From assembly GCA_027365385.1 (NCBI GenBank), contig DAHXNN010000022.1, positions 1 to 45,927 of the forward strand: a DNA stretch of 45,927 nucleotides. Reading direction: 5' to 3'. The notes below the pieces were generated by a model. The model saw only the letters and a program-made list of their open reading frames with translations. It ran no database searches and was not told the origin of the DNA. This DNA is from Acidimicrobiaceae bacterium. GTDB taxonomy: Bacteria > Actinomycetota > Acidimicrobiia > Acidimicrobiales > Bog-793. Shown here piece after piece: positions 1-45,927 of this stretch. A program made the translations under genes and the position numbers. Numbering within the stretch: position 1 is the first letter of the stretch; every line of letters starts with the position of its first letter.

Positions 1-129
1 GAGGTCGACGTCGAGGTGGCGGGAGTGAAGGTGACCTGCGAGCTCGACGACCTGCCGCCGGGGGCGACCACCGCGGTGACCGTGCTCGACCCGCCGCTCT
101 TCGCATCCGACGGCAGCGCTGTGCGATGA
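1..129 (+). CDS. 3' end of an upstream CDS entering from the left edge (beta-rich TOBE-like tail; possibly the ATPase of a molybdate-type ABC importer)
   Basis: Frame 1 is open from base 1 to TGA 127-129 (EVDVEVAGVKVTCELDDLPPGATTAVTVLDPPLFASDGSAVR*). The stop overlaps the next ATG (ATGA 126-129). The product guess rests only on 42 aa plus the Mo-cofactor context. Confidence 0.35.
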   Translation, partial: EVDVEVAGVKVTCELDDLPPGATTAVTVLDPPLFASDGSAVR

Positions 130-1208
130 GCTCTCCGCTCCGCTCCGCCCGGCTCGCCCGCTCGCTCTCCCAGCTCCAGCTCGCAGGGCTCGCGGGGGTC
201 AGCCGCCAGGCCATCGCCGCCGTCGAGGCCGGACGCTCGGAGCCGTCCCTGCGGCTCGCGCTCGCACTCGCTCGGGTGCTCGGCGTGGGCGTCGAAGATC
301 TCTTCGCCACCGAGAGCGCCCTCCCCGCGATCCGGGCCGAGCCTCTCGCCCCTCTCGGTCCGCAGGGGAGCCGTGTCGCGCTCGCCCCGCTCGCCGGGCG
401 CCTCGTCGCCGTGCCCCTCCACGCAGATGCCGGTGTGCGCTCGGGGTTCGCGCCCGCGGGTGGTCTCGTCGGTGCCCTCGCGGGCACCGTCCGTCCGGTC
501 GGAGCCGTCCGTCCGTGCGTCGTCGTCGCCGGTTGTGACCCGGCGCTCTCGCTGCTCGAGACACCCCTCGCGCTTCTCGACCCGCCGCTCGGTCTCCTGT
601 GGCGCTCGTGCGCGAGCGCCGACGCACTCGAGCTCGCGGCGCGAGGAATGGTCCACGCGGCGGGGACGCACGTGCGAGACCGCGGGGGTGGCGGCTACAA
701 CCACCGTGCGACCGAGCGCCTCGGACCCTCGAGCCAGCTCCTCGGCTTCTCGAGCTGGCGCCAGGGGCTCGTGCTGCGGCCCGACCTCGACGGCCGCGTC
801 ACGTGCGTCGGCGACATCGCCGCGCTCGGGCTGCGCCTCGCGAACCGGGAGCCGGGCAGCGAGGCGCGCGCGGTCCTCGACCGGGCCGCGGCGCACGACG
901 GCGTCGCGGTCCACGAGCTCGCCGGCAGCTCGAGCGAGGTCCACGGGCACCTTCAGGTCGCCGCCGCGATCGCCTCCGGCCTCGCCGACGCAGGGGTGGC
1001 GAGCGAGCCTGCCGCTCTCGCCTACGGCCTCGCCTTCGTGCCGCTCAGCACCGAGCGGTTCGACCTCGCGGTGCCACCCGTCCACGCCGACGCGCCCGAG
1101 GTCCGCGCGCTCACGACGGTGCTCGGCTCGCCGTGGCTGCGCAACCAGCTCGCGATGCTCCCCGGCTACGACGCCACGACCTGTGGCGCTACCGCCACGA
1201 GCCGGTGA
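126..1208 (+). CDS. XRE-type helix-turn-helix regulator with a C-terminal periplasmic-binding-protein-like (molybdate-binding-like) domain
   Basis: The N-terminus LRSARLARSLSQLQLAGLAGVSRQAIAAVEAGRSEPSLRLALALARVLGV is a classic XRE HTH. The ~280 aa C-terminal domain is typical of HTH+PBP_like regulators found next to Moco genes. It is coupled to both neighbours by 4-nt overlaps. Confidence 0.75.
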   Translation: MSSPLRSARLARSLSQLQLAGLAGVSRQAIAAVEAGRSEPSLRLALALARVLGVGVEDLFATESALPAIRAEPLAPLGPQGSRVALAPLAGRLVAVPLHADAGVRSGFAPAGGLVGALAGTVRPVGAVRPCVVVAGCDPALSLLETPLALLDPPLGLLWRSCASADALELAARGMVHAAGTHVRDRGGGGYNHRATERLGPSSQLLGFSSWRQGLVLRPDLDGRVTCVGDIAALGLRLANREPGSEARAVLDRAAAHDGVAVHELAGSSSEVHGHLQVAAAIASGLADAGVASEPAALAYGLAFVPLSTERFDLAVPPVHADAPEVRALTTVLGSPWLRNQLAMLPGYDATTCGATATSR

Positions 1209-1861
1209 CGGGGACCGGTCGGAGGCTGCCCGCCCACCCTGCCGGGCCGCGCGCCGGTCTCGCGGGCATCCTGCTCACCGGCGGCTCGAGCCGGCGCATG
1301 GGCCACGACAAGGCAGCGCTCCTCGTCGACGGCGAGCCGCTCGCCGGGCGGACCGCCCGGCTCCTCGAGCTCGTCGCGCTCCCGGTCCTCGAGGTCGGGC
1401 CGGGATGGACGACCCTCGACGCGACGTGCGAGGACCCTCCCGGAGGCGGACCGCTCGCGGCGGTCGCCGCCGGGGCCGCGGCCCTGCGCGAACGGGGTCA
1501 CGAGGGTCCGGCGCTCGTCGTCGCGTGTGACCTGCCGCTTCTCTCTGCGGAGCTCCTCGACGCGCTCGCGAGACGCCCCGGAGACGACTCGGTGCTCCCG
1601 GTCGTCGGTGGACGCCACCAGTCGCTGTGCGCGCGCTGGTCCGCGGCGGACCTCGGCGAGGCGTCCGCACGTCTCGGCCGGGGCGAGCGGTCGCTTCGGC
1701 ACCTGCCGGACCGGAACCGGGCGGAGCTGCTCGACGAGACGAGCTGGCCACCCGGCCTCGACGTCGGCCAGCTCGCGGACGTGGACACGCCGGACGACCT
1801 CGAGCGCCTCGCGGTCGACTGGCGTCCCGGCCGGCCGCGGCCGGCCGTGGGCCCGTCGTGA
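1205..1861 (+). CDS. mobA: molybdenum cofactor guanylyltransferase MobA
   Basis: GILLTGGSSRRMGHDKAAL nucleotide-binding motif and ACDLPLL motif. GTG 1205 overlaps the upstream stop (GTGA). The upstream 200 aa of track ORF 599..1861 is out-of-frame overlap with the regulator. Confidence 0.85.
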   Translation: MTGTGRRLPAHPAGPRAGLAGILLTGGSSRRMGHDKAALLVDGEPLAGRTARLLELVALPVLEVGPGWTTLDATCEDPPGGGPLAAVAAGAAALRERGHEGPALVVACDLPLLSAELLDALARRPGDDSVLPVVGGRHQSLCARWSAADLGEASARLGRGERSLRHLPDRNRAELLDETSWPPGLDVGQLADVDTPDDLERLAVDWRPGRPRPAVGPS

Positions 1862-1901
1862 GCTGGGCGGGCACGCTCGGCCCGACGCTACGCTCGGTGC
1901 C

Positions 1902-2384
1902 GTGCCCGCAGCCGCGACGAGCCCGGCAGGTGCCGACTGGGTGCTCGTCACCGACGATCCCCTGCCGGTCGCCGACGCCCTCTCGTGGGCCGTCGTCCCA
2001 CGTTGCGGGGCGGTCGTGACGTTCTGCGGCACCGTCCGCGACCACTCCGTGGGCCGGGACGGGGTCGAGCACCTCCACTACGAGTGCTACGAGGAGCACG
2101 CATCGGCGCGTCTCGCCGACGTCCTCGCCGACGCGCGGAGGCGTTGGCCCGTGCTCGGGCGCGTGGCGCTGCTCCACCGCACCGGCCACCTCGACCTCAA
2201 GGAGGTCTCCGTCGTCGTCGTCGCCTCGGCCCCCCACCGTGCCGAGGCCTTCGAGGCGGCGCGTCACTGCATCGACACTCTCAAGGCGACGGTGCCGATC
2301 TGGAAGCGCGAGACGTGGTCCGGCGGGTCGGACTGGGCATCGTGCTCCCGAGAGATCACCGAGGTGTCCGACGCCCCCCGCTGA
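1902..2384 (+). CDS. moaE: molybdopterin synthase catalytic subunit MoaE
   Basis: GAVVTFCGTVRDHS...HLHYECYEEHA...VVVASAPHRAEAFEAARHCIDTLKATVPIWKRE is the MoaE signature region. GTG 1902 is the first in-frame canonical start after the mobA stop. Confidence 0.85.
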   Translation: MPAAATSPAGADWVLVTDDPLPVADALSWAVVPRCGAVVTFCGTVRDHSVGRDGVEHLHYECYEEHASARLADVLADARRRWPVLGRVALLHRTGHLDLKEVSVVVVASAPHRAEAFEAARHCIDTLKATVPIWKRETWSGGSDWASCSREITEVSDAPR

Positions 2385-3720
2385 GCGCACGCCGCCCGCG
2401 CCCGACGCTCCTCTGCTCCCGCTCGCCGAGGCGAGGTCCCGGGTCCTCTCGGGCAGGCGCGCTCTCGCACCGCGTCCTCTCGCGCTTCGCGACGCGCTCG
2501 GCTGCGTCACTGCGGCTCCGGTGGTGGCCCGCGAGGCCGTGCCCCCGTTCGCGAACTCCGCGGTGGACGGCTACGCGCTGCGCGCCGCCGACACGGCGTC
2601 GGTCCCGGTGACCCTCGCTGTCGTCGGCTCGACCATGGCCGGCTCCTACCTCGACAGGGCCGTCGGGACCGGCGAGGCGGTGCGGATCATGACGGGCGCG
2701 CCATTGCCACCGGGCGCCGACGCTGTGTGCATGGTCGAGTGGACGACGACCTCCGCGAACGGTGCGCTCGTCACGCTCGGGCGCAGCGCCCGCCCGGGCG
2801 AGTCGATCCGGCACGCCGGGGAGGACGTCGTCGCCGGCCAGGAGGTGTTCCCGTCGGGGACGGTCCTCACGCCGGCGTGCCTCGGGGTGCTCGCGGGCAT
2901 CGGGGAGACGACGGTGCTCGCGGTCCCTCGCCCACGCGTCGGCGTGCTCTCGACAGGTGACGAGCTCTACGACGGCCCGGGACCGCTCCCGAGAGGAGCC
3001 ATCCGGGACTCGAACCGCCTCGCACTTCTCGCGACCGTCGGGCAATCGGGCTTCGACGCCCTCGACCTCGGCCTCGTCCGCGACGACGAGCGCGCCCTCA
3101 GGGCGGCGCTTCTCGACGGTGCGGCACGCTGCGACGCCCTGATGACCTCGGGCGGGGTGAGCGTCGGCGACCGAGACGTCGTCAAGGCCGTGCTCGAGGA
3201 GCTCTCCGGCGGCTCGATGCGCTGGATGCAGGTCGCAGTGCGTCCGGCCAAGCCCTTCGCGTTCGGCGAGATCGGCCCTGGTGCGGTACCGGTGTTCGGC
3301 CTACCGGGGAATCCCGTCTCCGCGATGGTCTCGTTCGAGCTCTACGCGCGGCCGGCGCTGCGCAAGATGGCAGGCCACGAGGTCCTCGGCCGGCCACAGG
3401 TCCTCGCGGTCGCGGACGAGGCTCTCGCCCGTCGCTCCGACGGCAAGCTCCACCTCGTGCGTGTCGTCGCACGGTACGCACCCGACGGCCTCGTCCACGT
3501 GAGGTCCGCGGGTGGCCAGGGCTCGCACCAGCTCCACGCGATGGCGCTCGCGAACGCTCTGGCGTTGCTGCCCGACGGCGCGGGTGTCACGCGCGGAGAC
3601 ACGGTCCATGCGATGCTGCTCGACCCGGGGACGGCGATGCCGCTCGATCCCTCCCTCCCGGACGCGCTCGACACGCTCGGTGCCGGCCCGGCGAGCCGGG
3701 CGAGCGGTGGCGCGCCATGA
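2239..3720 (+). CDS. moeA: molybdopterin molybdotransferase MoeA
   Basis: PPFANSAVDGYALR, TSGGVSVGDRD and GLPGNPVSAMVSFE motifs. Start is uncertain: GTG 2239 is the only canonical start upstream of the conserved N-terminus but overlaps moaE by 146 nt. Homology begins near CTG 2413. Confidence 0.85.
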   Translation: MPRPSRRRVTASTLSRRRCRSGSARRGPAGRTGHRAPERSPRCPTPPAERTPPAPDAPLLPLAEARSRVLSGRRALAPRPLALRDALGCVTAAPVVAREAVPPFANSAVDGYALRAADTASVPVTLAVVGSTMAGSYLDRAVGTGEAVRIMTGAPLPPGADAVCMVEWTTTSANGALVTLGRSARPGESIRHAGEDVVAGQEVFPSGTVLTPACLGVLAGIGETTVLAVPRPRVGVLSTGDELYDGPGPLPRGAIRDSNRLALLATVGQSGFDALDLGLVRDDERALRAALLDGAARCDALMTSGGVSVGDRDVVKAVLEELSGGSMRWMQVAVRPAKPFAFGEIGPGAVPVFGLPGNPVSAMVSFELYARPALRKMAGHEVLGRPQVLAVADEALARRSDGKLHLVRVVARYAPDGLVHVRSAGGQGSHQLHAMALANALALLPDGAGVTRGDTVHAMLLDPGTAMPLDPSLPDALDTLGAGPASRASGGAP

Positions 3721-4787
3721 GCGTCGCCGTCCCGGTGCGCCTCCGGAGCGACAGGGCGGGCCGCGGACTGGCTCCGGTGGCCGGCGAGATGCCGACGACC
3801 GGCCCGCTCGTCGACTCCTTCGGCAGAGTCCACACCGACGTGCGGATCTCGGTGACGGACCGGTGCAACTTGCGGTGCGTCTACTGCATACCCGAGGAAG
3901 GGATGACGTTCCTCCCCGGCGACGAGCTGCTCGGCGCCGACGAGCTGGTGCGCTTCGCGGAGGTCGTCCGCGGTCTCGGCATCACCTCGGTACGCATCAC
4001 CGGTGGAGAGCCGCTCGTGCGCCGTGGGGTCGTCGACCTCGTCGCACGCTTCGCGCGCGTCGGCTTCGAGGACCTCGCGCTCACGACGAACGGGACCGCG
4101 CTCGCGCCCGTCGCCGCCCGGCTCGCCGAGGCGGGCCTCCACCGGGTCAACGTCAGCTGCGACTCGCTCCGCCCCGAGCGGTTCGGGCAGATCCGGCGCC
4201 GGGGAGACCTCGCACGCGTGCTCGCCGCGATGGACGCAGCCGAGGCTGCGGGACTCGCTCCGCTCAAGGTGAACGTCGTCCTCGTCGCAGGCGTGAACGA
4301 CGACGAGGTGCTCGACTTCGCCGCGTTCGCACGCGACACGGGCCGCGTGGTGCGCTTCATCGAATACATGCCCCTCGACGCCGACGCGACCTGGCGCCGC
4401 GAGCAGGTGGTGCCTGCGTCGGAGGTCCTCGCGCTCGTCACCGGCCGGTGGCCGCTCGAGGCCGTCGCGGTGCCCGGCGGCGACCCGGCGCCGGCGACCC
4501 GCTACCGCTTCGCCGACGGCCGTGGCGAGATCGGCGTCGTCGCGAGCGTCACCCAGCCGTTCTGCGGGACGTGCAATCGCTTGCGGCTGACCGCAGAAGG
4601 CTCGGTCCGCAACTGCCTGTTCTCCGACGACGAGCTGAACGTGCGTCACGTCCTTGCCCGCGGAGGCGGCGACGCCGAGCTCGAGATGCTCGTCCGCACG
4701 GCGGTCTGGGCAAAGCGGGCCGGGCACGGCATGGACGACCCGGGCTTCCTGCGCCCGAGACGGTCCATGTCGATGATCGGCGGCTAG
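3717..4787 (+). CDS. moaA: GTP 3',8-cyclase MoaA (radical SAM)
   Basis: CNLRCVYC radical-SAM cluster motif, C-terminal CGTCNRLRLTAEG second cluster motif, terminal GG. ATGA overlap with the moeA stop. Confidence 0.95.
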   Translation: MSVAVPVRLRSDRAGRGLAPVAGEMPTTGPLVDSFGRVHTDVRISVTDRCNLRCVYCIPEEGMTFLPGDELLGADELVRFAEVVRGLGITSVRITGGEPLVRRGVVDLVARFARVGFEDLALTTNGTALAPVAARLAEAGLHRVNVSCDSLRPERFGQIRRRGDLARVLAAMDAAEAAGLAPLKVNVVLVAGVNDDEVLDFAAFARDTGRVVRFIEYMPLDADATWRREQVVPASEVLALVTGRWPLEAVAVPGGDPAPATRYRFADGRGEIGVVASVTQPFCGTCNRLRLTAEGSVRNCLFSDDELNVRHVLARGGGDAELEMLVRTAVWAKRAGHGMDDPGFLRPRRSMSMIGG

Positions 4788-4792
4788 CCCAC

Positions 4793-5029
4793 ATGGCGCG
4801 GCTCCGGCTGCTCGGACCGGCACGGGACGCCGCGGGCACCGCTCGCGCCGACGTGCCTGGAGCGACGGTCGGCGAGGTCCTCGACCACGCGCGCGCTCGC
4901 TTCGGCGAGCGCTTCGCCGTGGTCCTCGAGCACTCCGCCACGTGGCTGAACGGCGCGCCGGCGGCACGCGACGAGAGCGTCGGCGAGGACGACGAGGTCG
5001 CCGTGCTGCCACCGGTCTCCGGGGGCTGA
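4793..5029 (+). CDS. moaD: molybdopterin synthase sulfur-carrier subunit MoaD
   Basis: 78 aa, ThiS/MoaD-like, ending ...VAVLPPVSGG*. Starts 5 nt after the moaA stop. Embedded in the long artefactual track ORF 3512..5029. Confidence 0.85.
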   Translation: MARLRLLGPARDAAGTARADVPGATVGEVLDHARARFGERFAVVLEHSATWLNGAPAARDESVGEDDEVAVLPPVSGG

Positions 5030-5049
5030 GGGTCCAGCGACAGCGTCGC

Positions 5050-5514
5050 TCAGTGCGGGAGGCCCCCGGCCATGAGCTCGAGCGCGTGCGCGAGGACGTC
5101 CGCCACCGCTTCGAAGGACTCGACCGCTCCCGCGGGTGACCCGGGGACGTTGAGGACGAGACAGGTCCCGAGCGTCCCCGCGACGCCCCGCGACAGCCGG
5201 CCGAGAGGGCTGGCGGCGCGCATCGCCTCCGCGAGCCCCGGCGCGTACCGGTCGAGGACCCGGGACGTCGCCTCGGGCGTGACGTCCGACGGAGCGAAGC
5301 CCGTGCCGCCCGTCGTGACGAGGAGGCCCGCGAACGCCTCCGCGAGCTCGGCGACGGCATCGGCGACCGGCTCCAGGCCGTCCGCGACGACACGCCAGCC
5401 GACGACAGTGAACCCGTGCGCCTCGAGCGCGGCGGCGAGCTCCGGACCGGAGCGGTCGTCCCGCTCGCCCGCGGCCGTCGAGGTCGAGACCGTCAGGATC
5501 TTCGCGTCCGGCAC
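5050..5514 (-). CDS. moaB: molybdenum cofactor biosynthesis protein MoaB/MogA family
   Basis: LLVTTGGTGFAPSDVTPEA and LVLNVPGSPAGA motifs of the MoaB/MogA fold. Confidence 0.9.
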   Translation of the reverse strand: MPDAKILTVSTSTAAGERDDRSGPELAAALEAHGFTVVGWRVVADGLEPVADAVAELAEAFAGLLVTTGGTGFAPSDVTPEATSRVLDRYAPGLAEAMRAASPLGRLSRGVAGTLGTCLVLNVPGSPAGAVESFEAVADVLAHALELMAGGLPH

Positions 5515-5594
5515 CTGGACGACGCTACCGGCGCGCCACGGCGCCCGGCCAGGGCTGGGCTCGTTGCCACCGGCGCGCGCTCTGCACTATCACT

Positions 5595-6233
5595 TTGGAC
5601 GTGATCCTCGACCACGTCGGTTGGCGAAGCCTCGTCGAGTCTGCCGCGGGCGCCTTCGCCAGTCTCTGCGCGCCCGTCGAAGCGAGCCGCTGGCAGGGGC
5701 CGGGGCTAGGAGAGTGGACGCTACGCGACCTCGCGGGACACACGAGCCGCGCACTGCTCACCGTGGAGATGTACCTCGCCCGTGAGCCGGCACCAGTCAC
5801 GCTCGACGGTCCCGTCGCCTACCTCGCAGCAGCCGCGGAGGCGAGCGGCACCGACGAAGGGAGCTCGGGCATCGCGGCCCGCGGGCGGGACGCGGGCGTC
5901 GCGCTCGGCAGCGACGTCCCTACGGCGATACGCGCGATAGTCGACCGCGTGCTTTCCCTCGTCGACCGGACGTCGGACGACGCCCCGTGCGCGACGCCGT
6001 TCGGGGGGATCAGGCTCTCCGACTACCTTCCCACGCGGACGCTCGAGCTCACAGTCCACTCCCTCGACCTCGCGTCGGCACTCGGCACGCCAGTGCCCGA
6101 CGACCTCCGGGACCCGGTCGCCGCGTGCCTCGAGCTGGTCGCGGCCAGCGTCGGCGCCAGCAGCCTCGGGCCGGACGTCCTCCTCGCTCTCACGGGCAGG
6201 CACGCACTCCCCGAGGGCCTTCACGTCGTCTGA
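5595..6233 (+). CDS. DinB-like / mycothiol-dependent maleylpyruvate-isomerase-N-domain family protein
   Basis: N-terminal W..GPGLGEWTLRDLAGHTSRAL pattern typical of the TIGR03083-type DinB fold. TTG start at 5595 (GTG 5601 is an alternative). Confidence 0.65.
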   Translation: MDVILDHVGWRSLVESAAGAFASLCAPVEASRWQGPGLGEWTLRDLAGHTSRALLTVEMYLAREPAPVTLDGPVAYLAAAAEASGTDEGSSGIAARGRDAGVALGSDVPTAIRAIVDRVLSLVDRTSDDAPCATPFGGIRLSDYLPTRTLELTVHSLDLASALGTPVPDDLRDPVAACLELVAASVGASSLGPDVLLALTGRHALPEGLHVV

Positions 6234-6303
6234 CCGGGGGACCAACGTCGCCTCGCCGTCGGGCCGGACGCCGCTGCGGAGGGGCCGGACGCCGGTCGTC
6301 GAC

Positions 6304-7287
6304 CTACCAGCGGTTGTGGACCTGCGCCGCGACCCTCTCCCTATAGACGACCGCGAGCCGCTCGAGGGTCGCCTCGTCTAGCGGTCCGCGGTCACCGGCG
6401 ACTGCGTTGTCCCGGGCCTGCTCAGGCGTCCGCGCGCCGGGAATGACAGTGGACACGGCCGGGTCGGACAGGCAGAAGCGCAGCGCGAGGCCGGCGAGCG
6501 TCTCGCCGGCCGGGACGAGGCCGCGCAGCTCCTCGACGACAGCAAGGCCGGTCTCGAGGTCGACACCCGCGAACGTCTCTCCGACGTCGAACGACTCGCC
6601 GTGGCGGTTGAACGCACGGTGGTCGTCGGCGGCGAATGCCGTGTCCTTCGTGATCTTGCCGGTGAGCAGACCCGAGGCGAGAGGGACGCGGACGATGACG
6701 CCGACGTCGGCGGCCCGCGCCGCGGGGAAGAAACGCTCGGCGGGCCGCTGGCGGAAGACGTTGTAGATGATCTGCACGGTCGCGACGCCCGGGTAGTCGA
6801 TCGCCTTCAGGGCCTCCTCGACGCGCTCGACGCTCACGCCGTAGTGGGCGACCGCGCCCGACGCGACGAGGTCGTCGAGCGCTGCGAACACCTCCGCGTG
6901 GTAGAAGAGGTCGGTAGGCGGGCAGTGGAGCTGGACGAGGTCGAGGGTTGCCATCTCGAGGTTCTCCCGGCTGCGGTCGACCCACGCCACCAGGTTCTCC
7001 GGTGTGTAGTGCCTCACCTCCTGGGCAGGCGCGCGCCGGCCTGCCTTCGTCGCGACGACGATCGGGACGTCGACCTCGCGGCGCAGCCGTGCGACGAGGC
7101 GCTCGCTCCGGCCGTCGCCGTAGACGTCTGCCGTGTCGAAGAAGCGCACTCCCGACGCGACCGCCGCGTGCAGGGCCGCGAGAGAGGTCTCGTCGTCGAC
7201 GCTCCCCCACGAGCCACCGATCGCCCATGCCCCGAAGCCGACGACGCTCACGTCGAAGCCTGTCTTGCCCAACCTCCGTGTCTCCAT
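6304..7287 (-). CDS. aldo/keto reductase
   Basis: METRRLGKTGFDVSVVGFGAWAIGG...FFDTADVYGDGRSE...LDLVQLH... is the AKR family pattern. Only the last 327 codons of track ORF 6304..8241 are real; the rest runs antisense through kdpF/kdpA. Confidence 0.9.
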   Translation of the reverse strand: METRRLGKTGFDVSVVGFGAWAIGGSWGSVDDETSLAALHAAVASGVRFFDTADVYGDGRSERLVARLRREVDVPIVVATKAGRRAPAQEVRHYTPENLVAWVDRSRENLEMATLDLVQLHCPPTDLFYHAEVFAALDDLVASGAVAHYGVSVERVEEALKAIDYPGVATVQIIYNVFRQRPAERFFPAARAADVGVIVRVPLASGLLTGKITKDTAFAADDHRAFNRHGESFDVGETFAGVDLETGLAVVEELRGLVPAGETLAGLALRFCLSDPAVSTVIPGARTPEQARDNAVAGDRGPLDEATLERLAVVYRERVAAQVHNRW

Positions 7288-7358
7288 GTCGCCAACGCTA
7301 GTCAGCGCGGCCCGCTCTCGTTGTCGACACAGTCCAGCCCTAGGCACGAGCCGTCCCT

Positions 7359-7397
7359 CGACGCGGGCCAGCCGTCGACGCGGGCCAGCCGTCGACG
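7359..7397. repeat. 17-bp perfect tandem duplication (CGACGCGGGCCAGCCGT x2, plus partial third copy) in the AKR/kdp divergent intergenic region
   Basis: Read directly: 7359-7375 and 7376-7392 are identical, followed by CGACG. Confidence 0.9.
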
Positions 7398-7400
7398 AAC

Positions 7401-7456
7401 TGTTAACGCGACAGGACGAGCCGTTGACATCTCGTTGACGCCCCCGGCGCCAGAGT
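7401..7456 (+). promoter_or_regulatory. candidate kdp control region: helically phased YGTTRAC repeats (possible KdpE boxes) plus a -10-like CAGAGT
   Basis: TGTTAAC (7401-07), CGTTGAC (7422-28) and CGTTGAC (7433-39) have start-to-start spacings of 21 and 11 bp. CAGAGT (7451-56) ends 6 nt before ATG 7463, the geometry of a leaderless transcript. Confidence 0.35.
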
Positions 7457-7462
7457 GCAGCC

Positions 7463-7546
7463 ATGGGTGATCTGCTCGCAGTGATAGGCATCGTCGTCTT
7501 CACGGCCGCGATGCTCGGCCTCGTCTGGGCGTTGGAGCGGGTATGA
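7463..7546 (+). CDS. 27-aa hydrophobic miniprotein, KdpF-like, first cistron of the kdp operon (absent from the ORF track)
   Basis: ATG 7463 ... TGA 7544-46 encodes MGDLLAVIGIVVFTAAMLGLVWALERV, a single predicted TM helix. Its stop overlaps the kdpF ATG (ATGA 7543-46). Confidence 0.5.
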   Translation: MGDLLAVIGIVVFTAAMLGLVWALERV

Positions 7547-7632
7547 CCGCGGTCCAGGCCGTCCTGCTCGTCGTGTCCGTCGTCCTCTTCGCGTACCTCG
7601 GCGTCGCGATGTTCAAGCCGGAGTGGTTCTAG
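7543..7632 (+). CDS. kdpF: K+-transporting ATPase subunit F
   Basis: 29 aa, MTAVQAVLLVVSVVLFAYLGVAMFKPEWF. Matches the KdpF pattern (hydrophobic helix, then Y-L-x-x-A-x-x-x-P-E-x-F). The stop TAG 7630-32 abuts the kdpA ATG 7633. Not in the ORF track. Confidence 0.85.
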   Translation: MTAVQAVLLVVSVVLFAYLGVAMFKPEWF

Positions 7633-9324
7633 ATGGGCTTTCTCTGGACGATCGTCACGCTCGTCGTCGCCCTCGGCCTGACGTGGCGCTACCTCGGCTC
7701 GTACATGGCGGCAGTGTTCGACGGGCGTGTCCATTTCCTCGGCGCCGTCGAGCGCCCGCTCTACAGAGCGCTCGGCACGAGCCCCGACCGAGAGCAGACC
7801 TGGCGCCGATACGCGATCTCTGTCGTCGCCTTCTCCGGCGTCTCCTTTGCGCTCACCTACCTGCTGCTGCGGATCCAAGGATCCCTGCCGCTCAACCCGC
7901 AGCACCTCGGCGCTGTCGGTCCCGCGCTCAGCTTCAACACCGCTGCGTCGTTCCTCACGAACACGAACTGGCAGAACTACGGCGGAGAGACCACCATGTC
8001 GTACTTCTCCCAGATCGGCGCCCTCACGGTCCAGCAGTTCGTGAGCCCGGCGGTCGGGATCGTGGCTGCCATCGCGCTCGTGCGTGGATTCGCGCGCAAG
8101 GAGTCCGCGACGATCGGCAACTTCTGGGTCGACCTCGTCCGCTGCCTGTTCTACGTGCTGCTTCCCATTGCGTTCCTCGCTGGCATCGTCTTCGTCGGCC
8201 AGGGCGCAGTCCAGACGCTCGCGGGGACAGTGAGCATCCACGACGCGATGAACGGCGTCACGCAGACGATCGCGCGTGGGCCAATCGGCTTCATGGAGGC
8301 GATCAAGCAGCTCGGCACGAACGGCGGCGGCTTCCTCAACGCGAACTCCGCCACCCCGTACGAGAACCCGACCGCCCTCACGAACTGGCTATCGATCTAC
8401 CTGCTGCTCGCAATACCCTTCTCGCTCACCTACACCTTCGGCAAGTTGGTCGGCAGCGTCCGTCAGGGCCGGGCGCTCCTCGCCGCGATGGTCCTCATCT
8501 TCGGCGTCTGGGTCGGTTTTACGAGCTACTCCGAGCACCAGGGCAACCCTGCGGTCGCGGCAGCCGGCATCGTGCACCAGCCCACTGGGAACATGGTGGG
8601 CAAGGAGGTCCGCTTCGGCGACACGTCGTCCGCCTTGTTCGCGGTGGCCTCGACGCAGACCTCGACGGGCTCGGCGGACGCCTCCTACGACTCGTTCACG
8701 CCCATGGGCGGCTTCGGGCTGCTGACCGGGATGATGCTCGGGGAGGTGACGCCGGGGGGCACGGGCACCGGTCTCTACACCATGCTTATCTACGCGATCG
8801 TCGCCGTCTTCATCGGGGGCTTGATGATCGGCCGGACGCCGGAGTACCTCGGCAAGAAGATCCAGGCCAAGGAGGTGAAGCTCGCCGGTCTCGGCTCCCT
8901 CGTCATGCCGCTCGTGGTGCTCGTGCTCACGGCCATCGCCGTCTCGGTCCACGCGGGACGGATCGGGCCGCTCAACTCTGGTCCGCACGGCTTCACAGAG
9001 ATCCTCTACGCGCTGACGTCCCAGGGCAACAACAACGGATCGGCCTTCGGCGGGCTCAGCGGCAACACTCCCTTCTACAACGTCGTCGGAGCGATCGACA
9101 TGCTCATCGGCCGGTTCGGGATCATGATCCCGGCCCTCGCGCTCGGTGGGTCGCTCGCCGCGAAGAACGTCGTGCCCGAATCCCTCGGCACGTTCCGCAC
9201 GGACAACACGATGTTCGTCGGCCTCGTCATCGGCGTCATCGTCATCATCGGCGGGCTGACCTTCTTCCCCGCCATCTCCCTCGGCCCGATCGTCGAGCAG
9301 CTGGGCCACGGGAAGTTCTTCTAG
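7633..9324 (+). CDS. kdpA: K+-transporting ATPase subunit A
   Basis: 563 aa polytopic protein with KdpA selectivity-filter-like segments (NTNWQNYGGE, GTNGGGF, SGNT). Correct position in kdpFABC. Confidence 0.97.
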   Translation: MGFLWTIVTLVVALGLTWRYLGSYMAAVFDGRVHFLGAVERPLYRALGTSPDREQTWRRYAISVVAFSGVSFALTYLLLRIQGSLPLNPQHLGAVGPALSFNTAASFLTNTNWQNYGGETTMSYFSQIGALTVQQFVSPAVGIVAAIALVRGFARKESATIGNFWVDLVRCLFYVLLPIAFLAGIVFVGQGAVQTLAGTVSIHDAMNGVTQTIARGPIGFMEAIKQLGTNGGGFLNANSATPYENPTALTNWLSIYLLLAIPFSLTYTFGKLVGSVRQGRALLAAMVLIFGVWVGFTSYSEHQGNPAVAAAGIVHQPTGNMVGKEVRFGDTSSALFAVASTQTSTGSADASYDSFTPMGGFGLLTGMMLGEVTPGGTGTGLYTMLIYAIVAVFIGGLMIGRTPEYLGKKIQAKEVKLAGLGSLVMPLVVLVLTAIAVSVHAGRIGPLNSGPHGFTEILYALTSQGNNNGSAFGGLSGNTPFYNVVGAIDMLIGRFGIMIPALALGGSLAAKNVVPESLGTFRTDNTMFVGLVIGVIVIIGGLTFFPAISLGPIVEQLGHGKFF

Positions 9325-11493
9325 ATGGAGCGCACGGAAATGGACGACGCAGGACAGGTCGACGCAGGACAGGTCGACGCAGGACAGGTCGACACAGGAC
9401 AGGTCGACGCAGGACAGGTTGGGACGGCCAAGGTTGGGACGGCTCAGGTCGAGACGGCACCGAAGGCCTCCGGTCAGGGCGTCGCCCGGTCGCGCAGCCT
9501 GTTCGACCGCGAGATCCTCGCCCAGGCCCTCGGCGGGTCGGTCAGGAAGCTCGACCCCCGTGTCCAGGTGCGCAACCCGGTCATGTTCGTCGTGCTCGTC
9601 GGGACGATCGTCACCTTCGTCGAGGCGATAGCGCACCCGAGCACGTTCAGCTGGTCCATCACGATCTGGCTGTTCCTCACCGTGGTCTTCGCGAACTTCG
9701 CCGAGGCGATGGCCGAGGGCCGAGGCAAGGCTCAGGCAGACACGCTCCGCCGAATGCGCTCGGAGGCCGAGGCTCGACGACTCCGCGCCGACCGCACCGA
9801 GGAGCGGGTAGCGGCGGCGGAGCTCGCCCGGGGCGACCTCGTCGTCTGCGAGGCGGGCGATCTCGTCCCCTCCGACGGCGAGATCGTCGAAGGGATCGCG
9901 TCGGTCGACGAGTCCGCTATCACCGGCGAGTCGGCACCGGTGATCCGGGAGTCCGGCGGCGACCGCTCCGCAGTGACCGGTGGCACGAAGGTCCTCTCGG
10001 ACCGGATCGTCGTGCGCATCACGGCCGAGCGCGGCAAGACCTTCCTCGACCGGATGATCTCTCTCGTGGAGGGGGCGAACCGCCAGAAGACACCCAACGA
10101 GATCGCCCTCACGATCCTGCTCGCGGCGCTCACGATCGTGTTCCTCCCCGTCGTGGTCACGCTGCAGCCCTTCGGCCACTTCTCCGGTGCATCGGTGTCG
10201 GTCGTCGTCCTCGTCGCCCTCCTCGTCTGCCTGATCCCGACGACCATCGGCGCCCTGCTCTCCGCGATCGGCATCGCCGGAATGGACCGGCTGGTCCAGC
10301 GCAACGTGCTCGCGATGAGCGGGCGTGCAGTAGAGGCGGCGGGCGACGTCCAGACGCTCCTGCTCGACAAGACCGGCACCATCACGCTCGGCAACCGGAT
10401 GGCGGCCGCCTTCCTGCCGACGGCTGGTCACACCGAGGAGGAGCTCGCGGACGCCGCGCAGCTCGCGTCGCTCGCGGACGAGACCCCCGAAGGGCGCTCC
10501 ATCGTCGTGCTTGCGAAGCAGCGCTTCGATCTCCGGGAGCGGGAGCTGGCGCCCGACCACGAGTTCGTCCCGTTCTCGGCGAACACGCGGATGTCGGGCC
10601 TCGACATCGGAGGTCGCTCGGTCCGCAAGGGTGCTGCCGAGTCGGTGCGCCGCTGGGCTGTCGAGCAAGGAGGCACCGTCCCCGAGGGACTCGACGAAGC
10701 GGTCGGCCAGGTCGCTCGCGCCGGGTCGACGCCCCTCGTCGTCGCAGACGGTCCGACGATCCTCGGCGTCATCGAGCTGAAGGACGTGGTGAAGCAAGGT
10801 ATCAAGGAGAAATTCGCGGAGATGCGCCAGATGGGCATCCGGACGGTCATGATCACGGGCGACAACCCCCTCACCGCGGCGGCGATCGCAGAGGAGGCCG
10901 GCGTCGACGACTACCTCGCCGAGGCGACGCCCGAGACGAAGATGGAGCTCATCAAGGCCGAGCAGGAGGGCGGCAAGCTCGTCGCGATGACGGGCGACGG
11001 CACGAACGACGCGCCGGCACTCGCGCAGGCCGACGTCGGCGTCGCGATGAACACGGGGACCACGGCCGCGAAGGAGGCCGGCAACATGGTCGACCTCGAC
11101 TCGAACCCCACGAAGCTCATCGACGTCGTCGAGATCGGCAAGCAGCTCCTCATCACGAGGGGGTCGCTCACGACGTTCTCGATCGCAAACGACGTGGCGA
11201 AGTACTTCGCGATCATCCCGGCACTCTTCGTCGCTACCTACCCCCAGCTCAACACGTTGAACATCATGAAGCTCCACTCGCCACAGAGCGCCGTGCTCTC
11301 GGCGGTGATCTTCAACGCTCTCGTCATCATCGCCCTGATCCCCCTGGCGCTTCGAGGCGTGAAGTTCCGCGCGACCGGCTCGGCAGCGATACTCCGCCGC
11401 AACGTCGCCGTCTACGGCGTCGGCGGGATCGTCACGCCGTTCGTGTTCATCAAGCTCATCGACCTCGTCCTCACGGCGCTGCACGCCTACTGA
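9325..11493 (+). CDS. kdpB: K+-transporting P-type ATPase subunit B, with a repeat-containing N-terminal extension
   Basis: DKTGTIT phosphorylation site, [24 protein letters not shown] 9325 directly follows the kdpA stop. There is no alternative canonical start downstream of the repeats. Confidence 0.97.
9346..9450 (+). repeat. 15-nt in-frame tandem repeat (GACGCAGGACAGGTC x5 with 2 single mismatches, then 2 degenerate units) encoding (DAGQV)n in the KdpB N-terminus
   Basis: Read directly: units at 9346, 9361, 9376, 9391, 9406, and degenerate units at 9421 and 9436. Confidence 0.95.
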
Positions 11494-11506
11494 TGGAGAC
11501 TCTCTG

Positions 11507-12115
11507 ATGCTCACCTACCTCCGCCGATCCGTCGTCATGGCGGCGATCTCGCTCGTCGTCTTCGGCTTCCTCTACGCGCTTGCCGGCACTGGCGTCGCGC
11601 AGCTCCTCTTCCGCCACCAAGCGGACGGCTCGATCACCGCGAACGGCTCGACGCTCATCGGCCAGAGCTGGACGAGCCCGCGGTGGTTCCACGGTCGCCC
11701 CGACGACACCGGTCCCTACGCTGCGAACCCGAAGAAGGGAATCGCGGGTGGCGACAACCCGCTCCTTGCGAACGGCGTGGCCGGCGAATCAGGTGCGACG
11801 AACCTCGGTCCCCGCTCGAAGGTCCTACTCGCCGACACAAAGGCACTCGTCACCTACCGGCACCGGCTCGGCGTCGACCCGACCGAGGACCTCGTCACGA
11901 CCTCGGGAAGTGGCTACGACCCGGACATCACCCCGCTCGACGCGGTCGTGCAGATCCCGATGGTCGCGAAGGCGACAGGCATCTCGCAATCCGCGCTGCG
12001 CCACCTCGTCGCCGCCGAGACCCACGGCGCGGAGCTCGGCTTCCTCGGCAGCAGCTACGTCGACGTCCTCCAGCTCAACGAGGGGCTCGCGCGCCTCGAG
12101 CGGGCTGGGCACTGA
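11507..12115 (+). CDS. kdpC: K+-transporting ATPase subunit C
   Basis: N-terminal TM helix, then FRHQADGS...GSTLIGQSW...F.GRP and ...SGSGYDPDITP motifs typical of KdpC. Confidence 0.95.
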   Translation: MLTYLRRSVVMAAISLVVFGFLYALAGTGVAQLLFRHQADGSITANGSTLIGQSWTSPRWFHGRPDDTGPYAANPKKGIAGGDNPLLANGVAGESGATNLGPRSKVLLADTKALVTYRHRLGVDPTEDLVTTSGSGYDPDITPLDAVVQIPMVAKATGISQSALRHLVAAETHGAELGFLGSSYVDVLQLNEGLARLERAGH

Positions 12116-12128
12116 CACGGCATCGCCC

Positions 12129-12458
12129 GTGCGCCACGAGCCGCCCCCACCCGAGCCGGGGCACCGCCCGCCCTCCGCGTCGCCCGGGCCGGCCCGGGCC
12201 ACGCGGGTCGCCGACGCGATCCCCCGGCGCCCGCTCTCTGTCCACGGCGTCGTCACCGCGGTCACCGTGCGCGAGGCGACGGGACCCGTCCTCGACGCGA
12301 CCCTCGACGACGGCACGGGAGTCGTCGAGCTCACCTTCTTCGGGCGACGGTCGGTGCCCGGGATCGTGCCCGGGGCATCCGTCGCGGCCGAGGGCGTCGC
12401 GCTCCTCGCCCACGGGCACCTCACCCTGCTCAACCCCCGCTACCGGTTCACAACCTGA
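12129..12458 (+). CDS. small OB-fold (nucleic-acid-binding-type) domain protein with a Pro-rich N-terminus
   Basis: SVHGVVTAVTVREATGPVLDATLDDGTGVVELTFFGRRSVPGIVPGASVAAEGV resembles actinobacterial OB-fold proteins. GTG 12129 is the first start after the kdpC stop. The upstream part of track ORF 11580..12458 is out-of-frame overlap. Confidence 0.6.
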   Translation: MRHEPPPPEPGHRPPSASPGPARATRVADAIPRRPLSVHGVVTAVTVREATGPVLDATLDDGTGVVELTFFGRRSVPGIVPGASVAAEGVALLAHGHLTLLNPRYRFTT

Positions 12459-12532
12459 GCAAGGGCGCCTCGGTGCCGGACGGCGGGAGCGCCAGACGCG
12501 ACACGGTCGCCAGCATCGGCGCGCGGCCGCCG

Positions 12533-13213
12533 TCACACGGCCACGAGCTGGTAGCCGATGCCCGGGTGCGTCCGTAGCATCTCGCCGGCGGGCTCGCCGA
12601 GCTTGCGGCGCACGCGGTGGGCATAGACGCGCAGGTAGTGCGACTCCCCGCCGTACTCGGCGCCCCAGACGTCTCGCAGGATCATGTGCTGGGTGCAGAC
12701 CTTGCCGGCCCGGCGCGCCAGGTAGGCCAGGAAGTCGAACTCACGCGACGTGAGCTCGAGGTCGCGCCCGCCGACACGGCCCGCGTGGCCAACGAGATCG
12801 AGCTCGAGATCGCCCACGACGATCTCGGTGGGCTCGGCCCCGGCGACGACCCGGGAGTGGCGGAGCGCGACCCGAAGGCGAGCCTCGAGCTCGGCCATGC
12901 CGAACGGCTTCGTCACGTAGTCGTCGGCACCGCCGTCGAGGGCTGCGACCTTACGCTGCTCGTCGCCCGACGCGGAGAGCACGACGATCGGCACCGACGA
13001 CCATTCGCGCACCCGGCGGCACACCTGCGTACCGTCGAGGTCCGGCAGACCCAGGTCGAGAAGGACGACGTCGGGAGAGACGAGCGCCACCTGGCTGATG
13101 CCGTCCTCGGCGGTGCGGGCGACGACCACGTCGTACCCCCGCGCCGACAGCCCGATGCGCAGCGCCTTGCACAGCGACAGGTCGTCGTCGACCACGAGCA
13201 CCCGCGCCGTCAC
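12533..13213 (-). CDS. kdpE: OmpR-family response regulator KdpE
   Basis: Receiver domain (VLVVDDD ... LLDLGLPDLDG ... KP) plus winged-helix output (LTSREFDFLAYLARRAGKV...LRVYAHRVRRKL). GTG 13213 overlaps the kinase stop (GTGA). Confidence 0.92.
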   Translation of the reverse strand: MTARVLVVDDDLSLCKALRIGLSARGYDVVVARTAEDGISQVALVSPDVVLLDLGLPDLDGTQVCRRVREWSSVPIVVLSASGDEQRKVAALDGGADDYVTKPFGMAELEARLRVALRHSRVVAGAEPTEIVVGDLELDLVGHAGRVGGRDLELTSREFDFLAYLARRAGKVCTQHMILRDVWGAEYGGESHYLRVYAHRVRRKLGEPAGEMLRTHPGIGYQLVAV

Positions 13214-14736
13214 GGCACCTCCGCGTGGCGACGGGCGCGCGGAAGCGTGAACGCGAACCGAGCACCACCGCCGCGACGCTCGGCCGCGGTGATCGTCCCG
13301 CCGTGAGCCTCGACGAAGGCCTTTGCGATCGTCAGACCGAGCCCTGCCCGCCCTCCACCCGCTCCGTTGCGGCTGAACATTGCGAAGACGCGCTCGCGAT
13401 CGCCCTCGGCGACGCCTGGGCCGCGGTCCTCGACGGCGACCTCGACCGCGCCGCCAGCGGCGCGGGCGGAGAGCTCGACCGCTGTCCCGTCCGGCGCATA
13501 GCGGCCCGCGTTCTCGATGAGGTTGACGAGCACCTGGACGGCGAGAAGGTGGTCGACCCAGACGGCGGGCAAGGTGAGGGGGAAGGAGGTCGAGACGCGA
13601 CCCGGCCATCCCGGGCCGAGCACGACGAGCGCCTCGGAAAGCAGCTCCTCTACGGTCGTCTCCCCGAGGTCGAGCCGGAGCGCTCCGGCCTCGATCTGCG
13701 CCATGCCGAGGAGGTTCGCGACGAGCCTCTCGAGCCGGTCCGCCTGCGCCTCGACCAGACCGAGCAGCTCCTGCTCGTCCTCGCGGCACAAGGAGACGTC
13801 GTCGCTGCGCAGATCCGACACGGCCGCCTTCACCGTGGCGAGCGGCGTGCGCAGGTCGTGCGAGACCGCACCGAGCATCGCCCGACGCCACCGATCCGCC
13901 TGCTCGAGGCGCTCGCTGCGCTCGGCCCGGCTGCGGAGCTGCTCCCGTTCGATCGCGAGCGCCGCGTGGTTCGCGAAGGTGCGCAGAAGCTCGAGCCCGT
14001 GCGCGCCCGGCACCACGCCGGCGACGGCCAGGATCCCGACGGGGCGACCCGCGACGCCGAGAGCCAGAGCGACCGTGCCGTCGGCGCCGGACGGTGGGAC
14101 GGCTCGGCTACGGACCTCACCGCCCGAGGGAGACACGGCGCTGAGCTCGTCGCCACGAAGCGGCGCTCCGGCCCACGCCGCGACGTCGAGACCAGCTGCC
14201 GAGGGCGGCTCGCGACCGGCCAGCCCGCTCCTGTCGTCGGAGGAGGCCGGGAGGAGCAGGGCAACCGAGCGGAGATCGAAGACCTCGTGGACCGTCGTGA
14301 CGACGAGGTCGAGCAGCTCGGCGAGTGGCGTCTCACCGATGAGCACGTCGGAGAGCTCGAGCAAGGTACGCGCGTCGTCCTCCCGGTGGCGCGCCTCCGC
14401 GCGCGCGGCTGCGAGGCGCGCCACGATACGGGCGACGACGAGCAGGACGGCGACGTAGACCCCGAGCGCCACCCAGTTCTCGCCGGCACCGACCGACAAG
14501 GTCCCGTAGGGAGGGATGAAGAGCAGGTCGTAGACGAGGAAGCCGACCGAGACAGCGAGCACCCCTGCCGCGAAGCCCCCCGTCGCGACAGCGAGCACGA
14601 CGGGCACCACGAGGACGAGAGCAGCCGTCGCGACACCGACGTGCGAGCGGAGCGGCATCATGACGGCGCTCACCACTGCGTCCCCGGCGACCGCCGTAAG
14701 CGCCCCGAGAACAAAACGTCTCGATTGTCCACTCAC
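13210..14736 (-). CDS. kdpD: KdpD C-terminal half: 4-TM (DUF4118-type) + GAF + HisKA + HATPase sensor kinase
   Basis: Four N-terminal TM helices, H-box AMLGAVSHDLRTPLA, N-box NLIENAGRYAP, DRGPGV, GLGLTIAKAFVEAHGG. A strong SD (GGAGAGGAG) lies 7 nt upstream of GTG 14736. It lacks the KdpD-N/Usp domains. Confidence 0.9.
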   Translation of the reverse strand: MSGQSRRFVLGALTAVAGDAVVSAVMMPLRSHVGVATAALVLVVPVVLAVATGGFAAGVLAVSVGFLVYDLLFIPPYGTLSVGAGENWVALGVYVAVLLVVARIVARLAAARAEARHREDDARTLLELSDVLIGETPLAELLDLVVTTVHEVFDLRSVALLLPASSDDRSGLAGREPPSAAGLDVAAWAGAPLRGDELSAVSPSGGEVRSRAVPPSGADGTVALALGVAGRPVGILAVAGVVPGAHGLELLRTFANHAALAIEREQLRSRAERSERLEQADRWRRAMLGAVSHDLRTPLATVKAAVSDLRSDDVSLCREDEQELLGLVEAQADRLERLVANLLGMAQIEAGALRLDLGETTVEELLSEALVVLGPGWPGRVSTSFPLTLPAVWVDHLLAVQVLVNLIENAGRYAPDGTAVELSARAAGGAVEVAVEDRGPGVAEGDRERVFAMFSRNGAGGGRAGLGLTIAKAFVEAHGGTITAAERRGGGARFAFTLPRARRHAEVP

Positions 14737-14783
14737 GGCGCGCTCCTCTCCCCCAGGCTAGCGGTGCGGGAGGTCCGGGGGGC

Positions 14784-14853
14784 GCTCGACGCTCGACGCT
14801 CGACGCTCGACGCTCGACGCTCGACGCTCGACGCTCGACGCTCGACGCTCGAC
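14784..14853. repeat. perfect heptanucleotide tandem array (GCTCGAC)x10 in the divergent intergenic region between the two KdpD halves
   Basis: Counted unit by unit from 14784 to 14853: ten identical copies with no interruption. Confidence 0.97.
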
Positions 14854-14865
14854 AACAATGGCGGC

Positions 14866-16035
14866 ATGCACGATGCGATGTACGCGCCGGACGACGAGCA
14901 GGTCAACCCGACCGGGAGGTTCCGCATCTACCTCGGCGCGGTCGCAGGTGTCGGCAAGACGTGCGCGATGCTCGACGAGGGGTGGCGCCGGCACGAGCGG
15001 GGCGGAGACGTGGTCGTCGGGTTCGTGGAGACCCACGGCCGGGCGCACACCGTCGAGCAGCTGCGCGACCTCGAGGTGGTACCGAGAAAGCACGCCGGGC
15101 ACAGGGGCGCTGACTTCGAGGAGATGGACCTCGATGCCATCCTCGAGCGCCGACCGGAGATCGTCCTCGTCGACGAGCTCGCCCACACGAACGTGCCGGG
15201 CTCTGGACGCCACGAGAAGCGCTGGGAGGACGTCGTCGAGATCCTGGACGCCGGCATCGCGGTGGTGAGCACTGTCAACGTCCAGCACCTCGAGAGCATC
15301 GCCGACGCGGTCGAGCAGATCACCGGCGTCGCGGTCCGTGAACGCGTCCCGGACTGGGTCGTCCGCCGGGCAGACCAGCTCGAGCTCATCGACTCGTCGC
15401 CCCAACAGCTGCGCCGGCGCATGATGCACGGCAACGTCTACCCACCGGACAAGGTGGAGGGCGCGCTCGCCGGCTTCTTCCGCACCGAGAACCTCGTGGC
15501 GCTACGCGAGCTCGCGCTCCGCTTCGTGGCCGACGAGACCGAGGAGGAGCTGCTCGCCTACCTCGAGAGCCATCACCAGACGGCCGTCTGGGACACGAGC
15601 GAGCGCATCCTGGTCGCGGTCACCGGGGCACCGGGGACACCGGGCGTCGTCCGGCGCGCAGCGCGGATCGCTGCTCGCGTGAAAGCAGAGCTCCACGTCG
15701 TCCACGTCGTCACGGACGCCACGAGCTCCGGGGCGAGGCACACGATCGACGAGGTCCACCAGCTCGCGGACGACGTCGGAGCGACATGGCACGACGTCTC
15801 CGGGGACGACCCCGCTCGCACACTCGTGAGCTTCGCCTCAGAGCACCAGATCACCCAGATCGTGCTCGGCTCGAGCCGCCGGGGGCGCTTCGAGGAGCTG
15901 ACGCGCGGATCCGTCGTGAGCCGCGTGCTCCGCTTCGCCGCCGAGGAGGGCGTCGACGTGCACGTCATCGCCCGCCGGGATCACTCTGAGCAGCGGGATC
16001 ACTCTGAGTCGGCCGGGGCCGCCGAGATCACCTGA
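14866..16035 (+). CDS. KdpD N-terminal half as a stand-alone protein: KdpD-N (Walker-A-like) domain + Usp domain
   Basis: RIYLGAVAGVGKTCAML, VDELAHTN, VSTVNVQHLES, SPQQLRRRMMHGNVY (KdpD-N), then the Usp-like ILVAVTGAPG...ELHVVHV...IVLGSSRRGRF. It ends with its own stop. AACAAT (14854-59) lies 6 nt before ATG 14866. Confidence 0.88.
   Translation: MHDAMYAPDDEQVNPTGRFRIYLGAVAGVGKTCAMLDEGWRRHERGGDVVVGFVETHGRAHTVEQLRDLEVVPRKHAGHRGADFEEMDLDAILERRPEIVLVDELAHTNVPGSGRHEKRWEDVVEILDAGIAVVSTVNVQHLESIADAVEQITGVAVRERVPDWVVRRADQLELIDSSPQQLRRRMMHGNVYPPDKVEGALAGFFRTENLVALRELALRFVADETEEELLAYLESHHQTAVWDTSERILVAVTGAPGTPGVVRRAARIAARVKAELHVVHVVTDATSSGARHTIDEVHQLADDVGATWHDVSGDDPARTLVSFASEHQITQIVLGSSRRGRFEELTRGSVVSRVLRFAAEEGVDVHVIARRDHSEQRDHSESAGAAEIT
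15976..16011 (+). repeat. 18-nt in-frame tandem duplication (CGGGATCACTCTGAG+3 nt, x2) encoding RDHSEQ/RDHSES at the C-terminus of the KdpD-N protein
   Basis: Read directly: 15976-15993 and 15994-16011 differ only in the last 3 nt. Confidence 0.9.
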
Positions 16036-16074
16036 GCGCCGCTGCCACAGGCACCGTGAGGTCCGCGTAACGCT

Positions 16075-16923
16075 CTACCACGACGCAGTGGCCCGGGCCG
16101 AGTACCGGCCAGATGAGCGCTCCACGCGGACCGCGAGACCGAAGCACGCGCTGAGCGGCGCGTCCGCGAGGACCTCCCCTGCGGGGCCAGACGCGACGAC
16201 CCGACCTTCACGGAGCAGCAGCGCATGGCTCGTCGCGGCCGGAAGCTCCTCGAGCGTGTGAACGACCTGCACGACCGCGGGCGCATCGTCTCGCGCGGCC
16301 AGGGTGTCGAGGGCGTCGACGAGGGCCTCGCGCCCGGGCAGGTCGACCCCTGCAGCCGGCTCGTCGAGGAGGAGGAGGCCGTGCCGGCCGAACAACGAGC
16401 GCGCGAGCAGCACGCGCTGCCGTTCGCCCTGCGAGCAGCTCTCGAAGGCCTGGTCGGACACGTGCCCACAGTGGAAGCGCTCGAGCAGCTCACCGGCCTC
16501 GCGGAGCTCGGCGGAATCGAAGCTCGCCCACCAGGGAGCAAGGATGCCGTCCCTCCCGGTGAGCACGATCTCACGGGCGGTCACGTGCCCGGGGAGGCGA
16601 CCGGCGACGCTCTGGCCGACGACACCGATCCTCGTGCGCAGCGCCCGGAGATCCGTGCGGCCGAGACGCTCGCCGAGCACTGTGGCCTCACCTGCGCTCG
16701 GGTGGCGCACCGCCCCGATCAGCGAGAGCAGCGTCGTCTTCCCGGCACCGTTGGGCCCGAGAAGGGCCCAGTGCTCACCGCCGCCCACCGAGAGCGTCAC
16801 GGGCCCGACGAGGCGCCTCGCCGCTGCCTCGACGGTCACCCCGGAGAGCTCTACGACGACCGCGCTCACCTCAGGTGGCCACCCGGCGCACGGCCACCCG
16901 GCGCACGGCCACCGGGTGGCCAC
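16075..16923 (-). CDS. ABC transporter ATP-binding protein (single NBD, YlmA/ModF-like), no permease gene adjacent
   Basis: Walker A GPNGAGKTTL, signature SQGERQRV, Walker B LLLLDEP. Alternative start GTG 16869 (VSAVVVELSGV...) would exclude the WPCAG-WPCAG repeat. Confidence 0.88.
   Translation of the reverse strand: MATRWPCAGWPCAGWPPEVSAVVVELSGVTVEAAARRLVGPVTLSVGGGEHWALLGPNGAGKTTLLSLIGAVRHPSAGEATVLGERLGRTDLRALRTRIGVVGQSVAGRLPGHVTAREIVLTGRDGILAPWWASFDSAELREAGELLERFHCGHVSDQAFESCSQGERQRVLLARSLFGRHGLLLLDEPAAGVDLPGREALVDALDTLAARDDAPAVVQVVHTLEELPAATSHALLLREGRVVASGPAGEVLADAPLSACFGLAVRVERSSGRYSARATASW
16877..16906. repeat. 15-bp perfect tandem duplication (GGCCACCCGGCGCAC x2), followed by a third partial copy and GGTGGCC/GGCCACC palindromic arms
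   Basis: Read directly. Located between the yceI stop and the conserved start of the ABC ATPase. Confidence 0.9.
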
Positions 16924-16935
16924 CCGCGTGGAGCG

Positions 16936-17514
16936 TCACGCTTGAAGGACGGCTTCGCCTTCGATCTCGATCTTGACGTTCTTCGACACCATGACTCCGC
17001 CGGTCTCGAGCGCCATGTTGAAGGTCATGCCGAACTCGTCGCGGTCGATCTCGGTCGATGCGCTGAAGCCGAAGCGCTTGCCGCCGTAGGGATCGCCACC
17101 GGCGCCGTTGAACTCGACGTCGAGCACGACGGGCTTCGTCACGCCGCGGATGGTGAGGTCGCCCTCGACCTTCCAGTCCGATCCGCGCACGGGCACGACC
17201 TTGGTGCTCGCGAAGGTCATCGTCGGGAACTGCGCGGCGTCGAAGAAGTCGGGGGACTTGAGGTGCCCGTCACGCTGCTCGTCGTGGGTGTCGACGGTGG
17301 CGGTCTGGATCGTCGCCGTGACGCCGGACTGCGACGGCTCCTCGCCGACGGTGATCGTCCCCTCGAAGTCCCCGAAGCTGCCGCGGACCTTCGACACCAT
17401 GAGGTGCCGAACGACGAACCCGACCGTCGAGTGCGACTTGTCGAGCGTGTACGTGCCCGCGAGCGGGACCTCCACGCCTGCGACGTTGCGTACGAGCTCC
17501 GTGCTGTCGGCCAT
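16936..17514 (-). CDS. YceI family polyisoprenoid-binding protein
   Basis: YTLDKSHSTVGFVVRHLMVSKVRGSF..F.G...VDT....RD.HLKS.DFFD...FP...F.S is the YceI family pattern. Confidence 0.9.
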   Translation of the reverse strand: MADSTELVRNVAGVEVPLAGTYTLDKSHSTVGFVVRHLMVSKVRGSFGDFEGTITVGEEPSQSGVTATIQTATVDTHDEQRDGHLKSPDFFDAAQFPTMTFASTKVVPVRGSDWKVEGDLTIRGVTKPVVLDVEFNGAGGDPYGGKRFGFSASTEIDRDEFGMTFNMALETGGVMVSKNVKIEIEGEAVLQA

Positions 17515-17659
17515 CGTGGCCCTCCTTGTGTGTGACGGCCCGCCCGGACCGAGTGCCCGGCAGCGCCTTCTGTCGTGTGGTGCAACACAACATATCGCAC
17601 AACTATTTCTCGCGCAATTATCTGTCGATCAGAGCTACACTGTGGACGTGGAGGTGGTC

Positions 17660-18172
17660 ATGACGGAGGAGGCGGGGGGAAGCCAGGTCGACCCGATCAC
17701 CCTCGTCGGTCTCGTGTTCGAGACGGCGGCCGGGCTTCGCCACGCGCTGGCCGCGGGCGTCGCCGGCGAGGTCGGTGCCGGTGGCCAGTCCTTCGAGATC
17801 CTGCTGCGCCTCGGACGCACCGAAGGAGGCAGGCTGCGGATGTCCGACCTCGCCGCCCAGACGAGCCTGACGCCGAGTGGGCTGACGCGGGCCGTCGACC
17901 GTCTGGTCGAGGCCGGCCTCGTCGAGCGGGGCTCCTGCCCGAACGACCGGCGCGGCGCCTTCGCCATCCTCACGAGCCTCGGAGCGCAACGCACTGGTGT
18001 GGCTCTCGCCCGCCACGAGCGCGACGTCGCCGGCATCCTCGCGGGAGTGCTCGAGCCCGAGGAGGAGGTCGAGCTCGCGGCGCTCCTTCGTAGGCTGCGC
18101 GACCGGGTCCACCCGCACGCTGCGCTCGTCAGCGAGCCGGAGCGGGACGCAGACCCTCGGCCGCACGCTTAG
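17660..18172 (+). CDS. MarR family transcriptional regulator
   Basis: [64 protein letters not shown] is a MarR winged helix. GGAGG lies 6 nt upstream of ATG 17660. Divergent from yceI across the most AT-rich stretch of the window. Confidence 0.88.
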
Positions 18173-18230
18173 CGCCTGCTCCCGGCCAGCCGGTAGCGTT
18201 CTCAGGGGCACGTCGTCGACGGAGGCAGGC

Positions 18231-20900
<2,670 letters not shown>

Positions 20901-20940
20901 GACACGCCTCCGGCGGGAACCCTGGCTGGACCAGGCCCAC

Positions 20941-22467
20941 TCAGGTGAGCGGCACCGACGGGAGGAAGCCGGGTCGGATCTCGAGGCCGAGCACGTGCTC
21001 GAGGCCGGCGCCGATCCGGAGAAGCGTCGCCTCCGCGAAAGGTCGGCCGATCAAGCTCACGCCGACGGGCAGGCCCGACGCGGAGCCGATCGGCATCGAG
21101 AGCGTCGGGTAGCCGGCGACGGCAGCGGCGGACGAGCTCACGACGGACGACGGGTCGCCGTTCACCTGGTCGATGCACCCTGCCGGGCCGGACGTGAGCG
21201 TCACGAGCACGTCCGCCCCCGAGCCCGCGAGCGCCGCGTCGATGCCGCGCTCGCGGGCTCGCTCGCGGTTGCGCGCGAACGCCGCCCGGTAGACGGGACT
21301 GGAGAGCCCGTCGGTGGCGAGCGCGCCGACGAGCAGGTCCTGGCCGAAGAGCGCGAGCTCGTCCTCGCTGTGCGCGTCGTTGTACTCGACGAGCTCGGCG
21401 AGCGAGCCCGGGCAGGCGCCGCGCCCCCCGCCTCGAGCCCTGAGGTAACGGTCGAGCGAGTCGTGGATCTCGTAGCTCAGCACGAGCAGCTCGTCCGCGA
21501 AGCCCGCCAGCTCCGCCGCCGTCGGGACGTCGGCCGGATCGACGAGACGTGCTCCGCCGTCGCGCATCGCGGCGAGCGCGTCTTCGAAGAGGCGGTCGGC
21601 CACCGGGCTCGCGCCGGTGAAGTGCAGCCGAGCGACGCCGATGCGCGCGCCGGCGAGGCCGTCCTCGACCGCCTGGGAGCGGTAGCCCCCTGACGGCACG
21701 CGACCGCCCAGCGGACCACCGGCGACGAGCACGTCGAGCGCAGCCGCCACGTCGGCGACGTGACGACCCATCGGGCCCACGCAGTCCTGGCTCGGCGCAA
21801 GGGGGACGACACCGTCGGCGCTCACGAGACCGTGGGTCGCCTTCAGGCCGACGACGCCGTTGAACGCGGCCGGGCAGACGATCGAACCGTCGGTCTCGGT
21901 GCCTAGAGCGAGCGGCGCGAGACCTGCCGCGACCGCTGCACCGGATCCCGCAGAGGACCCACCCGGGCTCCGGTCGAGCACGTGAGGGTTGCGCGTCTGC
22001 CCGCCGGCGGCGCTCCAGCCGCTCACGGAGTGCGACGACCGGAAGTTCGCCCACTCGGAGAGGTTCGTCTTGCCCAGCACGACAGCTCCGCCAGCGCGCA
22101 GCAGGGCGACGGCCGGCGCATCGTGCTCGACGGCGACGCCGAGGAGCGCGAGCGACCCTGCCGTGGCGCCGAGCACCCCGGCCGTCTCGATGTTGTCCTT
22201 CACGAGCACGGGGACGCCGTGCAGCGGCCCGCGCACGTGACCACCCCGGCGCTCGGCGTCGAGAGCCGCAGCGTGCCCCAGTGCATCGGGATCGACGGCG
22301 AGCACCGAGTGCAGCGACGGGCCGGAGCTGTCGAGGGATGTGACACGGTCGAGCGCCAGCTCCACGATCTCGACGCTCGTCACCTCGCCGGCTCGAAGGA
22401 GTCGGGCGAGCCCGGAAAGCGAGTCGAAGGCGAGATCCGCGCCCAGCTCGCCCGTCCCCCCGCTCAT
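20941..22467 (-). CDS. amidase (amidase-signature family)
   Basis: PVLVKDNI, GGSSAGSGAAVAAG, GTETDGSIVCPA catalytic Ser-cisSer-Lys context. ATG 22467 overlaps the ccdA stop (ATGA). Confidence 0.9.
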   Translation of the reverse strand: MSGGTGELGADLAFDSLSGLARLLRAGEVTSVEIVELALDRVTSLDSSGPSLHSVLAVDPDALGHAAALDAERRGGHVRGPLHGVPVLVKDNIETAGVLGATAGSLALLGVAVEHDAPAVALLRAGGAVVLGKTNLSEWANFRSSHSVSGWSAAGGQTRNPHVLDRSPGGSSAGSGAAVAAGLAPLALGTETDGSIVCPAAFNGVVGLKATHGLVSADGVVPLAPSQDCVGPMGRHVADVAAALDVLVAGGPLGGRVPSGGYRSQAVEDGLAGARIGVARLHFTGASPVADRLFEDALAAMRDGGARLVDPADVPTAAELAGFADELLVLSYEIHDSLDRYLRARGGGRGACPGSLAELVEYNDAHSEDELALFGQDLLVGALATDGLSSPVYRAAFARNRERARERGIDAALAGSGADVLVTLTSGPAGCIDQVNGDPSSVVSSSAAAVAGYPTLSMPIGSASGLPVGVSLIGRPFAEATLLRIGAGLEHVLGLEIRPGFLPSVPLT

Positions 22468-23219
22468 CCGGCGGTGACGAGACGGCCGAGGCCGGCCGCT
22501 GTCATCCAGTGCTCGAGCTCGGAGGTGAGCCACGGAAGGCGGTCCAGCAGGAGCAGGACGCCGAAGCCGGCGAGGAGCACGGACGACGCGATCGTGACGG
22601 CCCTCGAGCGCCGCTTCATCCAGCCCATCGCACCGGTGATCCGACCGAGCCCGCAGCCGACGACGAGGAACGGCACGCCGAGGCCGGCCGTGTAGACGAG
22701 GAGCAGCAGAGCTCCCTGGCCGACACCCCGGTCCGTCGACGCGACCGCGAGGACGGACGCGAGGACGGGACCGATGCACGGGGTCCACCCGAAGCCAAAC
22801 GCCACTCCGGCAACGGGCGCGTAGAACGGGCCGAAGCGCGACGCGCTCGGGTGAAAGCGCGCCTCGCCGTAGAGGAAGGGCGCCCGCAGCACGAGCGAAC
22901 CGGCGATGAAGAGCGACATCGCTATCACGACGCCTCCTGACACCTCGCCGAGCAGCACCTTGTCACGTGTCAGCGCGCCGCCGACGGACGTCGCGATCAT
23001 CCCCTCGAGGACGAAGACCGCACCGAAGCCGGCGACGAACAGCAGCGTGTCGCGCGCGATCCTGCCCAGCTGGCGCCGTGCCCCGAGCTCGGACTCGGCG
23101 AGGTCGAGCCCGGTCACCATCGAGAGGTAGGCGGGGACGACGGGGAGCACGCACGGAGACACGAAGGAGACGACGCCTCCGCCGAAGGCCACCACGTAGC
23201 TCACACCTGCCGTGTCCAC
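22464..23219 (-). CDS. ccdA: cytochrome c biogenesis / thiol-disulfide electron transporter CcdA (DsbD-family core)
   Basis: FVSPCVLPVVPAYL and FGWTPCIGPVL conserved Cys motifs. Six TM segments. Confidence 0.9.
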   Translation of the reverse strand: MDTAGVSYVVAFGGGVVSFVSPCVLPVVPAYLSMVTGLDLAESELGARRQLGRIARDTLLFVAGFGAVFVLEGMIATSVGGALTRDKVLLGEVSGGVVIAMSLFIAGSLVLRAPFLYGEARFHPSASRFGPFYAPVAGVAFGFGWTPCIGPVLASVLAVASTDRGVGQGALLLLVYTAGLGVPFLVVGCGLGRITGAMGWMKRRSRAVTIASSVLLAGFGVLLLLDRLPWLTSELEHWMTAAGLGRLVTAG

Positions 23220-23359
23220 AACTGCCTCCCGGCCTCGGCCGTCGTGCCAGTCGGACAGCCTGACACGCGACGGAGCGCCCCGGCGTGCGCCGACCGCGTG
23301 CGACGGTCCTTGCTTCGCGCGCGCCGCCTTGGCATTGTCGTTGCGATGATGGACCGCCG

Positions 23360-23626
23360 ATGGACCTGACGGCTGGCGAGAAGGCGCTCGTCGACTTCGA
23401 GCGCGGCTGGTGGCTCGAGGCCGGACGCGAGCCGAAGGGCGCAGCGATCCGCCGGTGCCTCGACATGTCGCCGTCGGCCTACCGCTCGGCGCTCGAGCGC
23501 CTGCTCGACTCCCCCAGCGCTCTCGCCTACGATCCGCTGCTCGTGCGCCGGCTCAGGCGCCGGCGTGACGAGCGCCGCCGGGCACGCTTCGTCGGCGAGG
23601 CGCCGAGACGGCGCCGTCCGCACTGA
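23360..23626 (+). CDS. DUF3263 domain-containing protein
   Basis: LTAGEKALVDFERGWW...GAAIRRCLDMSPSAYRSALERLLDSP.ALAYDPLLVRRLRR is typical of the actinobacterial DUF3263 family, which is often next to otsB. Confidence 0.75.
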   Translation: MDLTAGEKALVDFERGWWLEAGREPKGAAIRRCLDMSPSAYRSALERLLDSPSALAYDPLLVRRLRRRRDERRRARFVGEAPRRRRPH

Positions 23627-24480
23627 GCGGCGAGGCGGACGAGCCGAAGGTCGGGCCCGGGCTCCCGGACGCTCCCGCAGCGCACGGCTTCTCCGGTGTC
23701 GTCGCCGACGCGCTCGACGCGCTCGCGCTGGATCCAGCCACGAGCTGCGTCCTCAGCGACTTCGACGGCACGCTCGCACCGATCGTCGACGATCCCCGTG
23801 CCGCAGCTGCGCTACCCGGCGCGATCGACTCGCTCCACCGCCTCGCGAGCAGGCTCGGAAGGGTCGCAGTGGTGTCGGGTCGACCGGTCGACTTCCTCGT
23901 CGGAGCGCTCGGCATCGGCGAAGGCCGCTCGCCTCTCGACGCCTACGGCCTCTACGGTGCAGAGCACGTCGCCGCCGATGGGTCGGTGACCCGTCACCAG
24001 CCGAGCGCCCGCTGGCACGCGATCCTCGAGCTCGTCGCGGGCAAGCTGCGCGCCGAGCTGCCGTCGGGCGTCGAGGTCGAGGCCAAGCAGGTGTCGACCG
24101 TCCTTCATTGGCGGGGCGCTCCGGGCGCAGAGCCACTCGCCGTGCACGCGGCTCTCGAGGCAGCGGCCCGCCACGGCCTCGAGCTCCGCCTGGGGAAGAT
24201 GTCCGCCGAGCTGCTGGCACCTGGAACGGCGGACAAGGGCGACGTGGTTCACGAGCTCGCGGACGGGGCCCGTGCCACCTGCTTCCTCGGGGACGACATC
24301 GGCGACGTCCCGGCGTTCGTCGCGCTCGCCGAGCTCGCACAGTCTGGCCGACGGCGCACGTGGCGGCTCGCCATCGGCGGCCCGGAGGTGCCGCGCGCAC
24401 TGGTCTCCCGCGCGGACGCGACGCTCGACGGGCCGGCTGCTGCCTGCGCGTTCCTCGCCGCGCTGGCGGACCGGGTCTGA
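23623..24480 (+). CDS. otsB: trehalose-phosphatase OtsB (start unresolved; the first canonical start is GTG 23869, but the catalytic motif lies upstream)
   Basis: Same frame, open from 23569, encodes ...CVLSDFDGTLAPIVDDP...VAVVSGRP... (HAD motifs I and II), then K..GDD.GD downstream. There is no ATG/GTG/TTG in frame between 23569 and 23868. In-frame CTG codons occur at 23623 and 23728. Confidence 0.75.
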   Translation: MSGEADEPKVGPGLPDAPAAHGFSGVVADALDALALDPATSCVLSDFDGTLAPIVDDPRAAAALPGAIDSLHRLASRLGRVAVVSGRPVDFLVGALGIGEGRSPLDAYGLYGAEHVAADGSVTRHQPSARWHAILELVAGKLRAELPSGVEVEAKQVSTVLHWRGAPGAEPLAVHAALEAAARHGLELRLGKMSAELLAPGTADKGDVVHELADGARATCFLGDDIGDVPAFVALAELAQSGRRRTWRLAIGGPEVPRALVSRADATLDGPAAACAFLAALADRV

Positions 24481-24510
24481 CCGGGGCGCCGTCGCGGGCA
24501 CTGCCCGGCG

Positions 24511-25914
24511 TCAGGGCCCGACGCCGGCGCCGCGACACGGCCGCCGGGCAGCCCTGGCCACCTCGGCGAACCAGGAAGCCGGAGGGCGACCGGCAGCGAC
24601 CACAGCGAGCTCGCCAGACCGTCGGGCACGCTCCGCCGGGTCCATGCCGAGCGCGTGCCCGAGCTGGGCAGCCGTGCCGCTCACGTCGAACGGCTCGACC
24701 GCGAGCGCGGCGCTGCCGAGCTCGTCGAAAGCACCCGCCTCCCGCGACAGAGCCAGCACCCCGTGTCGGTCGTTGACGATCGGCCCCTCCTTCGCGACGA
24801 GGTTCATCCCGTCGCGGAGAGGGTTGACGAGGAGCACGTCGTAGGAGCAGAGCGCGGCGACCGATGCCTCGAAGTCGTCCGCCACCTCGAGCTCCACCGG
24901 CACGTGTCCGCCGGAGCCGAAGCGCTCGTTCAGGCGCGCCACCAGCTCCTCGACCTCGGTCCTGTAGGCGACGTACTCGGACAGGTCCTCCCGAGACGCG
25001 TAGGTGCGCGCGATGAAGACCACCCGGCTCCGCAGCTCCGGCCGCTCCTCGAGCAGCTCGCCGAAGGCGAGGAAGCCCCGGAGCAGGTTCTTCGAGAGCT
25101 CCATCCGGTCGCTGCGCAAGACGAGCGCCCGGCCGGCGAGGCGCTCGAGGAGCTCGGCTCGCTTGCGCACGGTCCCCGGCGAGCCCACGACGCCGGTGAG
25201 CTCCGCTGCGTCGGGGCCGAGCGGGGCGACGAAGACCTCCGGCGCCTCGCAAGCGACGGCCTCGACGCAGCGGCGGAAGCTCTCCGCCCAGCGCCGGGTG
25301 TGGAACCCGCACGCCCCGAAGGCGGCGAGGCTCCCGACGAGCTCGGTGGCCACGGCACTCGGGAGGATGCGCAGCTCCTCGGGCGTGCAGAACGGGGTGT
25401 GGTGGAAGTGAACCGTCGAGAGGTCGGGACGCAGCGCGGCAAGGCGGCTGCCGAGCAGCGCAAGGTGGTAGTCGTTGACGACGACGGTCGCACCCTCGTC
25501 GGCCGATGATGCGACCTCCTCGGCGATCAGCCGGTTGAACTCGCGGTAGCCGTCCCAGGCCTCGTGCCAGCTCCGGTCGCACCGCGGCTGGCGAACCTGG
25601 TCGAACAGGCCGTGGTACAAGAACCACAAGGTCCCGTTCGCGACGACTCGGTACGCGAGATCGCGTACCTCCGGAGCGACGTCGACGAGCCGGAGCCCGG
25701 TCCCGCCGGCGAGGGACGCGGGCACCCCGTCGACGGCGGCTCGGCGGTCACCGTCGCTCATCGCGGTGGCGATCCAGAGCGCTCCCGTACCCGAGAGCGC
25801 GCTCACGAGGCTCGGTGCGAGCCCACCTGCCGCATGGCGCGCGACGAGCGAGCCGTCCGCGTCGACCGAGAACGTCGCGGGACCGCGGTTGGAGACGACG
25901 ACGAGATCGCTCAC
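24511..25914 (-). CDS. otsA: alpha,alpha-trehalose-phosphate synthase OtsA (GT20)
   Basis: VVVSNRGP, VNDYHL, RSDRMELSKN, LVNPLRDGMNLVAKE. The GTG start overlaps the gpgS stop (GTGA). Confidence 0.93.
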   Translation of the reverse strand: MSDLVVVSNRGPATFSVDADGSLVARHAAGGLAPSLVSALSGTGALWIATAMSDGDRRAAVDGVPASLAGGTGLRLVDVAPEVRDLAYRVVANGTLWFLYHGLFDQVRQPRCDRSWHEAWDGYREFNRLIAEEVASSADEGATVVVNDYHLALLGSRLAALRPDLSTVHFHHTPFCTPEELRILPSAVATELVGSLAAFGACGFHTRRWAESFRRCVEAVACEAPEVFVAPLGPDAAELTGVVGSPGTVRKRAELLERLAGRALVLRSDRMELSKNLLRGFLAFGELLEERPELRSRVVFIARTYASREDLSEYVAYRTEVEELVARLNERFGSGGHVPVELEVADDFEASVAALCSYDVLLVNPLRDGMNLVAKEGPIVNDRHGVLALSREAGAFDELGSAALAVEPFDVSGTAAQLGHALGMDPAERARRSGELAVVAAGRPPASWFAEVARAARRPCRGAGVGP

Positions 25915-26753
25915 CCCGCCGGAGTCCGCGCACGCGCGAGTGCCGCGGCGATCACCTCACGCGCCTGGGGGGCGAGCTGGGCGAGCGTGCGGTTGCGGTG
26001 AGCACGAGCGCCGAGGTCCACCTGCGCGATCGCGGCAGGGCCGAAGCGCTCCGCGACGTCGAGCAGCAGCGCCATCTCGACGCCGTAGCCGGGTGCCAGC
26101 TCGATCTCGTCGAGCGCCGTGCGGCGGACAGCGGTCTCTCCGGCGAGCGGTTGCGCGACGTCTGCGAGCTCGGGGAACAACAGCGCGAGGAGCGGGCGAG
26201 CGACGAGCTCGGTCACGCGGCCTCCTCCACTCGGGCTGCCGTGCAGCGGACGCGTGTAGCTGCCCTTCACGAGGACGGTCCCAGCGCACTCGAGGAGCGG
26301 GCCCACCAGGCCCGAGACGAAGTGCGGCCGCATGTTCGTGACGTCCGCGTCGAGGAACACGACGATGTCACCCGTCGTCGCAGCCAAGCCGGCGCGCATC
26401 GCTCCTCCCTTGCCTGTCCCGACCGGCTCGCCACCGCTGCCTCGTGGCACGCTCGCGACGACGCGTGCACCAGCACGCGCGGCGAGCGCCGCCGTGGCGT
26501 CGAGCGAGCCGTCGTCCACGACCACGAGCTCGTCGACGAGCCCGGCGCGACCCATCAGGCCGTCGCGCACGGTCGCCACGACCCTCGCCACCGTCGCAGC
26601 CTCGTCCCGGGCGGGGATGCAGACCGACACCGTGCGGGATCCCTTGAGACCGGCTGCACGAGCGACCGGGAACTCTCGGTGGTCGAACGTCCCGATCGAC
26701 CCGACGGACGTGCCCACGGCGACCATCTTCGCCGCTGCGGCCGACCCCGGCAA
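25911..26753 (-). CDS. gpgS: glucosyl-3-phosphoglycerate synthase (GT81)
   Basis: SVCIPARDEAATV, DELVVVDDGS.D, GKGGAM, DIVVFLDAD, GGGRVTELVARPLLA, APGYGVE and GARAHRNR match the mycobacterial GpgS motifs as I recall them. Start is TTG 26753 or ATG 26726. Confidence 0.82.
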   Translation of the reverse strand: MPGSAAAAKMVAVGTSVGSIGTFDHREFPVARAAGLKGSRTVSVCIPARDEAATVARVVATVRDGLMGRAGLVDELVVVDDGSLDATAALAARAGARVVASVPRGSGGEPVGTGKGGAMRAGLAATTGDIVVFLDADVTNMRPHFVSGLVGPLLECAGTVLVKGSYTRPLHGSPSGGGRVTELVARPLLALLFPELADVAQPLAGETAVRRTALDEIELAPGYGVEMALLLDVAERFGPAAIAQVDLGARAHRNRTLAQLAPQAREVIAAALARARTPAG

Positions 26754-26774
26754 TGACGCAGGCCGCGGGCGACG

Positions 26775-26803
26775 TTGACGAATGGCACGGGTTCGTCCAC
26801 ACT
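26775..26803 (+). promoter_or_regulatory. candidate promoter for the riboswitch-thrC-like operon (TTGACG-N17-CACACT)
   Basis: TTGACG 26775-80, then a 17-nt spacer, then CACACT 26798-803. This places the TSS just before the riboswitch. Confidence 0.35.
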
Positions 26804-26804
26804 G

Positions 26805-26935
26805 TTGCCACCATCAAGAGCGGTCGAGGGACGGGCCCGTAGACGCCGCGGCAACCAGTGCAGGACGCGTGGAGCCGAGATGCGGCACGTGCGTGGTGCT
26901 CCAGGTGCCAATGCCCGAGCGATGAGAAGGAGACT
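26805..26935 (+). promoter_or_regulatory. SAM-I (S-box) class riboswitch, apparently with a short or absent P4 (SAM-I/IV-like)
   Basis: Conserved core elements occur in canonical order: AUCAAGAG (26813-20), CGGUCGAGGGAC, GGGCCCGUAGAC, GGCAACC (26850-56), GGUGCCAAUGCC (26904-15), GAUGAG (26921-26). These are followed at once by SD AAGGAG (26927-32) and GTG 26940. Confidence 0.8.
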
Positions 26936-26939
26936 CGCC

Positions 26940-28181
26940 GTGAGCTTCGTCGAAGGTCTGCGTTGCCGTGAGTGTGGCCGCGTCTATCCCGCCGCCGCAT
27001 CCCATGTGTGCGACTTCTGCTTCGGTCCCCTCGAGGTCGCCTACGACTACGAGGCAGTCGCGGCGAGCATCTCCCGGGAGAAGATCGCGGCGGGGCCGGC
27101 GACGATCTGGCGCTACGCGGACCTGCTCCCAGCGTCGGCCGAGTCCCCCGTCGAGCTCGGTGCGGGCTTCACGCCCCTCGTGCGGGCCGATCGCCTCGCT
27201 GCCGAGCTCGGCCTCGGTGAGCTCTACGTGAAGAACGACACCCGCAACCCGACAGGGTCGTTCAAGGACCGCGTCGTGTCCGTGGCCCTCACCAAGGCGC
27301 GCGAGCTCGGCTTCAAGATCGCCGCCTGCGCCTCCACCGGCAACCTCGCGAACTCCGTGGCGGCCCACGCGGCGCGCGCTGGCATGCAGTCCTACGTCTT
27401 CGTGCCGAAGGACCTCGAGCGCGTGAAGATCCAGACGACCGCTGTGTTCGGAGGCAACCTCATCGCCGTCGACGGCAACTACGACGACGTCAACCGCCTT
27501 TGCGCCGAGCTCGCCAGCGAGCACACGGACTGGGCGTTCGTCAACGTCAACGTCCGCCCCTACTACTCGGAGGGCTCGAAGACCCTCGCTTTCGAGGTCG
27601 CCGAACAGCTCGGATGGACAGTGCCGGACCACGTCGTGGTGCCGATCGCCTCCGGCAGCCAGCTCACCAAGATCCACAAAGGCTTCCACGAGCTCGGGCT
27701 CGTGGGCCTCGCAGACGGCGGCGACGGCGTGCGGATCTCCGGCGCGCAGACGGCTGGCTGCTCGCCGGTCGCGACGGCCTTCGCAGAAGGCTCCGACGTC
27801 GTGCGGCCCGTGCGCCCGGACACGATCGCGAAGTCGCTCGCGATCGGCAATCCTGCCGACGGCTACTACGCGCTCGGCGTGGTCCGCTCGAGCGGGGGCG
27901 CCATCGCCTCGGTGACCGACGACGAGATCGTCGAAGGCATGAGGCTGCTCGCCCGCACCGAAGGGATCTTCGCCGAGACCGCCGGCGGGGTGACGATCGC
28001 GACGCTCGCGAAGCTCGCCGCCGCCGGGATCGTCCGGCGCGACGAGCGCGTGGTCGCCTACGTCACCGGCACCGGGCTGAAGACCGTCGAGGCGCTCGGC
28101 GACACCGTCGGGCCGTCAGCTGTCATCGAGCCGACGCTCGAGGCATTCGCAGCGATCCAACAGGAAGGACTCATGAGATGA
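26940..28181 (+). CDS. threonine-synthase-family PLP enzyme with an N-terminal CxxC...CxxC zinc ribbon (candidate sulfur-carrier-dependent homocysteine synthase)
   Basis: LRCRECG...VCDFC ribbon, PLP-lysine motif NPTGSFKDR, ASTGN, fold-type-II body. GTG 26940 has the best SD; ATG 26880 and ATG 26922 are alternatives. Confidence 0.88.
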   Translation: MSFVEGLRCRECGRVYPAAASHVCDFCFGPLEVAYDYEAVAASISREKIAAGPATIWRYADLLPASAESPVELGAGFTPLVRADRLAAELGLGELYVKNDTRNPTGSFKDRVVSVALTKARELGFKIAACASTGNLANSVAAHAARAGMQSYVFVPKDLERVKIQTTAVFGGNLIAVDGNYDDVNRLCAELASEHTDWAFVNVNVRPYYSEGSKTLAFEVAEQLGWTVPDHVVVPIASGSQLTKIHKGFHELGLVGLADGGDGVRISGAQTAGCSPVATAFAEGSDVVRPVRPDTIAKSLAIGNPADGYYALGVVRSSGGAIASVTDDEIVEGMRLLARTEGIFAETAGGVTIATLAKLAAAGIVRRDERVVAYVTGTGLKTVEALGDTVGPSAVIEPTLEAFAAIQQEGLMR

Positions 28182-28453
28182 GCGTCTCCGTACGCATCCC
28201 GACCCAGCTTCGCCAGCTCACAGGCGGCTCCGGCGAGGTCGCCGTCGAGGCGGCCACGGTACGCGAGGCACTCGCCTCGCTCGACTCGCTCCATCCCGGC
28301 ATCGGCGAGAGGCTCCTCGACGACAACGGCGCCCTGCGCCGTTTCGTCAACTTGTTCCTGGCCGACGAGGACGTCCGCTTCCTCGAGGGGCTCGACACAC
28401 CCGTCAGCGACGGCCAGACCCTGTCCGTCGTGCCGGCGGTCGCCGGAGGCTGA
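28178..28453 (+). CDS. MoaD/ThiS/CysO-family ubiquitin-like sulfur carrier protein
   Basis: 91 aa ending ...LSVVPAVAGG*. The ATG overlaps the upstream stop (ATGA 28178-81). Confidence 0.85.
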   Translation: MSVSVRIPTQLRQLTGGSGEVAVEAATVREALASLDSLHPGIGERLLDDNGALRRFVNLFLADEDVRFLEGLDTPVSDGQTLSVVPAVAGG

Positions 28454-29621
28454 CGACCGCGAGCCCGACCGCGGCGGTGCCGAGCGCCGCTCCGAGAGCG
28501 GACACCCCCGCCCAGCCCGCACGCGCGTAGAGGAGCCCCGACAGCGCTGACGCGGCGGTGCCGCCGACGAAGTAGGAGACCATGTAGACCGCGTTGAGGC
28601 GCGCACCCGCGTCCGAGCGCAGCCGGTATATCTCGCTCTGGTTCGTGATCTGCATCCCCTGGGCGCCGACATCGAGGACGACGATCCCGACGACGAGCGC
28701 GGCGAGCGAGTGCGCTCCGACGTAGATCGGCAGGAACGACGACGCCAGGCACACAGCCGCGAACACGGTGAGCCGTGGCGCGTGCCCACGGTCCGCGAGC
28801 CGTCCCGCAAGGCTCGCCATGAGCGCTCCTGCGGCTCCCACCAGGCCAAACAACCCGATGCGGTCGACACCGTAGTGATAAGGCGCACCCGCGAGGAGGA
28901 ACGCCACGCACGTCCACAGCGTGCTGAAGCAGCCCATGCCGAGCGCGCCGAGCAGGGCGCGGCGCCGGAGCACGGGCTCGGTGCGCAACAGCTCGACGAG
29001 TGACGCGAGGAGCCGGGGGTAGGCAAGGCCGGAAGACGGGCGGAAGACGGGGAGCCGCGCACGGAGTGCGAGCGCCGTGCTCGCCATCGCCCCAGCGGCG
29101 AGGTAGAGGAGCACCCGCCAGCTTGACGCCCCGGCGACGAAGCCCGCGAAGGTCCGCGCGAGCAGAATCCCGAGAAGCAGCCCGCTCATCACCGATCCGA
29201 CGACGCGGCCGCGCTCGCGAGCCGGCGCGAGCGCGGCCGCGAACGGGACGAGCATCTGCGCGACGACCGCCGAGGCGCCGACAAGGAGGAGCCCAACGAG
29301 CAGCAGCACGAAGTCGGGTGCCGACGCGGCAGCGACGAGCGCTCCCGCGCACACCAGGGCCGTCGTGACCACGAGCTTCCTTCGCTCGACGAGGTCGGCC
29401 AAAGGCAGGAGCAGCGCTAGCCCGAGGACATAGCCGAGCTGCGTCGCCGTCGTCGCGAGCGCCGCCACGGCCGCCGGAACGTGGAAGTCGTGGCGCAGGA
29501 GGGGAAGCAGGGGTTGGAGGTAGTAGAGGTTCGCCACCGAGACGCCGACCGCCACAGCGAAGAGCGCGACAAGGCGCCCGCCGACCGCGGAGCCACCGGC
29601 TCCCACGTCGCGCTGGCCCAC
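28404..29621 (-). CDS. MFS transporter (12-TM type)
   Basis: Polytopic hydrophobic protein with the MFS motif LADLVERRK after TM2. GTG 29621 is chosen because upstream codons run into the groEL promoter and gene. The 3' end overlaps the convergent carrier gene by 50 nt. Confidence 0.8.
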   Translation of the reverse strand: MGQRDVGAGGSAVGGRLVALFAVAVGVSVANLYYLQPLLPLLRHDFHVPAAVAALATTATQLGYVLGLALLLPLADLVERRKLVVTTALVCAGALVAAASAPDFVLLLVGLLLVGASAVVAQMLVPFAAALAPARERGRVVGSVMSGLLLGILLARTFAGFVAGASSWRVLLYLAAGAMASTALALRARLPVFRPSSGLAYPRLLASLVELLRTEPVLRRRALLGALGMGCFSTLWTCVAFLLAGAPYHYGVDRIGLFGLVGAAGALMASLAGRLADRGHAPRLTVFAAVCLASSFLPIYVGAHSLAALVVGIVVLDVGAQGMQITNQSEIYRLRSDAGARLNAVYMVSYFVGGTAASALSGLLYARAGWAGVSALGAALGTAAVGLAVVSLRRPPARRTGSGRR

Positions 29622-29691
29622 CGCGCCGGAGGTTAGCGGCCCGGGTGCCGAGCAGGCGATCTTGCACGCCGGGCCGCGGCGTGGTTTGCTA

Positions 29692-29718
29692 TTGGCACTC
29701 GACACAGGAGAGTGCCAA
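29692..29718 (+). promoter_or_regulatory. CIRCE operator (HrcA binding site)
   Basis: TTGGCACTC-N9-GAGTGCCAA is a perfect 9-bp inverted repeat, 42 nt upstream of the groEL ATG (consensus TTAGCACTC-N9-GAGTGCTAA). Confidence 0.92.
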
Positions 29719-29744
29719 AGGCTCGGCGTCGCCGAGCGACCTAG

Positions 29745-31385
<1,641 letters not shown>

Positions 31386-31455
31386 AGCTCTCGAGCTCGG
31401 CGACGCTTCACGCCTCGCCGGCTCACACGCTCCAGCAGCACCGGACGGCAGCAAC

Positions 31456-31487
31456 GAAGACGGGTCGCCGCGAGGCGGCCCGTCTTC
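31456..31487 (+). terminator. stem-loop terminator downstream of groEL
   Basis: GAAGACGGGTCGCC-GCGA-GGCGGCCCGTCTTC forms a 14-bp stem (one G-U) with a 4-nt loop. There is no U-tract, as is common in high-GC actinobacteria. Confidence 0.6.
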
Positions 31488-31493
31488 GCGCCC

Positions 31494-31528
31494 GGGCGTC
31501 GGGCGTCGGGCGTCGGGCGTCGGGCGGC
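31494..31528. repeat. heptanucleotide tandem array (GGGCGTC)x4 plus one imperfect unit (GGGCGGC), immediately upstream of the chdC promoter -10
   Basis: Counted directly. The array ends 3 nt before TACACT (31532-37), which ends 6 nt before GTG 31544. Confidence 0.95.
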
Positions 31529-31543
31529 TCGTACACTGGCGCC

Positions 31544-32335
31544 GTGGGCGACGACGAGCAGAGACAGATGACCGAGCGGCGCGACGACGGCACGCACGAG
31601 CGTGCCAGGGTGCACGAGGACCAGACACCGCGAGCGGGCGTCGAATGGCCGGGGTGGAGCGTCCTGCACCTGTTCTGCACGGTCCGCCCGGATGTCGACG
31701 GCCACGCCGTCGAGCTCGCGGTCAAGCAATGCGAGGCGGACGGCCACCAGGTCGTGGCTGTCGCGATGCTCGGCCACAAGGCCGACCTCGGGATCGTCGC
31801 CCTCGGACCGTCGGCGGCACGCCTGCGGGCGCTGCAGACGGCTCTGAAGCGAGCAGGCTGCACGATCACCTACTCCTACGTCTCGCTCACGGAGGTGTCA
31901 GAGTACGCCCGTGGGATCCCCGAGCAGATGCGCGAGGCTCGCCTGCACCCGACGCTGCCGCCAGCGGGAATGAGCGCCTTCTGCTTCTACCCGATGTCGA
32001 AGCGGCGCCTCGGCGAGGAGAACTGGTACCAGCTGGACCACGAGGAGCGCCTTGCGCTCATGCACGGCCACGGTGCGTCCGGTCGGACCTTCCACGGCCG
32101 GGTCCTCCAGCTCATCACCGGCTCCACGGGCCTCGACGACTGGGAGTGGGGAGTGACGTTGTTCGCGACGAGCGCAGACGACCTGAAGGACTGCGTCTAC
32201 ACGATGCGCTTCGACGAGGCGTCGGCGCGCTACGCGGAGTTCGGCCCGTTCCTCACGGGAACCGTCGGTCCACTCCGCGAGGTCCTCGACGCGATCGGGC
32301 TCGACGCGATCGGGCCCGGCGGGGCGCTCTCGTGA
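31544..32335 (+). CDS. chdC: hydrogen-peroxide-dependent heme synthase (coproheme decarboxylase) ChdC/HemQ, chlorite-dismutase family
   Basis: GWSVLHLF, AFCFYPMSKRR, NWYQL..EER..LM..HG..GR and WEWGVTLFA are family patterns. ATG 31568 is an alternative start. Confidence 0.88.
   Translation: MGDDEQRQMTERRDDGTHERARVHEDQTPRAGVEWPGWSVLHLFCTVRPDVDGHAVELAVKQCEADGHQVVAVAMLGHKADLGIVALGPSAARLRALQTALKRAGCTITYSYVSLTEVSEYARGIPEQMREARLHPTLPPAGMSAFCFYPMSKRRLGEENWYQLDHEERLALMHGHGASGRTFHGRVLQLITGSTGLDDWEWGVTLFATSADDLKDCVYTMRFDEASARYAEFGPFLTGTVGPLREVLDAIGLDAIGPGGALS
32286..32315 (+). repeat. 15-nt perfect in-frame tandem duplication (TCGACGCGATCGGGC x2) encoding LDAIG-LDAIG at the ChdC C-terminus
   Basis: Read directly: 32286-32300 is identical to 32301-32315. 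Confidence 0.9.
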
Positions 32336-33273
32336 GCGCCGCAGGAGCGCCGCCAGCCGGCGCAGAGGCCGTGATCTGGGCCCGCGAGACGGACTCGCAA
32401 GGACGGCTCGGTCGCCTCGTGGACGTGCTCGAGCTCCTGGGTCCGGTCGTCGTGGCCTTCTCCGGTGGAGCTGACTCGACGCTCCTCGCCGTCGTGGCCA
32501 CGCGCGTCCTCGGCCGGGACCTCGTGCACTGCGTCACGGCCGACTCGGCCTCGCTCGCCCCCGAGGAGCTCGCCGACTGCGAAGCGCTCGCAACCGAGTG
32601 GGACCTTCGCTGGAGCGCTCTCGGCACGTCCGAGCTCGAGGACCCGTCCTACGTGGCGAACGGGCTCGACCGTTGCTATCACTGCAAGAACGAGCTCATG
32701 ACGACTCTCGCGCCGGTCGCCGTGGACGAGGGAGGGACCGTCGTGCTCGGGGTGAACCTCGACGACCTCGGCGACCACCGTCCGGGCCAGAGAGCTGCAG
32801 CCGAGCGCGGGGCGGCGTTCCCTCTCGTGGACGCGGGGCTGACGAAGTCGGACGTTCGCGCGTTGTCACGCATCCTCGGCCTACGGACCTGGGACAAGCC
32901 GGCGGCCGCCTGCCTCGCATCGCGCGTGCCGCACGGCACCGCAGTCTCGGCCGAGCTGCTCGGGCAGGTCGCCCGAGCGGAGTCTGCGCTGCGCAGGCTC
33001 GGGTTCCAGAGCCTGCGGGTCCGCCACTACGGCGACACCGCCCGCCTCGAGGTGGAGCTCGCCGACCTCTCCCACGTCGTGGAGCTTCGTGAGCGGGTCG
33101 TCGGTGCCGTGCACGGTGCCGGCTACCGCTACGTCACGGTCGATCTCGAGGGGCTCCGCTCCGGCAACGTCTCGCGTGCCGCTCTCGACGACGAGCGGGC
33201 TCGTGGCGCGTCACCGGGTGCCTCCCCGACGGGCGTGAGCGCGTCGGTCTCCATCCTCGGCACGCGGAGATGA
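32332..33273 (+). CDS. larE: LarE-like PP-loop ATP-dependent sulfur transferase (TIGR00268-type)
   Basis: PP-loop VVAFSGGADS, three conserved Cys (DRCYHCK and AACLASR), C-terminal ARLE...TVDLEG. GTG 32332 overlaps the chdC stop (GTGA). Confidence 0.75.
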   Translation: MSAAGAPPAGAEAVIWARETDSQGRLGRLVDVLELLGPVVVAFSGGADSTLLAVVATRVLGRDLVHCVTADSASLAPEELADCEALATEWDLRWSALGTSELEDPSYVANGLDRCYHCKNELMTTLAPVAVDEGGTVVLGVNLDDLGDHRPGQRAAAERGAAFPLVDAGLTKSDVRALSRILGLRTWDKPAAACLASRVPHGTAVSAELLGQVARAESALRRLGFQSLRVRHYGDTARLEVELADLSHVVELRERVVGAVHGAGYRYVTVDLEGLRSGNVSRAALDDERARGASPGASPTGVSASVSILGTRR

Positions 33274-33506
33274 AGATCCGGGTCCGGCTCGTCTTCCCGG
33301 ACGCCTTGGTGCGCGAGCCCGTCATCGCCCGCCTCGCGAGAGACTACGCGGTCGAGCCCAACATACGTCGTGCGGCCGTCGAGGAGGACTCCGGCTGGAT
33401 CGTGTGCGAGCTCGCCGGCGAGACGAGCTCGGTGAACAGCGCTCTGGCGTGGCTCGCCGACACAGGAGTGAGCGTCGAGAGGCTCGGCGACGTCGTCGAG
33501 AGCTGA
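33270..33506 (+). CDS. stand-alone NIL domain protein
   Basis: 78 aa. IRVRLVFPDALVREPVIARLARDYAVEPNIRRAAVEEDSGWIVCELAG...ALAWLADTGVSVERLG follows the NIL pattern seen in the MetN C-terminal domain. ATGA overlap with the larE-like stop. Confidence 0.75.
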   Translation: MKIRVRLVFPDALVREPVIARLARDYAVEPNIRRAAVEEDSGWIVCELAGETSSVNSALAWLADTGVSVERLGDVVES

Positions 33507-33525
33507 CCGCCGTCGGTCAGCTCTC
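33498..33525. terminator. bidirectional stem-loop containing both convergent stop codons
   Basis: GAGAGCTGACC-GCCGTC-GGTCAGCTCTC is a perfect 11-bp inverted repeat. The + strand TGA (33504-06) and the - strand stop (33517-19) lie in opposite arms. Confidence 0.6.
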
Positions 33526-33720
33526 CGGGGCGCCGCCGGAGATGTCGGGGTCGCCGACGTGCCATCCGGCGGTCGAGGTCGAGCGCCGCTCGTAGAACAC
33601 GCACCCGTCGGGGCAGGCGAACGGGACTGCAGAGCTCGCGCCGAGCCGGCACTGCTCGACGCGATCGCCCGAGCGGACGGTCTGCATGACGTAGTGACGG
33701 CAGTCGGCGCGGGCAGCCAT
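33517..33720 (-). CDS. 67-aa four-cysteine miniprotein (hypothetical; possible metal/Fe-S binding)
   Basis: MAARADCRHYVMQTVRSGDRVEQCRLGASSAVPFACPDGCVFYE... has exactly four Cys, ending in a CPDGC pair. Start is ATG 33720, or ATG 33738 six codons upstream. Confidence 0.5.
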   Translation of the reverse strand: MAARADCRHYVMQTVRSGDRVEQCRLGASSAVPFACPDGCVFYERRSTSTAGWHVGDPDISGGAPES

Positions 33721-33764
33721 GGCTCCATGGTCGCGCACCAGGCGGGCCGGGTAGCGTCGCGCAG

Positions 33765-34484
33765 GTGACAGGGGAGCCGGTAGCCGTCCGCGACCTGCTC
33801 CGCTGGAGCGAGACGCTCGCGGCGATCGCCCGGACGGGCATCGGGTTCACCTCGAGCACCTACGAGCGGGAGCGCTACGAAGAGGTCCTCGCCGTCGCCG
33901 CGGAGATCTCCTGGGACGCCCGGCATCGCCTCGCGACCGCCGGCCATCGACCTCCCGCCGACGATCCGGCGCAGCTCGTGCAGGAGTGGCTCGCCGACGT
34001 GCGACCTGGGGTGGCGGGCTACGTCACGCCGAGGCTTTCCGTCGGTGCGATCGTCGGCAACGACGCCCGCGAGATCCTCCTCGTCCAGCGGCGCGACTCG
34101 GGCGTCTGGCTCTACCCGACGGGCTGGGCGGACGTCGGCTACTCCGCCTCGGAGGTCGCCGTGAAGGAGGTCGCCGAAGAAGCCGGGCTCGCCGTCGAGC
34201 CCGTGCGCCTCGTCATGGTGCTCGACGGGCTGCGGCTCGGCTTCTCCCGCAGCCCGATCTACTCGCTCGTTTTCCACTGCCGCCTCACGGGGCCGGCCGC
34301 CGAGATCCGCCCACACCCTCTCGAGTGCGCGGCAGCCGCGTGGTTCCCTCGGGACCGCCTGCCGTCGCCCCTCGCGGGCGCACGAGGCTGGGCGGAGCGC
34401 GCTTTCGACGCGATCGACGGCAAGGCTGTCGAGGTGCTCTTCGACGTGCCCCGAGCTCCGTCGTGGCGCCGCGACGACGCCTAG
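33765..34484 (+). CDS. NUDIX hydrolase with an N-terminal Nudix_N_2-type helical domain
   Basis: The Nudix box region GWADVGYSASEVAVKEVAEEAGL (GX5EX7REUXEEXGU-like) is preceded by LLRWSETLAAIARTGIGFTSSTYERERYEEV. Confidence 0.82.
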   Translation: MTGEPVAVRDLLRWSETLAAIARTGIGFTSSTYERERYEEVLAVAAEISWDARHRLATAGHRPPADDPAQLVQEWLADVRPGVAGYVTPRLSVGAIVGNDAREILLVQRRDSGVWLYPTGWADVGYSASEVAVKEVAEEAGLAVEPVRLVMVLDGLRLGFSRSPIYSLVFHCRLTGPAAEIRPHPLECAAAAWFPRDRLPSPLAGARGWAERAFDAIDGKAVEVLFDVPRAPSWRRDDA

Positions 34485-34519
34485 CCGCCTCGTCCCGCGG
34501 GCGCCGCACCCGACTGCGC

Positions 34520-35437
34520 TCAGCTGCGGCGCTTGTTCCGCAGGAAGCGCTCGATCTCCTCGGCGAGCCCTTCGGCGGAGAGCTCGGACCCGACGACTTC
34601 CTGCATCTCCTCGAGGCGGGCCACGTAGGCCGCCACCCCCTCGTCCTCCCGGACGAGCTCGTCCATGTGCCGTTCGTACTCCGCCGCCTGCTCCTCGAGC
34701 TCGGTGGTGCCGACAGTCCGCCCGGTGATCTCGGTCACGACGCGGACGAGAGCGAGCGTCGCCTTGGCGGACACGGGCAGGGAGTAGCACGGCACGCTCG
34801 CCCAGACAGAGGTCGTCGGGATCCCCGCCTCGGGAAGCGCCAGGCCGAGGACACCGACGATGCCCGTCGGGCCCTCGTAGTGCGACGGGGCGAGGTCGAG
34901 GCGGTCGAGCAGCCCCCGGTGGCTCGACACCGCGTTGACCGGCACGGGACGCCCATGGGTGACCTCGGACAGGTAGGCACCGAGCGTGACGACATGCTCT
35001 GCGTTGAGAGCCTTGGCGATCTCGGCGACGACTGCGCAGTAGCCCTGCCAACGCAGCTGCGGCTCGTGCCCCCGGATGAGCACGACGTCCCTCTCGCCCG
35101 GAGGGGACAGTGCGACGGAGACAGACGTGGACGGCCAGGCGATCTCACGGGCGCCGCCGTCGACGATGGCCACCTCCGGCCGGACCTCGGTGAAGTCGAA
35201 GAACTCCTCCGCGTCGATCTCGGCGACAGCGGATGCGCCCCAAGATCGCGCGAGATATCCGAGCGCGCTCGACGCCGCCTCGCCGGCATCGTTCCAGCCC
35301 TCGAAGGCCGCGAGCACGATGCTGCGCTCGAGCGCCGGACGGCGCAGATAGCGGACGGCTGCCGGCCGACGGTCGCCGCGCAGCCACGCGAGCGGCAGCG
35401 AACGTCGCCTCTGTCCTGCGATCCGCCGCTCGTCCAT
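34520..35437 (-). CDS. PAC2 (proteasome assembly chaperone 2-like) family protein
   Basis: LAAFEGWNDAGEAAS...GPTGIVGVL...CYSLPVSAKATLAL are family patterns. ATG 35437 has a GGGAGG SD 8 nt upstream (GTG 35452 is an alternative). Confidence 0.8.
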   Translation of the reverse strand: MDERRIAGQRRRSLPLAWLRGDRRPAAVRYLRRPALERSIVLAAFEGWNDAGEAASSALGYLARSWGASAVAEIDAEEFFDFTEVRPEVAIVDGGAREIAWPSTSVSVALSPPGERDVVLIRGHEPQLRWQGYCAVVAEIAKALNAEHVVTLGAYLSEVTHGRPVPVNAVSSHRGLLDRLDLAPSHYEGPTGIVGVLGLALPEAGIPTTSVWASVPCYSLPVSAKATLALVRVVTEITGRTVGTTELEEQAAEYERHMDELVREDEGVAAYVARLEEMQEVVGSELSAEGLAEEIERFLRNKRRS

Positions 35438-35537
35438 CACACCGCCTCCCACTCCCAGACACTACCGGCCGAGGAACAGGCCACCCGCCGCGCCCCCAAG
35501 CCGGGCCGGACCGGGGCGGCTCTGTATGCTCCCGTGA

Positions 35538-36062
35538 GTGAGCGACCGGCAAGGACCTTCCGCCGGGCGCGGGGCCGGTCCGCCGACTGCGCCCGACGCG
35601 CTCCCCGGCGATCTCGTCGTCGAGCGCGTGCTCGAGGTGACCGGCGCCCAGGCCGATGCTCTCGGGCGGCTCTTGCCGCAGCTGTCGGATGCTCCCCCGC
35701 CGAGCCGGGCCGCTCTCTCGACGATGGCAGCCGCCCCGGGCTGCGCACTGCTGCTCGCGAGCATCGGGGACACCGTCGTCGGTTCGCTCACCCTCGTGGT
35801 GTTCCAGATCCCGACGGGAATGCGGGCGATCGTCGAGGATGTCGTCGTCGACTCGGCGTCTCGAGGGCGCGGGGTCGGATCCGCTCTCGTCGCCGAGGCG
35901 CTCGAGATCGCCCGCGCCGCTGGCGCTCGCAACGTCGACCTCACGTCCCGGCCGAGCCGCGAGGCGGCGAACCGCCTCTACGCCCGGTCCGGCTTCGCGC
36001 GCCGGGAGACGAACGTCTGGCGCTTCAGCTTCTCGACGCCGGAGCGCACGCCACGCGACTAG
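35538..36062 (+). CDS. GNAT family N-acetyltransferase
   Basis: Acetyl-CoA binding motif A: VVVDSASRGRGVGSALVAEALEIARAAGA...LYARSGF. Confidence 0.85.
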   Translation: MSDRQGPSAGRGAGPPTAPDALPGDLVVERVLEVTGAQADALGRLLPQLSDAPPPSRAALSTMAAAPGCALLLASIGDTVVGSLTLVVFQIPTGMRAIVEDVVVDSASRGRGVGSALVAEALEIARAAGARNVDLTSRPSREAANRLYARSGFARRETNVWRFSFSTPERTPRD

Positions 36063-36079
36063 TTCGCTAGCCTAACGAT

Positions 36080-37906
36080 ATGAGCGTGGGGGCGGAGAGG
36101 GTCGGCCGGGGCCCGGTGGACGGTGGCGACGGGGCGAACGACCGGTACAAGTGGACGGCGTTGTTCAACGTCACCCTCGGGGTGCTCATGGCGACGATCG
36201 ACGGCTCGATCACCCTCATCGCGATGCCGGACATCTTCCGCGGCATCCATCTCGACCCGCTCCAGCCAGGGAACAGCTTCTACCTGCTCTGGATGCTGCT
36301 CGGCTTCCTCGTGACGACGAGCGTCCTCGTCGTCAACTTCGGACGCCTCGGCGACATCTACGGACGCGTCAAGCTCTACAACCTCGGCTTCGTCGTCTAC
36401 ACGTTCTTCTCGCTGCTGTTGAGCGTGACGTGGATGACCGGGCGGTCCGGCGCGATGTTCCTCGTCGTCATGCGTGTGTTCCAGGGGGTCGGCAGCGCTC
36501 TCCTCATCGCGAACTCCGCGGCGATCCTCACCGACGCCTTCCCGGAGCACCAGCGCGGCATGGCGCTCGGGATCAACAACGTCGCCGGGATCAGTGGCAC
36601 GTTCATCGGGCTCGTGCTCGGTGGCCTGCTCGCGCCGATCGACTGGCGGCTCGTCTTTCTCATCTCGGTCCCCATCGGTCTCCTCGGGACGGTCTGGGCC
36701 TACCTCAAGCTCGAGGAGCGCAGCGTCCGGCGACCCGGCACGATCGACTGGCCGGGCAACGTCACGTTCGCCCTCGGCCTCATCGGAGTGATGATCGGCC
36801 TCACCTACGGGATCGAGCCCTACGGGAGCTCGACGATGGGCTGGACGAGCCCGAGGGTGATCTCGGCTCTGGCCTGCGGCGTGGTGCTGCTCGTCGCGTT
36901 CGCGATCATAGAGACCCGAAGCGCGAACCCGATGTTCCGCCTCCCACTGTTCAAGATCCGCGCCTTCACCGCCGGGAGCCTCTCGACGCTGCTCTCGGGG
37001 ATCGCGCGCGGTGGTCTCATGTTCATGCTCGTCATCTGGCTGCAAGGGATCTGGCTGCCCGAGCACGGCTACAGCTTCACGCGCACGCCGTTGTGGGCCG
37101 GGATCTACATGCTCCCTCTGACGACCGGGTTCCTCCTCGCAGGACCGGTATCGGGCCTGCTCTCCGATCGTTTCGGGTCCCGCCCGTTCGCCACCGGCGG
37201 CATGCTCGTCTCGGCTGCGAGCTTCGGGCTCTTCCTCGTGCTCCCGGTCGACTTCTCCTACACCTGGTTCGCGCTCATCTTGCTGCTCAACGGTCTAGCG
37301 ATGGGGGCGTTCGCCTCGCCCAACCGCGCCGGGGTGATGAACAGCCTCCCCCCGCAGCATCGCGGCGTCGGCGGCGGGATGAACTCCACCTTCCAGAACT
37401 CCGCGCAGGTGCTGTCGATCGGGATCTTCTTCACGCTCATGATCCTCGGCCTGTCCTCGACCCTGCCCGAGGCGCTCACCCGCGGCCTCGGCGCCGAGGG
37501 CGTGCCTGCCGCCACGGTATCGACGATCGCCCACCTGCCGCCCGTGTCGATCCTCTTCGCCGCCTTCCTCGGCTACAACCCGATGCAGCACCTGCTCGGC
37601 ACGTCGGTGCTCGCGAAGCTCTCGAGAGCCCACGCGCACGTGCTCACCGGCCAGACCTTCTTCCCTTCGATGATCTCGGCGCCGTTCCACTCCGGCCTGC
37701 ACAAGGCCTTCCTGTTCGCGATCGTCGCCTGCCTCGTCGCCGCGGCCTTCTCGTGGATGCGGGGTGGTCGCTTCGTCTACGCAGACCCGGCGACCGCCAC
37801 CGTGCACCCCGAGCCGGGCCCGCTGCCCGCCGAGGGCCGTCTGTCGCCCAACGTGGCTGCGGTCCTAGGATCGCCCGAGCGCAGGGGCGCCGTAGCGCCC
37901 GAGTAG
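36080..37906 (+). CDS. MFS transporter, DHA2 (14-TM EmrB/QacA-like) family
   Basis: LGVLMATIDGSITLIAMPDI, GRLGDIYGR, ~14 hydrophobic segments, 608 aa. Confidence 0.88.
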   Translation: MSVGAERVGRGPVDGGDGANDRYKWTALFNVTLGVLMATIDGSITLIAMPDIFRGIHLDPLQPGNSFYLLWMLLGFLVTTSVLVVNFGRLGDIYGRVKLYNLGFVVYTFFSLLLSVTWMTGRSGAMFLVVMRVFQGVGSALLIANSAAILTDAFPEHQRGMALGINNVAGISGTFIGLVLGGLLAPIDWRLVFLISVPIGLLGTVWAYLKLEERSVRRPGTIDWPGNVTFALGLIGVMIGLTYGIEPYGSSTMGWTSPRVISALACGVVLLVAFAIIETRSANPMFRLPLFKIRAFTAGSLSTLLSGIARGGLMFMLVIWLQGIWLPEHGYSFTRTPLWAGIYMLPLTTGFLLAGPVSGLLSDRFGSRPFATGGMLVSAASFGLFLVLPVDFSYTWFALILLLNGLAMGAFASPNRAGVMNSLPPQHRGVGGGMNSTFQNSAQVLSIGIFFTLMILGLSSTLPEALTRGLGAEGVPAATVSTIAHLPPVSILFAAFLGYNPMQHLLGTSVLAKLSRAHAHVLTGQTFFPSMISAPFHSGLHKAFLFAIVACLVAAAFSWMRGGRFVYADPATATVHPEPGPLPAEGRLSPNVAAVLGSPERRGAVAPE

Positions 37907-37922
37907 GAGGAGGACCGAGAGC

Positions 37923-39194
<1,272 letters not shown>

Positions 39195-39320
39195 CGTCGA
39201 GTCCCGAGCGCCCGACATGGAGCGGCGCGGACAGTTATCTCTGGCGCGAATCGCGCCGATGCGCTAGACAGATGGGCGCAACCAGTCGGAGGGGGTCCGA
39301 CCGCATATAGGGGGGGTCCG

Positions 39321-39358
39321 GGCACCGCCCCGCCGGCTGTTGCCGGCGGGGCGGTGCC
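39321..39358. terminator. bidirectional terminator hairpin between convergent gltA and rlmB
   Basis: GGCACCGCCCCGCCGGC-TGTT-GCCGGCGGGGCGGTGCC is a perfect 17-bp GC-rich stem with a 4-nt loop. Confidence 0.75.
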
Positions 39359-39381
39359 GCGTCCAGACCGCGGCGGCAGGC

Positions 39382-40185
39382 TCAGCGGGAAGAGTCGCGC
39401 ACCCTCGAGACGGCGAAGCACGCCACGGCGGCCGCTGCCGCGACGTTGAGCGATGCCAGTGGACCGGCGAGCGGCACGCGCGCGAGCACGTCGCAGCGGT
39501 CGCGAGTGAGCCGGCCGAGGCCCTTGCCCTCCGCACCGAGGACGAGAGCGAGAGGCTCGGTAGCGAGGTCCAGGTCGTGGACGACACGAGCGCCCTGCTC
39601 GTCCAGCCCGACCGACCAGACACCCTCGCGTCTGAGCAGATCGAGTGCCGCGCCGACGCCGGGCACGAGTGCGATCGGGAGGTGCTCGACGGCACCGGCC
39701 GCTGCCTTCGCGACCGTCGCGGTGACGTGCGCGGAGCGGTGCCTCGGAAGGACCGCCCCCGTCGCCCCGGCGCACAGAGCGGTGCGCAAGATCGCTCCGA
39801 GGTTGTGCGGATCGGTCACCCCGTCGAGCACGACGAGGAAGGGCGCAGGAGCACGTGGGATCGACGGACGCCGTGCGAGCACCTCGAGGTCGGCGGCCTG
39901 GAGCGGCTCTGCCACGGCGAGCACGCCCTGGGGGACCTCGCTCGACGAGCGTGCAGCCAGCTGGTGGGCGCCGACGAGACGTACAGGCACACCGGCAGCC
40001 CGGGCAAGCTCGACGATCTCGTCGAGCACGGCGGACGGGTCCCTGCCGTCGGCGACGAGCACCTCGCGCACGCGGCGGCGGCCCGCGAGGAGCAGCTCGC
40101 GCACCGCCTGACGCCCCTCCACCTGGGCGCCGCCGAGGTCGCCGTCGTCGTTGCGGCGCTGGCGCTGGCGCTGGCGCTGGGTCAC
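39382..40185 (-). CDS. rlmB: 23S rRNA (guanosine-2'-O-)-methyltransferase RlmB (SpoU/TrmH family)
   Basis: VEGRQAVRELL, VLDGVTDPHNLGAILRTA, LVLGAEGKGL and SLNVAAAAAV SpoU motifs. GTG 40185 lies 10 nt after the ispF stop. The longer track ORF overlaps ispF. Confidence 0.88.
   Translation of the reverse strand: MTQRQRQRQRRNDDGDLGGAQVEGRQAVRELLLAGRRRVREVLVADGRDPSAVLDEIVELARAAGVPVRLVGAHQLAARSSSEVPQGVLAVAEPLQAADLEVLARRPSIPRAPAPFLVVLDGVTDPHNLGAILRTALCAGATGAVLPRHRSAHVTATVAKAAAGAVEHLPIALVPGVGAALDLLRREGVWSVGLDEQGARVVHDLDLATEPLALVLGAEGKGLGRLTRDRCDVLARVPLAGPLASLNVAAAAAVACFAVSRVRDSSR
40155..40178. repeat. hexanucleotide array (GGCGCT)x4 on the + strand, encoding (QR)n in the RlmB N-terminus
   Basis: Read directly. 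The protein reads VTQRQRQRQRRND. Confidence 0.9.
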
Positions 40186-40195
40186 GCGAGCCTCG

Positions 40196-40741
40196 TCACC
40201 CGCGCAGGCCCCCACGACCGAGGAGCGCGACGGCGAAGCATGCGAGCCCCTCCACCCTCCCAAGGCTCCCGAGCCCTTCCGGCCGCGTCGCCTTGATGTG
40301 GACGGGTCCCCCCGCCGCCGCCGACAGTCGGACCGCCATCTCGACGCTCGCCGGCGCGAGCCGTGGCCGCTCGGCGACGATCGTGCAGTCGGCGTTGACG
40401 AGCTGCCAGCCCTCGTGCCGAGCGAGCGCCGCGCACTGCGCGAGCAGCTCGAGGCTGTCGGCACCGCGCCAGCGCTCGTCGCTGTCCGGGAAATGCGCGC
40501 CGAGGTCGCCGAGAGCTGCGGCGCCGAGGATGGCGTCCGCGACCGAGTGTGCGACCGCGTCCGCGTCGCTGTGGCCGACGAGCGGACGCTCGCCGGGGAA
40601 CGCGACGCCTCCGAGCACAAGGCTCCTCGCCTCGCCAGGCGCCGTGTCGGGCGACACGCCGGCAGCGACTCCGGCCCCCGCCGTGGGCGGTGGCGCGAAC
40701 CGATGGACGTCGACGCCGAGACCGATCCGCATCTCGCTCAT
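40196..40741 (-). CDS. ispF: 2-C-methyl-D-erythritol 2,4-cyclodiphosphate synthase IspF (with a ~20-aa insertion after the DVHRF motif)
   Basis: GLGVDVHRF ... GHSDADAVAHSVADAILGAAALGDLGAHFPDSD ... ATRPEGLG. ATGA overlap with the ispD stop. Confidence 0.92.
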   Translation of the reverse strand: MSEMRIGLGVDVHRFAPPPTAGAGVAAGVSPDTAPGEARSLVLGGVAFPGERPLVGHSDADAVAHSVADAILGAAALGDLGAHFPDSDERWRGADSLELLAQCAALARHEGWQLVNADCTIVAERPRLAPASVEMAVRLSAAAGGPVHIKATRPEGLGSLGRVEGLACFAVALLGRGGLRG

Positions 40742-41463
40742 GCTCGCCGCTGCGGCGCCCGCACCGCTGTGCCGGACGGGTCCGCCGGGGCGTGCGCTCG
40801 CCGGGCCTCTCGCCGGGGATCGCGGGAAGCGACGTAGGACTCGACAAGGGCGAGGTCGGACGCACTGGTCAGCTTCACGTTCTCGACCTCGCCCGCCACG
40901 ACGACGACGTGCGCGCCGAGCTGCTCCAGCAATCCCGCGTCGTCCGTCGCATCCGCGCCCACCTCGTGGGCGCGCCGCAGCACCGCAGCCCGGAAAGCTT
41001 GGGGCGTCTGCACGGCGACGAGGCCGTCGCGATCGAGGGTCGCCACGACCCGACCATCCTCCACCCGCTTGACCGTGTCGCGGAGGGCGACGCCGGGGAT
41101 GGCACCGTCTGCACCGCTCGTGACGGACTCGACAACGGCGGCGAACAGGCTCCGGGAGGCCAGTGGCCGTGCCGCATCGTGGACGACGACGACGTCCGCA
41201 GACGCCGGCACTGCAGCGAGGCCAGCCCGGACCGACGCCGATCGGGAGTCCCCTCCGGCGACCACTGCGTCGGCCGCGTCGGCCCACTGCCCCGACTCGA
41301 GCGCCGACTCCGGGAGCACCAGGACGACTCCAGCGGAGACCGACCGTGCCGCCTCGAGGGCCCAGGCGACGACGGGACGCCCTGCGAGCGTGGCGAACTG
41401 CTTGGGCGCGCCGAACCGGCGGCCCTCGCCGCCCGCGACGACGATGCTCCAGATCTCCGACAC
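40738..41463 (-). CDS. ispD: 2-C-methyl-D-erythritol 4-phosphate cytidylyltransferase IspD
   Basis: VVAGGEGRRFG, VVHDAARP, VQTPQAF motifs. Confidence 0.93.
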   Translation of the reverse strand: MSEIWSIVVAGGEGRRFGAPKQFATLAGRPVVAWALEAARSVSAGVVLVLPESALESGQWADAADAVVAGGDSRSASVRAGLAAVPASADVVVVHDAARPLASRSLFAAVVESVTSGADGAIPGVALRDTVKRVEDGRVVATLDRDGLVAVQTPQAFRAAVLRRAHEVGADATDDAGLLEQLGAHVVVVAGEVENVKLTSASDLALVESYVASRDPRREARRAHAPADPSGTAVRAPQRRA

Positions 41464-41479
41464 GCCCGGAAGCGAACGA

Positions 41480-41956
41480 CTACGGCAGGGCGGAGTTCAG
41501 CCGCTCCTCTGCCTCGGCTTCGCTCACCCCGATCGCAAACGTCAGCTCCGAGACGAGGATCTGCCGCGCGCGGTTGAGCATCCGCTTCTCGCCAGCCGAC
41601 AGGCCCTTGTCCTTGTCGCGGATCGAGAGGTTCCGCACGACCTCGGCGACCTGGTAGATGTCGCCGGACTTGAGCTTCTCGACATGGTTCTTGTAGCGAC
41701 GCGACCAGTTCGTCGGCATGCGCGCCTCCTTCTTGCGAAGGACGGCGAACACCTCCTCGACCTCCTCGTCGTTGATCACCTCGCGCAGACCGACCTCGTC
41801 GGTGTTGTCCGCGGGCACCATGAGGGTCAGGTCACCGTAGGCAAGGCGGAGCACGAGGTACTCCCGCTTCTCGCCGAACGCCTCGCGCACCTCCCGCTTC
41901 TCGACGACCGCGGCGCCGTGGTGGGGATAGACGACCTTGTCGCCGACGTCGAACAC
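41480..41956 (-). CDS. carD: CarD family RNA-polymerase-binding transcriptional regulator
   Basis: FDVGDKVVYPHHGAAVV...REYLVL...NWSRRYK are highly conserved CarD N- and C-domain motifs. Confidence 0.95.
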   Translation of the reverse strand: MFDVGDKVVYPHHGAAVVEKREVREAFGEKREYLVLRLAYGDLTLMVPADNTDEVGLREVINDEEVEEVFAVLRKKEARMPTNWSRRYKNHVEKLKSGDIYQVAEVVRNLSIRDKDKGLSAGEKRMLNRARQILVSELTFAIGVSEAEAEERLNSALP

Positions 41957-42118
41957 AGATCAGCTCCTCGAAGGGCTCAGCGACTGGATGCACCTGGACA
42001 CCTTCGCCCGGGCGCGGGCGCCTACCTGAGCGGGATGGCGCGACGCTACATTCTACCGGCTCTCGGACCCCTCCCCCGGACAGCGACCCCGTCGGCTGCC
42101 GCCAGGCAGTGGCCTAGG

Positions 42119-43195
42119 TCAGCTGTAGCGGTCGAGGATGCTCGTCTCGGCGAGCCTCGCGATGCCGTCCTTCACGAGACGAGCCTGGTCGAGGTCGATG
42201 CCACCTGCATCTGCGAGCTCGCCCGCGGATGCCCTGACGAGCCCGTAGAGGTCGCCGAAGTGCTCGACGAGTCGGGCAGCCGTCGTGCTCGACAGCTGCG
42301 GGACCCTCTTCAACAGGCGAAGGCCACGCGGCACGAGAGAGTCGCCGAGGCTCGGGGGGCTCACCCCCGGCATCGCGAAGACCTCGACGACCCGCTCGAG
42401 CCCGAGCAGGTCTCCCGTCGCCAACCTGGACAGGCCTGCGATCGCGTCGTCGCAGCACGCTCCGCCGAGCGCACCGCGATAGTCGTCCGCGACGAGGATG
42501 AGCTCGTCGCCGACACCGAGCATGAGCTCGGACAGCTGGAGGCGGAGCAGCCTGCCGTGACCGCCGAGCTCGTCGAGAAGCTCGGCGATCTCCGCCCCGA
42601 CGCGCACGACCATCTCGGCGCGCTGCAGGACCGCCGCCACGTCGCGGACTGTGACGACGTCCTCGATCTCCGAGGTGGTGAGCGCGGACGTGACCTCGTC
42701 GAGCCGGACGCGGAAGCGGTCGAGTGTCTGGAGCAGGTGGTTCGCACGGCCGACGATCATGTCCGTGGACCGCAGCTGCCGCTTGACGTCGCCGCGGTAG
42801 AGGGTGATCGTCCCCATCTCCTCGGAGACCGCGACGACCTGGACGGCCACGCAGCGTGCGACGCGCTCAGCAGTGCGGTGACGCGTCCCTGTCTCGGTCG
42901 TCCGGGCGGCGGGGTCCGGCACAAGATGGACGTTCGCCCAGGCGATGCGCTCCCCGGCGCGGTCGAGGACGATGGCACCGTCCATCTTCGCGAGCTCGGA
43001 GAGGCGTTGCGGGCTCATCTCCGCGTCGATGTGGAAACCCCCCGAGCAGATCTCGAGGACATCGGGCCCGTCGCCGAGGACGATGAGCGCGCCCATGTGC
43101 GCCCGCAGGATCCTGTCGAGCCCGTCGCGAAGTGCCGTCCCGGGGACCACGTGAGCGAGCAGCTCGCCGAGCGATGCATCGTCCGGCTGGCTCAC
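42119..43195 (-). CDS. disA: DNA integrity scanning protein DisA (diadenylate cyclase)
   Basis: GALIVLG, DGAIVLD and GTRHRTAER DAC-domain motifs plus a C-terminal HhH domain. Immediately downstream of radA. Confidence 0.95.
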   Translation of the reverse strand: MSQPDDASLGELLAHVVPGTALRDGLDRILRAHMGALIVLGDGPDVLEICSGGFHIDAEMSPQRLSELAKMDGAIVLDRAGERIAWANVHLVPDPAARTTETGTRHRTAERVARCVAVQVVAVSEEMGTITLYRGDVKRQLRSTDMIVGRANHLLQTLDRFRVRLDEVTSALTTSEIEDVVTVRDVAAVLQRAEMVVRVGAEIAELLDELGGHGRLLRLQLSELMLGVGDELILVADDYRGALGGACCDDAIAGLSRLATGDLLGLERVVEVFAMPGVSPPSLGDSLVPRGLRLLKRVPQLSSTTAARLVEHFGDLYGLVRASAGELADAGGIDLDQARLVKDGIARLAETSILDRYS

Positions 43196-43242
43196 CGTCG
43201 CATCGTAGCCAAGGTGGCGAGCGGGCCGTCCGGCGGAGGCCC

Positions 43243-44622
43243 CTACCGCCCCCTGGGCGCTGGTATTAGCCCGAGCGCGCCGACCGCCTCGGCGAGGGTC
43301 GCGACGCGCACGGTGGACATCGTGCCTGGCGGGAGCGGCGCGGACCGCGGGACGCAGGCGCGCGTGAAGCCGAGACGAGCGGCCTCGAGAAGGCGCCGGT
43401 CGGTGTGGACGACCTGACGCAGCTCGCCGCCGAGCCCGACCTCACCACAGGCCACGAGGTCGGCCCCGAGCGGCACGCCTGTCATCGCCGAGACGAGGGC
43501 GAGACCGAGACCGAGGTCGAGAGCAGGCTCGCCGACCTTGACGCCCCCGACCACCGATGCGAAGACGTCCATCGACGCGAGGCTGCAACCGACCCGCTGC
43601 TCGAGGACCGCTATCGCGAGCGCGAGGCGACCTGCCGGGATCCCCTGGGCGGACCGGCGCGGGTTCGCCATCGAGCTACGAGCGACCAGCGCTTGCAGCT
43701 CGACGAGGATCGGCCTGCGCCCTTCGAGGACGGGCACGACGACGCTGCCGGCGATGCCGGGCCGCCGGTCTCCGAGGAGGAGCCTGCTCGGGTCGGCGAC
43801 CCCGGCGAGCCCGCCCGGGGTCATCTCGAAGACCCCCAGCTCGCCCGTCGGCCCGAACCGGTGCTTCGCGACAGACAGGACCCTCATGGCGTGGTGTCGC
43901 TCACCGTCGAAGCTGCACACGGTGTCGACGAGGTGCTCGAGGACGCGCGGACCTGCGAGTGCCCCCTCCTTCGTCACGTGGCCGACGAGCACCGTGGCCA
44001 CGCCCTCGCGCTTCGCGTACTGGACGAGCTGGACGGCACACTCTCGGACCTGGGTGACGCTTCCGCCACTCGACGCTACCGAGGGGTCGGCGACGGCCTG
44101 GATCGAGTCGACGACGAGCAGGTCCGGACCGAAAGCGGACGCAGCATCGAGGGCCGCTGGAAGCGAGGTGGTCGCGACGATGGAGACACCGGCAACGGCT
44201 GCTCCGAGCCGCTCGGCGCGCCTCCTCACCTGCTCGGGCGATTCCTCCGCCGCGACGATGAGCGCTCTACCACCGCCCGACGCCCACGACGCGGCGAGCT
44301 GGAGCAGCAGGGTCGACTTGCCGATCCCCGGCTCACCGCCGACGAGGGTCACCGAGCCGGAGACGAGACCACCCGAGAGCGACCTGTCGAGCTCGGCGAT
44401 CCCTGTCTGCCGGGGCTGGCCCGCGTCGACAGAGACGTCACAGAGCGCGATCGGCTCTACCGAGGTCCCGCCGAAGGCCGCCACGCCGATGGCCCGTGTG
44501 GACGGCTGCTCGACTCGCTCCTCCACCAGGGAGTTCCACTCGCCGCACTGAGCGCAGCGCCCAACCCAGCGGAGGTGGACCGACTGGCACGCGCTGCAAC
44601 GATGGACTGTCCGCTCCCGCAT
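43243..44622 (-). CDS. radA: DNA repair protein RadA/Sms
   Basis: Zn ribbon CSACQ...CAQCGEWNS, Walker A GEPGIGKST, K(H)RFG motif, Lon-like C-terminal domain. Confidence 0.97.
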   Translation of the reverse strand: MRERTVHRCSACQSVHLRWVGRCAQCGEWNSLVEERVEQPSTRAIGVAAFGGTSVEPIALCDVSVDAGQPRQTGIAELDRSLSGGLVSGSVTLVGGEPGIGKSTLLLQLAASWASGGGRALIVAAEESPEQVRRRAERLGAAVAGVSIVATTSLPAALDAASAFGPDLLVVDSIQAVADPSVASSGGSVTQVRECAVQLVQYAKREGVATVLVGHVTKEGALAGPRVLEHLVDTVCSFDGERHHAMRVLSVAKHRFGPTGELGVFEMTPGGLAGVADPSRLLLGDRRPGIAGSVVVPVLEGRRPILVELQALVARSSMANPRRSAQGIPAGRLALAIAVLEQRVGCSLASMDVFASVVGGVKVGEPALDLGLGLALVSAMTGVPLGADLVACGEVGLGGELRQVVHTDRRLLEAARLGFTRACVPRSAPLPPGTMSTVRVATLAEAVGALGLIPAPRGR

Positions 44623-44660
44623 GGAGCGGAGGTTACGGCGCTGCTATGACAGCCGACTCG

Positions 44661-45927
<1,267 letters not shown>

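Follow-up and report, generated by a model that had tools for sequence, protein, structure and literature searches.

Organization of the kdp locus

The window analyzed here is a 45,927-nt stretch of DNA from an Acidimicrobiaceae genome. In it, KdpD is encoded by two genes on opposite strands, a membrane kinase half and a soluble N-half, near the pump genes kdpFABC and a response regulator gene (Table 1).

Table 1. Coordinates and basis of the kdp-related features in the window.
Feature	Position	Strand	Basis
GTTGAC-N5-GTTGAC direct repeat, 11-bp period, 5' of the kdp operon, candidate KdpE box	7423-7439	+	Sole exact match in window
kdpF	7543-7632	+	Pfam; NCBIfam above cutoff
kdpA	7633-9324	+	Pfam
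kdpB	9325-11493	+	Pfam; NCBIfam above cutoff
kdpC	11507-12115	+	Pfam
kdpE-type OmpR-family response regulator	12533-13213	-	Pfam Response_reg and Trans_reg_C; NCBIfam
KdpD kinase half, 508 aa	13210-14736	-	Pfam, NCBIfam, E. coli alignment, H-box
Divergent intergenic region, 129 bp, back-to-back -10-like boxes	14737-14865		Sequence reading
Perfect heptanucleotide tandem repeat (CGCTCGA) x10.1 between candidate promoters	14783-14853		TRF score 142, 100% matches
KdpD N-half, 389 aa, KdpD and Usp domains, putative atypical serine kinase	14866-16035	+	Pfam, NCBIfam, PDB 2R8R
DisA diadenylate cyclase (c-di-AMP synthase), adjoins radA	42119-43195	-	Pfam DAC and DisA-linker

The kinase half starts with GTG, and GAGAGGAG lies about 8 nt 5' of the start. 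Pfam assigns it DUF4118 (the 4-TM domain), a weak GAF match (20 bits), HisKA, and HATPase_c. It covers positions 396-883 of the NCBIfam KdpD model and aligns with residues 399-881 of E. coli KdpD at 30% identity. Its H-box is SHDLRTPL, with the histidine at H293. The end of the kinase gene and the start of kdpE share 4 bases, and the two genes are co-linear in most of the related loci where both are visible. The best NCBIfam match of the regulator is the KdpE model, at 193 bits, which is under the cutoff of 325.

The N-half begins with ATG and ends at its own stop codon. Pfam finds KdpD (PF02702, 307 bits) and Usp, and the protein covers positions 20-381 of the NCBIfam KdpD model, aligns with E. 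coli KdpD 23-349 at 45% identity, and matches PDB 2R8R (E=3e-62). By its Pfam and NCBIfam coordinates and its stop codon, it is a single KdpD-N and Usp polypeptide that stops before TM1. Walker A is GAVAGVGKT (G24-x5-G30K31T32), Walker B is D103E104, and R185 is the equivalent of E. coli Arg190. The equivalents of E. coli G30, G36, K37, T38, D109, E110, and R190 are invariant in 120 of 120 relatives. In E. coli, adenine is coordinated by a pair formed by Trp39, which stacks on it, and Arg190. The N-half has Cys33 in place of the Trp; the relatives carry Phe (74), Cys (31), Trp (10), or Val (5) at this position, and the Pseudomonas syringae structure 2R8R carries Tyr. On the plus strand, the reading frame of the N-half has no stop codon as far back as 13225. 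The resulting 936-aa ORF, which runs antisense to the kinase gene, is a high-GC artefact.

The model and E. coli coordinates of the two halves place the break between the Usp domain and TM1. Together, the halves amount to 897 aa (389+508), compared with 894 aa in E. coli KdpD. An earlier note on this DNA described a minus-strand gene with its own Shine-Dalgarno sequence and only the 4-TM, GAF, HisKA, and HATPase modules, a plus-strand gene with only KdpD-N and Usp and its own stop, and a sum equal to one canonical KdpD cut at a domain boundary. The domain matches, the upstream sequence, and the alignments bear out all three points.

KdpB retains the serine of the TGES motif (E202, S203, the latter equivalent to E. 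coli S162), and the 19-residue context is identical to that of E. coli. The GTTGAC-N5-GTTGAC repeat upstream of kdpF may serve as a KdpE box. Similar GTTGAC repeats lie at the same distance in three of 39 loci (L002, with three, L015, and L027). The motif is absent from the intergenic regions between the kinase and N-half genes of 21 relatives, which gives no hint of autoregulation via this motif. A scan with Rfam at the gathering threshold found no c-di-AMP riboswitch or other riboswitch at the kdp locus; its only match was a SAM riboswitch at 26808-26928. Elsewhere, a homologue search with a small OB-fold ORF returned one match only, which was near-identical.

The interval between the halves probably holds back-to-back promoters, judging from motif reading. 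The candidate -10-like box of the kinase gene is TAGCCT (14755-14760, minus strand), and that of the N-half is AACAAT (14854-14859), a leaderless-type arrangement 6 nt 5' of the ATG. Seven related loci (L002, L004-L007, L009, and L063) show corresponding motifs, namely TAGNNT boxes and, 5-7 nt 5' of the start codon, boxes of the [CG]A[CG]AAT type. A scan of 14500-15100 for sigma-70 consensus promoters and terminators found nothing.

The heptanucleotide repeat fills 71 of the 129 intergenic bases, and its copy number differs among strains: L002 lacks it, L086 has at least 3.5 units, and L001/L087 have about six degenerate ones. A metagenome scan for more alleles of the repeat-bearing region gave 0 matches, and an exact look-up of the N-half protein gave no record. 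It is conceivable, though quite improbable, that the gene pair is a tunable "divergon", in which variable repeat length would alter promoter spacing and phasing and shift the ratio of brake (the post-translational serine-kinase half) to activator (the transcriptional histidine-kinase half). If true, the potassium uptake set point would vary heritably and reversibly within soil Acidimicrobiales populations.

Proposed roles of the two halves

Silberberg et al. (2024) identified the KdpD-N domain as an atypical serine kinase (ASK) that switches off KdpB. KdpD(1-230) alone phosphorylates KdpB Ser162, and Walker A and B are required (PMC11018627). In E. coli KdpD, the N-terminal cytoplasmic domain interacts with the C-terminal one, and KdpD/1-395 on its own stabilizes KdpE~P on DNA (PMC2714519). 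Both bodies of work (PMC11018627, PMC2714519) fit the earlier suggestion of a cytoplasmic module working in trans, with the kinase or KdpFABC as its target.

The gene pair is likely a functional two-gene KdpD with a division of labor: transcriptional control of kdp by the kinase half and KdpE, and a post-translational brake on the pump by the soluble half. The membrane kinase half would sense K+ via its TM/GAF region and, at low K+, would signal through KdpE to turn on kdpFABC transcription. By analogy, the N-half would be an atypical Walker-A/B serine kinase that phosphorylates the TGES serine of KdpB (S203) and stops the pump at sufficient K+. Its Usp domain would be the regulatory input, with DisA-made c-di-AMP as one candidate signal. 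The N-half may, in addition, make contact in trans with the kinase half or with KdpE-DNA. Both genes would be transcribed from the back-to-back promoters, which would allow the amount of each half to be set independently. The analysis establishes the structure and domain content of both genes, their catalytic motifs, the TGES serine of KdpB, purifying selection, and conservation of synteny. We infer from published experiments in E. coli and Deinococcus that the N-half is a serine kinase, what it targets, and which signal it receives.

Alternatively, the N-half could lack a kinase role of its own and be a detached input domain that re-associates non-covalently with the kinase half or KdpE-DNA, reconstituting a canonical KdpD and tuning its kinase/phosphatase balance. 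We regard this as rather unlikely. It draws on the E. coli domain interaction and KdpE~P stabilization (PMC2714519), and on divergent adjacency of the two genes being the commonest layout (27 of 80 related loci), which suggests co-regulation of both halves. However, the Walker A, Walker B, and R185 residues are invariant in 120 of 120 relatives, as expected of a catalytic site, and the published ASK activity sits in the KdpD-N domain alone (PMC11018627). Moreover, another clade has the N gene after kdpC, at a long distance from the kinase gene, as in Deinococcus and cyanobacteria. The serine-kinase and detached-input roles are not mutually exclusive.

For the serine-kinase reading, c-di-AMP is a possible input to the Usp domain. 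The earlier note considered such an input conceivable, and it is possible because DisA is encoded in the window; the c-di-AMP motif of Staphylococcus aureus was not recovered. The proposed link has its precedent in S. aureus, which also makes c-di-AMP: there the Usp domain in the KdpD N-terminal region binds c-di-AMP and carries the binding motif SXS-X20-FTAXY (Moscoso et al. 2016, PMC4686210). Alignment of the N-half with S. aureus KdpD shows this motif to be absent; the N-half has TGA...(x20)...LHVVH, the E. coli/Deinococcus-like version, of the E. coli-like RXXXR-X8-[WL]H[AV]V[YH] type, and the family consensus is vTgApGt...DLhaVHV. The absence is not decisive: c-di-AMP stimulates the short D. 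geothermalis KdpD, which phosphorylates KdpB (PMC11018627), and the short KdpD of D. radiodurans, taken as a proxy for that protein, also lacks the motif.

Conservation and origin of the split

The split KdpD is conserved order-wide in Acidimicrobiales and is not peculiar to one genome. The comparison set consisted of 80 related genome loci from Acidimicrobiales and other Actinomycetota MAGs. A stand-alone N module is present in 79, and only L080 has a fused gene. The best 120 homologues of each half are all stand-alone proteins, those of the kinase half being 470-548 aa long. Across the order, the kinase half is kept in this form down to ~40% identity and the N-half down to ~57%.

The divergent layout occurs in 27 of the loci, some of them on contigs of 0.57-3.7 Mb (L004, L005, L007, L020, and L077). 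Its core, with kdpE and the kinase gene on one strand and the N gene leading away on the other, occurs all through the clade of the window as well as in the split lineages that branch most basally. Other clades have the N gene behind kdpC. When the neighbors of "orphan" N-module paralogues were checked for other targets, only a second divergent N-module paralogue was found, in five loci. The earlier note held that an inversion at the domain boundary was needed to produce the layout. As an origin this is reasonable, but the core in basal lineages and the N gene after kdpC elsewhere make it plausible only as an ancient event.

A disruptive rearrangement that left one or both halves as non-functional, decaying pseudogenes is highly improbable. 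Both genes are under purifying selection: against the closest relatives (L001/L002), dN/dS is 0.09/0.19 for the kinase half and 0.13/0.15 for the N-half. The catalytic motifs are all intact, those of the N-half being invariant among relatives, and both stand-alone forms are conserved across the order. Decay of the N-half in relatives, which the earlier note had raised, was not seen; no evidence favoring a pseudogene was found, and synteny and dN/dS rule this reading out.

The chance that a single kdpD was wrongly inverted or joined at 14737-14865 during assembly, also raised earlier, is practically negligible: the junction does hold the 71-bp perfect repeat, inside which the related short-read contig L086 ends, but the divergent layout recurs in 27 independent assemblies, some with Mb-scale contigs, relatives without the junction repeat show it too, each gene has its own start, stop, and upstream signals, no relative except L080 has a fused gene, and conserved synteny rules misassembly out.

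Relation to known KdpD forms

A "KdpD/Usp + TM/GAF/DHpCA" split class has been catalogued in 140 of 5495 species, including 10 of 1511 Actinomycetota (PMC11018627). It was reported mostly from Acidobacteriota and Chloroflexota, and Acidimicrobium ferrooxidans was given as "KdpD/Usp only" (PMC11018627). The gene orders given are those of Deinococcus radiodurans, Anabaena, and Alicyclobacillus alone, where the ASK chain comes after the pump genes; orientation is not stated (PMC11018627).

The class requires a separate 4-TM/GAF/DHp/CA chain with the catalytic His, which is here the kinase half, and a cognate KdpE and KdpFABC, both of which are in the window. The window pair shares with the class the same two polypeptides, domain content, and break point, as well as KdpE, KdpFABC, and a genome-encoded diadenylate cyclase. 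It differs in that the split extends across the order Acidimicrobiales, where a head-to-head pairing of N and kinase genes is the most frequent layout. The locus is a real, fairly ordinary case of the split class and no new kind of system, because the split form is conserved across Acidimicrobiales and the class was described in 2024.

Canonical KdpD (E. coli b0695; Rhodococcus pyridinivorans) is one chain, whereas the window encodes it as two genes, one per strand. The pair lacks none of the domains or catalytic residues. The N part of Rhodococcus KdpD is 53% identical to the N-half, and an NJ tree places the N-half beside a mostly full-length clade containing Rhodococcus. Because the halves are not covalently linked, direct control of the N domain by the TM/GAF K+ sensor is impossible.

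The short non-kinase KdpD of Deinococcus and cyanobacteria (NF038185) also has KdpD and Usp only, is ~340-390 aa long, and lies at the kdp locus. In D. radiodurans and Picosynechococcus it is a "universal stress protein" after kdpC, whereas the window gene is head-to-head with the kinase gene. These short proteins are 42-44% identical to the N-half and distant from it in the tree. Against NCBIfam NF038185 (KdpD_non_kinase, cyanobacterial type), the N-half scores 379 bits, under the cutoff of 550.

The NCBI pipeline calls the N-half and kinase-half proteins "universal stress protein" and "ATP-binding protein", and the present assignment corrects this annotation. Acidimicrobiales are largely known from MAGs; cultured members include Ferrimicrobium acidiphilum (L078) and Acidimicrobium ferrooxidans. 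The locus offers a natural experiment: histidine-kinase control of kdp transcription would reside on one protein and serine-kinase inhibition of KdpB on another. The many natural gene-order variants within Acidimicrobiales help to ask how a soluble serine kinase would sense K+ status without the TM/GAF sensor.

Gene structure of the split KdpD

The kdp locus, called from coding-potential analysis and profile searches, lies in a window of 72% G+C. KdpD is encoded here by two divergently transcribed genes, as the earlier note described; domains, alignment coordinates, and summed length all agree. The kinase half contains the KdpD 4-TM domain (DUF4118), a weak GAF match, HisKA, and HATPase_c. Its H-box reads SHDLRTPL, and the histidine is H293. 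It aligns to residues 396-883 of the NCBIfam KdpD model and 399-881 of E. coli KdpD. The Shine-Dalgarno reported in the same note is present as a Shine-Dalgarno-like GAGAGGAG preceding the GTG start. The N-half, composed of PF02702 (307 bits) and Usp, aligns to model residues 20-381, is 45% identical to E. coli KdpD 23-349, and matches the solved KdpD N-domain (PDB 2R8R, E=3e-62). Judged by domain content and alignment coordinates, the break point coincides exactly with the boundary between Usp and TM1. The halves sum to 897 aa, versus 894 aa in E. coli KdpD.

Coordinates of the kdp locus and other features of the window
Feature	Position	Strand
Perfect 17-bp x2.4 direct repeat	7358-7397	
GTTGAC-N5-GTTGAC	7423-7439	
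27-aa hydrophobic small ORF	7463-7546	+
kdpF	7543-7632	+
kdpA	7633-9324	+
kdpB	9325-11493	+
kdpC	11507-12115	+
Small OB-fold ORF	12129-12458	+
kdpE-type response regulator	12533-13213	-
Histidine kinase, 508 aa (kinase half)	13210-14736	-
129-bp gap between kinase half and N-half	14737-14865	
TAGCCT box	14755-14760	-
(CGCTCGA) x10.1 repeat	14783-14853	
AACAAT box	14854-14859	+
KdpD-N/Usp protein, 389 aa (N-half)	14866-16035	+
SAM riboswitch RF00162	26808-26928	
PLP-dependent enzyme gene	27006-28181	
DisA gene	42119-43195	

The N-half frame is open 1.6 kb further upstream, antisense to the kinase gene (936-aa ORF, 13225-16035, +). Such an open frame is probably the source of over-extended database gene calls, e.g., the related proteins P0246 and P0252 (~525 aa, matching from near residue 150). 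The 27-aa ORF (MGDLLAVIGIVVFTAAMLGLVWALERV) overlaps the kdpF start with its stop (ATGA), is kept in L002 (L numbers denote genome loci of relatives), and has no family match. The OB-fold ORF, directly 3' of kdpC, encodes 109 aa with weak tRNA_anti-codon/RecG-wedge similarity. Its homologues sit after kdpC in L002, L022, L027, L042, and L061, so the kdp operon may include it as an unrecognised gene. At its N terminus, KdpB carries 57 extra residues (9325-9495) that are not in the KdpB model and hold (DAGQV)n, from a 15-bp x5 tandem repeat at 9345-9419; the true start codon may lie downstream of 9325. The SAM riboswitch (47.9 bits) is upstream of the PLP-dependent enzyme gene.

Conservation and origin of the split

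The comparison with related genomes proposed in the earlier note found the split conserved. Each of the best 120 database relatives of the N-half has 371-438 aa and contains only KdpD and Usp, and the taxon-named members are mostly Acidimicrobiales MAGs. The best 120 relatives of the kinase half (470-548 aa) are all stand-alone. In 79 of 80 genome loci retrieved for encoding an N-half relative, the N module ends at most 85 residues past the match end; L080 is the only fused locus. The head-to-head '<-kinase, N->' adjacency of the window is observed in 27 loci, a kinase gene elsewhere within the same locus in 16, and the order kinase-> N-> in two. The remaining 34 have no kinase gene in the stretch covered, some being short contigs and some paralogues. 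The KdpD split spans the order Acidimicrobiales.

The N-half is placed within a clade of short forms in a neighbor-joining tree of the N module, built without support values. The sister of this clade (89 leaves) is mostly full-length and includes Rhodococcus KdpD, and the Deinococcus and cyanobacterial short forms are far away. This suggests a fission independent of both those lineages. In a tree of the 80 loci, the core '<-kdpE <-kinase, N->' is shared by L032, L034, L035, and L037, the most basal of the split lineages, and by the whole of the large clade to which the window belongs, with the position of kdpABC shifting around it. In another clade the N gene is last, after kdpC. None of the 80 loci has separate genes in a tandem N-> kinase-> order. 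Head-to-head is the commonest layout and probably the ancestral one. On this distribution, the domain-boundary inversion proposed in the earlier note is a parsimonious origin, but an ancient one that is not peculiar to this genome.

Misassembly is ruled out by the 27 loci sharing the layout, by its presence on contigs of 0.57 to 3.7 Mb (L004, L005, L007, L020, L077), and by relatives without a repeat at the junction. Pseudogene decay is ruled out by dN/dS (N-half, 0.13 vs L001 and 0.15 vs L002; kinase half, 0.09 and 0.19) and the conserved stand-alone relatives. The two-gene KdpD is a real and functional system that has been conserved.

A pair of divergent N-module paralogues that has no kdp genes within 10 kb occurs in some Actinomycetota MAGs (L036, L041, L064, L066, L069; protein P0241 and others). 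No conserved alternative neighbour of these orphan copies was found. Tandem-duplicated (KdpD-N/Usp)x2 proteins of ~750 aa exist, e.g., in Gloeobacter kilaueensis.

Putative regulatory sequences

The gap between the halves contains two back-to-back, -10-like boxes: TAGCCT, 18 nt before the kinase-half GTG, and AACAAT, 6 nt before the N-half ATG. The AACAAT spacing has the geometry of actinobacterial leaderless transcripts and suggests a leaderless N-half mRNA. In L002, L004-L007, L009, and L063, a box like AACAAT sits 5-7 nt upstream of the start codon, and relatives have TAGNNT boxes ahead of the kinase gene. A sigma-70 consensus scan of the region gave no match, so the putative promoter pair is a motif reading, not a result. 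Between the boxes, the perfect CGCTCGA repeat occupies 71 of the 129 intergenic bases. Among relatives 95-98% identical in protein, L001 and L087 have ~6 degenerate units and L086 has at least 3.5 before its contig ends; L002 has none. As an element the tract is not conserved; it is a labile VNTR.

Within the window, the only exact match to GTTGAC-N5-GTTGAC, a direct repeat of 11-bp period, precedes the kdp operon, ~24 nt from its first ORF. L015 and L027 also have this repeat, and L002 has three overlapping copies, so it is a candidate KdpE-binding site. The kinase/N-half intergenic regions do not contain it. The 17-bp repeat (TCGACGCGGGCCAGCCG) lies upstream of the kdp promoter region. Further perfect short tandem repeats are located at gene 5' ends or intergenic sites (16877-16913, 31493-31526, 40155-40180), which suggests that slippage-prone repeats are common in the genome.

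Proposed roles of the two halves

The KdpD domain acts as an atypical serine kinase (ASK): at high K+ it phosphorylates KdpB Ser162, which inhibits the pump (Silberberg et al. 2024, PMC11018627). KdpD(1-230) is active by itself, and activity needs Walker A, Walker B D109/E110, and W39/R190 (PMC11018627). The N-half equivalents are Walker A G24-x5-G30K31T32, Walker B D103E104, and R185, all of them invariant across 120/120 relatives. Cys33 occupies the Trp39 position, where the 120 relatives have F (74), C (31), W (10), or V (5). The 19-residue KdpB target context is the same as in E. coli, E202/S203 being the counterparts of E161/S162. An Acidimicrobium ferrooxidans KdpD/Usp protein listed in PMC11018627 has an N-terminus much like that of the N-half. 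In E. coli, the N and C cytoplasmic domains of KdpD interact, and separated KdpD/1-395 stabilises KdpE~P on DNA (PMC2714519).

Given these motifs, the KdpB serine, and the published findings, the best-supported mechanism is one in which the kinase half and KdpE would control kdp transcription and the soluble N-half would act as a post-translational brake on KdpB. The N-half may also contact the kinase half or KdpE in trans. Established here are the gene structure, the motifs, the target serine, the selection, and the synteny; the activities proposed for both halves draw on experiments in E. coli and Deinococcus.

The earlier note also considered a c-di-AMP input conceivable. The DisA it reported is indeed encoded in the window, and c-di-AMP stimulates a short KdpD from Deinococcus geothermalis (PMC11018627). 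However, in the alignment the N-half lacks the S. aureus c-di-AMP-binding motif SXS-X20-FTAXY and reads AVTGAPGTPGVVRRAARIAARVKAELHVVHV at the site, like the E. coli, Rhodococcus, and D. radiodurans versions. D. radiodurans KdpD is likewise without the motif, so its absence is not decisive. No c-di-AMP riboswitch is present at the kdp locus. Such an input to the N-half is a tentative, rather unlikely hypothesis.

The split KdpD is a member of a class known since 2024 (PMC11018627). New here are its order-wide occurrence in Acidimicrobiales, its probable independent origin, the head-to-head arrangement as the commonest layout, and the masking of the split by public annotation, which labels the halves 'universal stress protein' and 'ATP-binding protein'.

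Follow-up and report, generated by a model that had tools for sequence, protein, structure and literature searches.

Why does a perfect tandem array of ten GCTCGAC heptanucleotides stand between the divergent genes for the two halves of a split KdpD, and would the gain or loss of a unit matter for their expression? We addressed this question in a stretch of 45,927 nucleotides (hereafter the window), which is DNA of an uncultured mine-drainage Acidimicrobiales bacterium. The array belongs to the known class of slippage-generated promoter tandem repeats. We give a probability of roughly 0.7 to the reading that it is a hypermutable heptanucleotide promoter repeat, i.e., a VNTR generated by slippage, whose effect would be nil or graded at most and would not be that of an on/off switch. 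In bacteria, heptamers are an over-represented class of simple-sequence repeat; they lie between genes, differ in length from one relative to the next, and have been proposed to stem from polymerase slippage (PMC4692102).

The position of the array between two real KdpD halves, as given in the preliminary description, is borne out by Pfam domains. The product of the plus-strand gene kdpD-N matches KdpD (PF02702) with an E value of 6e-92 and carries the Walker B motif VDELAH; its homologues of about 390 aa number in the thousands, and the named ones are mostly from Acidimicrobiales. Judged by the function described for this domain (PMC11018627), it is the putative stand-alone serine-kinase half of a split KdpD. 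The divergent arrangement of the two halves is kept in relatives, and the start of the kdpE-type gene overlaps the stop of the kinase gene (GTGA). The window also contains kdpA, kdpB and kdpC ORFs, and residues 200-203 of KdpB form the TGES serine motif. GTTGAC direct repeats (GTTGAC-N5-GTTGAC) occur upstream of kdpF at 7423-7439. The split KdpD arrangement has already been described (PMC11018627), and all of its parts are found here, i.e., separate KdpD/Usp and TM/HisKA/HATPase chains, KdpE, kdpFABC and the TGES serine of KdpB. The published systems resemble the window in pairing a KdpD/Usp chain with a TM/GAF/DHp-CA histidine-kinase chain and in the KdpB serine, whereas their commonest two-chain hosts are Acidobacteriota and Chloroflexota (PMC11018627); here the host belongs to Acidimicrobiales and the two genes lie divergently, back to back. 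The features around the array are collected in Table 1.

Table 1. Features of the window at the split kdpD locus, with coordinates counted from the first letter of the window.
Feature	Position	Strand	Basis
kdpE-type gene, OmpR-family response regulator, 226 aa	12533..13213	-	Pfam
Histidine-kinase half of KdpD, 508 aa (DUF4118 membrane domain, HisKA, HATPase_c)	13210..14736	-	Pfam
Shine-Dalgarno sequence GGAGAGGAG of the kinase half	14743..14751	-	Sequence; kept in 94-98% identical relatives
TAGCCT, putative -10-like hexamer of the kinase-kdpE promoter	14755..14760	-	Conserved in relatives
Unique left flank, 23 bp, from the kinase -10 hexamer to the array	14761..14783	.	Sequence and relatives
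(GCTCGAC)x10 heptanucleotide array, promoter tandem repeat/VNTR	14784..14853	.	Sequence, alleles of relatives, k-mer depth
AACAAT, -10-like hexamer of the KdpD-N promoter	14854..14859	+	Sequence and conservation in relatives
kdpD-N gene, KdpD (PF02702) and Usp domains, 389 aa	14866..16035	+	Pfam

Direct reading of the sequence gives ten perfect, uninterrupted units at 14784-14853, and Tandem Repeats Finder reports 14783-14853 with period 7, 10.1 copies, 100% matches and a score of 142. The two-unit 14-mer, with at most one mismatch allowed, has nine overlapping matches in the array, while dinucleotide shuffles yield 0.51 on average and never more than 4. The short units thus follow each other head to tail far above chance, as in a simple-sequence repeat or VNTR, and the ten-unit array that had been described between the KdpD halves is confirmed. 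Its length of 70 bp also stands; the intergenic region, which had been given as 130 bp, measures 129 bp (14737-14865). On the right, the array directly abuts AACAAT; the flank on its left contains a G-run that differs in length by 1 nt among relatives. GCTCGAC itself is a unit without G-runs, and the window of 45.9 kb holds only this one array of it. A hairpin or slipped-structure explanation of the array was rejected, as its folding energy as single-stranded DNA is no better than that of shuffles on either strand (z = 0.33 and 0.96).

The number of units is hypervariable. Among close strains, which were reached via the members of the 90% protein cluster, alleles with conserved flanks have 3, 4, 6, 8 (in two forms) and 10 units, and the flanks of the variant alleles are 94.6-98.3% identical to the window. 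Four units are present in L130, L131 and L001 (98.25% nucleotide identity to the window), six degenerate units in the L133 group, and eight in both L135 and L132, with a different unit order in the latter. L133-L138 are mutually 99.6-99.95% identical and carry the 6-unit allele or, in L135, the 8-unit allele; L132 lies outside this identity comparison. Logan contigs add 4 units in X4, X5 and X7 and 3 units in X6, whose SNP pattern is that of X5, and X4, X5 and X6 come from a common study. The assembly alleles all have even numbers of units (4, 6, 8, 8 and 10), and a slippage step of 14 bp was ruled out by the 3-unit allele of X6. Close relatives with conserved flanks therefore differ by whole units, and the VNTR character that had been proposed is upheld by 3-10 units in relatives; invariance of the copy number, which had been named as the observation that would speak against it, was not seen. 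The alleles are drawn from metagenome assemblies or k=31 contigs rather than from reads of one clone. The right-hand junction CTCGACAACAATGGCGRCATGCA had 0 matches in JGI metagenome contigs.

As the window derives from a metagenome-assembled contig and assemblers can mis-size perfect repeats longer than k, a short-read assembler might have produced the copy number or even the entire array. This is highly improbable, because independent NCBI and ENA assemblies as well as Logan contigs also have arrays at this site, and k-mer depth agrees with the length in the window. In run X1, whose flanks are 100% identical to the window, the 31-mers of the array form a 37-nt loop contig with a word depth of 58.6 against 9.97 in the flank, which gives n = 58.6/9.97 + 4.14, i.e., about 10 units; the copy number of the window is therefore not an assembly artefact. 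For X2 the loop depth of 197.9 against 16.2 in the flank would mean about 16 units, a figure to be read in light of other sediment organisms that may share the 31-mers. Assemblies at k=31 break at the array. In alleles B to E no 30- or 31-mer is repeated, and contigs of a clonal sample should therefore pass through them unbroken. Contigs of X8 and X3 branch inside the array, in X8 with branches of unequal depth, which in these k=31 metagenome contigs suggests mixed alleles within one sample.

What unit gain or loss would mean depends on where the two promoters lie, and both of them, with their presumed transcription starts, are placed by conserved hexamers; a search for RNA runs from which the starts could be mapped gave none. 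At kdpD-N, six nucleotides (GGCGGC) separate AACAAT from ATG 14866. Relatives have GACAAT, GAGAAT, CACAAT or GAAGAT, followed by 6 nt and ATG or GTG, and this geometry is recognisable down to about 65-70% protein identity. The pattern NA(N)AAT, exactly 6 nt and an in-frame ATG/GTG occurs in 8 of the 10 closest homologous loci; across all 80 loci it is found in frame 18 times and out of frame once, and the rest of the spacer diverges. A hexamer with A2 and T6 about 6-7 nt before the start and no Shine-Dalgarno sequence fits a leaderless mRNA, and the leaderless spacing that had been read from the window alone gains from its conservation in relatives. On the kinase side, the AGGAG core of GGAGAGGAG stands 6 nt (CGCGCC) before GTG 14736, and the Shine-Dalgarno sequence, said to lie about 30 bp from the other end of the array, is indeed 32 bp from its left end. 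The upstream TANNNT hexamer reads TAGCCT, TAACAT, TATCGT, TAGCGT, TAGACT, TAACGT or TAACCT in relatives, at about 18-32 nt from the kinase start. A sigma-70 consensus scan of 14600-15000 gave no promoter and is uninformative for these conserved hexamers without a canonical -35. The two -10 hexamers are 93 bp apart in the window, 52-80 bp apart in sister strains and 24-32 bp apart where relatives lack the array. The core promoter hexamers are kept among relatives, while the length of the spacer changes.

We hypothesize that the array arose by slipped-strand expansion, probably of an ancestral CTCGG(C/G) motif; this motif stands immediately 5' of the KdpD-N -10 hexamer in relatives without the array. 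The array is non-coding and, with the transcription starts placed as above, would lie upstream of both and fill -13 to -82 of the KdpD-N promoter, while 23 bp would separate its other end from the -10 hexamer of the divergent kinase-kdpE operon. Gain or loss of a unit would then change only the distance between the back-to-back promoters and leave both core promoters the same, because one unit is like the next and no allele seen has fewer than three. The phenotype would be unaffected or, at most, the balance of the two KdpD halves would shift by degrees. An on/off contingency switch acting through the -35 region, as had been suggested, does not follow, because the array abuts the -10 and, whatever the allele, makes up the promoter from -13 to at least -33 (three units; to -40 with four). 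Given the presumed transcription starts, its units change neither inside an ORF, nor between a -35 and a -10, nor in a structured UTR, the locations in which phase-variable contingency loci act. The related idea that each unit rotates upstream sites on the helix finds no footing either, since no conserved upstream site was found in the spacer among the relatives compared and the -10 spacing ranges over 24-93 bp. Against our preferred reading, ten perfect units beside the shorter and degenerate sister alleles could mean selection for expansion rather than drift.

That the array is coding can hardly be true. It would be read as (STLDARR)n with a frameshift switch, from GTG 14764 or within a 936-aa ORF at 13225-16035, and it is indeed free of stops in all frames, with GTG 14764 in frame with ATG 14866. 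The 389-aa product, the GTG-14764 product and the kinase had no exact match in public records; the public record instead carries the 936-aa ORF (P0123), which runs through the array. However, with 28 and 14 bp less array than the window, the 6- and 8-unit alleles break the GTG-14764 frame, and their downstream 389-aa proteins are still at least 90% identical to that of the window (same 90% cluster), so an N-terminal extension through the array is not conserved. As the frame is not preserved among alleles, the array is non-coding; the frame and the repeat peptide were correctly described, and a start at GTG 14764, raised there as an alternative, is not supported. The conserved hexamer, 6 nt and start at ATG 14866 point the same way, as do the left flank, which has no codon periodicity on the plus strand, and the 936-aa ORF itself, which is antisense to a kinase gene with clear Pfam domains.

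It is also very unlikely that the units are protein-binding sites, be it for KdpE, for another OmpR/SARP-type winged-helix regulator or for a TCGA-recognising protein. Read on the minus strand, the unit is TCGAGCG, which would correspond to a SARP-type heptamer, OmpR-family regulators bind direct repeats, and TCGAC resembles the GTTGAC repeats upstream of kdpF. SARP operators are likewise heptamer direct repeats in actinobacterial promoter regions, but they consist of 2-3 heptamers that need 4-nt spacers, with 11-bp phasing, and that are shared by orthologous promoters (PMC5930380), whereas the window array is contiguous, phased at 7 bp and variable, and in relatives it is degenerate or absent; neither the phasing of about 11 bp nor the conservation in orthologous promoters expected of SARP/OmpR operators is seen. 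TCGA, on which the proposal of binding sites in the preliminary description turned, is lost from 4 of the 6 units of the 6-unit sister allele (GCTCGgC, aCTgcAC), TCGAC too is lost in most units of the degenerate sister alleles, and the heptamer is wholly absent from relatives at 84-86% protein identity. The same array is moreover found in many unrelated phyla at unrelated loci. Arrays of 4 to 26 GCTCGAC units are present at no fewer than 119 loci in unrelated high-GC phyla, none of which has kdp genes beside it, and most of these loci have at least one flank without coding periodicity. They abut a -10/leaderless start in 2.1% of cases against 1.9% in controls, i.e., without excess. The GCTCGAC array is not a kdp-specific motif.

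Within its own lineage the variable array is not special either. A 21-kb alignment has indels of at least 4 bp at only about six sites, mostly length changes of tandem repeats. Among these are a 15-mer in the interval from yceI to an ABC ATPase gene, a 15-mer x5 within kdpB and a 17-mer ahead of kdpF. At the kdpD promoter itself, other lineages carry independent tandem duplications, i.e., an 11-mer in L141, a 15-mer in L003, 14 bp in L143 and a 7-mer x2 in L148, which could hint at selection on the spacer. Over 13 lineages, three arrays were found in this spacer against 0.6 expected (P = 0.02), a weak enrichment on which we do not rely because the count includes the window picked for its array, and which is not significant once this window is set aside.

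These duplications bear on a further reading, which we regard as rather unlikely, that the array is an adaptive tuning locus of the contingency type, in which slippage in 7-bp steps would shift the expression ratio of KdpD-N/Usp to histidine kinase/KdpE, with heritable, reversible heterogeneity in K+ pump control as the outcome. The histidine-kinase/KdpE half activates kdpFABC. The E. coli counterpart of the KdpD-N/Usp putative serine-kinase half inhibits KdpFABC (PMC11018627). Hypervariability of the kind seen here, with 3 versus 4 units in one lineage and study and mixed branches in one sample, would be expected of such a locus, as would a position exactly between two conserved -10 hexamers and the independent duplications at the same promoter. 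The start-to-start distance would rise from about 50-58 bp without the array to about 118 bp in the window, and the range of 50-118 bp may span distances at which two RNA polymerases would and would not compete. Precedents exist in hmw1A of H. influenzae, where (ATCTTTC)n gives graded expression (PMC12721329, PMC8262952), and in the promoter tandem repeats of M. tuberculosis (PMC12817950). On the other hand, the array is not placed between a -35 and a -10 whose spacing would change, the spacer is unconstrained across relatives and lacks a conserved upstream site, neighbouring repeats without an obvious regulatory position vary as much or more, and the repeat enrichment in the spacer fails without the ascertained window. 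A regulatory tuning role, which would make the array more than a length-variable spacer, is possible at most. We think it quite unlikely that it serves as a tuning knob in a free-living acidophile, one in which promoter spacing and interference would differ cell by cell, the set-point of the K+ pump would be spread, and the duplications elsewhere would be under selection.

Comparison with known systems places the hypermutable promoter repeat that we favor among several partial relatives. A simple-sequence repeat in overlapping divergent promoters is known from hifA-hifB of H. influenzae, where (TA)n separates the -35 from the -10 in both promoters, so that expression is switched when the number of units, and with it the core spacing, changes. 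It resembles the window array in being common to two divergent promoters, whereas the window array lies outside any spacing-sensitive -35/-10 interval. The (ATCTTTC)n repeat of hmw1A/hmw2A is closer in form, as a perfect array of a 7-bp unit that precedes a gene in some 10 copies or more, and its effect is graded, not on/off (PMC12721329, PMC8262952). However, the hmw repeat is transcribed in the 5' UTR of a surface adhesin gene and acts via an RNA hairpin and RNase III, whereas the window array appears to be upstream of both transcription starts, stands beside a regulator in a free-living bacterium and folds no better than shuffles. The intergenic heptamer repeats of Xanthomonas and Nostoc also vary in length and sequence between close relatives, but they are G-rich, G-quadruplex-capable and form genome-wide families (PMC4692102), in contrast to the single array without G-runs in the window. 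The tandem repeats of M. tuberculosis promoters are, as here, actinobacterial, different in copy number among lineages and obscured by short-read assemblies, and they vary within populations too (PMC12817950). Their variation was measured in isogenic cultures and tied to phenotypes, whereas we compare a 7-bp unit between strains and samples of an uncultured host.

If the array only varies in length, it would still help to type strains of this mine-drainage Acidimicrobiales lineage. It also calls for care in annotation and assembly, given the 936-aa public gene call that runs through it and the breaks at k=31. Repeat-based expression tuning is known mostly from host-adapted pathogens and recently from M. 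tuberculosis. If the modulation of the two promoters is true, such tuning would extend to an environmental actinobacterium, in which it would act on a signalling module and not on a surface antigen, and the alleles from 3 to 10 units would provide a natural series for testing the balance of the split KdpD halves.

Ten perfect GCTCGAC units occupy 70 of the 129 bp between the divergent halves of the split KdpD, and two-unit 14-mers match nine times in the array against a mean of 0.51 in shuffles, so the array reported in the preliminary description stands well above chance. An assembly artefact is an unlikely source of this unit number. In the public metagenome run X1, whose flanks match the window exactly, unit number was estimated from k-mer depth, and a 37-nt loop contig of array 31-mers had a depth of 58.6 against 9.97 for the flank, which predicts n of about 10; the window copy number of about 10 is genuine. 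A longer allele is possible in X2, a sediment metagenome from 2025 whose flanks are nearly identical (window 14700-14920); there the array-loop contig reached a depth of 197.9 against 16.2 for the flank, corresponding to about 16 units only if a single locus contributes, as other organisms with the same heptamer confound the value.

The DNA is high-GC, its nearest public proteins are labelled "MAG: ... Acidimicrobiales bacterium", and the runs containing its sequence are mainly mine-drainage, tailings and sediment metagenomes. The two-chain form of KdpD, in which a KdpD/Usp serine-kinase chain is separate from a TM/DHp-CA histidine-kinase chain, is a known arrangement (PMC11018627); thousands of KdpD-N/Usp homologues of ~390 aa were found, the source-named ones mainly from Acidimicrobiales. 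The window KdpB retains the TGES serine motif. Close relatives also have a gene of 107-119 aa called between kdpC and kdpE, in some cases with the same Pfam match as the small OB-fold protein of the window.

Features of the kdp locus and repeats in the window
Feature	Position	Strand	Remark
Region upstream of kdpF	7351-7465
17-bp direct repeat	7358-7397		TCGACGCGGGCCAGCCG x2.4
GTTGAC-N5-GTTGAC	7423-7439		candidate KdpE box, 11-bp phasing
27-aa hydrophobic ORF	7463-7546		conserved; stop overlaps kdpF start (ATGA)
kdpF	7543-7632	+
kdpA	7633-9324	+
kdpB	9325-11493	+
KdpB N-terminal repeats	9345-9458		in-frame 15-bp CGACGCAGGACAGGT x5, then related 15-mer x2.9
kdpC	11507-12115	+
Small OB-fold protein	12129-12458		109 aa; weak Pfam tRNA_anti-codon match
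kdpE-type regulator	12533-13213	-
Histidine-kinase half	13210-14736	-	DUF4118, HisKA, HATPase_c
936-aa ORF	13225-16035	+	antisense to kinase gene, through array, into kdpD-N
Kinase-side -10-like hexamer TAGCCT	14755-14760	-	plus-strand coordinates; TANNNT kept in relatives
(GCTCGAC)x10	14784-14853		perfect, intergenic
KdpD-N plus Usp half	14866-16035	+
15-bp VNTR	16877-16913		GGCCACCCGGCGCAC x2.5; yceI stop to ABC ATPase start
groEL	29760-31385
(CGGGCGT)x4.9	31493-31526		perfect, intergenic

Independent assemblies of the same locus, obtained via members of the 90% protein cluster, differ in unit number. The loci L130, L131 and L001 (98.25% nucleotide identity to the window) have four units, GCTCGAC x3 and CCTCGAC; the L133 group (94.8%) has six, GCTCGgC GCTCGAC aCTgcAC GCTCGgC GCTCGgC GCTCGAC; L135 (94.8%) has eight, and L132 has eight in another order. 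Two array alleles occur among L133-L138 despite 99.6-99.95% mutual identity over 21 kb. Logan contigs of further runs hold four units in X4, X5 and X7 and three in X6, which has the SNP pattern of X5 and shares its study with X4 and X5. With 3, 4, 6, 8, 8 (differently ordered) and 10 units across close relatives, the VNTR character proposed earlier is borne out. No 30- or 31-mer recurs within the short and degenerate alleles, and a clonal sample is therefore expected to assemble through the array. The X8 and X3 contigs branch inside it, in X8 with unequal depths (38.7, 16.6 and 10.2 against flanks of 40-46), which suggests co-existing alleles within one sample, and is suggestive only because these are metagenome contigs and not reads of a clone.

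When spacers were compared across relatives down to ~68% protein identity, just two elements persisted, and no conserved -35 motif was found on either side. On the KdpD-N side, a hexamer whose second base is A and whose last two bases are AT is followed by exactly 6 nt and ATG or GTG: AACAAT-GGCGGC-ATG in the window, GACAAT-GGTCGA-GTG in L141, GAAGAT-GGTCGC-ATG in L003, CACAAT-GGAGCC-GTG in L144 and GAGAAT-GGCGCG-ATG in L148. A strict search of the 10 closest loci recovered it in frame in 8, and over all 80 loci there were 18 in-frame cases against one out of frame. A -10 hexamer followed by ~6 nt and the start codon is the established leaderless geometry of actinobacterial promoters, and the putative leaderless start proposed for ATG 14866 conforms to it. 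The kinase gene has a TANNNT hexamer (TAACAT, TATCGT, TAGACT and similar in relatives) ~18-32 nt ahead of its start; a Shine-Dalgarno sequence comes next. The two -10 elements stand 24-32 bp apart in L143, L144 and L153; the separation is 52 bp in L130, 66 bp in L133, 80 bp in L135 and L132, and 93 bp in the window. Array-less relatives have CTCGGC or CTCGGG immediately 5' of the -10, from which the (G)CTCG(A/G)C unit probably arose. Other Acidimicrobiales lineages carry tandem duplications of independent origin at the KdpD-N promoter: a 15-mer x2.9 in L003 (3995-4038; also L004) and a 14-bp duplication in L143 (~2455-2489), both including the start codon and the latter throwing the first ATG out of frame, as well as degenerate 11-mers ending in CGAC (L141, 2434-2493) and CGGCGAG x2 (L148, ~2440-2453), both adjoining the -10.

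Length change is not confined to this array. In a 21-kb alignment of the window and eight relatives, indels of at least 4 bp fell at about six sites, most of them tandem-repeat length changes, including those at the yceI, KdpB and kdpF repeats. The 15-mer between yceI and the ABC ATPase gene varies more than the heptamer array does; its length differs among strains 99.95% identical, and in relatives up to 58 bp of related 15-mer are added (blocks of 14, 14 and 30 bp). The KdpB repeat encodes (DAGQV)5; a total of 75 bp of it is missing from relatives at 94.8% identity, in which the called KdpB starts 15 bp past the kdpA stop and has 692 aa, compared with 722 aa in the window ORF. Upstream of kdpF, the 17-bp repeat differs in relatives, and CAGAGT, 6 nt and ATG 7463, which opens the 27-aa ORF, repeat the leaderless geometry of KdpD-N. 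The second heptamer array lies just past a terminator-like hairpin downstream of groEL. Elsewhere, (GCTCGAC)n arrays of 4-26 units occur at at least 119 loci in unrelated high-GC phyla; none of these has kdp genes beside it, most lack coding periodicity in at least one flank, and no enrichment of -10/leaderless geometry was found among them. In L042, another Acidimicrobiia MAG, (GCTCGAC)x4 is followed by (GCTCCC)x3, TAGCCT, 6 nt and ATG (3510-3600), ~27 bp upstream of the leaderless-type start of an unrelated gene.

The functional interpretation offered with the first observation holds in part. An array of TCGA protein-binding sites is unlikely, judging from sequence comparison, since TCGA is gone from 4 of the 6 units in the six-unit allele and relatives at 84-86% identity do not carry the heptamer. 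The minus-strand unit, TCGAGCG, resembles SARP heptamers. SARP operators require 4-nt spacers and 11-bp phasing (PMC5930380), from which the array departs. A search for unusual single-strand structure in the window array found none. The array is also unlikely to be coding: the 6- and 8-unit alleles disrupt the frame from the alternative start at GTG 14764, and the downstream 389-aa proteins are still at least 90% identical to that of the window. The 936-aa ORF was called as a gene on the 45,927-bp contig in a public protein collection (P0123); we regard it as a gene-calling artefact antisense to the kinase. As for the suggestion that unit changes rotate upstream sites, relatives have no conserved upstream site and an unconstrained spacer length. 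In every allele the array adjoins the -10 and runs from position -13 to -33 or beyond, so gain or loss of identical units leaves both promoter cores unaltered and would change only the spacing between the two promoters.

The array belongs to a known kind, the intergenic heptamer repeat or promoter tandem repeat. Heptameric repeats are over-represented among bacterial simple-sequence repeats, intergenic and length-variable, and polymerase slippage has been put forward as their explanation (PMC4692102). We hypothesize, with a probability of roughly 0.7, that the array is a slippage-generated, length-variable spacer between back-to-back promoters, in which slippage would alter unit number and shift their distance, and which would have no effect on phenotype or, at most, a graded one. 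The main rival, an adaptive tuning of the balance between the serine-kinase half and the histidine-kinase/KdpE half, appears rather improbable to us. The array is hypervariable and placed exactly between the two promoters, hmw1A (PMC12721329) and promoter tandem repeats of M. tuberculosis (PMC12817950) provide precedents, and independent tandem duplications at the KdpD-N promoter in L141, L003, L143 and L148 hint at a mutational or selective hot spot, but repeat enrichment at this promoter is not robust. Because alleles of 3 to 10 units exist naturally, the tuning hypothesis can be tested directly.

Follow-up and report, generated by a model that had tools for sequence, protein, structure and literature searches.

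A probable SAM-I riboswitch-controlled operon of the MetM/MetO type in Acidimicrobiales

The locus and its leader RNA

The window, by which we mean the whole stretch of 45,927 nucleotides analyzed here (Acidimicrobiaceae bacterium, GCA_027365385.1, contig DAHXNN010000022.1), contains on its forward strand a promoter-like region, a structured leader RNA and two overlapping genes:

26775..26803 (+): promoter-like region, inferred; -35 TTGACG (26775-26780), 17-nt spacer, -10-like CACACT (26798-26803)
26808..26928 (+): SAM-I (S-box) aptamer, P4-less compact form (RF00162)
26927..26932 (+): Shine-Dalgarno sequence AAGGAG for the enzyme, starting 3 nt beyond the final P1 pair and separated by 7 nt from GTG 26940
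26940..28181 (+): MetM-like gene, 413-aa fold-type-II PLP enzyme, ThrC homologue (PALP 1.7e-76)
28163..28169 (+): Shine-Dalgarno-like GGAAGGA of the carrier gene, within the end of the enzyme gene, 8 nt before ATG 28178
28178..28453 (+): MetO-like gene, 91-aa sulfur carrier of the ThiS/MoaD/CysO family (Pfam ThiS 3.2e-14)

When the entire window was scanned with cmscan, the only match above threshold was to the SAM family RF00162, at 26808-26928 (+), with 47.9 bits against a gathering score of 44.4 and an E-value of 4.9e-08 (3.2e-10 when the scan was limited to a 301-nt region). The match spans the full model (1-108), with the entire P4 hairpin deleted and 42 nt inserted within P3. The core motifs, read from the sequence, and the helices of the aptamer are placed as follows:

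26813-26820 (+): core motif AUCAAGAG
26826-26831 (+): core motif GAGGGA
26833-26838 (+): core motif GGGCCC
26850-26856 (+): core motif GGCAACC
26904-26915 (+): core motif GGUGCCAAUGCC
26921-26926 (+): core motif GAUGAG
26812-26815 with 26921-26924 (+): P1, 4 bp, CAUC/GAUG
26820-26824 with 26845-26849 (+): P2a
26828-26830 with 26836-26838 (+): P2b
26850-26856 with 26904-26909 (+): P3, plus a 42-nt apical extension
26832-26835 (CGGG) with 26914-26917 (CCCG) (+): pseudoknot PK-1, P2 loop with J3/4

The preliminary description of this DNA had listed the SAM-I core motifs in canonical order and had remarked that P4 looked missing. Both observations hold: every motif is present, the conserved core is found in J1/2, P2, P3 and J3/4, and there is no P4 hairpin between GGUGCCAAUGCC/J3/4 and the 3' strand of P1, where only CGAGC remains, about 5 nt rather than the 8 nt or so given earlier. 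P1 has only 4 bp, as compared with 5 bp in most relatives, and P3 in isolation is predicted to fold into an extended hairpin (-25.2 kcal/mol). The apex of P3 ranges from about 8 to 45 nt across relatives, without a conserved partner.

The score of the window aptamer is the lowest among all relatives tested (relatives, 54.6-82.5 bits). Among metagenomic relatives whose upstream sequence extends over 200 nt or more, 66/66 have the same core motifs, which also occur upstream of 54 of 81 species-level genome loci. With 54.6-72.2 bits, each of 20 compact-form loci examined clears the gathering score of Rfam, and RF00162 is also matched in 12/12 long-form metagenomic loci, in the compact genome loci L009 and L018 and in 4/4 Streptomyces loci (L076-L079, 76-82.5 bits). 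In an alignment of 59 sequences, the proposed helices are paired at 97.5%, against 31-52% for slid controls; two P2a pairs show compensatory changes between GC and AU, and PK-1 is paired in 100% of relatives, with two independent compensatory changes. Absence of P4 is common to 52 metagenomic and 6 genome relatives.

As judged from sequence and alignment, the leader is a P4-less SAM-I aptamer, and neither SAM-I/IV nor SAM-IV. It shares with SAM-I the core nucleotides, the P1-P2a-P2b-P3 order and PK-1, and differs by the absent P4. The lack of P4 and the short P1 (4-5 bp in the window form and its relatives; 4 bp in SAM-IV, PMC6890682) are reminiscent of SAM-IV (RF00634). We rejected this class for want of a P5 hairpin 3' of P1 and of PK-2, for which there is no room, since the Shine-Dalgarno sequence and the GTG follow P1 after 3 and 15 nt. 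SAM-I/IV (RF01725), which has an undivided P2, no PK-1 and a P4 helix outside the junction (PMC6890682), was rejected as well: P2a/P2b and PK-1 are kept and covary, and no helix follows P1. Of the three Rfam families that the preliminary description had brought into play, SAM-I is therefore the one that stands, above its gathering score, whereas SAM-I/IV and SAM-IV fall away, as RF00162 outscored any clan relative; the likeness to SAM-I/IV variants suggested there has to be given up. Natural P4-less SAM-I aptamers have already been noted in Actinomycetota (PMC12714719), so that the missing P4 is a known variation within the SAM-I family. An older comparative-genomics study of actinobacterial RNA elements had reported none for methionine genes (PMC1262725). 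We found the riboswitch upstream of MetM/MetO-type loci mainly in Actinomycetota.

Layout of the leader and mode of control

The leader is compact at both ends. A TTGAC box lies at the same distance from P1 in six genome relatives, and transcription probably starts at about 26808-26812, at the 5' strand of P1. We treat the promoter assignment as inferred, because a consensus scan gave no match to a sigma-70 promoter in the stretch from the upstream gene to the start. At the other end, the 3' strand of P1 had been described as abutting the Shine-Dalgarno sequence and GTG 26940, and the distance of 3 nt bears this out. The arrangement is conserved: GGAGG directly follows GAUGA in 52 compact relatives, and P1 runs directly into GGAGG in the Streptomyces and Nonomuraea leaders, too.

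This conserved design, with transcription starting at P1, no P4 and the Shine-Dalgarno sequence fused to P1, points to translational repression by SAM. With abundant SAM, P1 and the pseudoknotted core would be locked, and the folded aptamer, lying against the Shine-Dalgarno sequence and start codon, would reduce translation initiation at metM; that of metO would be lowered together with it through the ATGA overlap of the two genes. With scarce SAM, P1 would open and both MetM and MetO would be made. An action on transcription instead, for example by Rho-dependent termination or through RNA decay, is unlikely, but deserves some weight. In its favor, folding calculations show no clear SAM-dependent occlusion of the Shine-Dalgarno sequence, and an extension of P1 into this sequence, which we considered as a general mechanism, was rejected because the seventh pair (columns 10/135) is formed in only 30/56 sequences. 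The folding results carry little information either way: the absence of a clear drop in accessibility between the free and the aptamer-enforced state, like a leader minimum free energy no better than that of shuffled sequences (z = +1.2), is uninformative for a pseudoknotted, ligand-bound RNA. Against control of transcription speak the lack of an intrinsic terminator between aptamer and start (two terminator-like matches fall within coding sequence), the maintenance of the P1-Shine-Dalgarno fusion in compact relatives and Streptomyces, and the spacing of merely 3 nt from P1 to the Shine-Dalgarno sequence and 15 nt from P1 to the GTG, which leaves no space for a separate expression platform.

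The enzyme and its sulfur carrier

The enzyme gene starts with GTG 26940, and a public collection lists the same 413-aa product (P0001, P0002). The protein passes both NCBIfam cut-offs for threonine synthase (NF006050 at 307 bits, TIGR00260 at 296 bits), and its PLP lysine is K109, within SFK109DR. It nevertheless departs from canonical ThrC (PDB 6CGQ, 2ZSJ, 1UIM, 2D1F), with which it shares the fold, the SFKDR motif and the presumed substrate, in overall identity (37-38%, against 56-57% to Streptomyces proteins from the same gene context), in an extra N-terminus of about 50 residues and in seven motifs. In a neighbor-joining tree it groups with the Streptomyces proteins of the MetM arrangement, in a MetM-like clade that separates from ThrC.

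All seven signature motifs of this clade are present in the window enzyme (SFKDRV, STGNLA, VNVRPYYSEGSKT, PIASGSQ, IAKSLAIG, ETAGG and GLKT) and differ from the motifs of five aligned canonical ThrCs (SFKDRG, STGNT(S/A), SVNPxR(L/I)(E/Q)GQKT, PVGNAGN, IATAI(R/K)IG, (E/L)P(A/G)S and GLKD), a set that the window enzyme lacks. PIASGSQLTK replaces PVGNAGNIxA at the GNAGN loop, and VNVNVRPYYSEGSKT stands in place of VN-SVNPxRxEGQKT, which puts a tyrosine at the position of Arg160 of Thermus ThrC. The N-terminus resembles a zinc ribbon (CxxC...CxxC; C9, C12, C24, C27), and the solved ThrCs align to the enzyme only from residue 53-56 onward. This segment was rejected as a defining feature of MetM: it occurs in 73/80 loci and is missing from Microcystis and some others, and the NCBIfam models for other threonine synthases of the long form likewise align from residue 7-8.

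The carrier gene overlaps the enzyme stop codon by ATGA (28178-28181) and encodes a 91-aa protein that ends, without extension, in ...PAVAGG* at 28453; the overlap, the length and the final AGG are as the preliminary description had them. Its Pfam ThiS score is 53.7 bits, and in fold, length of about 90 residues and C-terminal Gly-Gly it agrees with carriers of the MetO/CysO type. The closest solved chains, aligned over the full length, are 4n6e_B (ThiS/MoaD family protein, 7e-21) and 3dwg_C of M. tuberculosis (4e-20), which is deposited as '9.5 kDa culture filtrate antigen cfp10A' and which we take to be CysO. Identity is 70% to an Acidimicrobiaceae carrier, 56-59% to the Streptomyces carriers from the same context and 47-50% to CysO-type carriers (47% to the 3DWG carrier chain).

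The order found here recurs elsewhere. In four Streptomyces species and in Nonomuraea, a match to RF00162 (69-83 bits) is followed by a ThrC-like gene and then by a 91-92-aa ...AVAGG(C) carrier, and a carrier-type ORF lies just downstream in 58 of the 81 genome loci. Our survey found the MetM/MetO arrangement in Actinomycetes, Acidimicrobiia, Solirubrobacterales, Chloroflexi, Cyanobacteria, Acidobacteria, Verrucomicrobiota and Planctomycetota. The Chloroflexi loci have no riboswitch, and a gene for a NIL domain, a domain linked to methionine metabolism, lies between the enzyme and carrier genes. Recurrent neighbors at the 81 genome loci are otsB/otsA-like genes, GT2 and groEL, which we read as synteny, not as function.

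Could the pair simply be a genuine threonine synthase and the MoaD subunit of molybdopterin synthase, with a fortuitous or irrelevant riboswitch match? Every named homologue is called threonine synthase, the enzyme passes the corresponding cut-offs, and the carrier matches the MoaD subfamily TIGR01687, albeit below cut-off. Molybdenum cofactor genes (moeA, moaA, mog/moaB-like MoCF_biosynth and mobA-like) lie 21-26 kb away, with no moaD seen among them. We nevertheless consider this reading most improbable. The SAM riboswitch is found upstream of every close relative, with covariation; the seven motifs from the active-site region are unlike those of five canonical ThrCs; the best solved relatives of the carrier are of CysO type, not MoaD; and Nonomuraea has, besides its MetM/MetO-type operon, a separate canonical ThrC that is 64% identical to that of M. 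tuberculosis. In addition, a preprint (bioRxiv 10.1101/2024.10.14.618325) describes MetM as 'often misannotated', namely as threonine synthase.

Proposed function and implications

Together, these data suggest, with a probability of about 85%, that the locus is a SAM-I riboswitch-controlled two-gene operon of the methionine pathway, of MetM/MetO type, in a member of the Acidimicrobiales. In Streptomyces albulus, MetM is a ThrC homologue that converts O-phosphohomoserine and the thiocarboxylate of MetO to homocysteine (Hasebe et al. 2024, Appl Environ Microbiol 90:e01247-24, as cited in bioRxiv 10.1101/2024.10.14.618325); the citing preprint names MoeZ and Mec as further requirements. According to PMC12172450, a SAM riboswitch lies upstream of S. 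albulus metM. The preliminary description had pointed to this route, and we could trace it in two papers citing Hasebe et al. 2024. Its main proposal, a carrier-dependent homocysteine synthase misannotated as thrC plus moaD, gains support from the Streptomyces arrangement, the seven motifs, the clade, the paralogy in Nonomuraea and the literature.

By orthology, the enzyme would act on O-phospho-L-homoserine with sulfur instead of the water that gives threonine, yielding homocysteine. The Gly-Gly-ended, ubiquitin-fold carrier would supply this sulfur in the form of a C-terminal thiocarboxylate, once it had been adenylated and sulfurated by an E1-like enzyme of MoeZ type whose gene would lie elsewhere. 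As stated in the preliminary description, the window has no E1-like activator or JAMM peptidase: Pfam searches on about 50 ORFs and a motif scan found no ThiF/MoeZ, JAMM/Mec or rhodanese gene. Among the neighbors of the 81 genome loci, sulfur-activation genes are not recurrent, either. Trimming by a Mec-type protease should not be needed, because the carrier already ends in GG.

The resemblance to the S. albulus system comprises the pairing of a PLP enzyme homologous to ThrC with a ThiS/CysO-like carrier downstream, the upstream SAM riboswitch and the absence of MoeZ and Mec genes from the vicinity. Orthology rests on the clade and signature motifs that the enzyme shares with proteins of four other Streptomyces species in that arrangement, and on a Microcystis homologue whose identities to the Streptomyces proteins agree with published values. 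The window operon, in contrast, comes from another class (Acidimicrobiia), its aptamer is shorter and lacks P4, its genes overlap (ATGA), and its carrier has GG at the C-terminus, against GGC in two of the four Streptomyces carriers. As in CysM/CysO/Mec+ of M. tuberculosis (PDB 3DWG), a fold-type-II PLP enzyme is expected to take sulfur from a protein thiocarboxylate. The window enzyme, however, belongs to the ThrC and not the CysK/CysM subfamily (its match to TIGR01136 covers only residues 76-196 and scores 49 bits, with the cut-off at 344), it has no mec beside it, and homocysteine from O-phosphohomoserine is expected in place of cysteine. In Wolinella succinogenes (HcyS/HcyD/HcyF/MetY), homocysteine sulfur also stems from the thiocarboxylate of a ThiS-like protein. 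The PLP enzyme there is an O-acetylhomoserine sulfhydrylase of fold type I, with genes for the activating enzyme and protease clustered, whereas the enzyme of the window is ThrC-like and nothing else clusters with the pair.

Two further readings concern the product. The pair might make another sulfur compound, for example a thio-metabolite, or cysteine from O-phosphoserine, in which case it would be a ThrC-fold counterpart of CysM/CysO; SAM control would then reflect a general methionine/cysteine regulon. The identity to CysO-type carriers, a weak match to cysteate synthase TIGR03844 and the control of cysteine-related genes by S-box elements in some bacteria would fit, and specificity for O-phosphohomoserine or O-phosphoserine is not readable from sequence. 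We regard this as very unlikely, since the cysteate synthase score, 79 bits, is far under the cut-off of 325, and since the Streptomyces proteins of identical context, which have the same motifs and form one clade with the window enzyme, represent the arrangement reported to yield homocysteine from O-phosphohomoserine in S. albulus. Alternatively, the enzyme could be bifunctional, or the only ThrC-family enzyme of the genome, and yield threonine as well as homocysteine. A Microcystis homologue, which falls within our set (L030; about 55% enzyme and 44-46% carrier identity to the Streptomyces proteins, close to the published 51.6% and 47.25%), was reported to be weakly active in vitro as a threonine synthase and as a threonine deaminase and not to raise methionine (PMC12172450), so that members of the MetM family may differ in their job. 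For the window enzyme we consider dual function very unlikely indeed: control by SAM only would leave the cell starved of threonine whenever methionine is abundant, a separate canonical ThrC exists in Nonomuraea, and a tyrosine occupies the position aligned with the phosphate-site arginine of ThrC.

Returning to the MetM/MetO-type operon, one may speculate further that the compact leader represents a distinct minimal translational subclass of SAM-I, acting by steric occlusion rather than by an anti-Shine-Dalgarno helix, and that the GG-ended carrier makes the route Mec-independent and possibly the sole source of homocysteine in the lineage; we regard this extended proposal as doubtful. The features of such a subclass would be a transcription start at P1, a 4-5-bp P1, no P4, no P5/PK-2 and a Shine-Dalgarno sequence fused to the 3' strand of P1. 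The compact leader is attached to metM-metO in Acidimicrobiia and in a few MAGs of Acidobacteria and Actinomycetes.

The literature already covers the pathway, its riboswitch and SAM-I aptamers without P4, and no new principle emerges here. What is new is a MetM/MetO-type operon in Acidimicrobiales, and the arrangement proves to be common beyond Streptomyces. Standard pipelines would label the enzyme as threonine synthase and the carrier as MoaD/ThiS. The routine thrC annotation foreseen in the preliminary description is indeed what database homologues have received ('threonine synthase'), and NF006050 would name the window enzyme likewise, since it passes the threonine synthase cut-offs in spite of its divergent motifs. 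Because of these names, metabolic reconstructions of Acidimicrobiales and of many other phyla would miss a homocysteine route and might count threonine synthesis twice. The seven signature motifs, together with a GG-ended neighbor and a SAM riboswitch, provide a practical rule for re-annotation.

Layout of the locus and nature of its leader

The preliminary description of this locus proposed a structured leader followed by an enzyme gene and a carrier gene, and all three parts are present as described. The stop codon of the enzyme and the start codon of the carrier overlap as ATGA, and the gene call for the enzyme in a public collection (P0001, P0002) gives the identical 413-aa product. Since both flanking genes lie on the minus strand, the pair is a self-contained two-gene operon. 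The G+C content of the window is 71%, and those homologues that bear names assign it to an Acidimicrobiales MAG.

The operon and its immediate neighbours
25911-26753, minus strand: GT2 glycosyltransferase gene, upstream neighbour
26808-26928, plus strand: aptamer of the structured leader (Rfam match)
GTG 26940 to TGA 28181, plus strand: MetM-like enzyme ORF, 413 aa
ATG 28178 to TGA 28453, plus strand: MetO-like carrier ORF, 91 aa, ending ...PAVAGG
Downstream neighbour, minus strand: MFS transporter gene

The Rfam comparison that had been proposed for the leader was run on the entire 45.9 kb and gave one match above threshold, to RF00162 (SAM-I, S-box), with 47.9 bits where the gathering score is 44.4 (E = 4.9e-08 for the whole window, 3.2e-10 when only a 301-nt region is scanned). 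The alignment spans the model end to end, with the entire P4 hairpin deleted and the P3 apex enlarged by 42 nucleotides; this apex alone folds as an extended hairpin (-25.2 kcal/mol). As relatives we sampled the best 80 species-level genome loci, 80 metagenomic loci (71-87% protein identity) and the Nonomuraea chromosome. Of the metagenomic loci, 66 extend 200 nt or more upstream, and SAM core motifs occur in all of these. The Rfam threshold is passed by 20 of 20 compact loci, whose leaders lack P4 and have P1 running into the SD (54.6-72.2 bits), and also by 12 of 12 metagenomic loci with a long, P4-containing leader, four of four Streptomyces loci and the compact loci L009 and L018 (54-82.5 bits). 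In an alignment of 59 compact-form leaders, counted over P1, P2a, P2b, P3 and the P2-loop/J3-4 pseudoknot, 97.5% of the cells are paired, as against 31-52% with partners slid by 1-3 columns. Two pairs of P2a show double changes between GC and AU, in 17 and 6 sequences, and the pseudoknot has two independent double changes. The riboswitch is real, far beyond chance. The window scores below all relatives tested (54-82), and SAM binding by its aptamer may be weaker. The window (26808-26815 with 26921-26928) and its closest relative (L082:1368-1512) have in common a C·A mismatch that cuts P1 down to 4 bp.

The leader had been described as SAM-I/IV-like with P4 missing. The absence of P4 is borne out, as CGAGC alone lies between J3/4 and the P1 3' strand, but the class is not: the window RNA keeps the split P2a/P2b and the pseudoknot PK-1, which SAM-I/IV riboswitches do not have (PMC6890682), and this assignment is rejected. 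The SD starts 3 nt past P1 and the start codon lies 15 nt past P1, too close to accommodate the P5 hairpin and PK-2 by which SAM-IV is defined. With P2a/P2b and PK-1 present and no space for P5/PK-2, the leader is, by its sequence features, a P4-less SAM-I. This form is already known: members of the Rfam SAM-I alignment differ chiefly by deletion of P4, and one group in Actinomycetota has a very short or absent P4, with aptamers that can still work at lower affinity (PMC12714719).

In the window (26775-26780) and in six genome relatives, P1 is preceded at a constant spacing by a TTGAC box, and in the window CACACT follows this box after 17 nt. Transcription would start at about 26808-26812, at the P1 5' strand, which fits the short P1 (4 bp here, 5 bp in most relatives, UCAUC/GAUGA). 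GGAGG directly follows the P1 3' strand GAUGA in 52 compact relatives, and compact relatives have their start codon 31-43 nt past GGUGCCAA. The Streptomyces and Nonomuraea leaders keep P4, yet P1 runs straight into GAGGAG and the start codon. No terminator-like site was found between aptamer and start codon in the window. The reading with most support is a translational OFF switch. In nearest-neighbour folding the accessibility of the SD did not clearly change, and an extension of P1 into the SD is not conserved in the 59-sequence alignment; a co-transcriptional mechanism, such as Rho-dependent termination, may act in place of translational control. In a translational OFF switch, SAM would hold P1 and the core with its pseudoknot tight against the ribosome-binding site, and the ATGA overlap would carry repression on to the carrier gene. 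Metagenomic relatives with 72-74% protein identity (L131:1380-1480, L135:705-800, L145, L129, L141) have the long leader, in which P4 is kept and about 80 nt with two conserved GC-rich hairpins are added between P1 and the SD. A long-range helix is predicted there between GCCGAUG (P1 3' strand) and CAUCGGC just before the start codon. The long form is a different, more elaborate expression platform of the same operon.

The enzyme compared with canonical threonine synthases

The enzyme is a fold-type-II PLP protein (PALP, 1.7e-76) that passes the NCBIfam cut-offs for threonine synthase (NF006050, 307 vs 303; TIGR00260, 296 vs 167), and its named homologues are all called threonine synthase. Solved ThrCs align to it from residue 53-56 onward only. 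The N-terminal ~50 residues are a CxxC...CxxC segment that 73 of 80 related loci retain and that is degraded or lost in the other seven, including L030 (Microcystis, the protein of PMC12172450), L061 (Amycolatopsis), L029, L032 and L080, so this zinc-ribbon-like segment is not universally required. When 82 clade members are compared with five canonical ThrCs (Bacillus, Aquifex, Thermus, M. tuberculosis and a second Nonomuraea gene), seven conserved motifs cleanly separate the two, and in each of them the window enzyme follows the clade.

Motifs that separate the clade from canonical ThrC (clade form; canonical form)
Motif 1: SFKDRV; SFKDRG
Motif 2: STGNLA; STGNTS
Motif 3: VNVNxRPYYxEGSKT; VN-SVNPxRxEGQKT
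Motif 4: PIASGSQLTK; PVGNAGNIxA
Motif 5: TIAKSLAIGNPADG; TIATAIRIGNPASW
Motif 6: FAETAGG; FxEPASA
Motif 7: GLKT; GLKD

In Thermus numbering, motif 3 changes Arg160 to Tyr and Asn157 to Arg, and motif 4 takes the place of the GNAGN loop. From the Thermus structures we take the motif 3 positions and this loop to be in contact with the phosphates of the substrate and of PLP. Water addition by ThrC is directed by the phosphate that is retained, and a phosphate site remodelled in this way would be expected for a changed reaction outcome. The window enzyme shares 56-57% identity with the Streptomyces members and 37-38% with canonical ThrC, while the ThrCs of M. tuberculosis and Bacillus share 59% identity. 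Elsewhere on the Nonomuraea chromosome lies a canonical ThrC, 64% identical to that of M. tuberculosis, which makes the riboswitch-linked gene a paralogue of the housekeeping enzyme. This almost unannotated 11.85-Mb chromosome of Nonomuraea gerenzanensis (NZ_LT559118.1; L001, L163) is filed in PLSDB as 'plasmid I', which is why a chromosomal locus appears among plasmid matches.

Relation to the MetM/MetO route and distribution

According to papers that summarise Hasebe et al. (2024), the route comprises the carrier MetO, Mec, MoeZ and MetM, a MetO-thiocarboxylate-dependent homocysteine synthase. As related in one of them, S. albulus metM has a SAM riboswitch upstream, and identity to MetM is 51.6% for the Microcystis 'ThrC', with 47.25% between the neighbouring gene product and MetO (PMC12172450). 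Four Streptomyces species and Nonomuraea match the riboswitch-enzyme-carrier arrangement of S. albulus exactly, and the Microcystis proteins of L030, a locus within the sampled set, are ~55% (enzyme) and 44-46% (carrier) identical to the Streptomyces ones, close to the published values. Both points argue that the Streptomyces loci used here are very probably metM/metO orthologues. The SAM-controlled, carrier-dependent homocysteine pair that had been proposed is supported by the clade motifs, the Streptomyces arrangement and the Nonomuraea paralogue.

A HMMER scan of 1.84 billion cluster representatives gave 2206 clusters at E <= 1e-30, canonical ThrCs included. The best 80 genome loci come from Actinomycetota, Chloroflexota, Cyanobacteria, Acidobacteriota, Verrucomicrobiota, Planctomycetota and Aquificaceae. 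With Nonomuraea added, a GG-type carrier lies just downstream in 58 of 81 genome loci and a SAM core upstream in 54, mostly Actinomycetota; among these 81 it was not found in Cyanobacteria or most Chloroflexi. In Chloroflexi loci, where the riboswitch is missing, a NIL domain gene of 80 aa (Pfam PF09383; 1e-14 in L007, 3.5e-12 in L047) is inserted between enzyme and carrier. The NIL domain is associated with methionine metabolism, which makes this gene one more methionine link. As these lineages have no SAM riboswitch, the NIL protein might serve as a protein-level methionine sensor or partner. Such ORFs occur in Chloroflexi/Dehalococcoidia at L007:7263-7611, L016:2566-2942, L020:3505-3840, L025:4830-5166, L027:7227-7590 and L047:7230-7529.

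The carrier, its sulfur supply and the gene neighbourhood

The carrier belongs to the ThiS family (Pfam) and shares 56-59% identity with the Streptomyces carriers at the equivalent place. Among solved structures, the closest to it are the 4N6E carrier chain, of the ThiS/MoaD family, and M. tuberculosis 3DWG chain C, taken here to be CysO. Two of the four Streptomyces carriers end in GGC; the window carrier ends in GG, so that C-terminal trimming by Mec should not be needed. Carrier C-termini vary (L076:7266-7544, L078:5571-5849, L050, L063 and others): many end in GG, two Streptomyces, Phytoactinopolyspora and Aeromicrobium in GGC, and other loci in GGR, GGAA, GGAER or longer tails, which implies a lineage-specific need for a trimming peptidase. 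The preliminary description had seen no E1-like activator or JAMM peptidase in the window. Pfam searches of ~50 ORFs and motif scans agree, with no ThiF/MoeZ-type E1, JAMM/Mec peptidase or rhodanese in the window, and in an all-against-all flank comparison across 81 genome loci, no sulfur-activation gene of these kinds recurs beside the pair. In M. tuberculosis, too, moeZ is not known to lie beside the carrier genes, and the donor chain, previously called unknown, would thus be encoded elsewhere.

A trehalose-phosphatase-like gene, GT20 (OtsA-like), GT2 (GpgS-like), metM-metO and groEL recur among actinobacterial flanks. All five units are found in the window (23869-31385) and in an 82%-identical relative (L162:4121-13823), and Nonomuraea L001:5816-9902 has metM-metO, then groEL. 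No functional tie of these neighbours to methionine is evident. Four kb downstream of the pair, after groEL and a chlorite-dismutase/HemQ-like gene, lies a PP-loop ATPase-like ORF with an SGGADS motif (32380-33273, plus strand). It resembles ATP-dependent sulfur-transferase-type PP-loop proteins, has a weak match to NAD_synthase as its sole Pfam match, and is not syntenic in L162. The window also holds a complete kdp system (7633-16035), with kdpA, kdpB and kdpC on the plus strand and, after them on the minus strand, a kdpD-like sensor kinase and a response regulator, and a molybdenum cofactor cluster (599-5514); neither moaD nor moaE was seen anywhere in the window.

The molybdenum cofactor cluster
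126-1208: HTH + PBP_like regulator, preceding the cluster
About 1265-1861: MobA-like gene
2239-3720: MoeA gene
3717-4787: MoaA gene
5050-5514, minus strand: MoCF_biosynth (MoaB/Mog-like) gene

Together, the observation of a SAM riboswitch before this gene pair is confirmed, and its interpretation as a homocysteine pair misannotated as thrC and moaD is supported. The system is an Acidimicrobiales case of a kind described experimentally in 2024, under a known P4-less SAM-I, and holds no surprise for a specialist familiar with that work. Its value lies in the annotation and in a clean, minimal natural SAM-I switch, probably translational, to study.

Follow-up and report, generated by a model that had tools for sequence, protein, structure and literature searches.

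A stand-alone NIL-domain gene overlaps a larE gene of predicted [4Fe-4S] type in an acid-mine Acidimicrobiia bacterium

We analysed a locus within a 45.9-kb window (the whole stretch of DNA under study) from an acid-mine Acidimicrobiia bacterium. The genes and features of the locus, and of an upstream operon given for context only, are as follows.

31544–32335, plus strand: chdC, encoding a 263-aa Chlor_dismutase-family protein that resembles coproheme decarboxylases; an alternative ATG start lies at 31568
32332–33273, plus strand: larE, encoding a 313-aa PP-loop protein predicted to be an ATP-dependent sulfur insertase of the tri-Cys ([4Fe-4S]) type
33270–33506, plus strand: NIL gene, encoding a stand-alone NIL-domain protein of 78 aa; its start overlaps the larE stop (ATGA)
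33485–33538, no strand assigned: hairpin at the junction where the NIL and 4-Cys genes converge
33517–33720, minus strand: 4-Cys miniprotein gene, 67 aa from ATG or 73 aa from a GTG at 33738
33765–34484, plus strand: Nudix hydrolase gene (Nudix_N + NUDIX), divergent from the 4-Cys gene
26808–26928, plus strand (context only): SAM-I riboswitch, Rfam RF00162, ahead of metM-metO
26941–28181, plus strand (context only): metM-like gene, a threonine-synthase homolog (PALP/thrC models)
28178–28453, plus strand (context only): metO-like gene for a ThiS/MoaD sulfur carrier ending in Gly-Gly

The chdC, larE, NIL and 4-Cys reading frames all carry a coding signal, with a third-position GC of 0.86–0.90. 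An initial annotation, made from the letters alone, had described the first three genes as chained by 4-nt overlaps. Both overlaps are real, GTGA at 32332–32335 (chdC stop/larE GTG) and ATGA at 33270–33273 (larE stop/NIL ATG), and the gene identities that it assigned were borne out by Pfam and NCBIfam scores of 158.4 bits for chdC (PF06778 Chlor_dismutase), 287.3 bits for LarE (TIGR00268) and 60.2 bits for NIL (PF09383; gathering score 24). Its overall interpretation was partly supported, as described below. The GTG start of larE is putative. In relatives the distance between chdC and larE ranges from −20 to +54 nt, whereas the larE-NIL overlap is steady in 27/28.

The NIL and 4-Cys genes converge on the hairpin. 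Its core is a perfect 12-bp stem, one pair longer than the 11 bp that had been claimed (33498–33509 / 33514–33525, with a 4-nt loop, CCGT), lying within 25-nt arms of 80% complementarity. Both stop codons do lie inside the stem, the NIL TGA at 33504–33506 and that of the 4-Cys gene at 33517–33519. Perfect 12-bp hairpins were found at three sites in the window, compared to 0.1 hits expected from shuffles, and stable hairpins of differing sequence occur at the NIL/4-Cys junction in many relatives. There is no T-run beside the hairpin on either strand, and it is therefore not a canonical intrinsic terminator; it probably works as a terminator in both directions, one that lacks a U-tract. Consensus promoter and terminator scans of 31300–33900 found nothing.

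The four cysteines of the 4-Cys protein, noted earlier, are invariant in relatives, where the protein is 44–80% identical and retains the motif DCRHY..E.CR..P-F-x-CPxxCxFxExR..GW. Its homologs come from Acidimicrobiales/Actinomycetota only and every one of them is named hypothetical. It has no Pfam match, its structure model is unusable (pLDDT 45.6), and when its profile was searched against solved structures, only a segment of a sulfite-reductase ferredoxin came up, without significance (E = 0.12). The initial annotation had described this gene as facing the module. We observed that it moves and inverts together with the Nudix gene: the two form a divergent pair with starts 26–44 nt apart, and the pairing survives inversion or relocation in five relatives (L016, L022, L040, L056 and L076) and also in L006, where larE is absent. 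From this gene order, the 4-Cys gene appears to be the partner of the Nudix gene and a neighbour of the LarE module, outside LarE function.

The LarE protein exceeds the TIGR00268 equivalog cut-off of 150 bits by a wide span, with the next best family at 29 bits. Its best solved-structure match is Lactiplantibacillus plantarum LarE (5udq; 2e-45, residues 28–284), and the [4Fe-4S] LarE of Methanococcus maripaludis (8cnz) matches at 4e-12. The motifs SGGADS, CYHC and ACLASR are present as first described; the count of three cysteines was too low, as the protein has five (C67, C83, C115, C118 and C194). All five are invariant in 25 relatives, as are the PP-loop S44-G-G-A-D-S49 and the residues S197/R229/R231. 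By alignment the latter correspond to L. plantarum S180/R212/R214, the proposed phosphate site for P2CMN (PMC9283937). C115, C118 and C194 form a CxxC...C tri-cysteine motif that aligns with 8cnz and with the positions given in PMC9283937, in agreement with the earlier assignment to the Cys-ligated Fe-S type.

The protein shares the PP-loop SGGxDS, the CxxC...C ligands, the Ser/Arg/Arg phosphate site and a similar length and domain order with the [4Fe-4S] LarE of Thermotoga maritima (PMC9283937) and M. maripaludis, and in all of them the cluster cysteine is shifted by one residue from L. plantarum Cys176. It differs from them in the additional invariant C67 and C83, and in that its gene is coupled to a 3′ NIL gene with chdC on the 5′ side. 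The sacrificial LarE of L. plantarum, on the other hand, lacks the CxxC pair and donates the sulfur of Cys176; at this position the present LarE has Ala, followed directly by the cluster Cys. By these comparisons it is probably an ordinary sulfur-inserting LarE of the nickel-pincer cofactor pathway, for which Fe-S content and P2CMN conversion are predicted.

The 78-aa NIL protein is stand-alone, as had been stated, with no fused ABC ATPase or ferredoxin. Its AF2 model (pLDDT 92.7) superimposes on the MetN C2 domain (3tui_C) with a TM-score of 0.90 and an rmsd of 0.9 Å. Both have the beta-alpha-beta-beta-alpha-beta fold of the C2 (NIL) regulatory domain, at 31% identity. However, in MetN this domain is the tail of an ABC ATPase, whereas here it is a free protein whose genomic partner is LarE, and an invariant Cys46 stands in the place of a Thr of MetN. 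Its N31, conserved in at least 90%, aligns without gaps with MetN N295, mutation of which abolishes L-methionine binding (PMC6233128). Small NIL proteins farther away in the family occur as fusions with, or next to, ThiS/MetO, ThiF, JAB and MetM, which hints at a tie to sulfur supply or methionine sensing.

None of larB, larC and larA is present within the window, and larB and larC are not adjacent to larE here; among LarE genes at large, roughly half lie beside them (PMC13329287). From their absence the initial annotation had proposed that the enzyme thiolates something else. We found a larB-larC operon 5–9 kb downstream of larE in 9/24 related Acidimicrobiia species that have the chdC-larE-NIL module. 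LarC of these nine relatives scored 178–188 bits against TIGR00299 (cut-off 90) and 110–112 bits against LarC2 (cut-off 50), and LarB scored 184–222 bits against NF033503 (cut-off 175). LarB was located via the LarC N-terminal motif in the relatives' loci; a tblastn search of 1.85 Mb of loci with E. coli PurE as the LarB seed gave no match, which was a false negative. The proposal had itself named larB and larC elsewhere as evidence against it, and such genes were found, in relatives and not in this genome. We expect this genome to encode, at other loci, the LarB and LarC that supply the substrate and put in the nickel. Around larB-larC of the relatives we saw no LarA homolog. Genomes with larB/C/E and without larA make up about 15%, and their cofactor-binding protein is still being sought (PMC11796402).

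A SAM-riboswitch sulfur-carrier operon lies 4 kb upstream, as first noted; it is of the metM-metO type. The riboswitch scores 47.9 bits against RF00162 (gathering score 44.4) and is also found in relative L021. The metM-like gene probably starts at a GTG after AAGGAG and is joined to metO by an ATGA overlap, and the metO-like product ends in GG. A ThrC-like enzyme and a Gly-Gly sulfur carrier behind a SAM riboswitch are what defines the MetM/MetO thiocarboxylate route to homocysteine, and according to the preprint 10.1101/2024.10.14.618325 the name threonine synthase is frequently given to MetM in error. LarE might work outside the nickel-pincer pathway on another carboxylate, for example in making or using MetO thiocarboxylate for homocysteine, with NIL as a methionine sensor. 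The missing lar partners in the window, the position of metM-metO 3–4 kb upstream in many relatives, the methionine binding by NIL domains in MetN (PMC6233128), the reported regulation of a methanogen homocysteine enzyme by NIL domains (PMC12068725) and the distant NIL proteins with a MetO-like ThiS all fit this. However, LarE keeps every tested defining feature, including the invariant P2CMN phosphate residues, larB-larC lie near chdC-larE-NIL in the nine relatives, MoeZ does the thiocarboxylation in the known MetO pathway, and several module-bearing relatives have no metM-metO in the upstream flank examined (up to 10 kb). We regard a substrate of this kind as improbable. The narrower idea that LarE replaces MoeZ on MetO was downgraded once larB-larC had been found in relatives.

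We then compared gene neighbourhoods. NIL lies directly 3′ of larE in 28/72 species, with the 4-nt overlap in 27 of those 28, and among the closest NIL homologs larE is directly upstream in 63/70 metagenomic loci (90%). The pair stays where chdC is absent (L018 and L027) and recurs in lineage L175, where LarE is just 48% identical. The MAG GCA_027313905.1 has an identical NIL gene with the gene order unchanged. A gene order conserved in no relative had been named as an argument against the initial proposal; we observed that the order is kept among relatives. In 33/69 species larE has neither chdC nor NIL beside it, so NIL is not needed for LarE function in general. These genes could also be a merely stable operon of unrelated housekeeping functions, with NIL regulating something else and sitting behind larE. 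Four-nucleotide overlaps are common in high-GC operons, one NIL subclade adjoins a dnaK operon without larE, on one contig NIL follows straight after chdC with larE deleted, and chdC adjacency is just 50%. The frequency with which larE precedes NIL, the constancy of the overlap, and the retention of the pair without chdC and at 48% LarE identity argue against this, and we consider it unlikely. Four public runs of unrecorded library type gave flat, DNA-like depth and no transcript support. In a literature search LarE was never named together with a NIL domain, nor Acidimicrobiia with nickel-pincer, and the NIL domain itself turned up in just three works. As judged from sequence and gene order, the LarE-NIL pair is robust, and it is the one new point here; the part of NIL within it is what we infer.

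The link to chdC is looser. The chdC product falls below the NCBIfam equivalog cut-offs (PRK12276, 206.6 vs 253; HemQ_actino, 52.2 vs 235), and at 52 bits it is dissimilar to the actinobacterial HemQ model, though its host is an actinobacterium. Among solved structures it comes closest to Geobacillus HemQ (1t0t, 1e-45), Thermus 1vdh and Listeria ChdC. The motifs CFYPMSKRR, GHG and VLQLITGS align with 1t0t, 1vdh and 9t54, and the Tyr-Pro-Met-x-Lys, the proximal His and the Gln coincide with those of Firmicutes ChdC/HemQ (1t0t; Listeria 5loq). We take these to be the Tyr/Lys catalytic motif, the proximal His and the distal Gln. The alignments suggest that the product is probably an active coproheme decarboxylase. 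Between a point about 10 kb upstream of NIL and the 3′ end of the window, no other coproporphyrin-pathway gene was called.

The coupling of chdC to larE, seen as an overlap here, did not hold up as a general feature: chdC is directly upstream of larE in 38/76 Acidimicrobiia species. As the junctions in those species are short or overlapping, ChdC and LarE might act jointly, either on a tetrapyrrole carboxylate or in coordinating heme and nickel-pincer synthesis. This is very improbable, given that ChdC has all the ordinary coproheme-decarboxylation residues, that LarE retains a mononucleotide phosphate site, that the two genes are apart in half the class, and that LarE was never found alongside coproheme decarboxylase, HemQ or ChdC in the literature search. 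With adjacency in half of the species, chdC appears to stand outside LarE function.

The reading that we favour, with a probability of roughly 0.62, is that of a regular [4Fe-4S]-dependent LarE with the 78-aa NIL protein as its dedicated small partner, chdC appearing to stand apart in function and the 4-Cys gene belonging with the Nudix gene. For the LarE mechanism we follow the homologous enzymes of T. maritima and M. maripaludis: a non-core sulfide on the open iron of the cluster bound by Cys115/Cys118/Cys194 would replace oxygen. The NIL protein would be made by translational coupling with LarE and, having the fold of MetN C2, would be a ligand-binding module of ACT-like kind; we infer its role, which is most likely either to sense methionine/sulfur status or to help link LarE to its sulfur donor. 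chdC would be on the same transcript in about half of the class. The suggestion at the outset was a LarE with a new substrate; the evidence indicates a normal one, which lowers the value of the locus in that respect. The remaining lead is a free NIL protein, with distant kin fused to sulfur carriers (ThiS/MetO) and to the E1 and JAB enzymes of these carriers, that is coupled translationally to a non-sacrificial LarE in many Acidimicrobiia and at least one distant lineage, a pair that is a concrete candidate for the question of the physiological sulfur donor of [4Fe-4S] LarE.

More specifically, and as a tentative possibility, NIL may be a dedicated subunit of [4Fe-4S] LarE that ties nickel-pincer sulfur insertion to ThiS/MetO-type carriers. 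A thiocarboxylated carrier might dock on NIL as the physiological donor, or NIL might gate LarE in response to methionine/sulfur status. If true, the in-vivo sulfur route of the non-sacrificial LarE, so far represented by an in-vitro IscS reaction only, would thereby be identified.

NIL could also be a carrier or chaperone that takes over the labile intermediate, or the cofactor once finished, from LarE and passes it on to LarC or a user protein other than LarA. A small ligand-binding fold produced in step with LarE would suit such a task, and the failure to see LarA nearby, like the larA-less genomes of PMC11796402 (about 15%), would fit it. The Acidimicrobiia regions examined contain larB/C/E and no larA, which adds this class to the groups whose cofactor user is sought. 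This role is rather unlikely, as the retained methionine-binding Asn points to an amino-acid type of ligand, most Acidimicrobiia LarE genes have no NIL neighbour, and the distant NIL kin accompany ThiS-type systems and not lar genes. Cys46 of NIL as a persulfide carrier was set aside, the Cys being missing in the LarE-linked NIL of L175 and in most family members.

The NIL-ferredoxin subunit of L-aspartate-semialdehyde sulfurtransferase (MA1822) likewise joins a NIL domain to an enzyme of sulfur transfer; the present protein differs in having no ferredoxin domain and no COG1900/DUF39 partner seen nearby. Some NIL homologs carry the name of this subunit in JGI.

The window has a G+C content of 71%. 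Its nearest relatives are metagenome-assembled Acidimicrobiia/Acidimicrobiales genomes, and the public sequencing runs containing the region are mainly acid-mine-drainage and sediment metagenomes. The genes had been annotated correctly at the outset, and the two overlaps that chain chdC, larE and NIL (GTGA at 32332 and ATGA at 33270) are both present in the sequence. The features are as follows.

Features of the chdC-larE-NIL region and its flanks
26808-26928, +, SAM riboswitch
~26941-28181, +, threonine-synthase-like (metM-like) gene
28178-28453, +, ThiS/MoaD-like gene with a Gly-Gly end, ATGA overlap
between the ThiS/MoaD-like gene and groEL, -, MFS gene
29760-31385, +, groEL
31544-32335, +, chdC
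32332-33273, +, larE
33270-33506, +, NIL
33517-33720 (33517-33738 in the longer form), -, 4-Cys gene
33765-34484, +, Nudix gene (Nudix_N+NUDIX)
after the Nudix gene, -, PAC2 gene
after PAC2, +, GNAT gene

A 15-bp hairpin (31455-31469 / 31474-31488) lies 3' of groEL, and after it the heptamer CGGGCGT occurs four times (31493-31520). A TACACT box is located 7 nt 5' of the chdC GTG, and therefore chdC may be leaderless.

Against the LarE equivalog of NCBIfam, which has a cut-off of 150 bits, the PP-loop protein scored 287 bits; the second-best family reached 29 bits. Both the sacrificial LarE of L. plantarum (2e-45) and the [4Fe-4S] LarE of M. maripaludis aligned across its whole catalytic body. 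All the LarE motifs listed in the initial annotation are present; the cysteines, however, number five rather than three, and all are invariant. Cys115 and Cys118 stand where the sacrificial enzyme has Trp and Ala, whereas Cys194 is one residue past the position of the L. plantarum Cys176. This arrangement is exactly the pattern given for the cluster-type, [4Fe-4S]-dependent LarE (PMC9283937). S197, R229 and R231, the counterparts of L. plantarum S180, R212 and R214 at the proposed P2CMN phosphate site, are invariant in 25 relatives. The other two cysteines, C67 and C83 (32530-32580), lie outside the cluster motif and are invariant in 25/25 aligned Acidimicrobiia LarE proteins.

The initial annotation had noted that larA, larB and larC are missing from the window, had proposed that this LarE-like enzyme probably thiolates another substrate, and had named larB/larC/larA found elsewhere, with this gene complementing them, as the observation that would overturn this proposal. 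The absence is true for the 45.9-kb window, but the relatives tell otherwise. We scanned every fetched locus for G-I/V-A-G-D-M, the verified N-terminal motif of LarC, and obtained LarC-like ORFs in nine genome loci, which were confirmed by NCBIfam: LarC at 178-188 bits (TIGR00299; cut-off 90), the LarC2 domain at 110-112 bits (NF052512; cut-off 50), and LarB, encoded immediately 5' of larC, at 184-222 bits (NF033503; cut-off 175). In 9/9 loci (L017, L019, L032, L034, L041, L068, L080, L088 and L091; e.g. L088:15333-17623, minus strand), tblastn placed larB-larC on the opposite strand, 5-9 kb 3' of larE. All nine are among the 24 species in which the chdC-larE-NIL module is complete. As larB-larC is near 9/24 full modules, LarE of the module co-occurs with its substrate-making and product-finishing enzymes, and this evidence from the relatives contradicts the proposed non-canonical substrate. 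The larB and larC genes expected in the window genome would have to lie beyond the 45.9 kb.

No LarA was seen among the larB-larC neighbours checked in these nine Acidimicrobiia species; in roughly 15% of genomes, larB/C/E occur with no larA (PMC11796402). About half of the LarE genes in general neighbour LarC or LarB (PMC13329287), and the dispersed arrangement of the present genes is less common without being odd. The larB-larC pair is flanked by an HNH/DUF222 gene on one side and a putative prephenate dehydratase gene (pheA, read by eye) on the other.

Next, we consider the conservation of the arrangement. A LarE-alignment scan with one genome per species yielded 80 loci from Acidimicrobiia, in which LarE was 59-69% identical. 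chdC was immediately 5' of larE in 38/76 evaluable loci and NIL immediately 3' in 28/72. Both adjoined larE in 24/69, chdC alone in 10/69, NIL alone in 2/69 and neither in 33/69; the gene order is conserved in relatives. The chdC-larE spacing ranged from -20 to +54 nt, and the 4-nt larE-NIL overlap was present in 27/28 cases. In the converse test, metagenomes were scanned with the NIL alignment, and larE was found directly 5' of NIL in 63/70 evaluable loci (59 flagged by script, and L103, L107, L164 and L167 added by eye from the tblastn start offsets). Six of the seven exceptions belong to an 83-aa NIL subclade that sits beside the dnaK operon wherever a long contig exists, and one is a larE deletion. 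L175 (71% G+C), the locus of a more distant NIL representative, has a LarE 48% identical to that of the window (TIGR00268, 272 bits) followed by NIL through a TGATG overlap. From these neighbour counts and the L175 pair, we concluded that LarE-NIL is a real, recurrent pair, and that chdC-larE is a frequent yet dispensable adjacency.

Members of the 83-aa subclade (L006, L007, L100, L102, L108, L109, L116 and L119) are ~60% identical, do not adjoin larE, and are divergent to a dnaK-grpE-dnaJ-hspR operon where context exists. In the deletion case, one metagenome contig (L105:4200-5234), chdC is followed after ~130 nt by NIL, and a possible larE remnant of few codons still ends in an ATGA overlap.

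The conserved LarE-NIL pair is what remains novel; our literature searches for it found no paper. The 78-aa protein passes Pfam NIL, and its predicted model (pLDDT 92.7) superposes on the MetN C2 domain with a TM-score of 0.90 and an rmsd of 0.9 Å. Its Asn31 aligns with MetN Asn295. MetN NIL domains bind methionine, and L-methionine binding is undetectable in the N295A mutant (PMC6233128); NIL domains are also reported to regulate a methanogen homocysteine enzyme (PMC12068725; PMC5764234). Invariant Cys46 was set aside as a functional clue, as it is not general to LarE-linked NILs.

An exhaustive profile search showed the small NIL family to be broad (1256 representatives at E <= 0.001, mostly 75-95 aa). 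Partners were surveyed for the best 150 of these.

NIL representatives and their partners
P0460, P0461, P0365: MetO-like ThiS (AGG end) fused to NIL
P0373, P0447: ThiS fused to NIL
P0387: ThiF C-terminus fused to NIL
P0405: JAB (Mec-like) fused to NIL; contig further encodes CysK, PAPS reductase and a ThiS-like carrier
P0362: threonine-synthase-like protein with NIL; locus L177, operon metM-NIL-metO

In the carrier fusions, NIL is placed after the Gly-Gly of the ThiS/MetO-like protein, and the MetO-NIL and JAB-NIL fusions each occur on several independent contigs. L174, like L177, is a locus of this group. These fusions and the metM-NIL-metO operon were absent from the literature searched. As the NILs listed above scored 68-83 bits compared to >100 bits for the LarE-linked ones, the two are tied by family resemblance only. 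NIL could be a sensing or docking module of sulfur-transfer systems that became attached to LarE in Acidimicrobiia; alternatively, it may relate to the in vivo sulfur donor of the cluster-type LarE.

The upstream operon, with its SAM riboswitch, ThrC-like enzyme and Gly-Gly carrier, is compatible with homocysteine synthesis by way of MetM and MetO (preprint 10.1101/2024.10.14.618325). Price et al. (PMC5764234) pointed out that no homocysteine route is known for Acidimicrobium ferrooxidans; operons of this type are candidates for the missing route. Within 26922-26943, the aptamer ends (26928) inside an AAGGAG Shine-Dalgarno preceding the GTG at 26941, suggesting that the metM-like gene is controlled at translation. 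In many relatives metM-metO lies 3-4 kb 5' of larE. It was not found in the upstream sequence fetched (at most 10 kb) for several other module-bearing relatives, among them 7/9 of those with larB-larC. Its proximity to larE is treated as synteny.

ChdC is a Chlor_dismutase-family protein closest to Geobacillus HemQ, Thermus TT1485 and Listeria ChdC. Its scores stay under the equivalog cut-offs of NCBIfam, and it does not resemble the actinobacterial HemQ model. Its Tyr-Pro-Met-x-Lys, His-Gly and Gln-x-I-T-G-S segments align with those of the closest proteins. A 15-nt tandem duplication (CTCGACGCGATCGGG twice; 32285-32314) encodes LDAIG-LDAIG in the tail, and one CTCGACGCGATCGGG copy is missing in a related strain in sequencing run X25. 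Three runs (X3, X4 and X5) have CGA inserted after 31581.

The hairpin between NIL and the 4-Cys gene does contain both stop codons, as initially annotated, but its perfect stem is 12 bp, not 11 bp, with a 4-nt loop. No U-tract is present at this hairpin. Perfect 12-bp hairpins occur at three sites in the window compared to 0.1 expected from shuffling, the other two being at 29207-29240 and 39324-39360. Stable hairpins are common at this junction in relatives, their sequences differing, which is compatible with a two-way transcription stop.

The 4-Cys gene is real and conserved (DCRHY...CR...PFxCPxxCxFxExR...GW, four invariant Cys). No Pfam family matched and no family could be assigned; its homologs, all named hypothetical, are found only in Acidimicrobiales/Actinomycetota. 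It always forms a divergent pair with the Nudix gene, with only 26-44 nt separating the starts. This pair is inverted in place in L022 and L076, relocated by 6-10 kb in L016, L040 and L056, and present without larE in L006. As the two genes stay together through relocation and inversion, the 4-Cys gene faces NIL through local synteny only.
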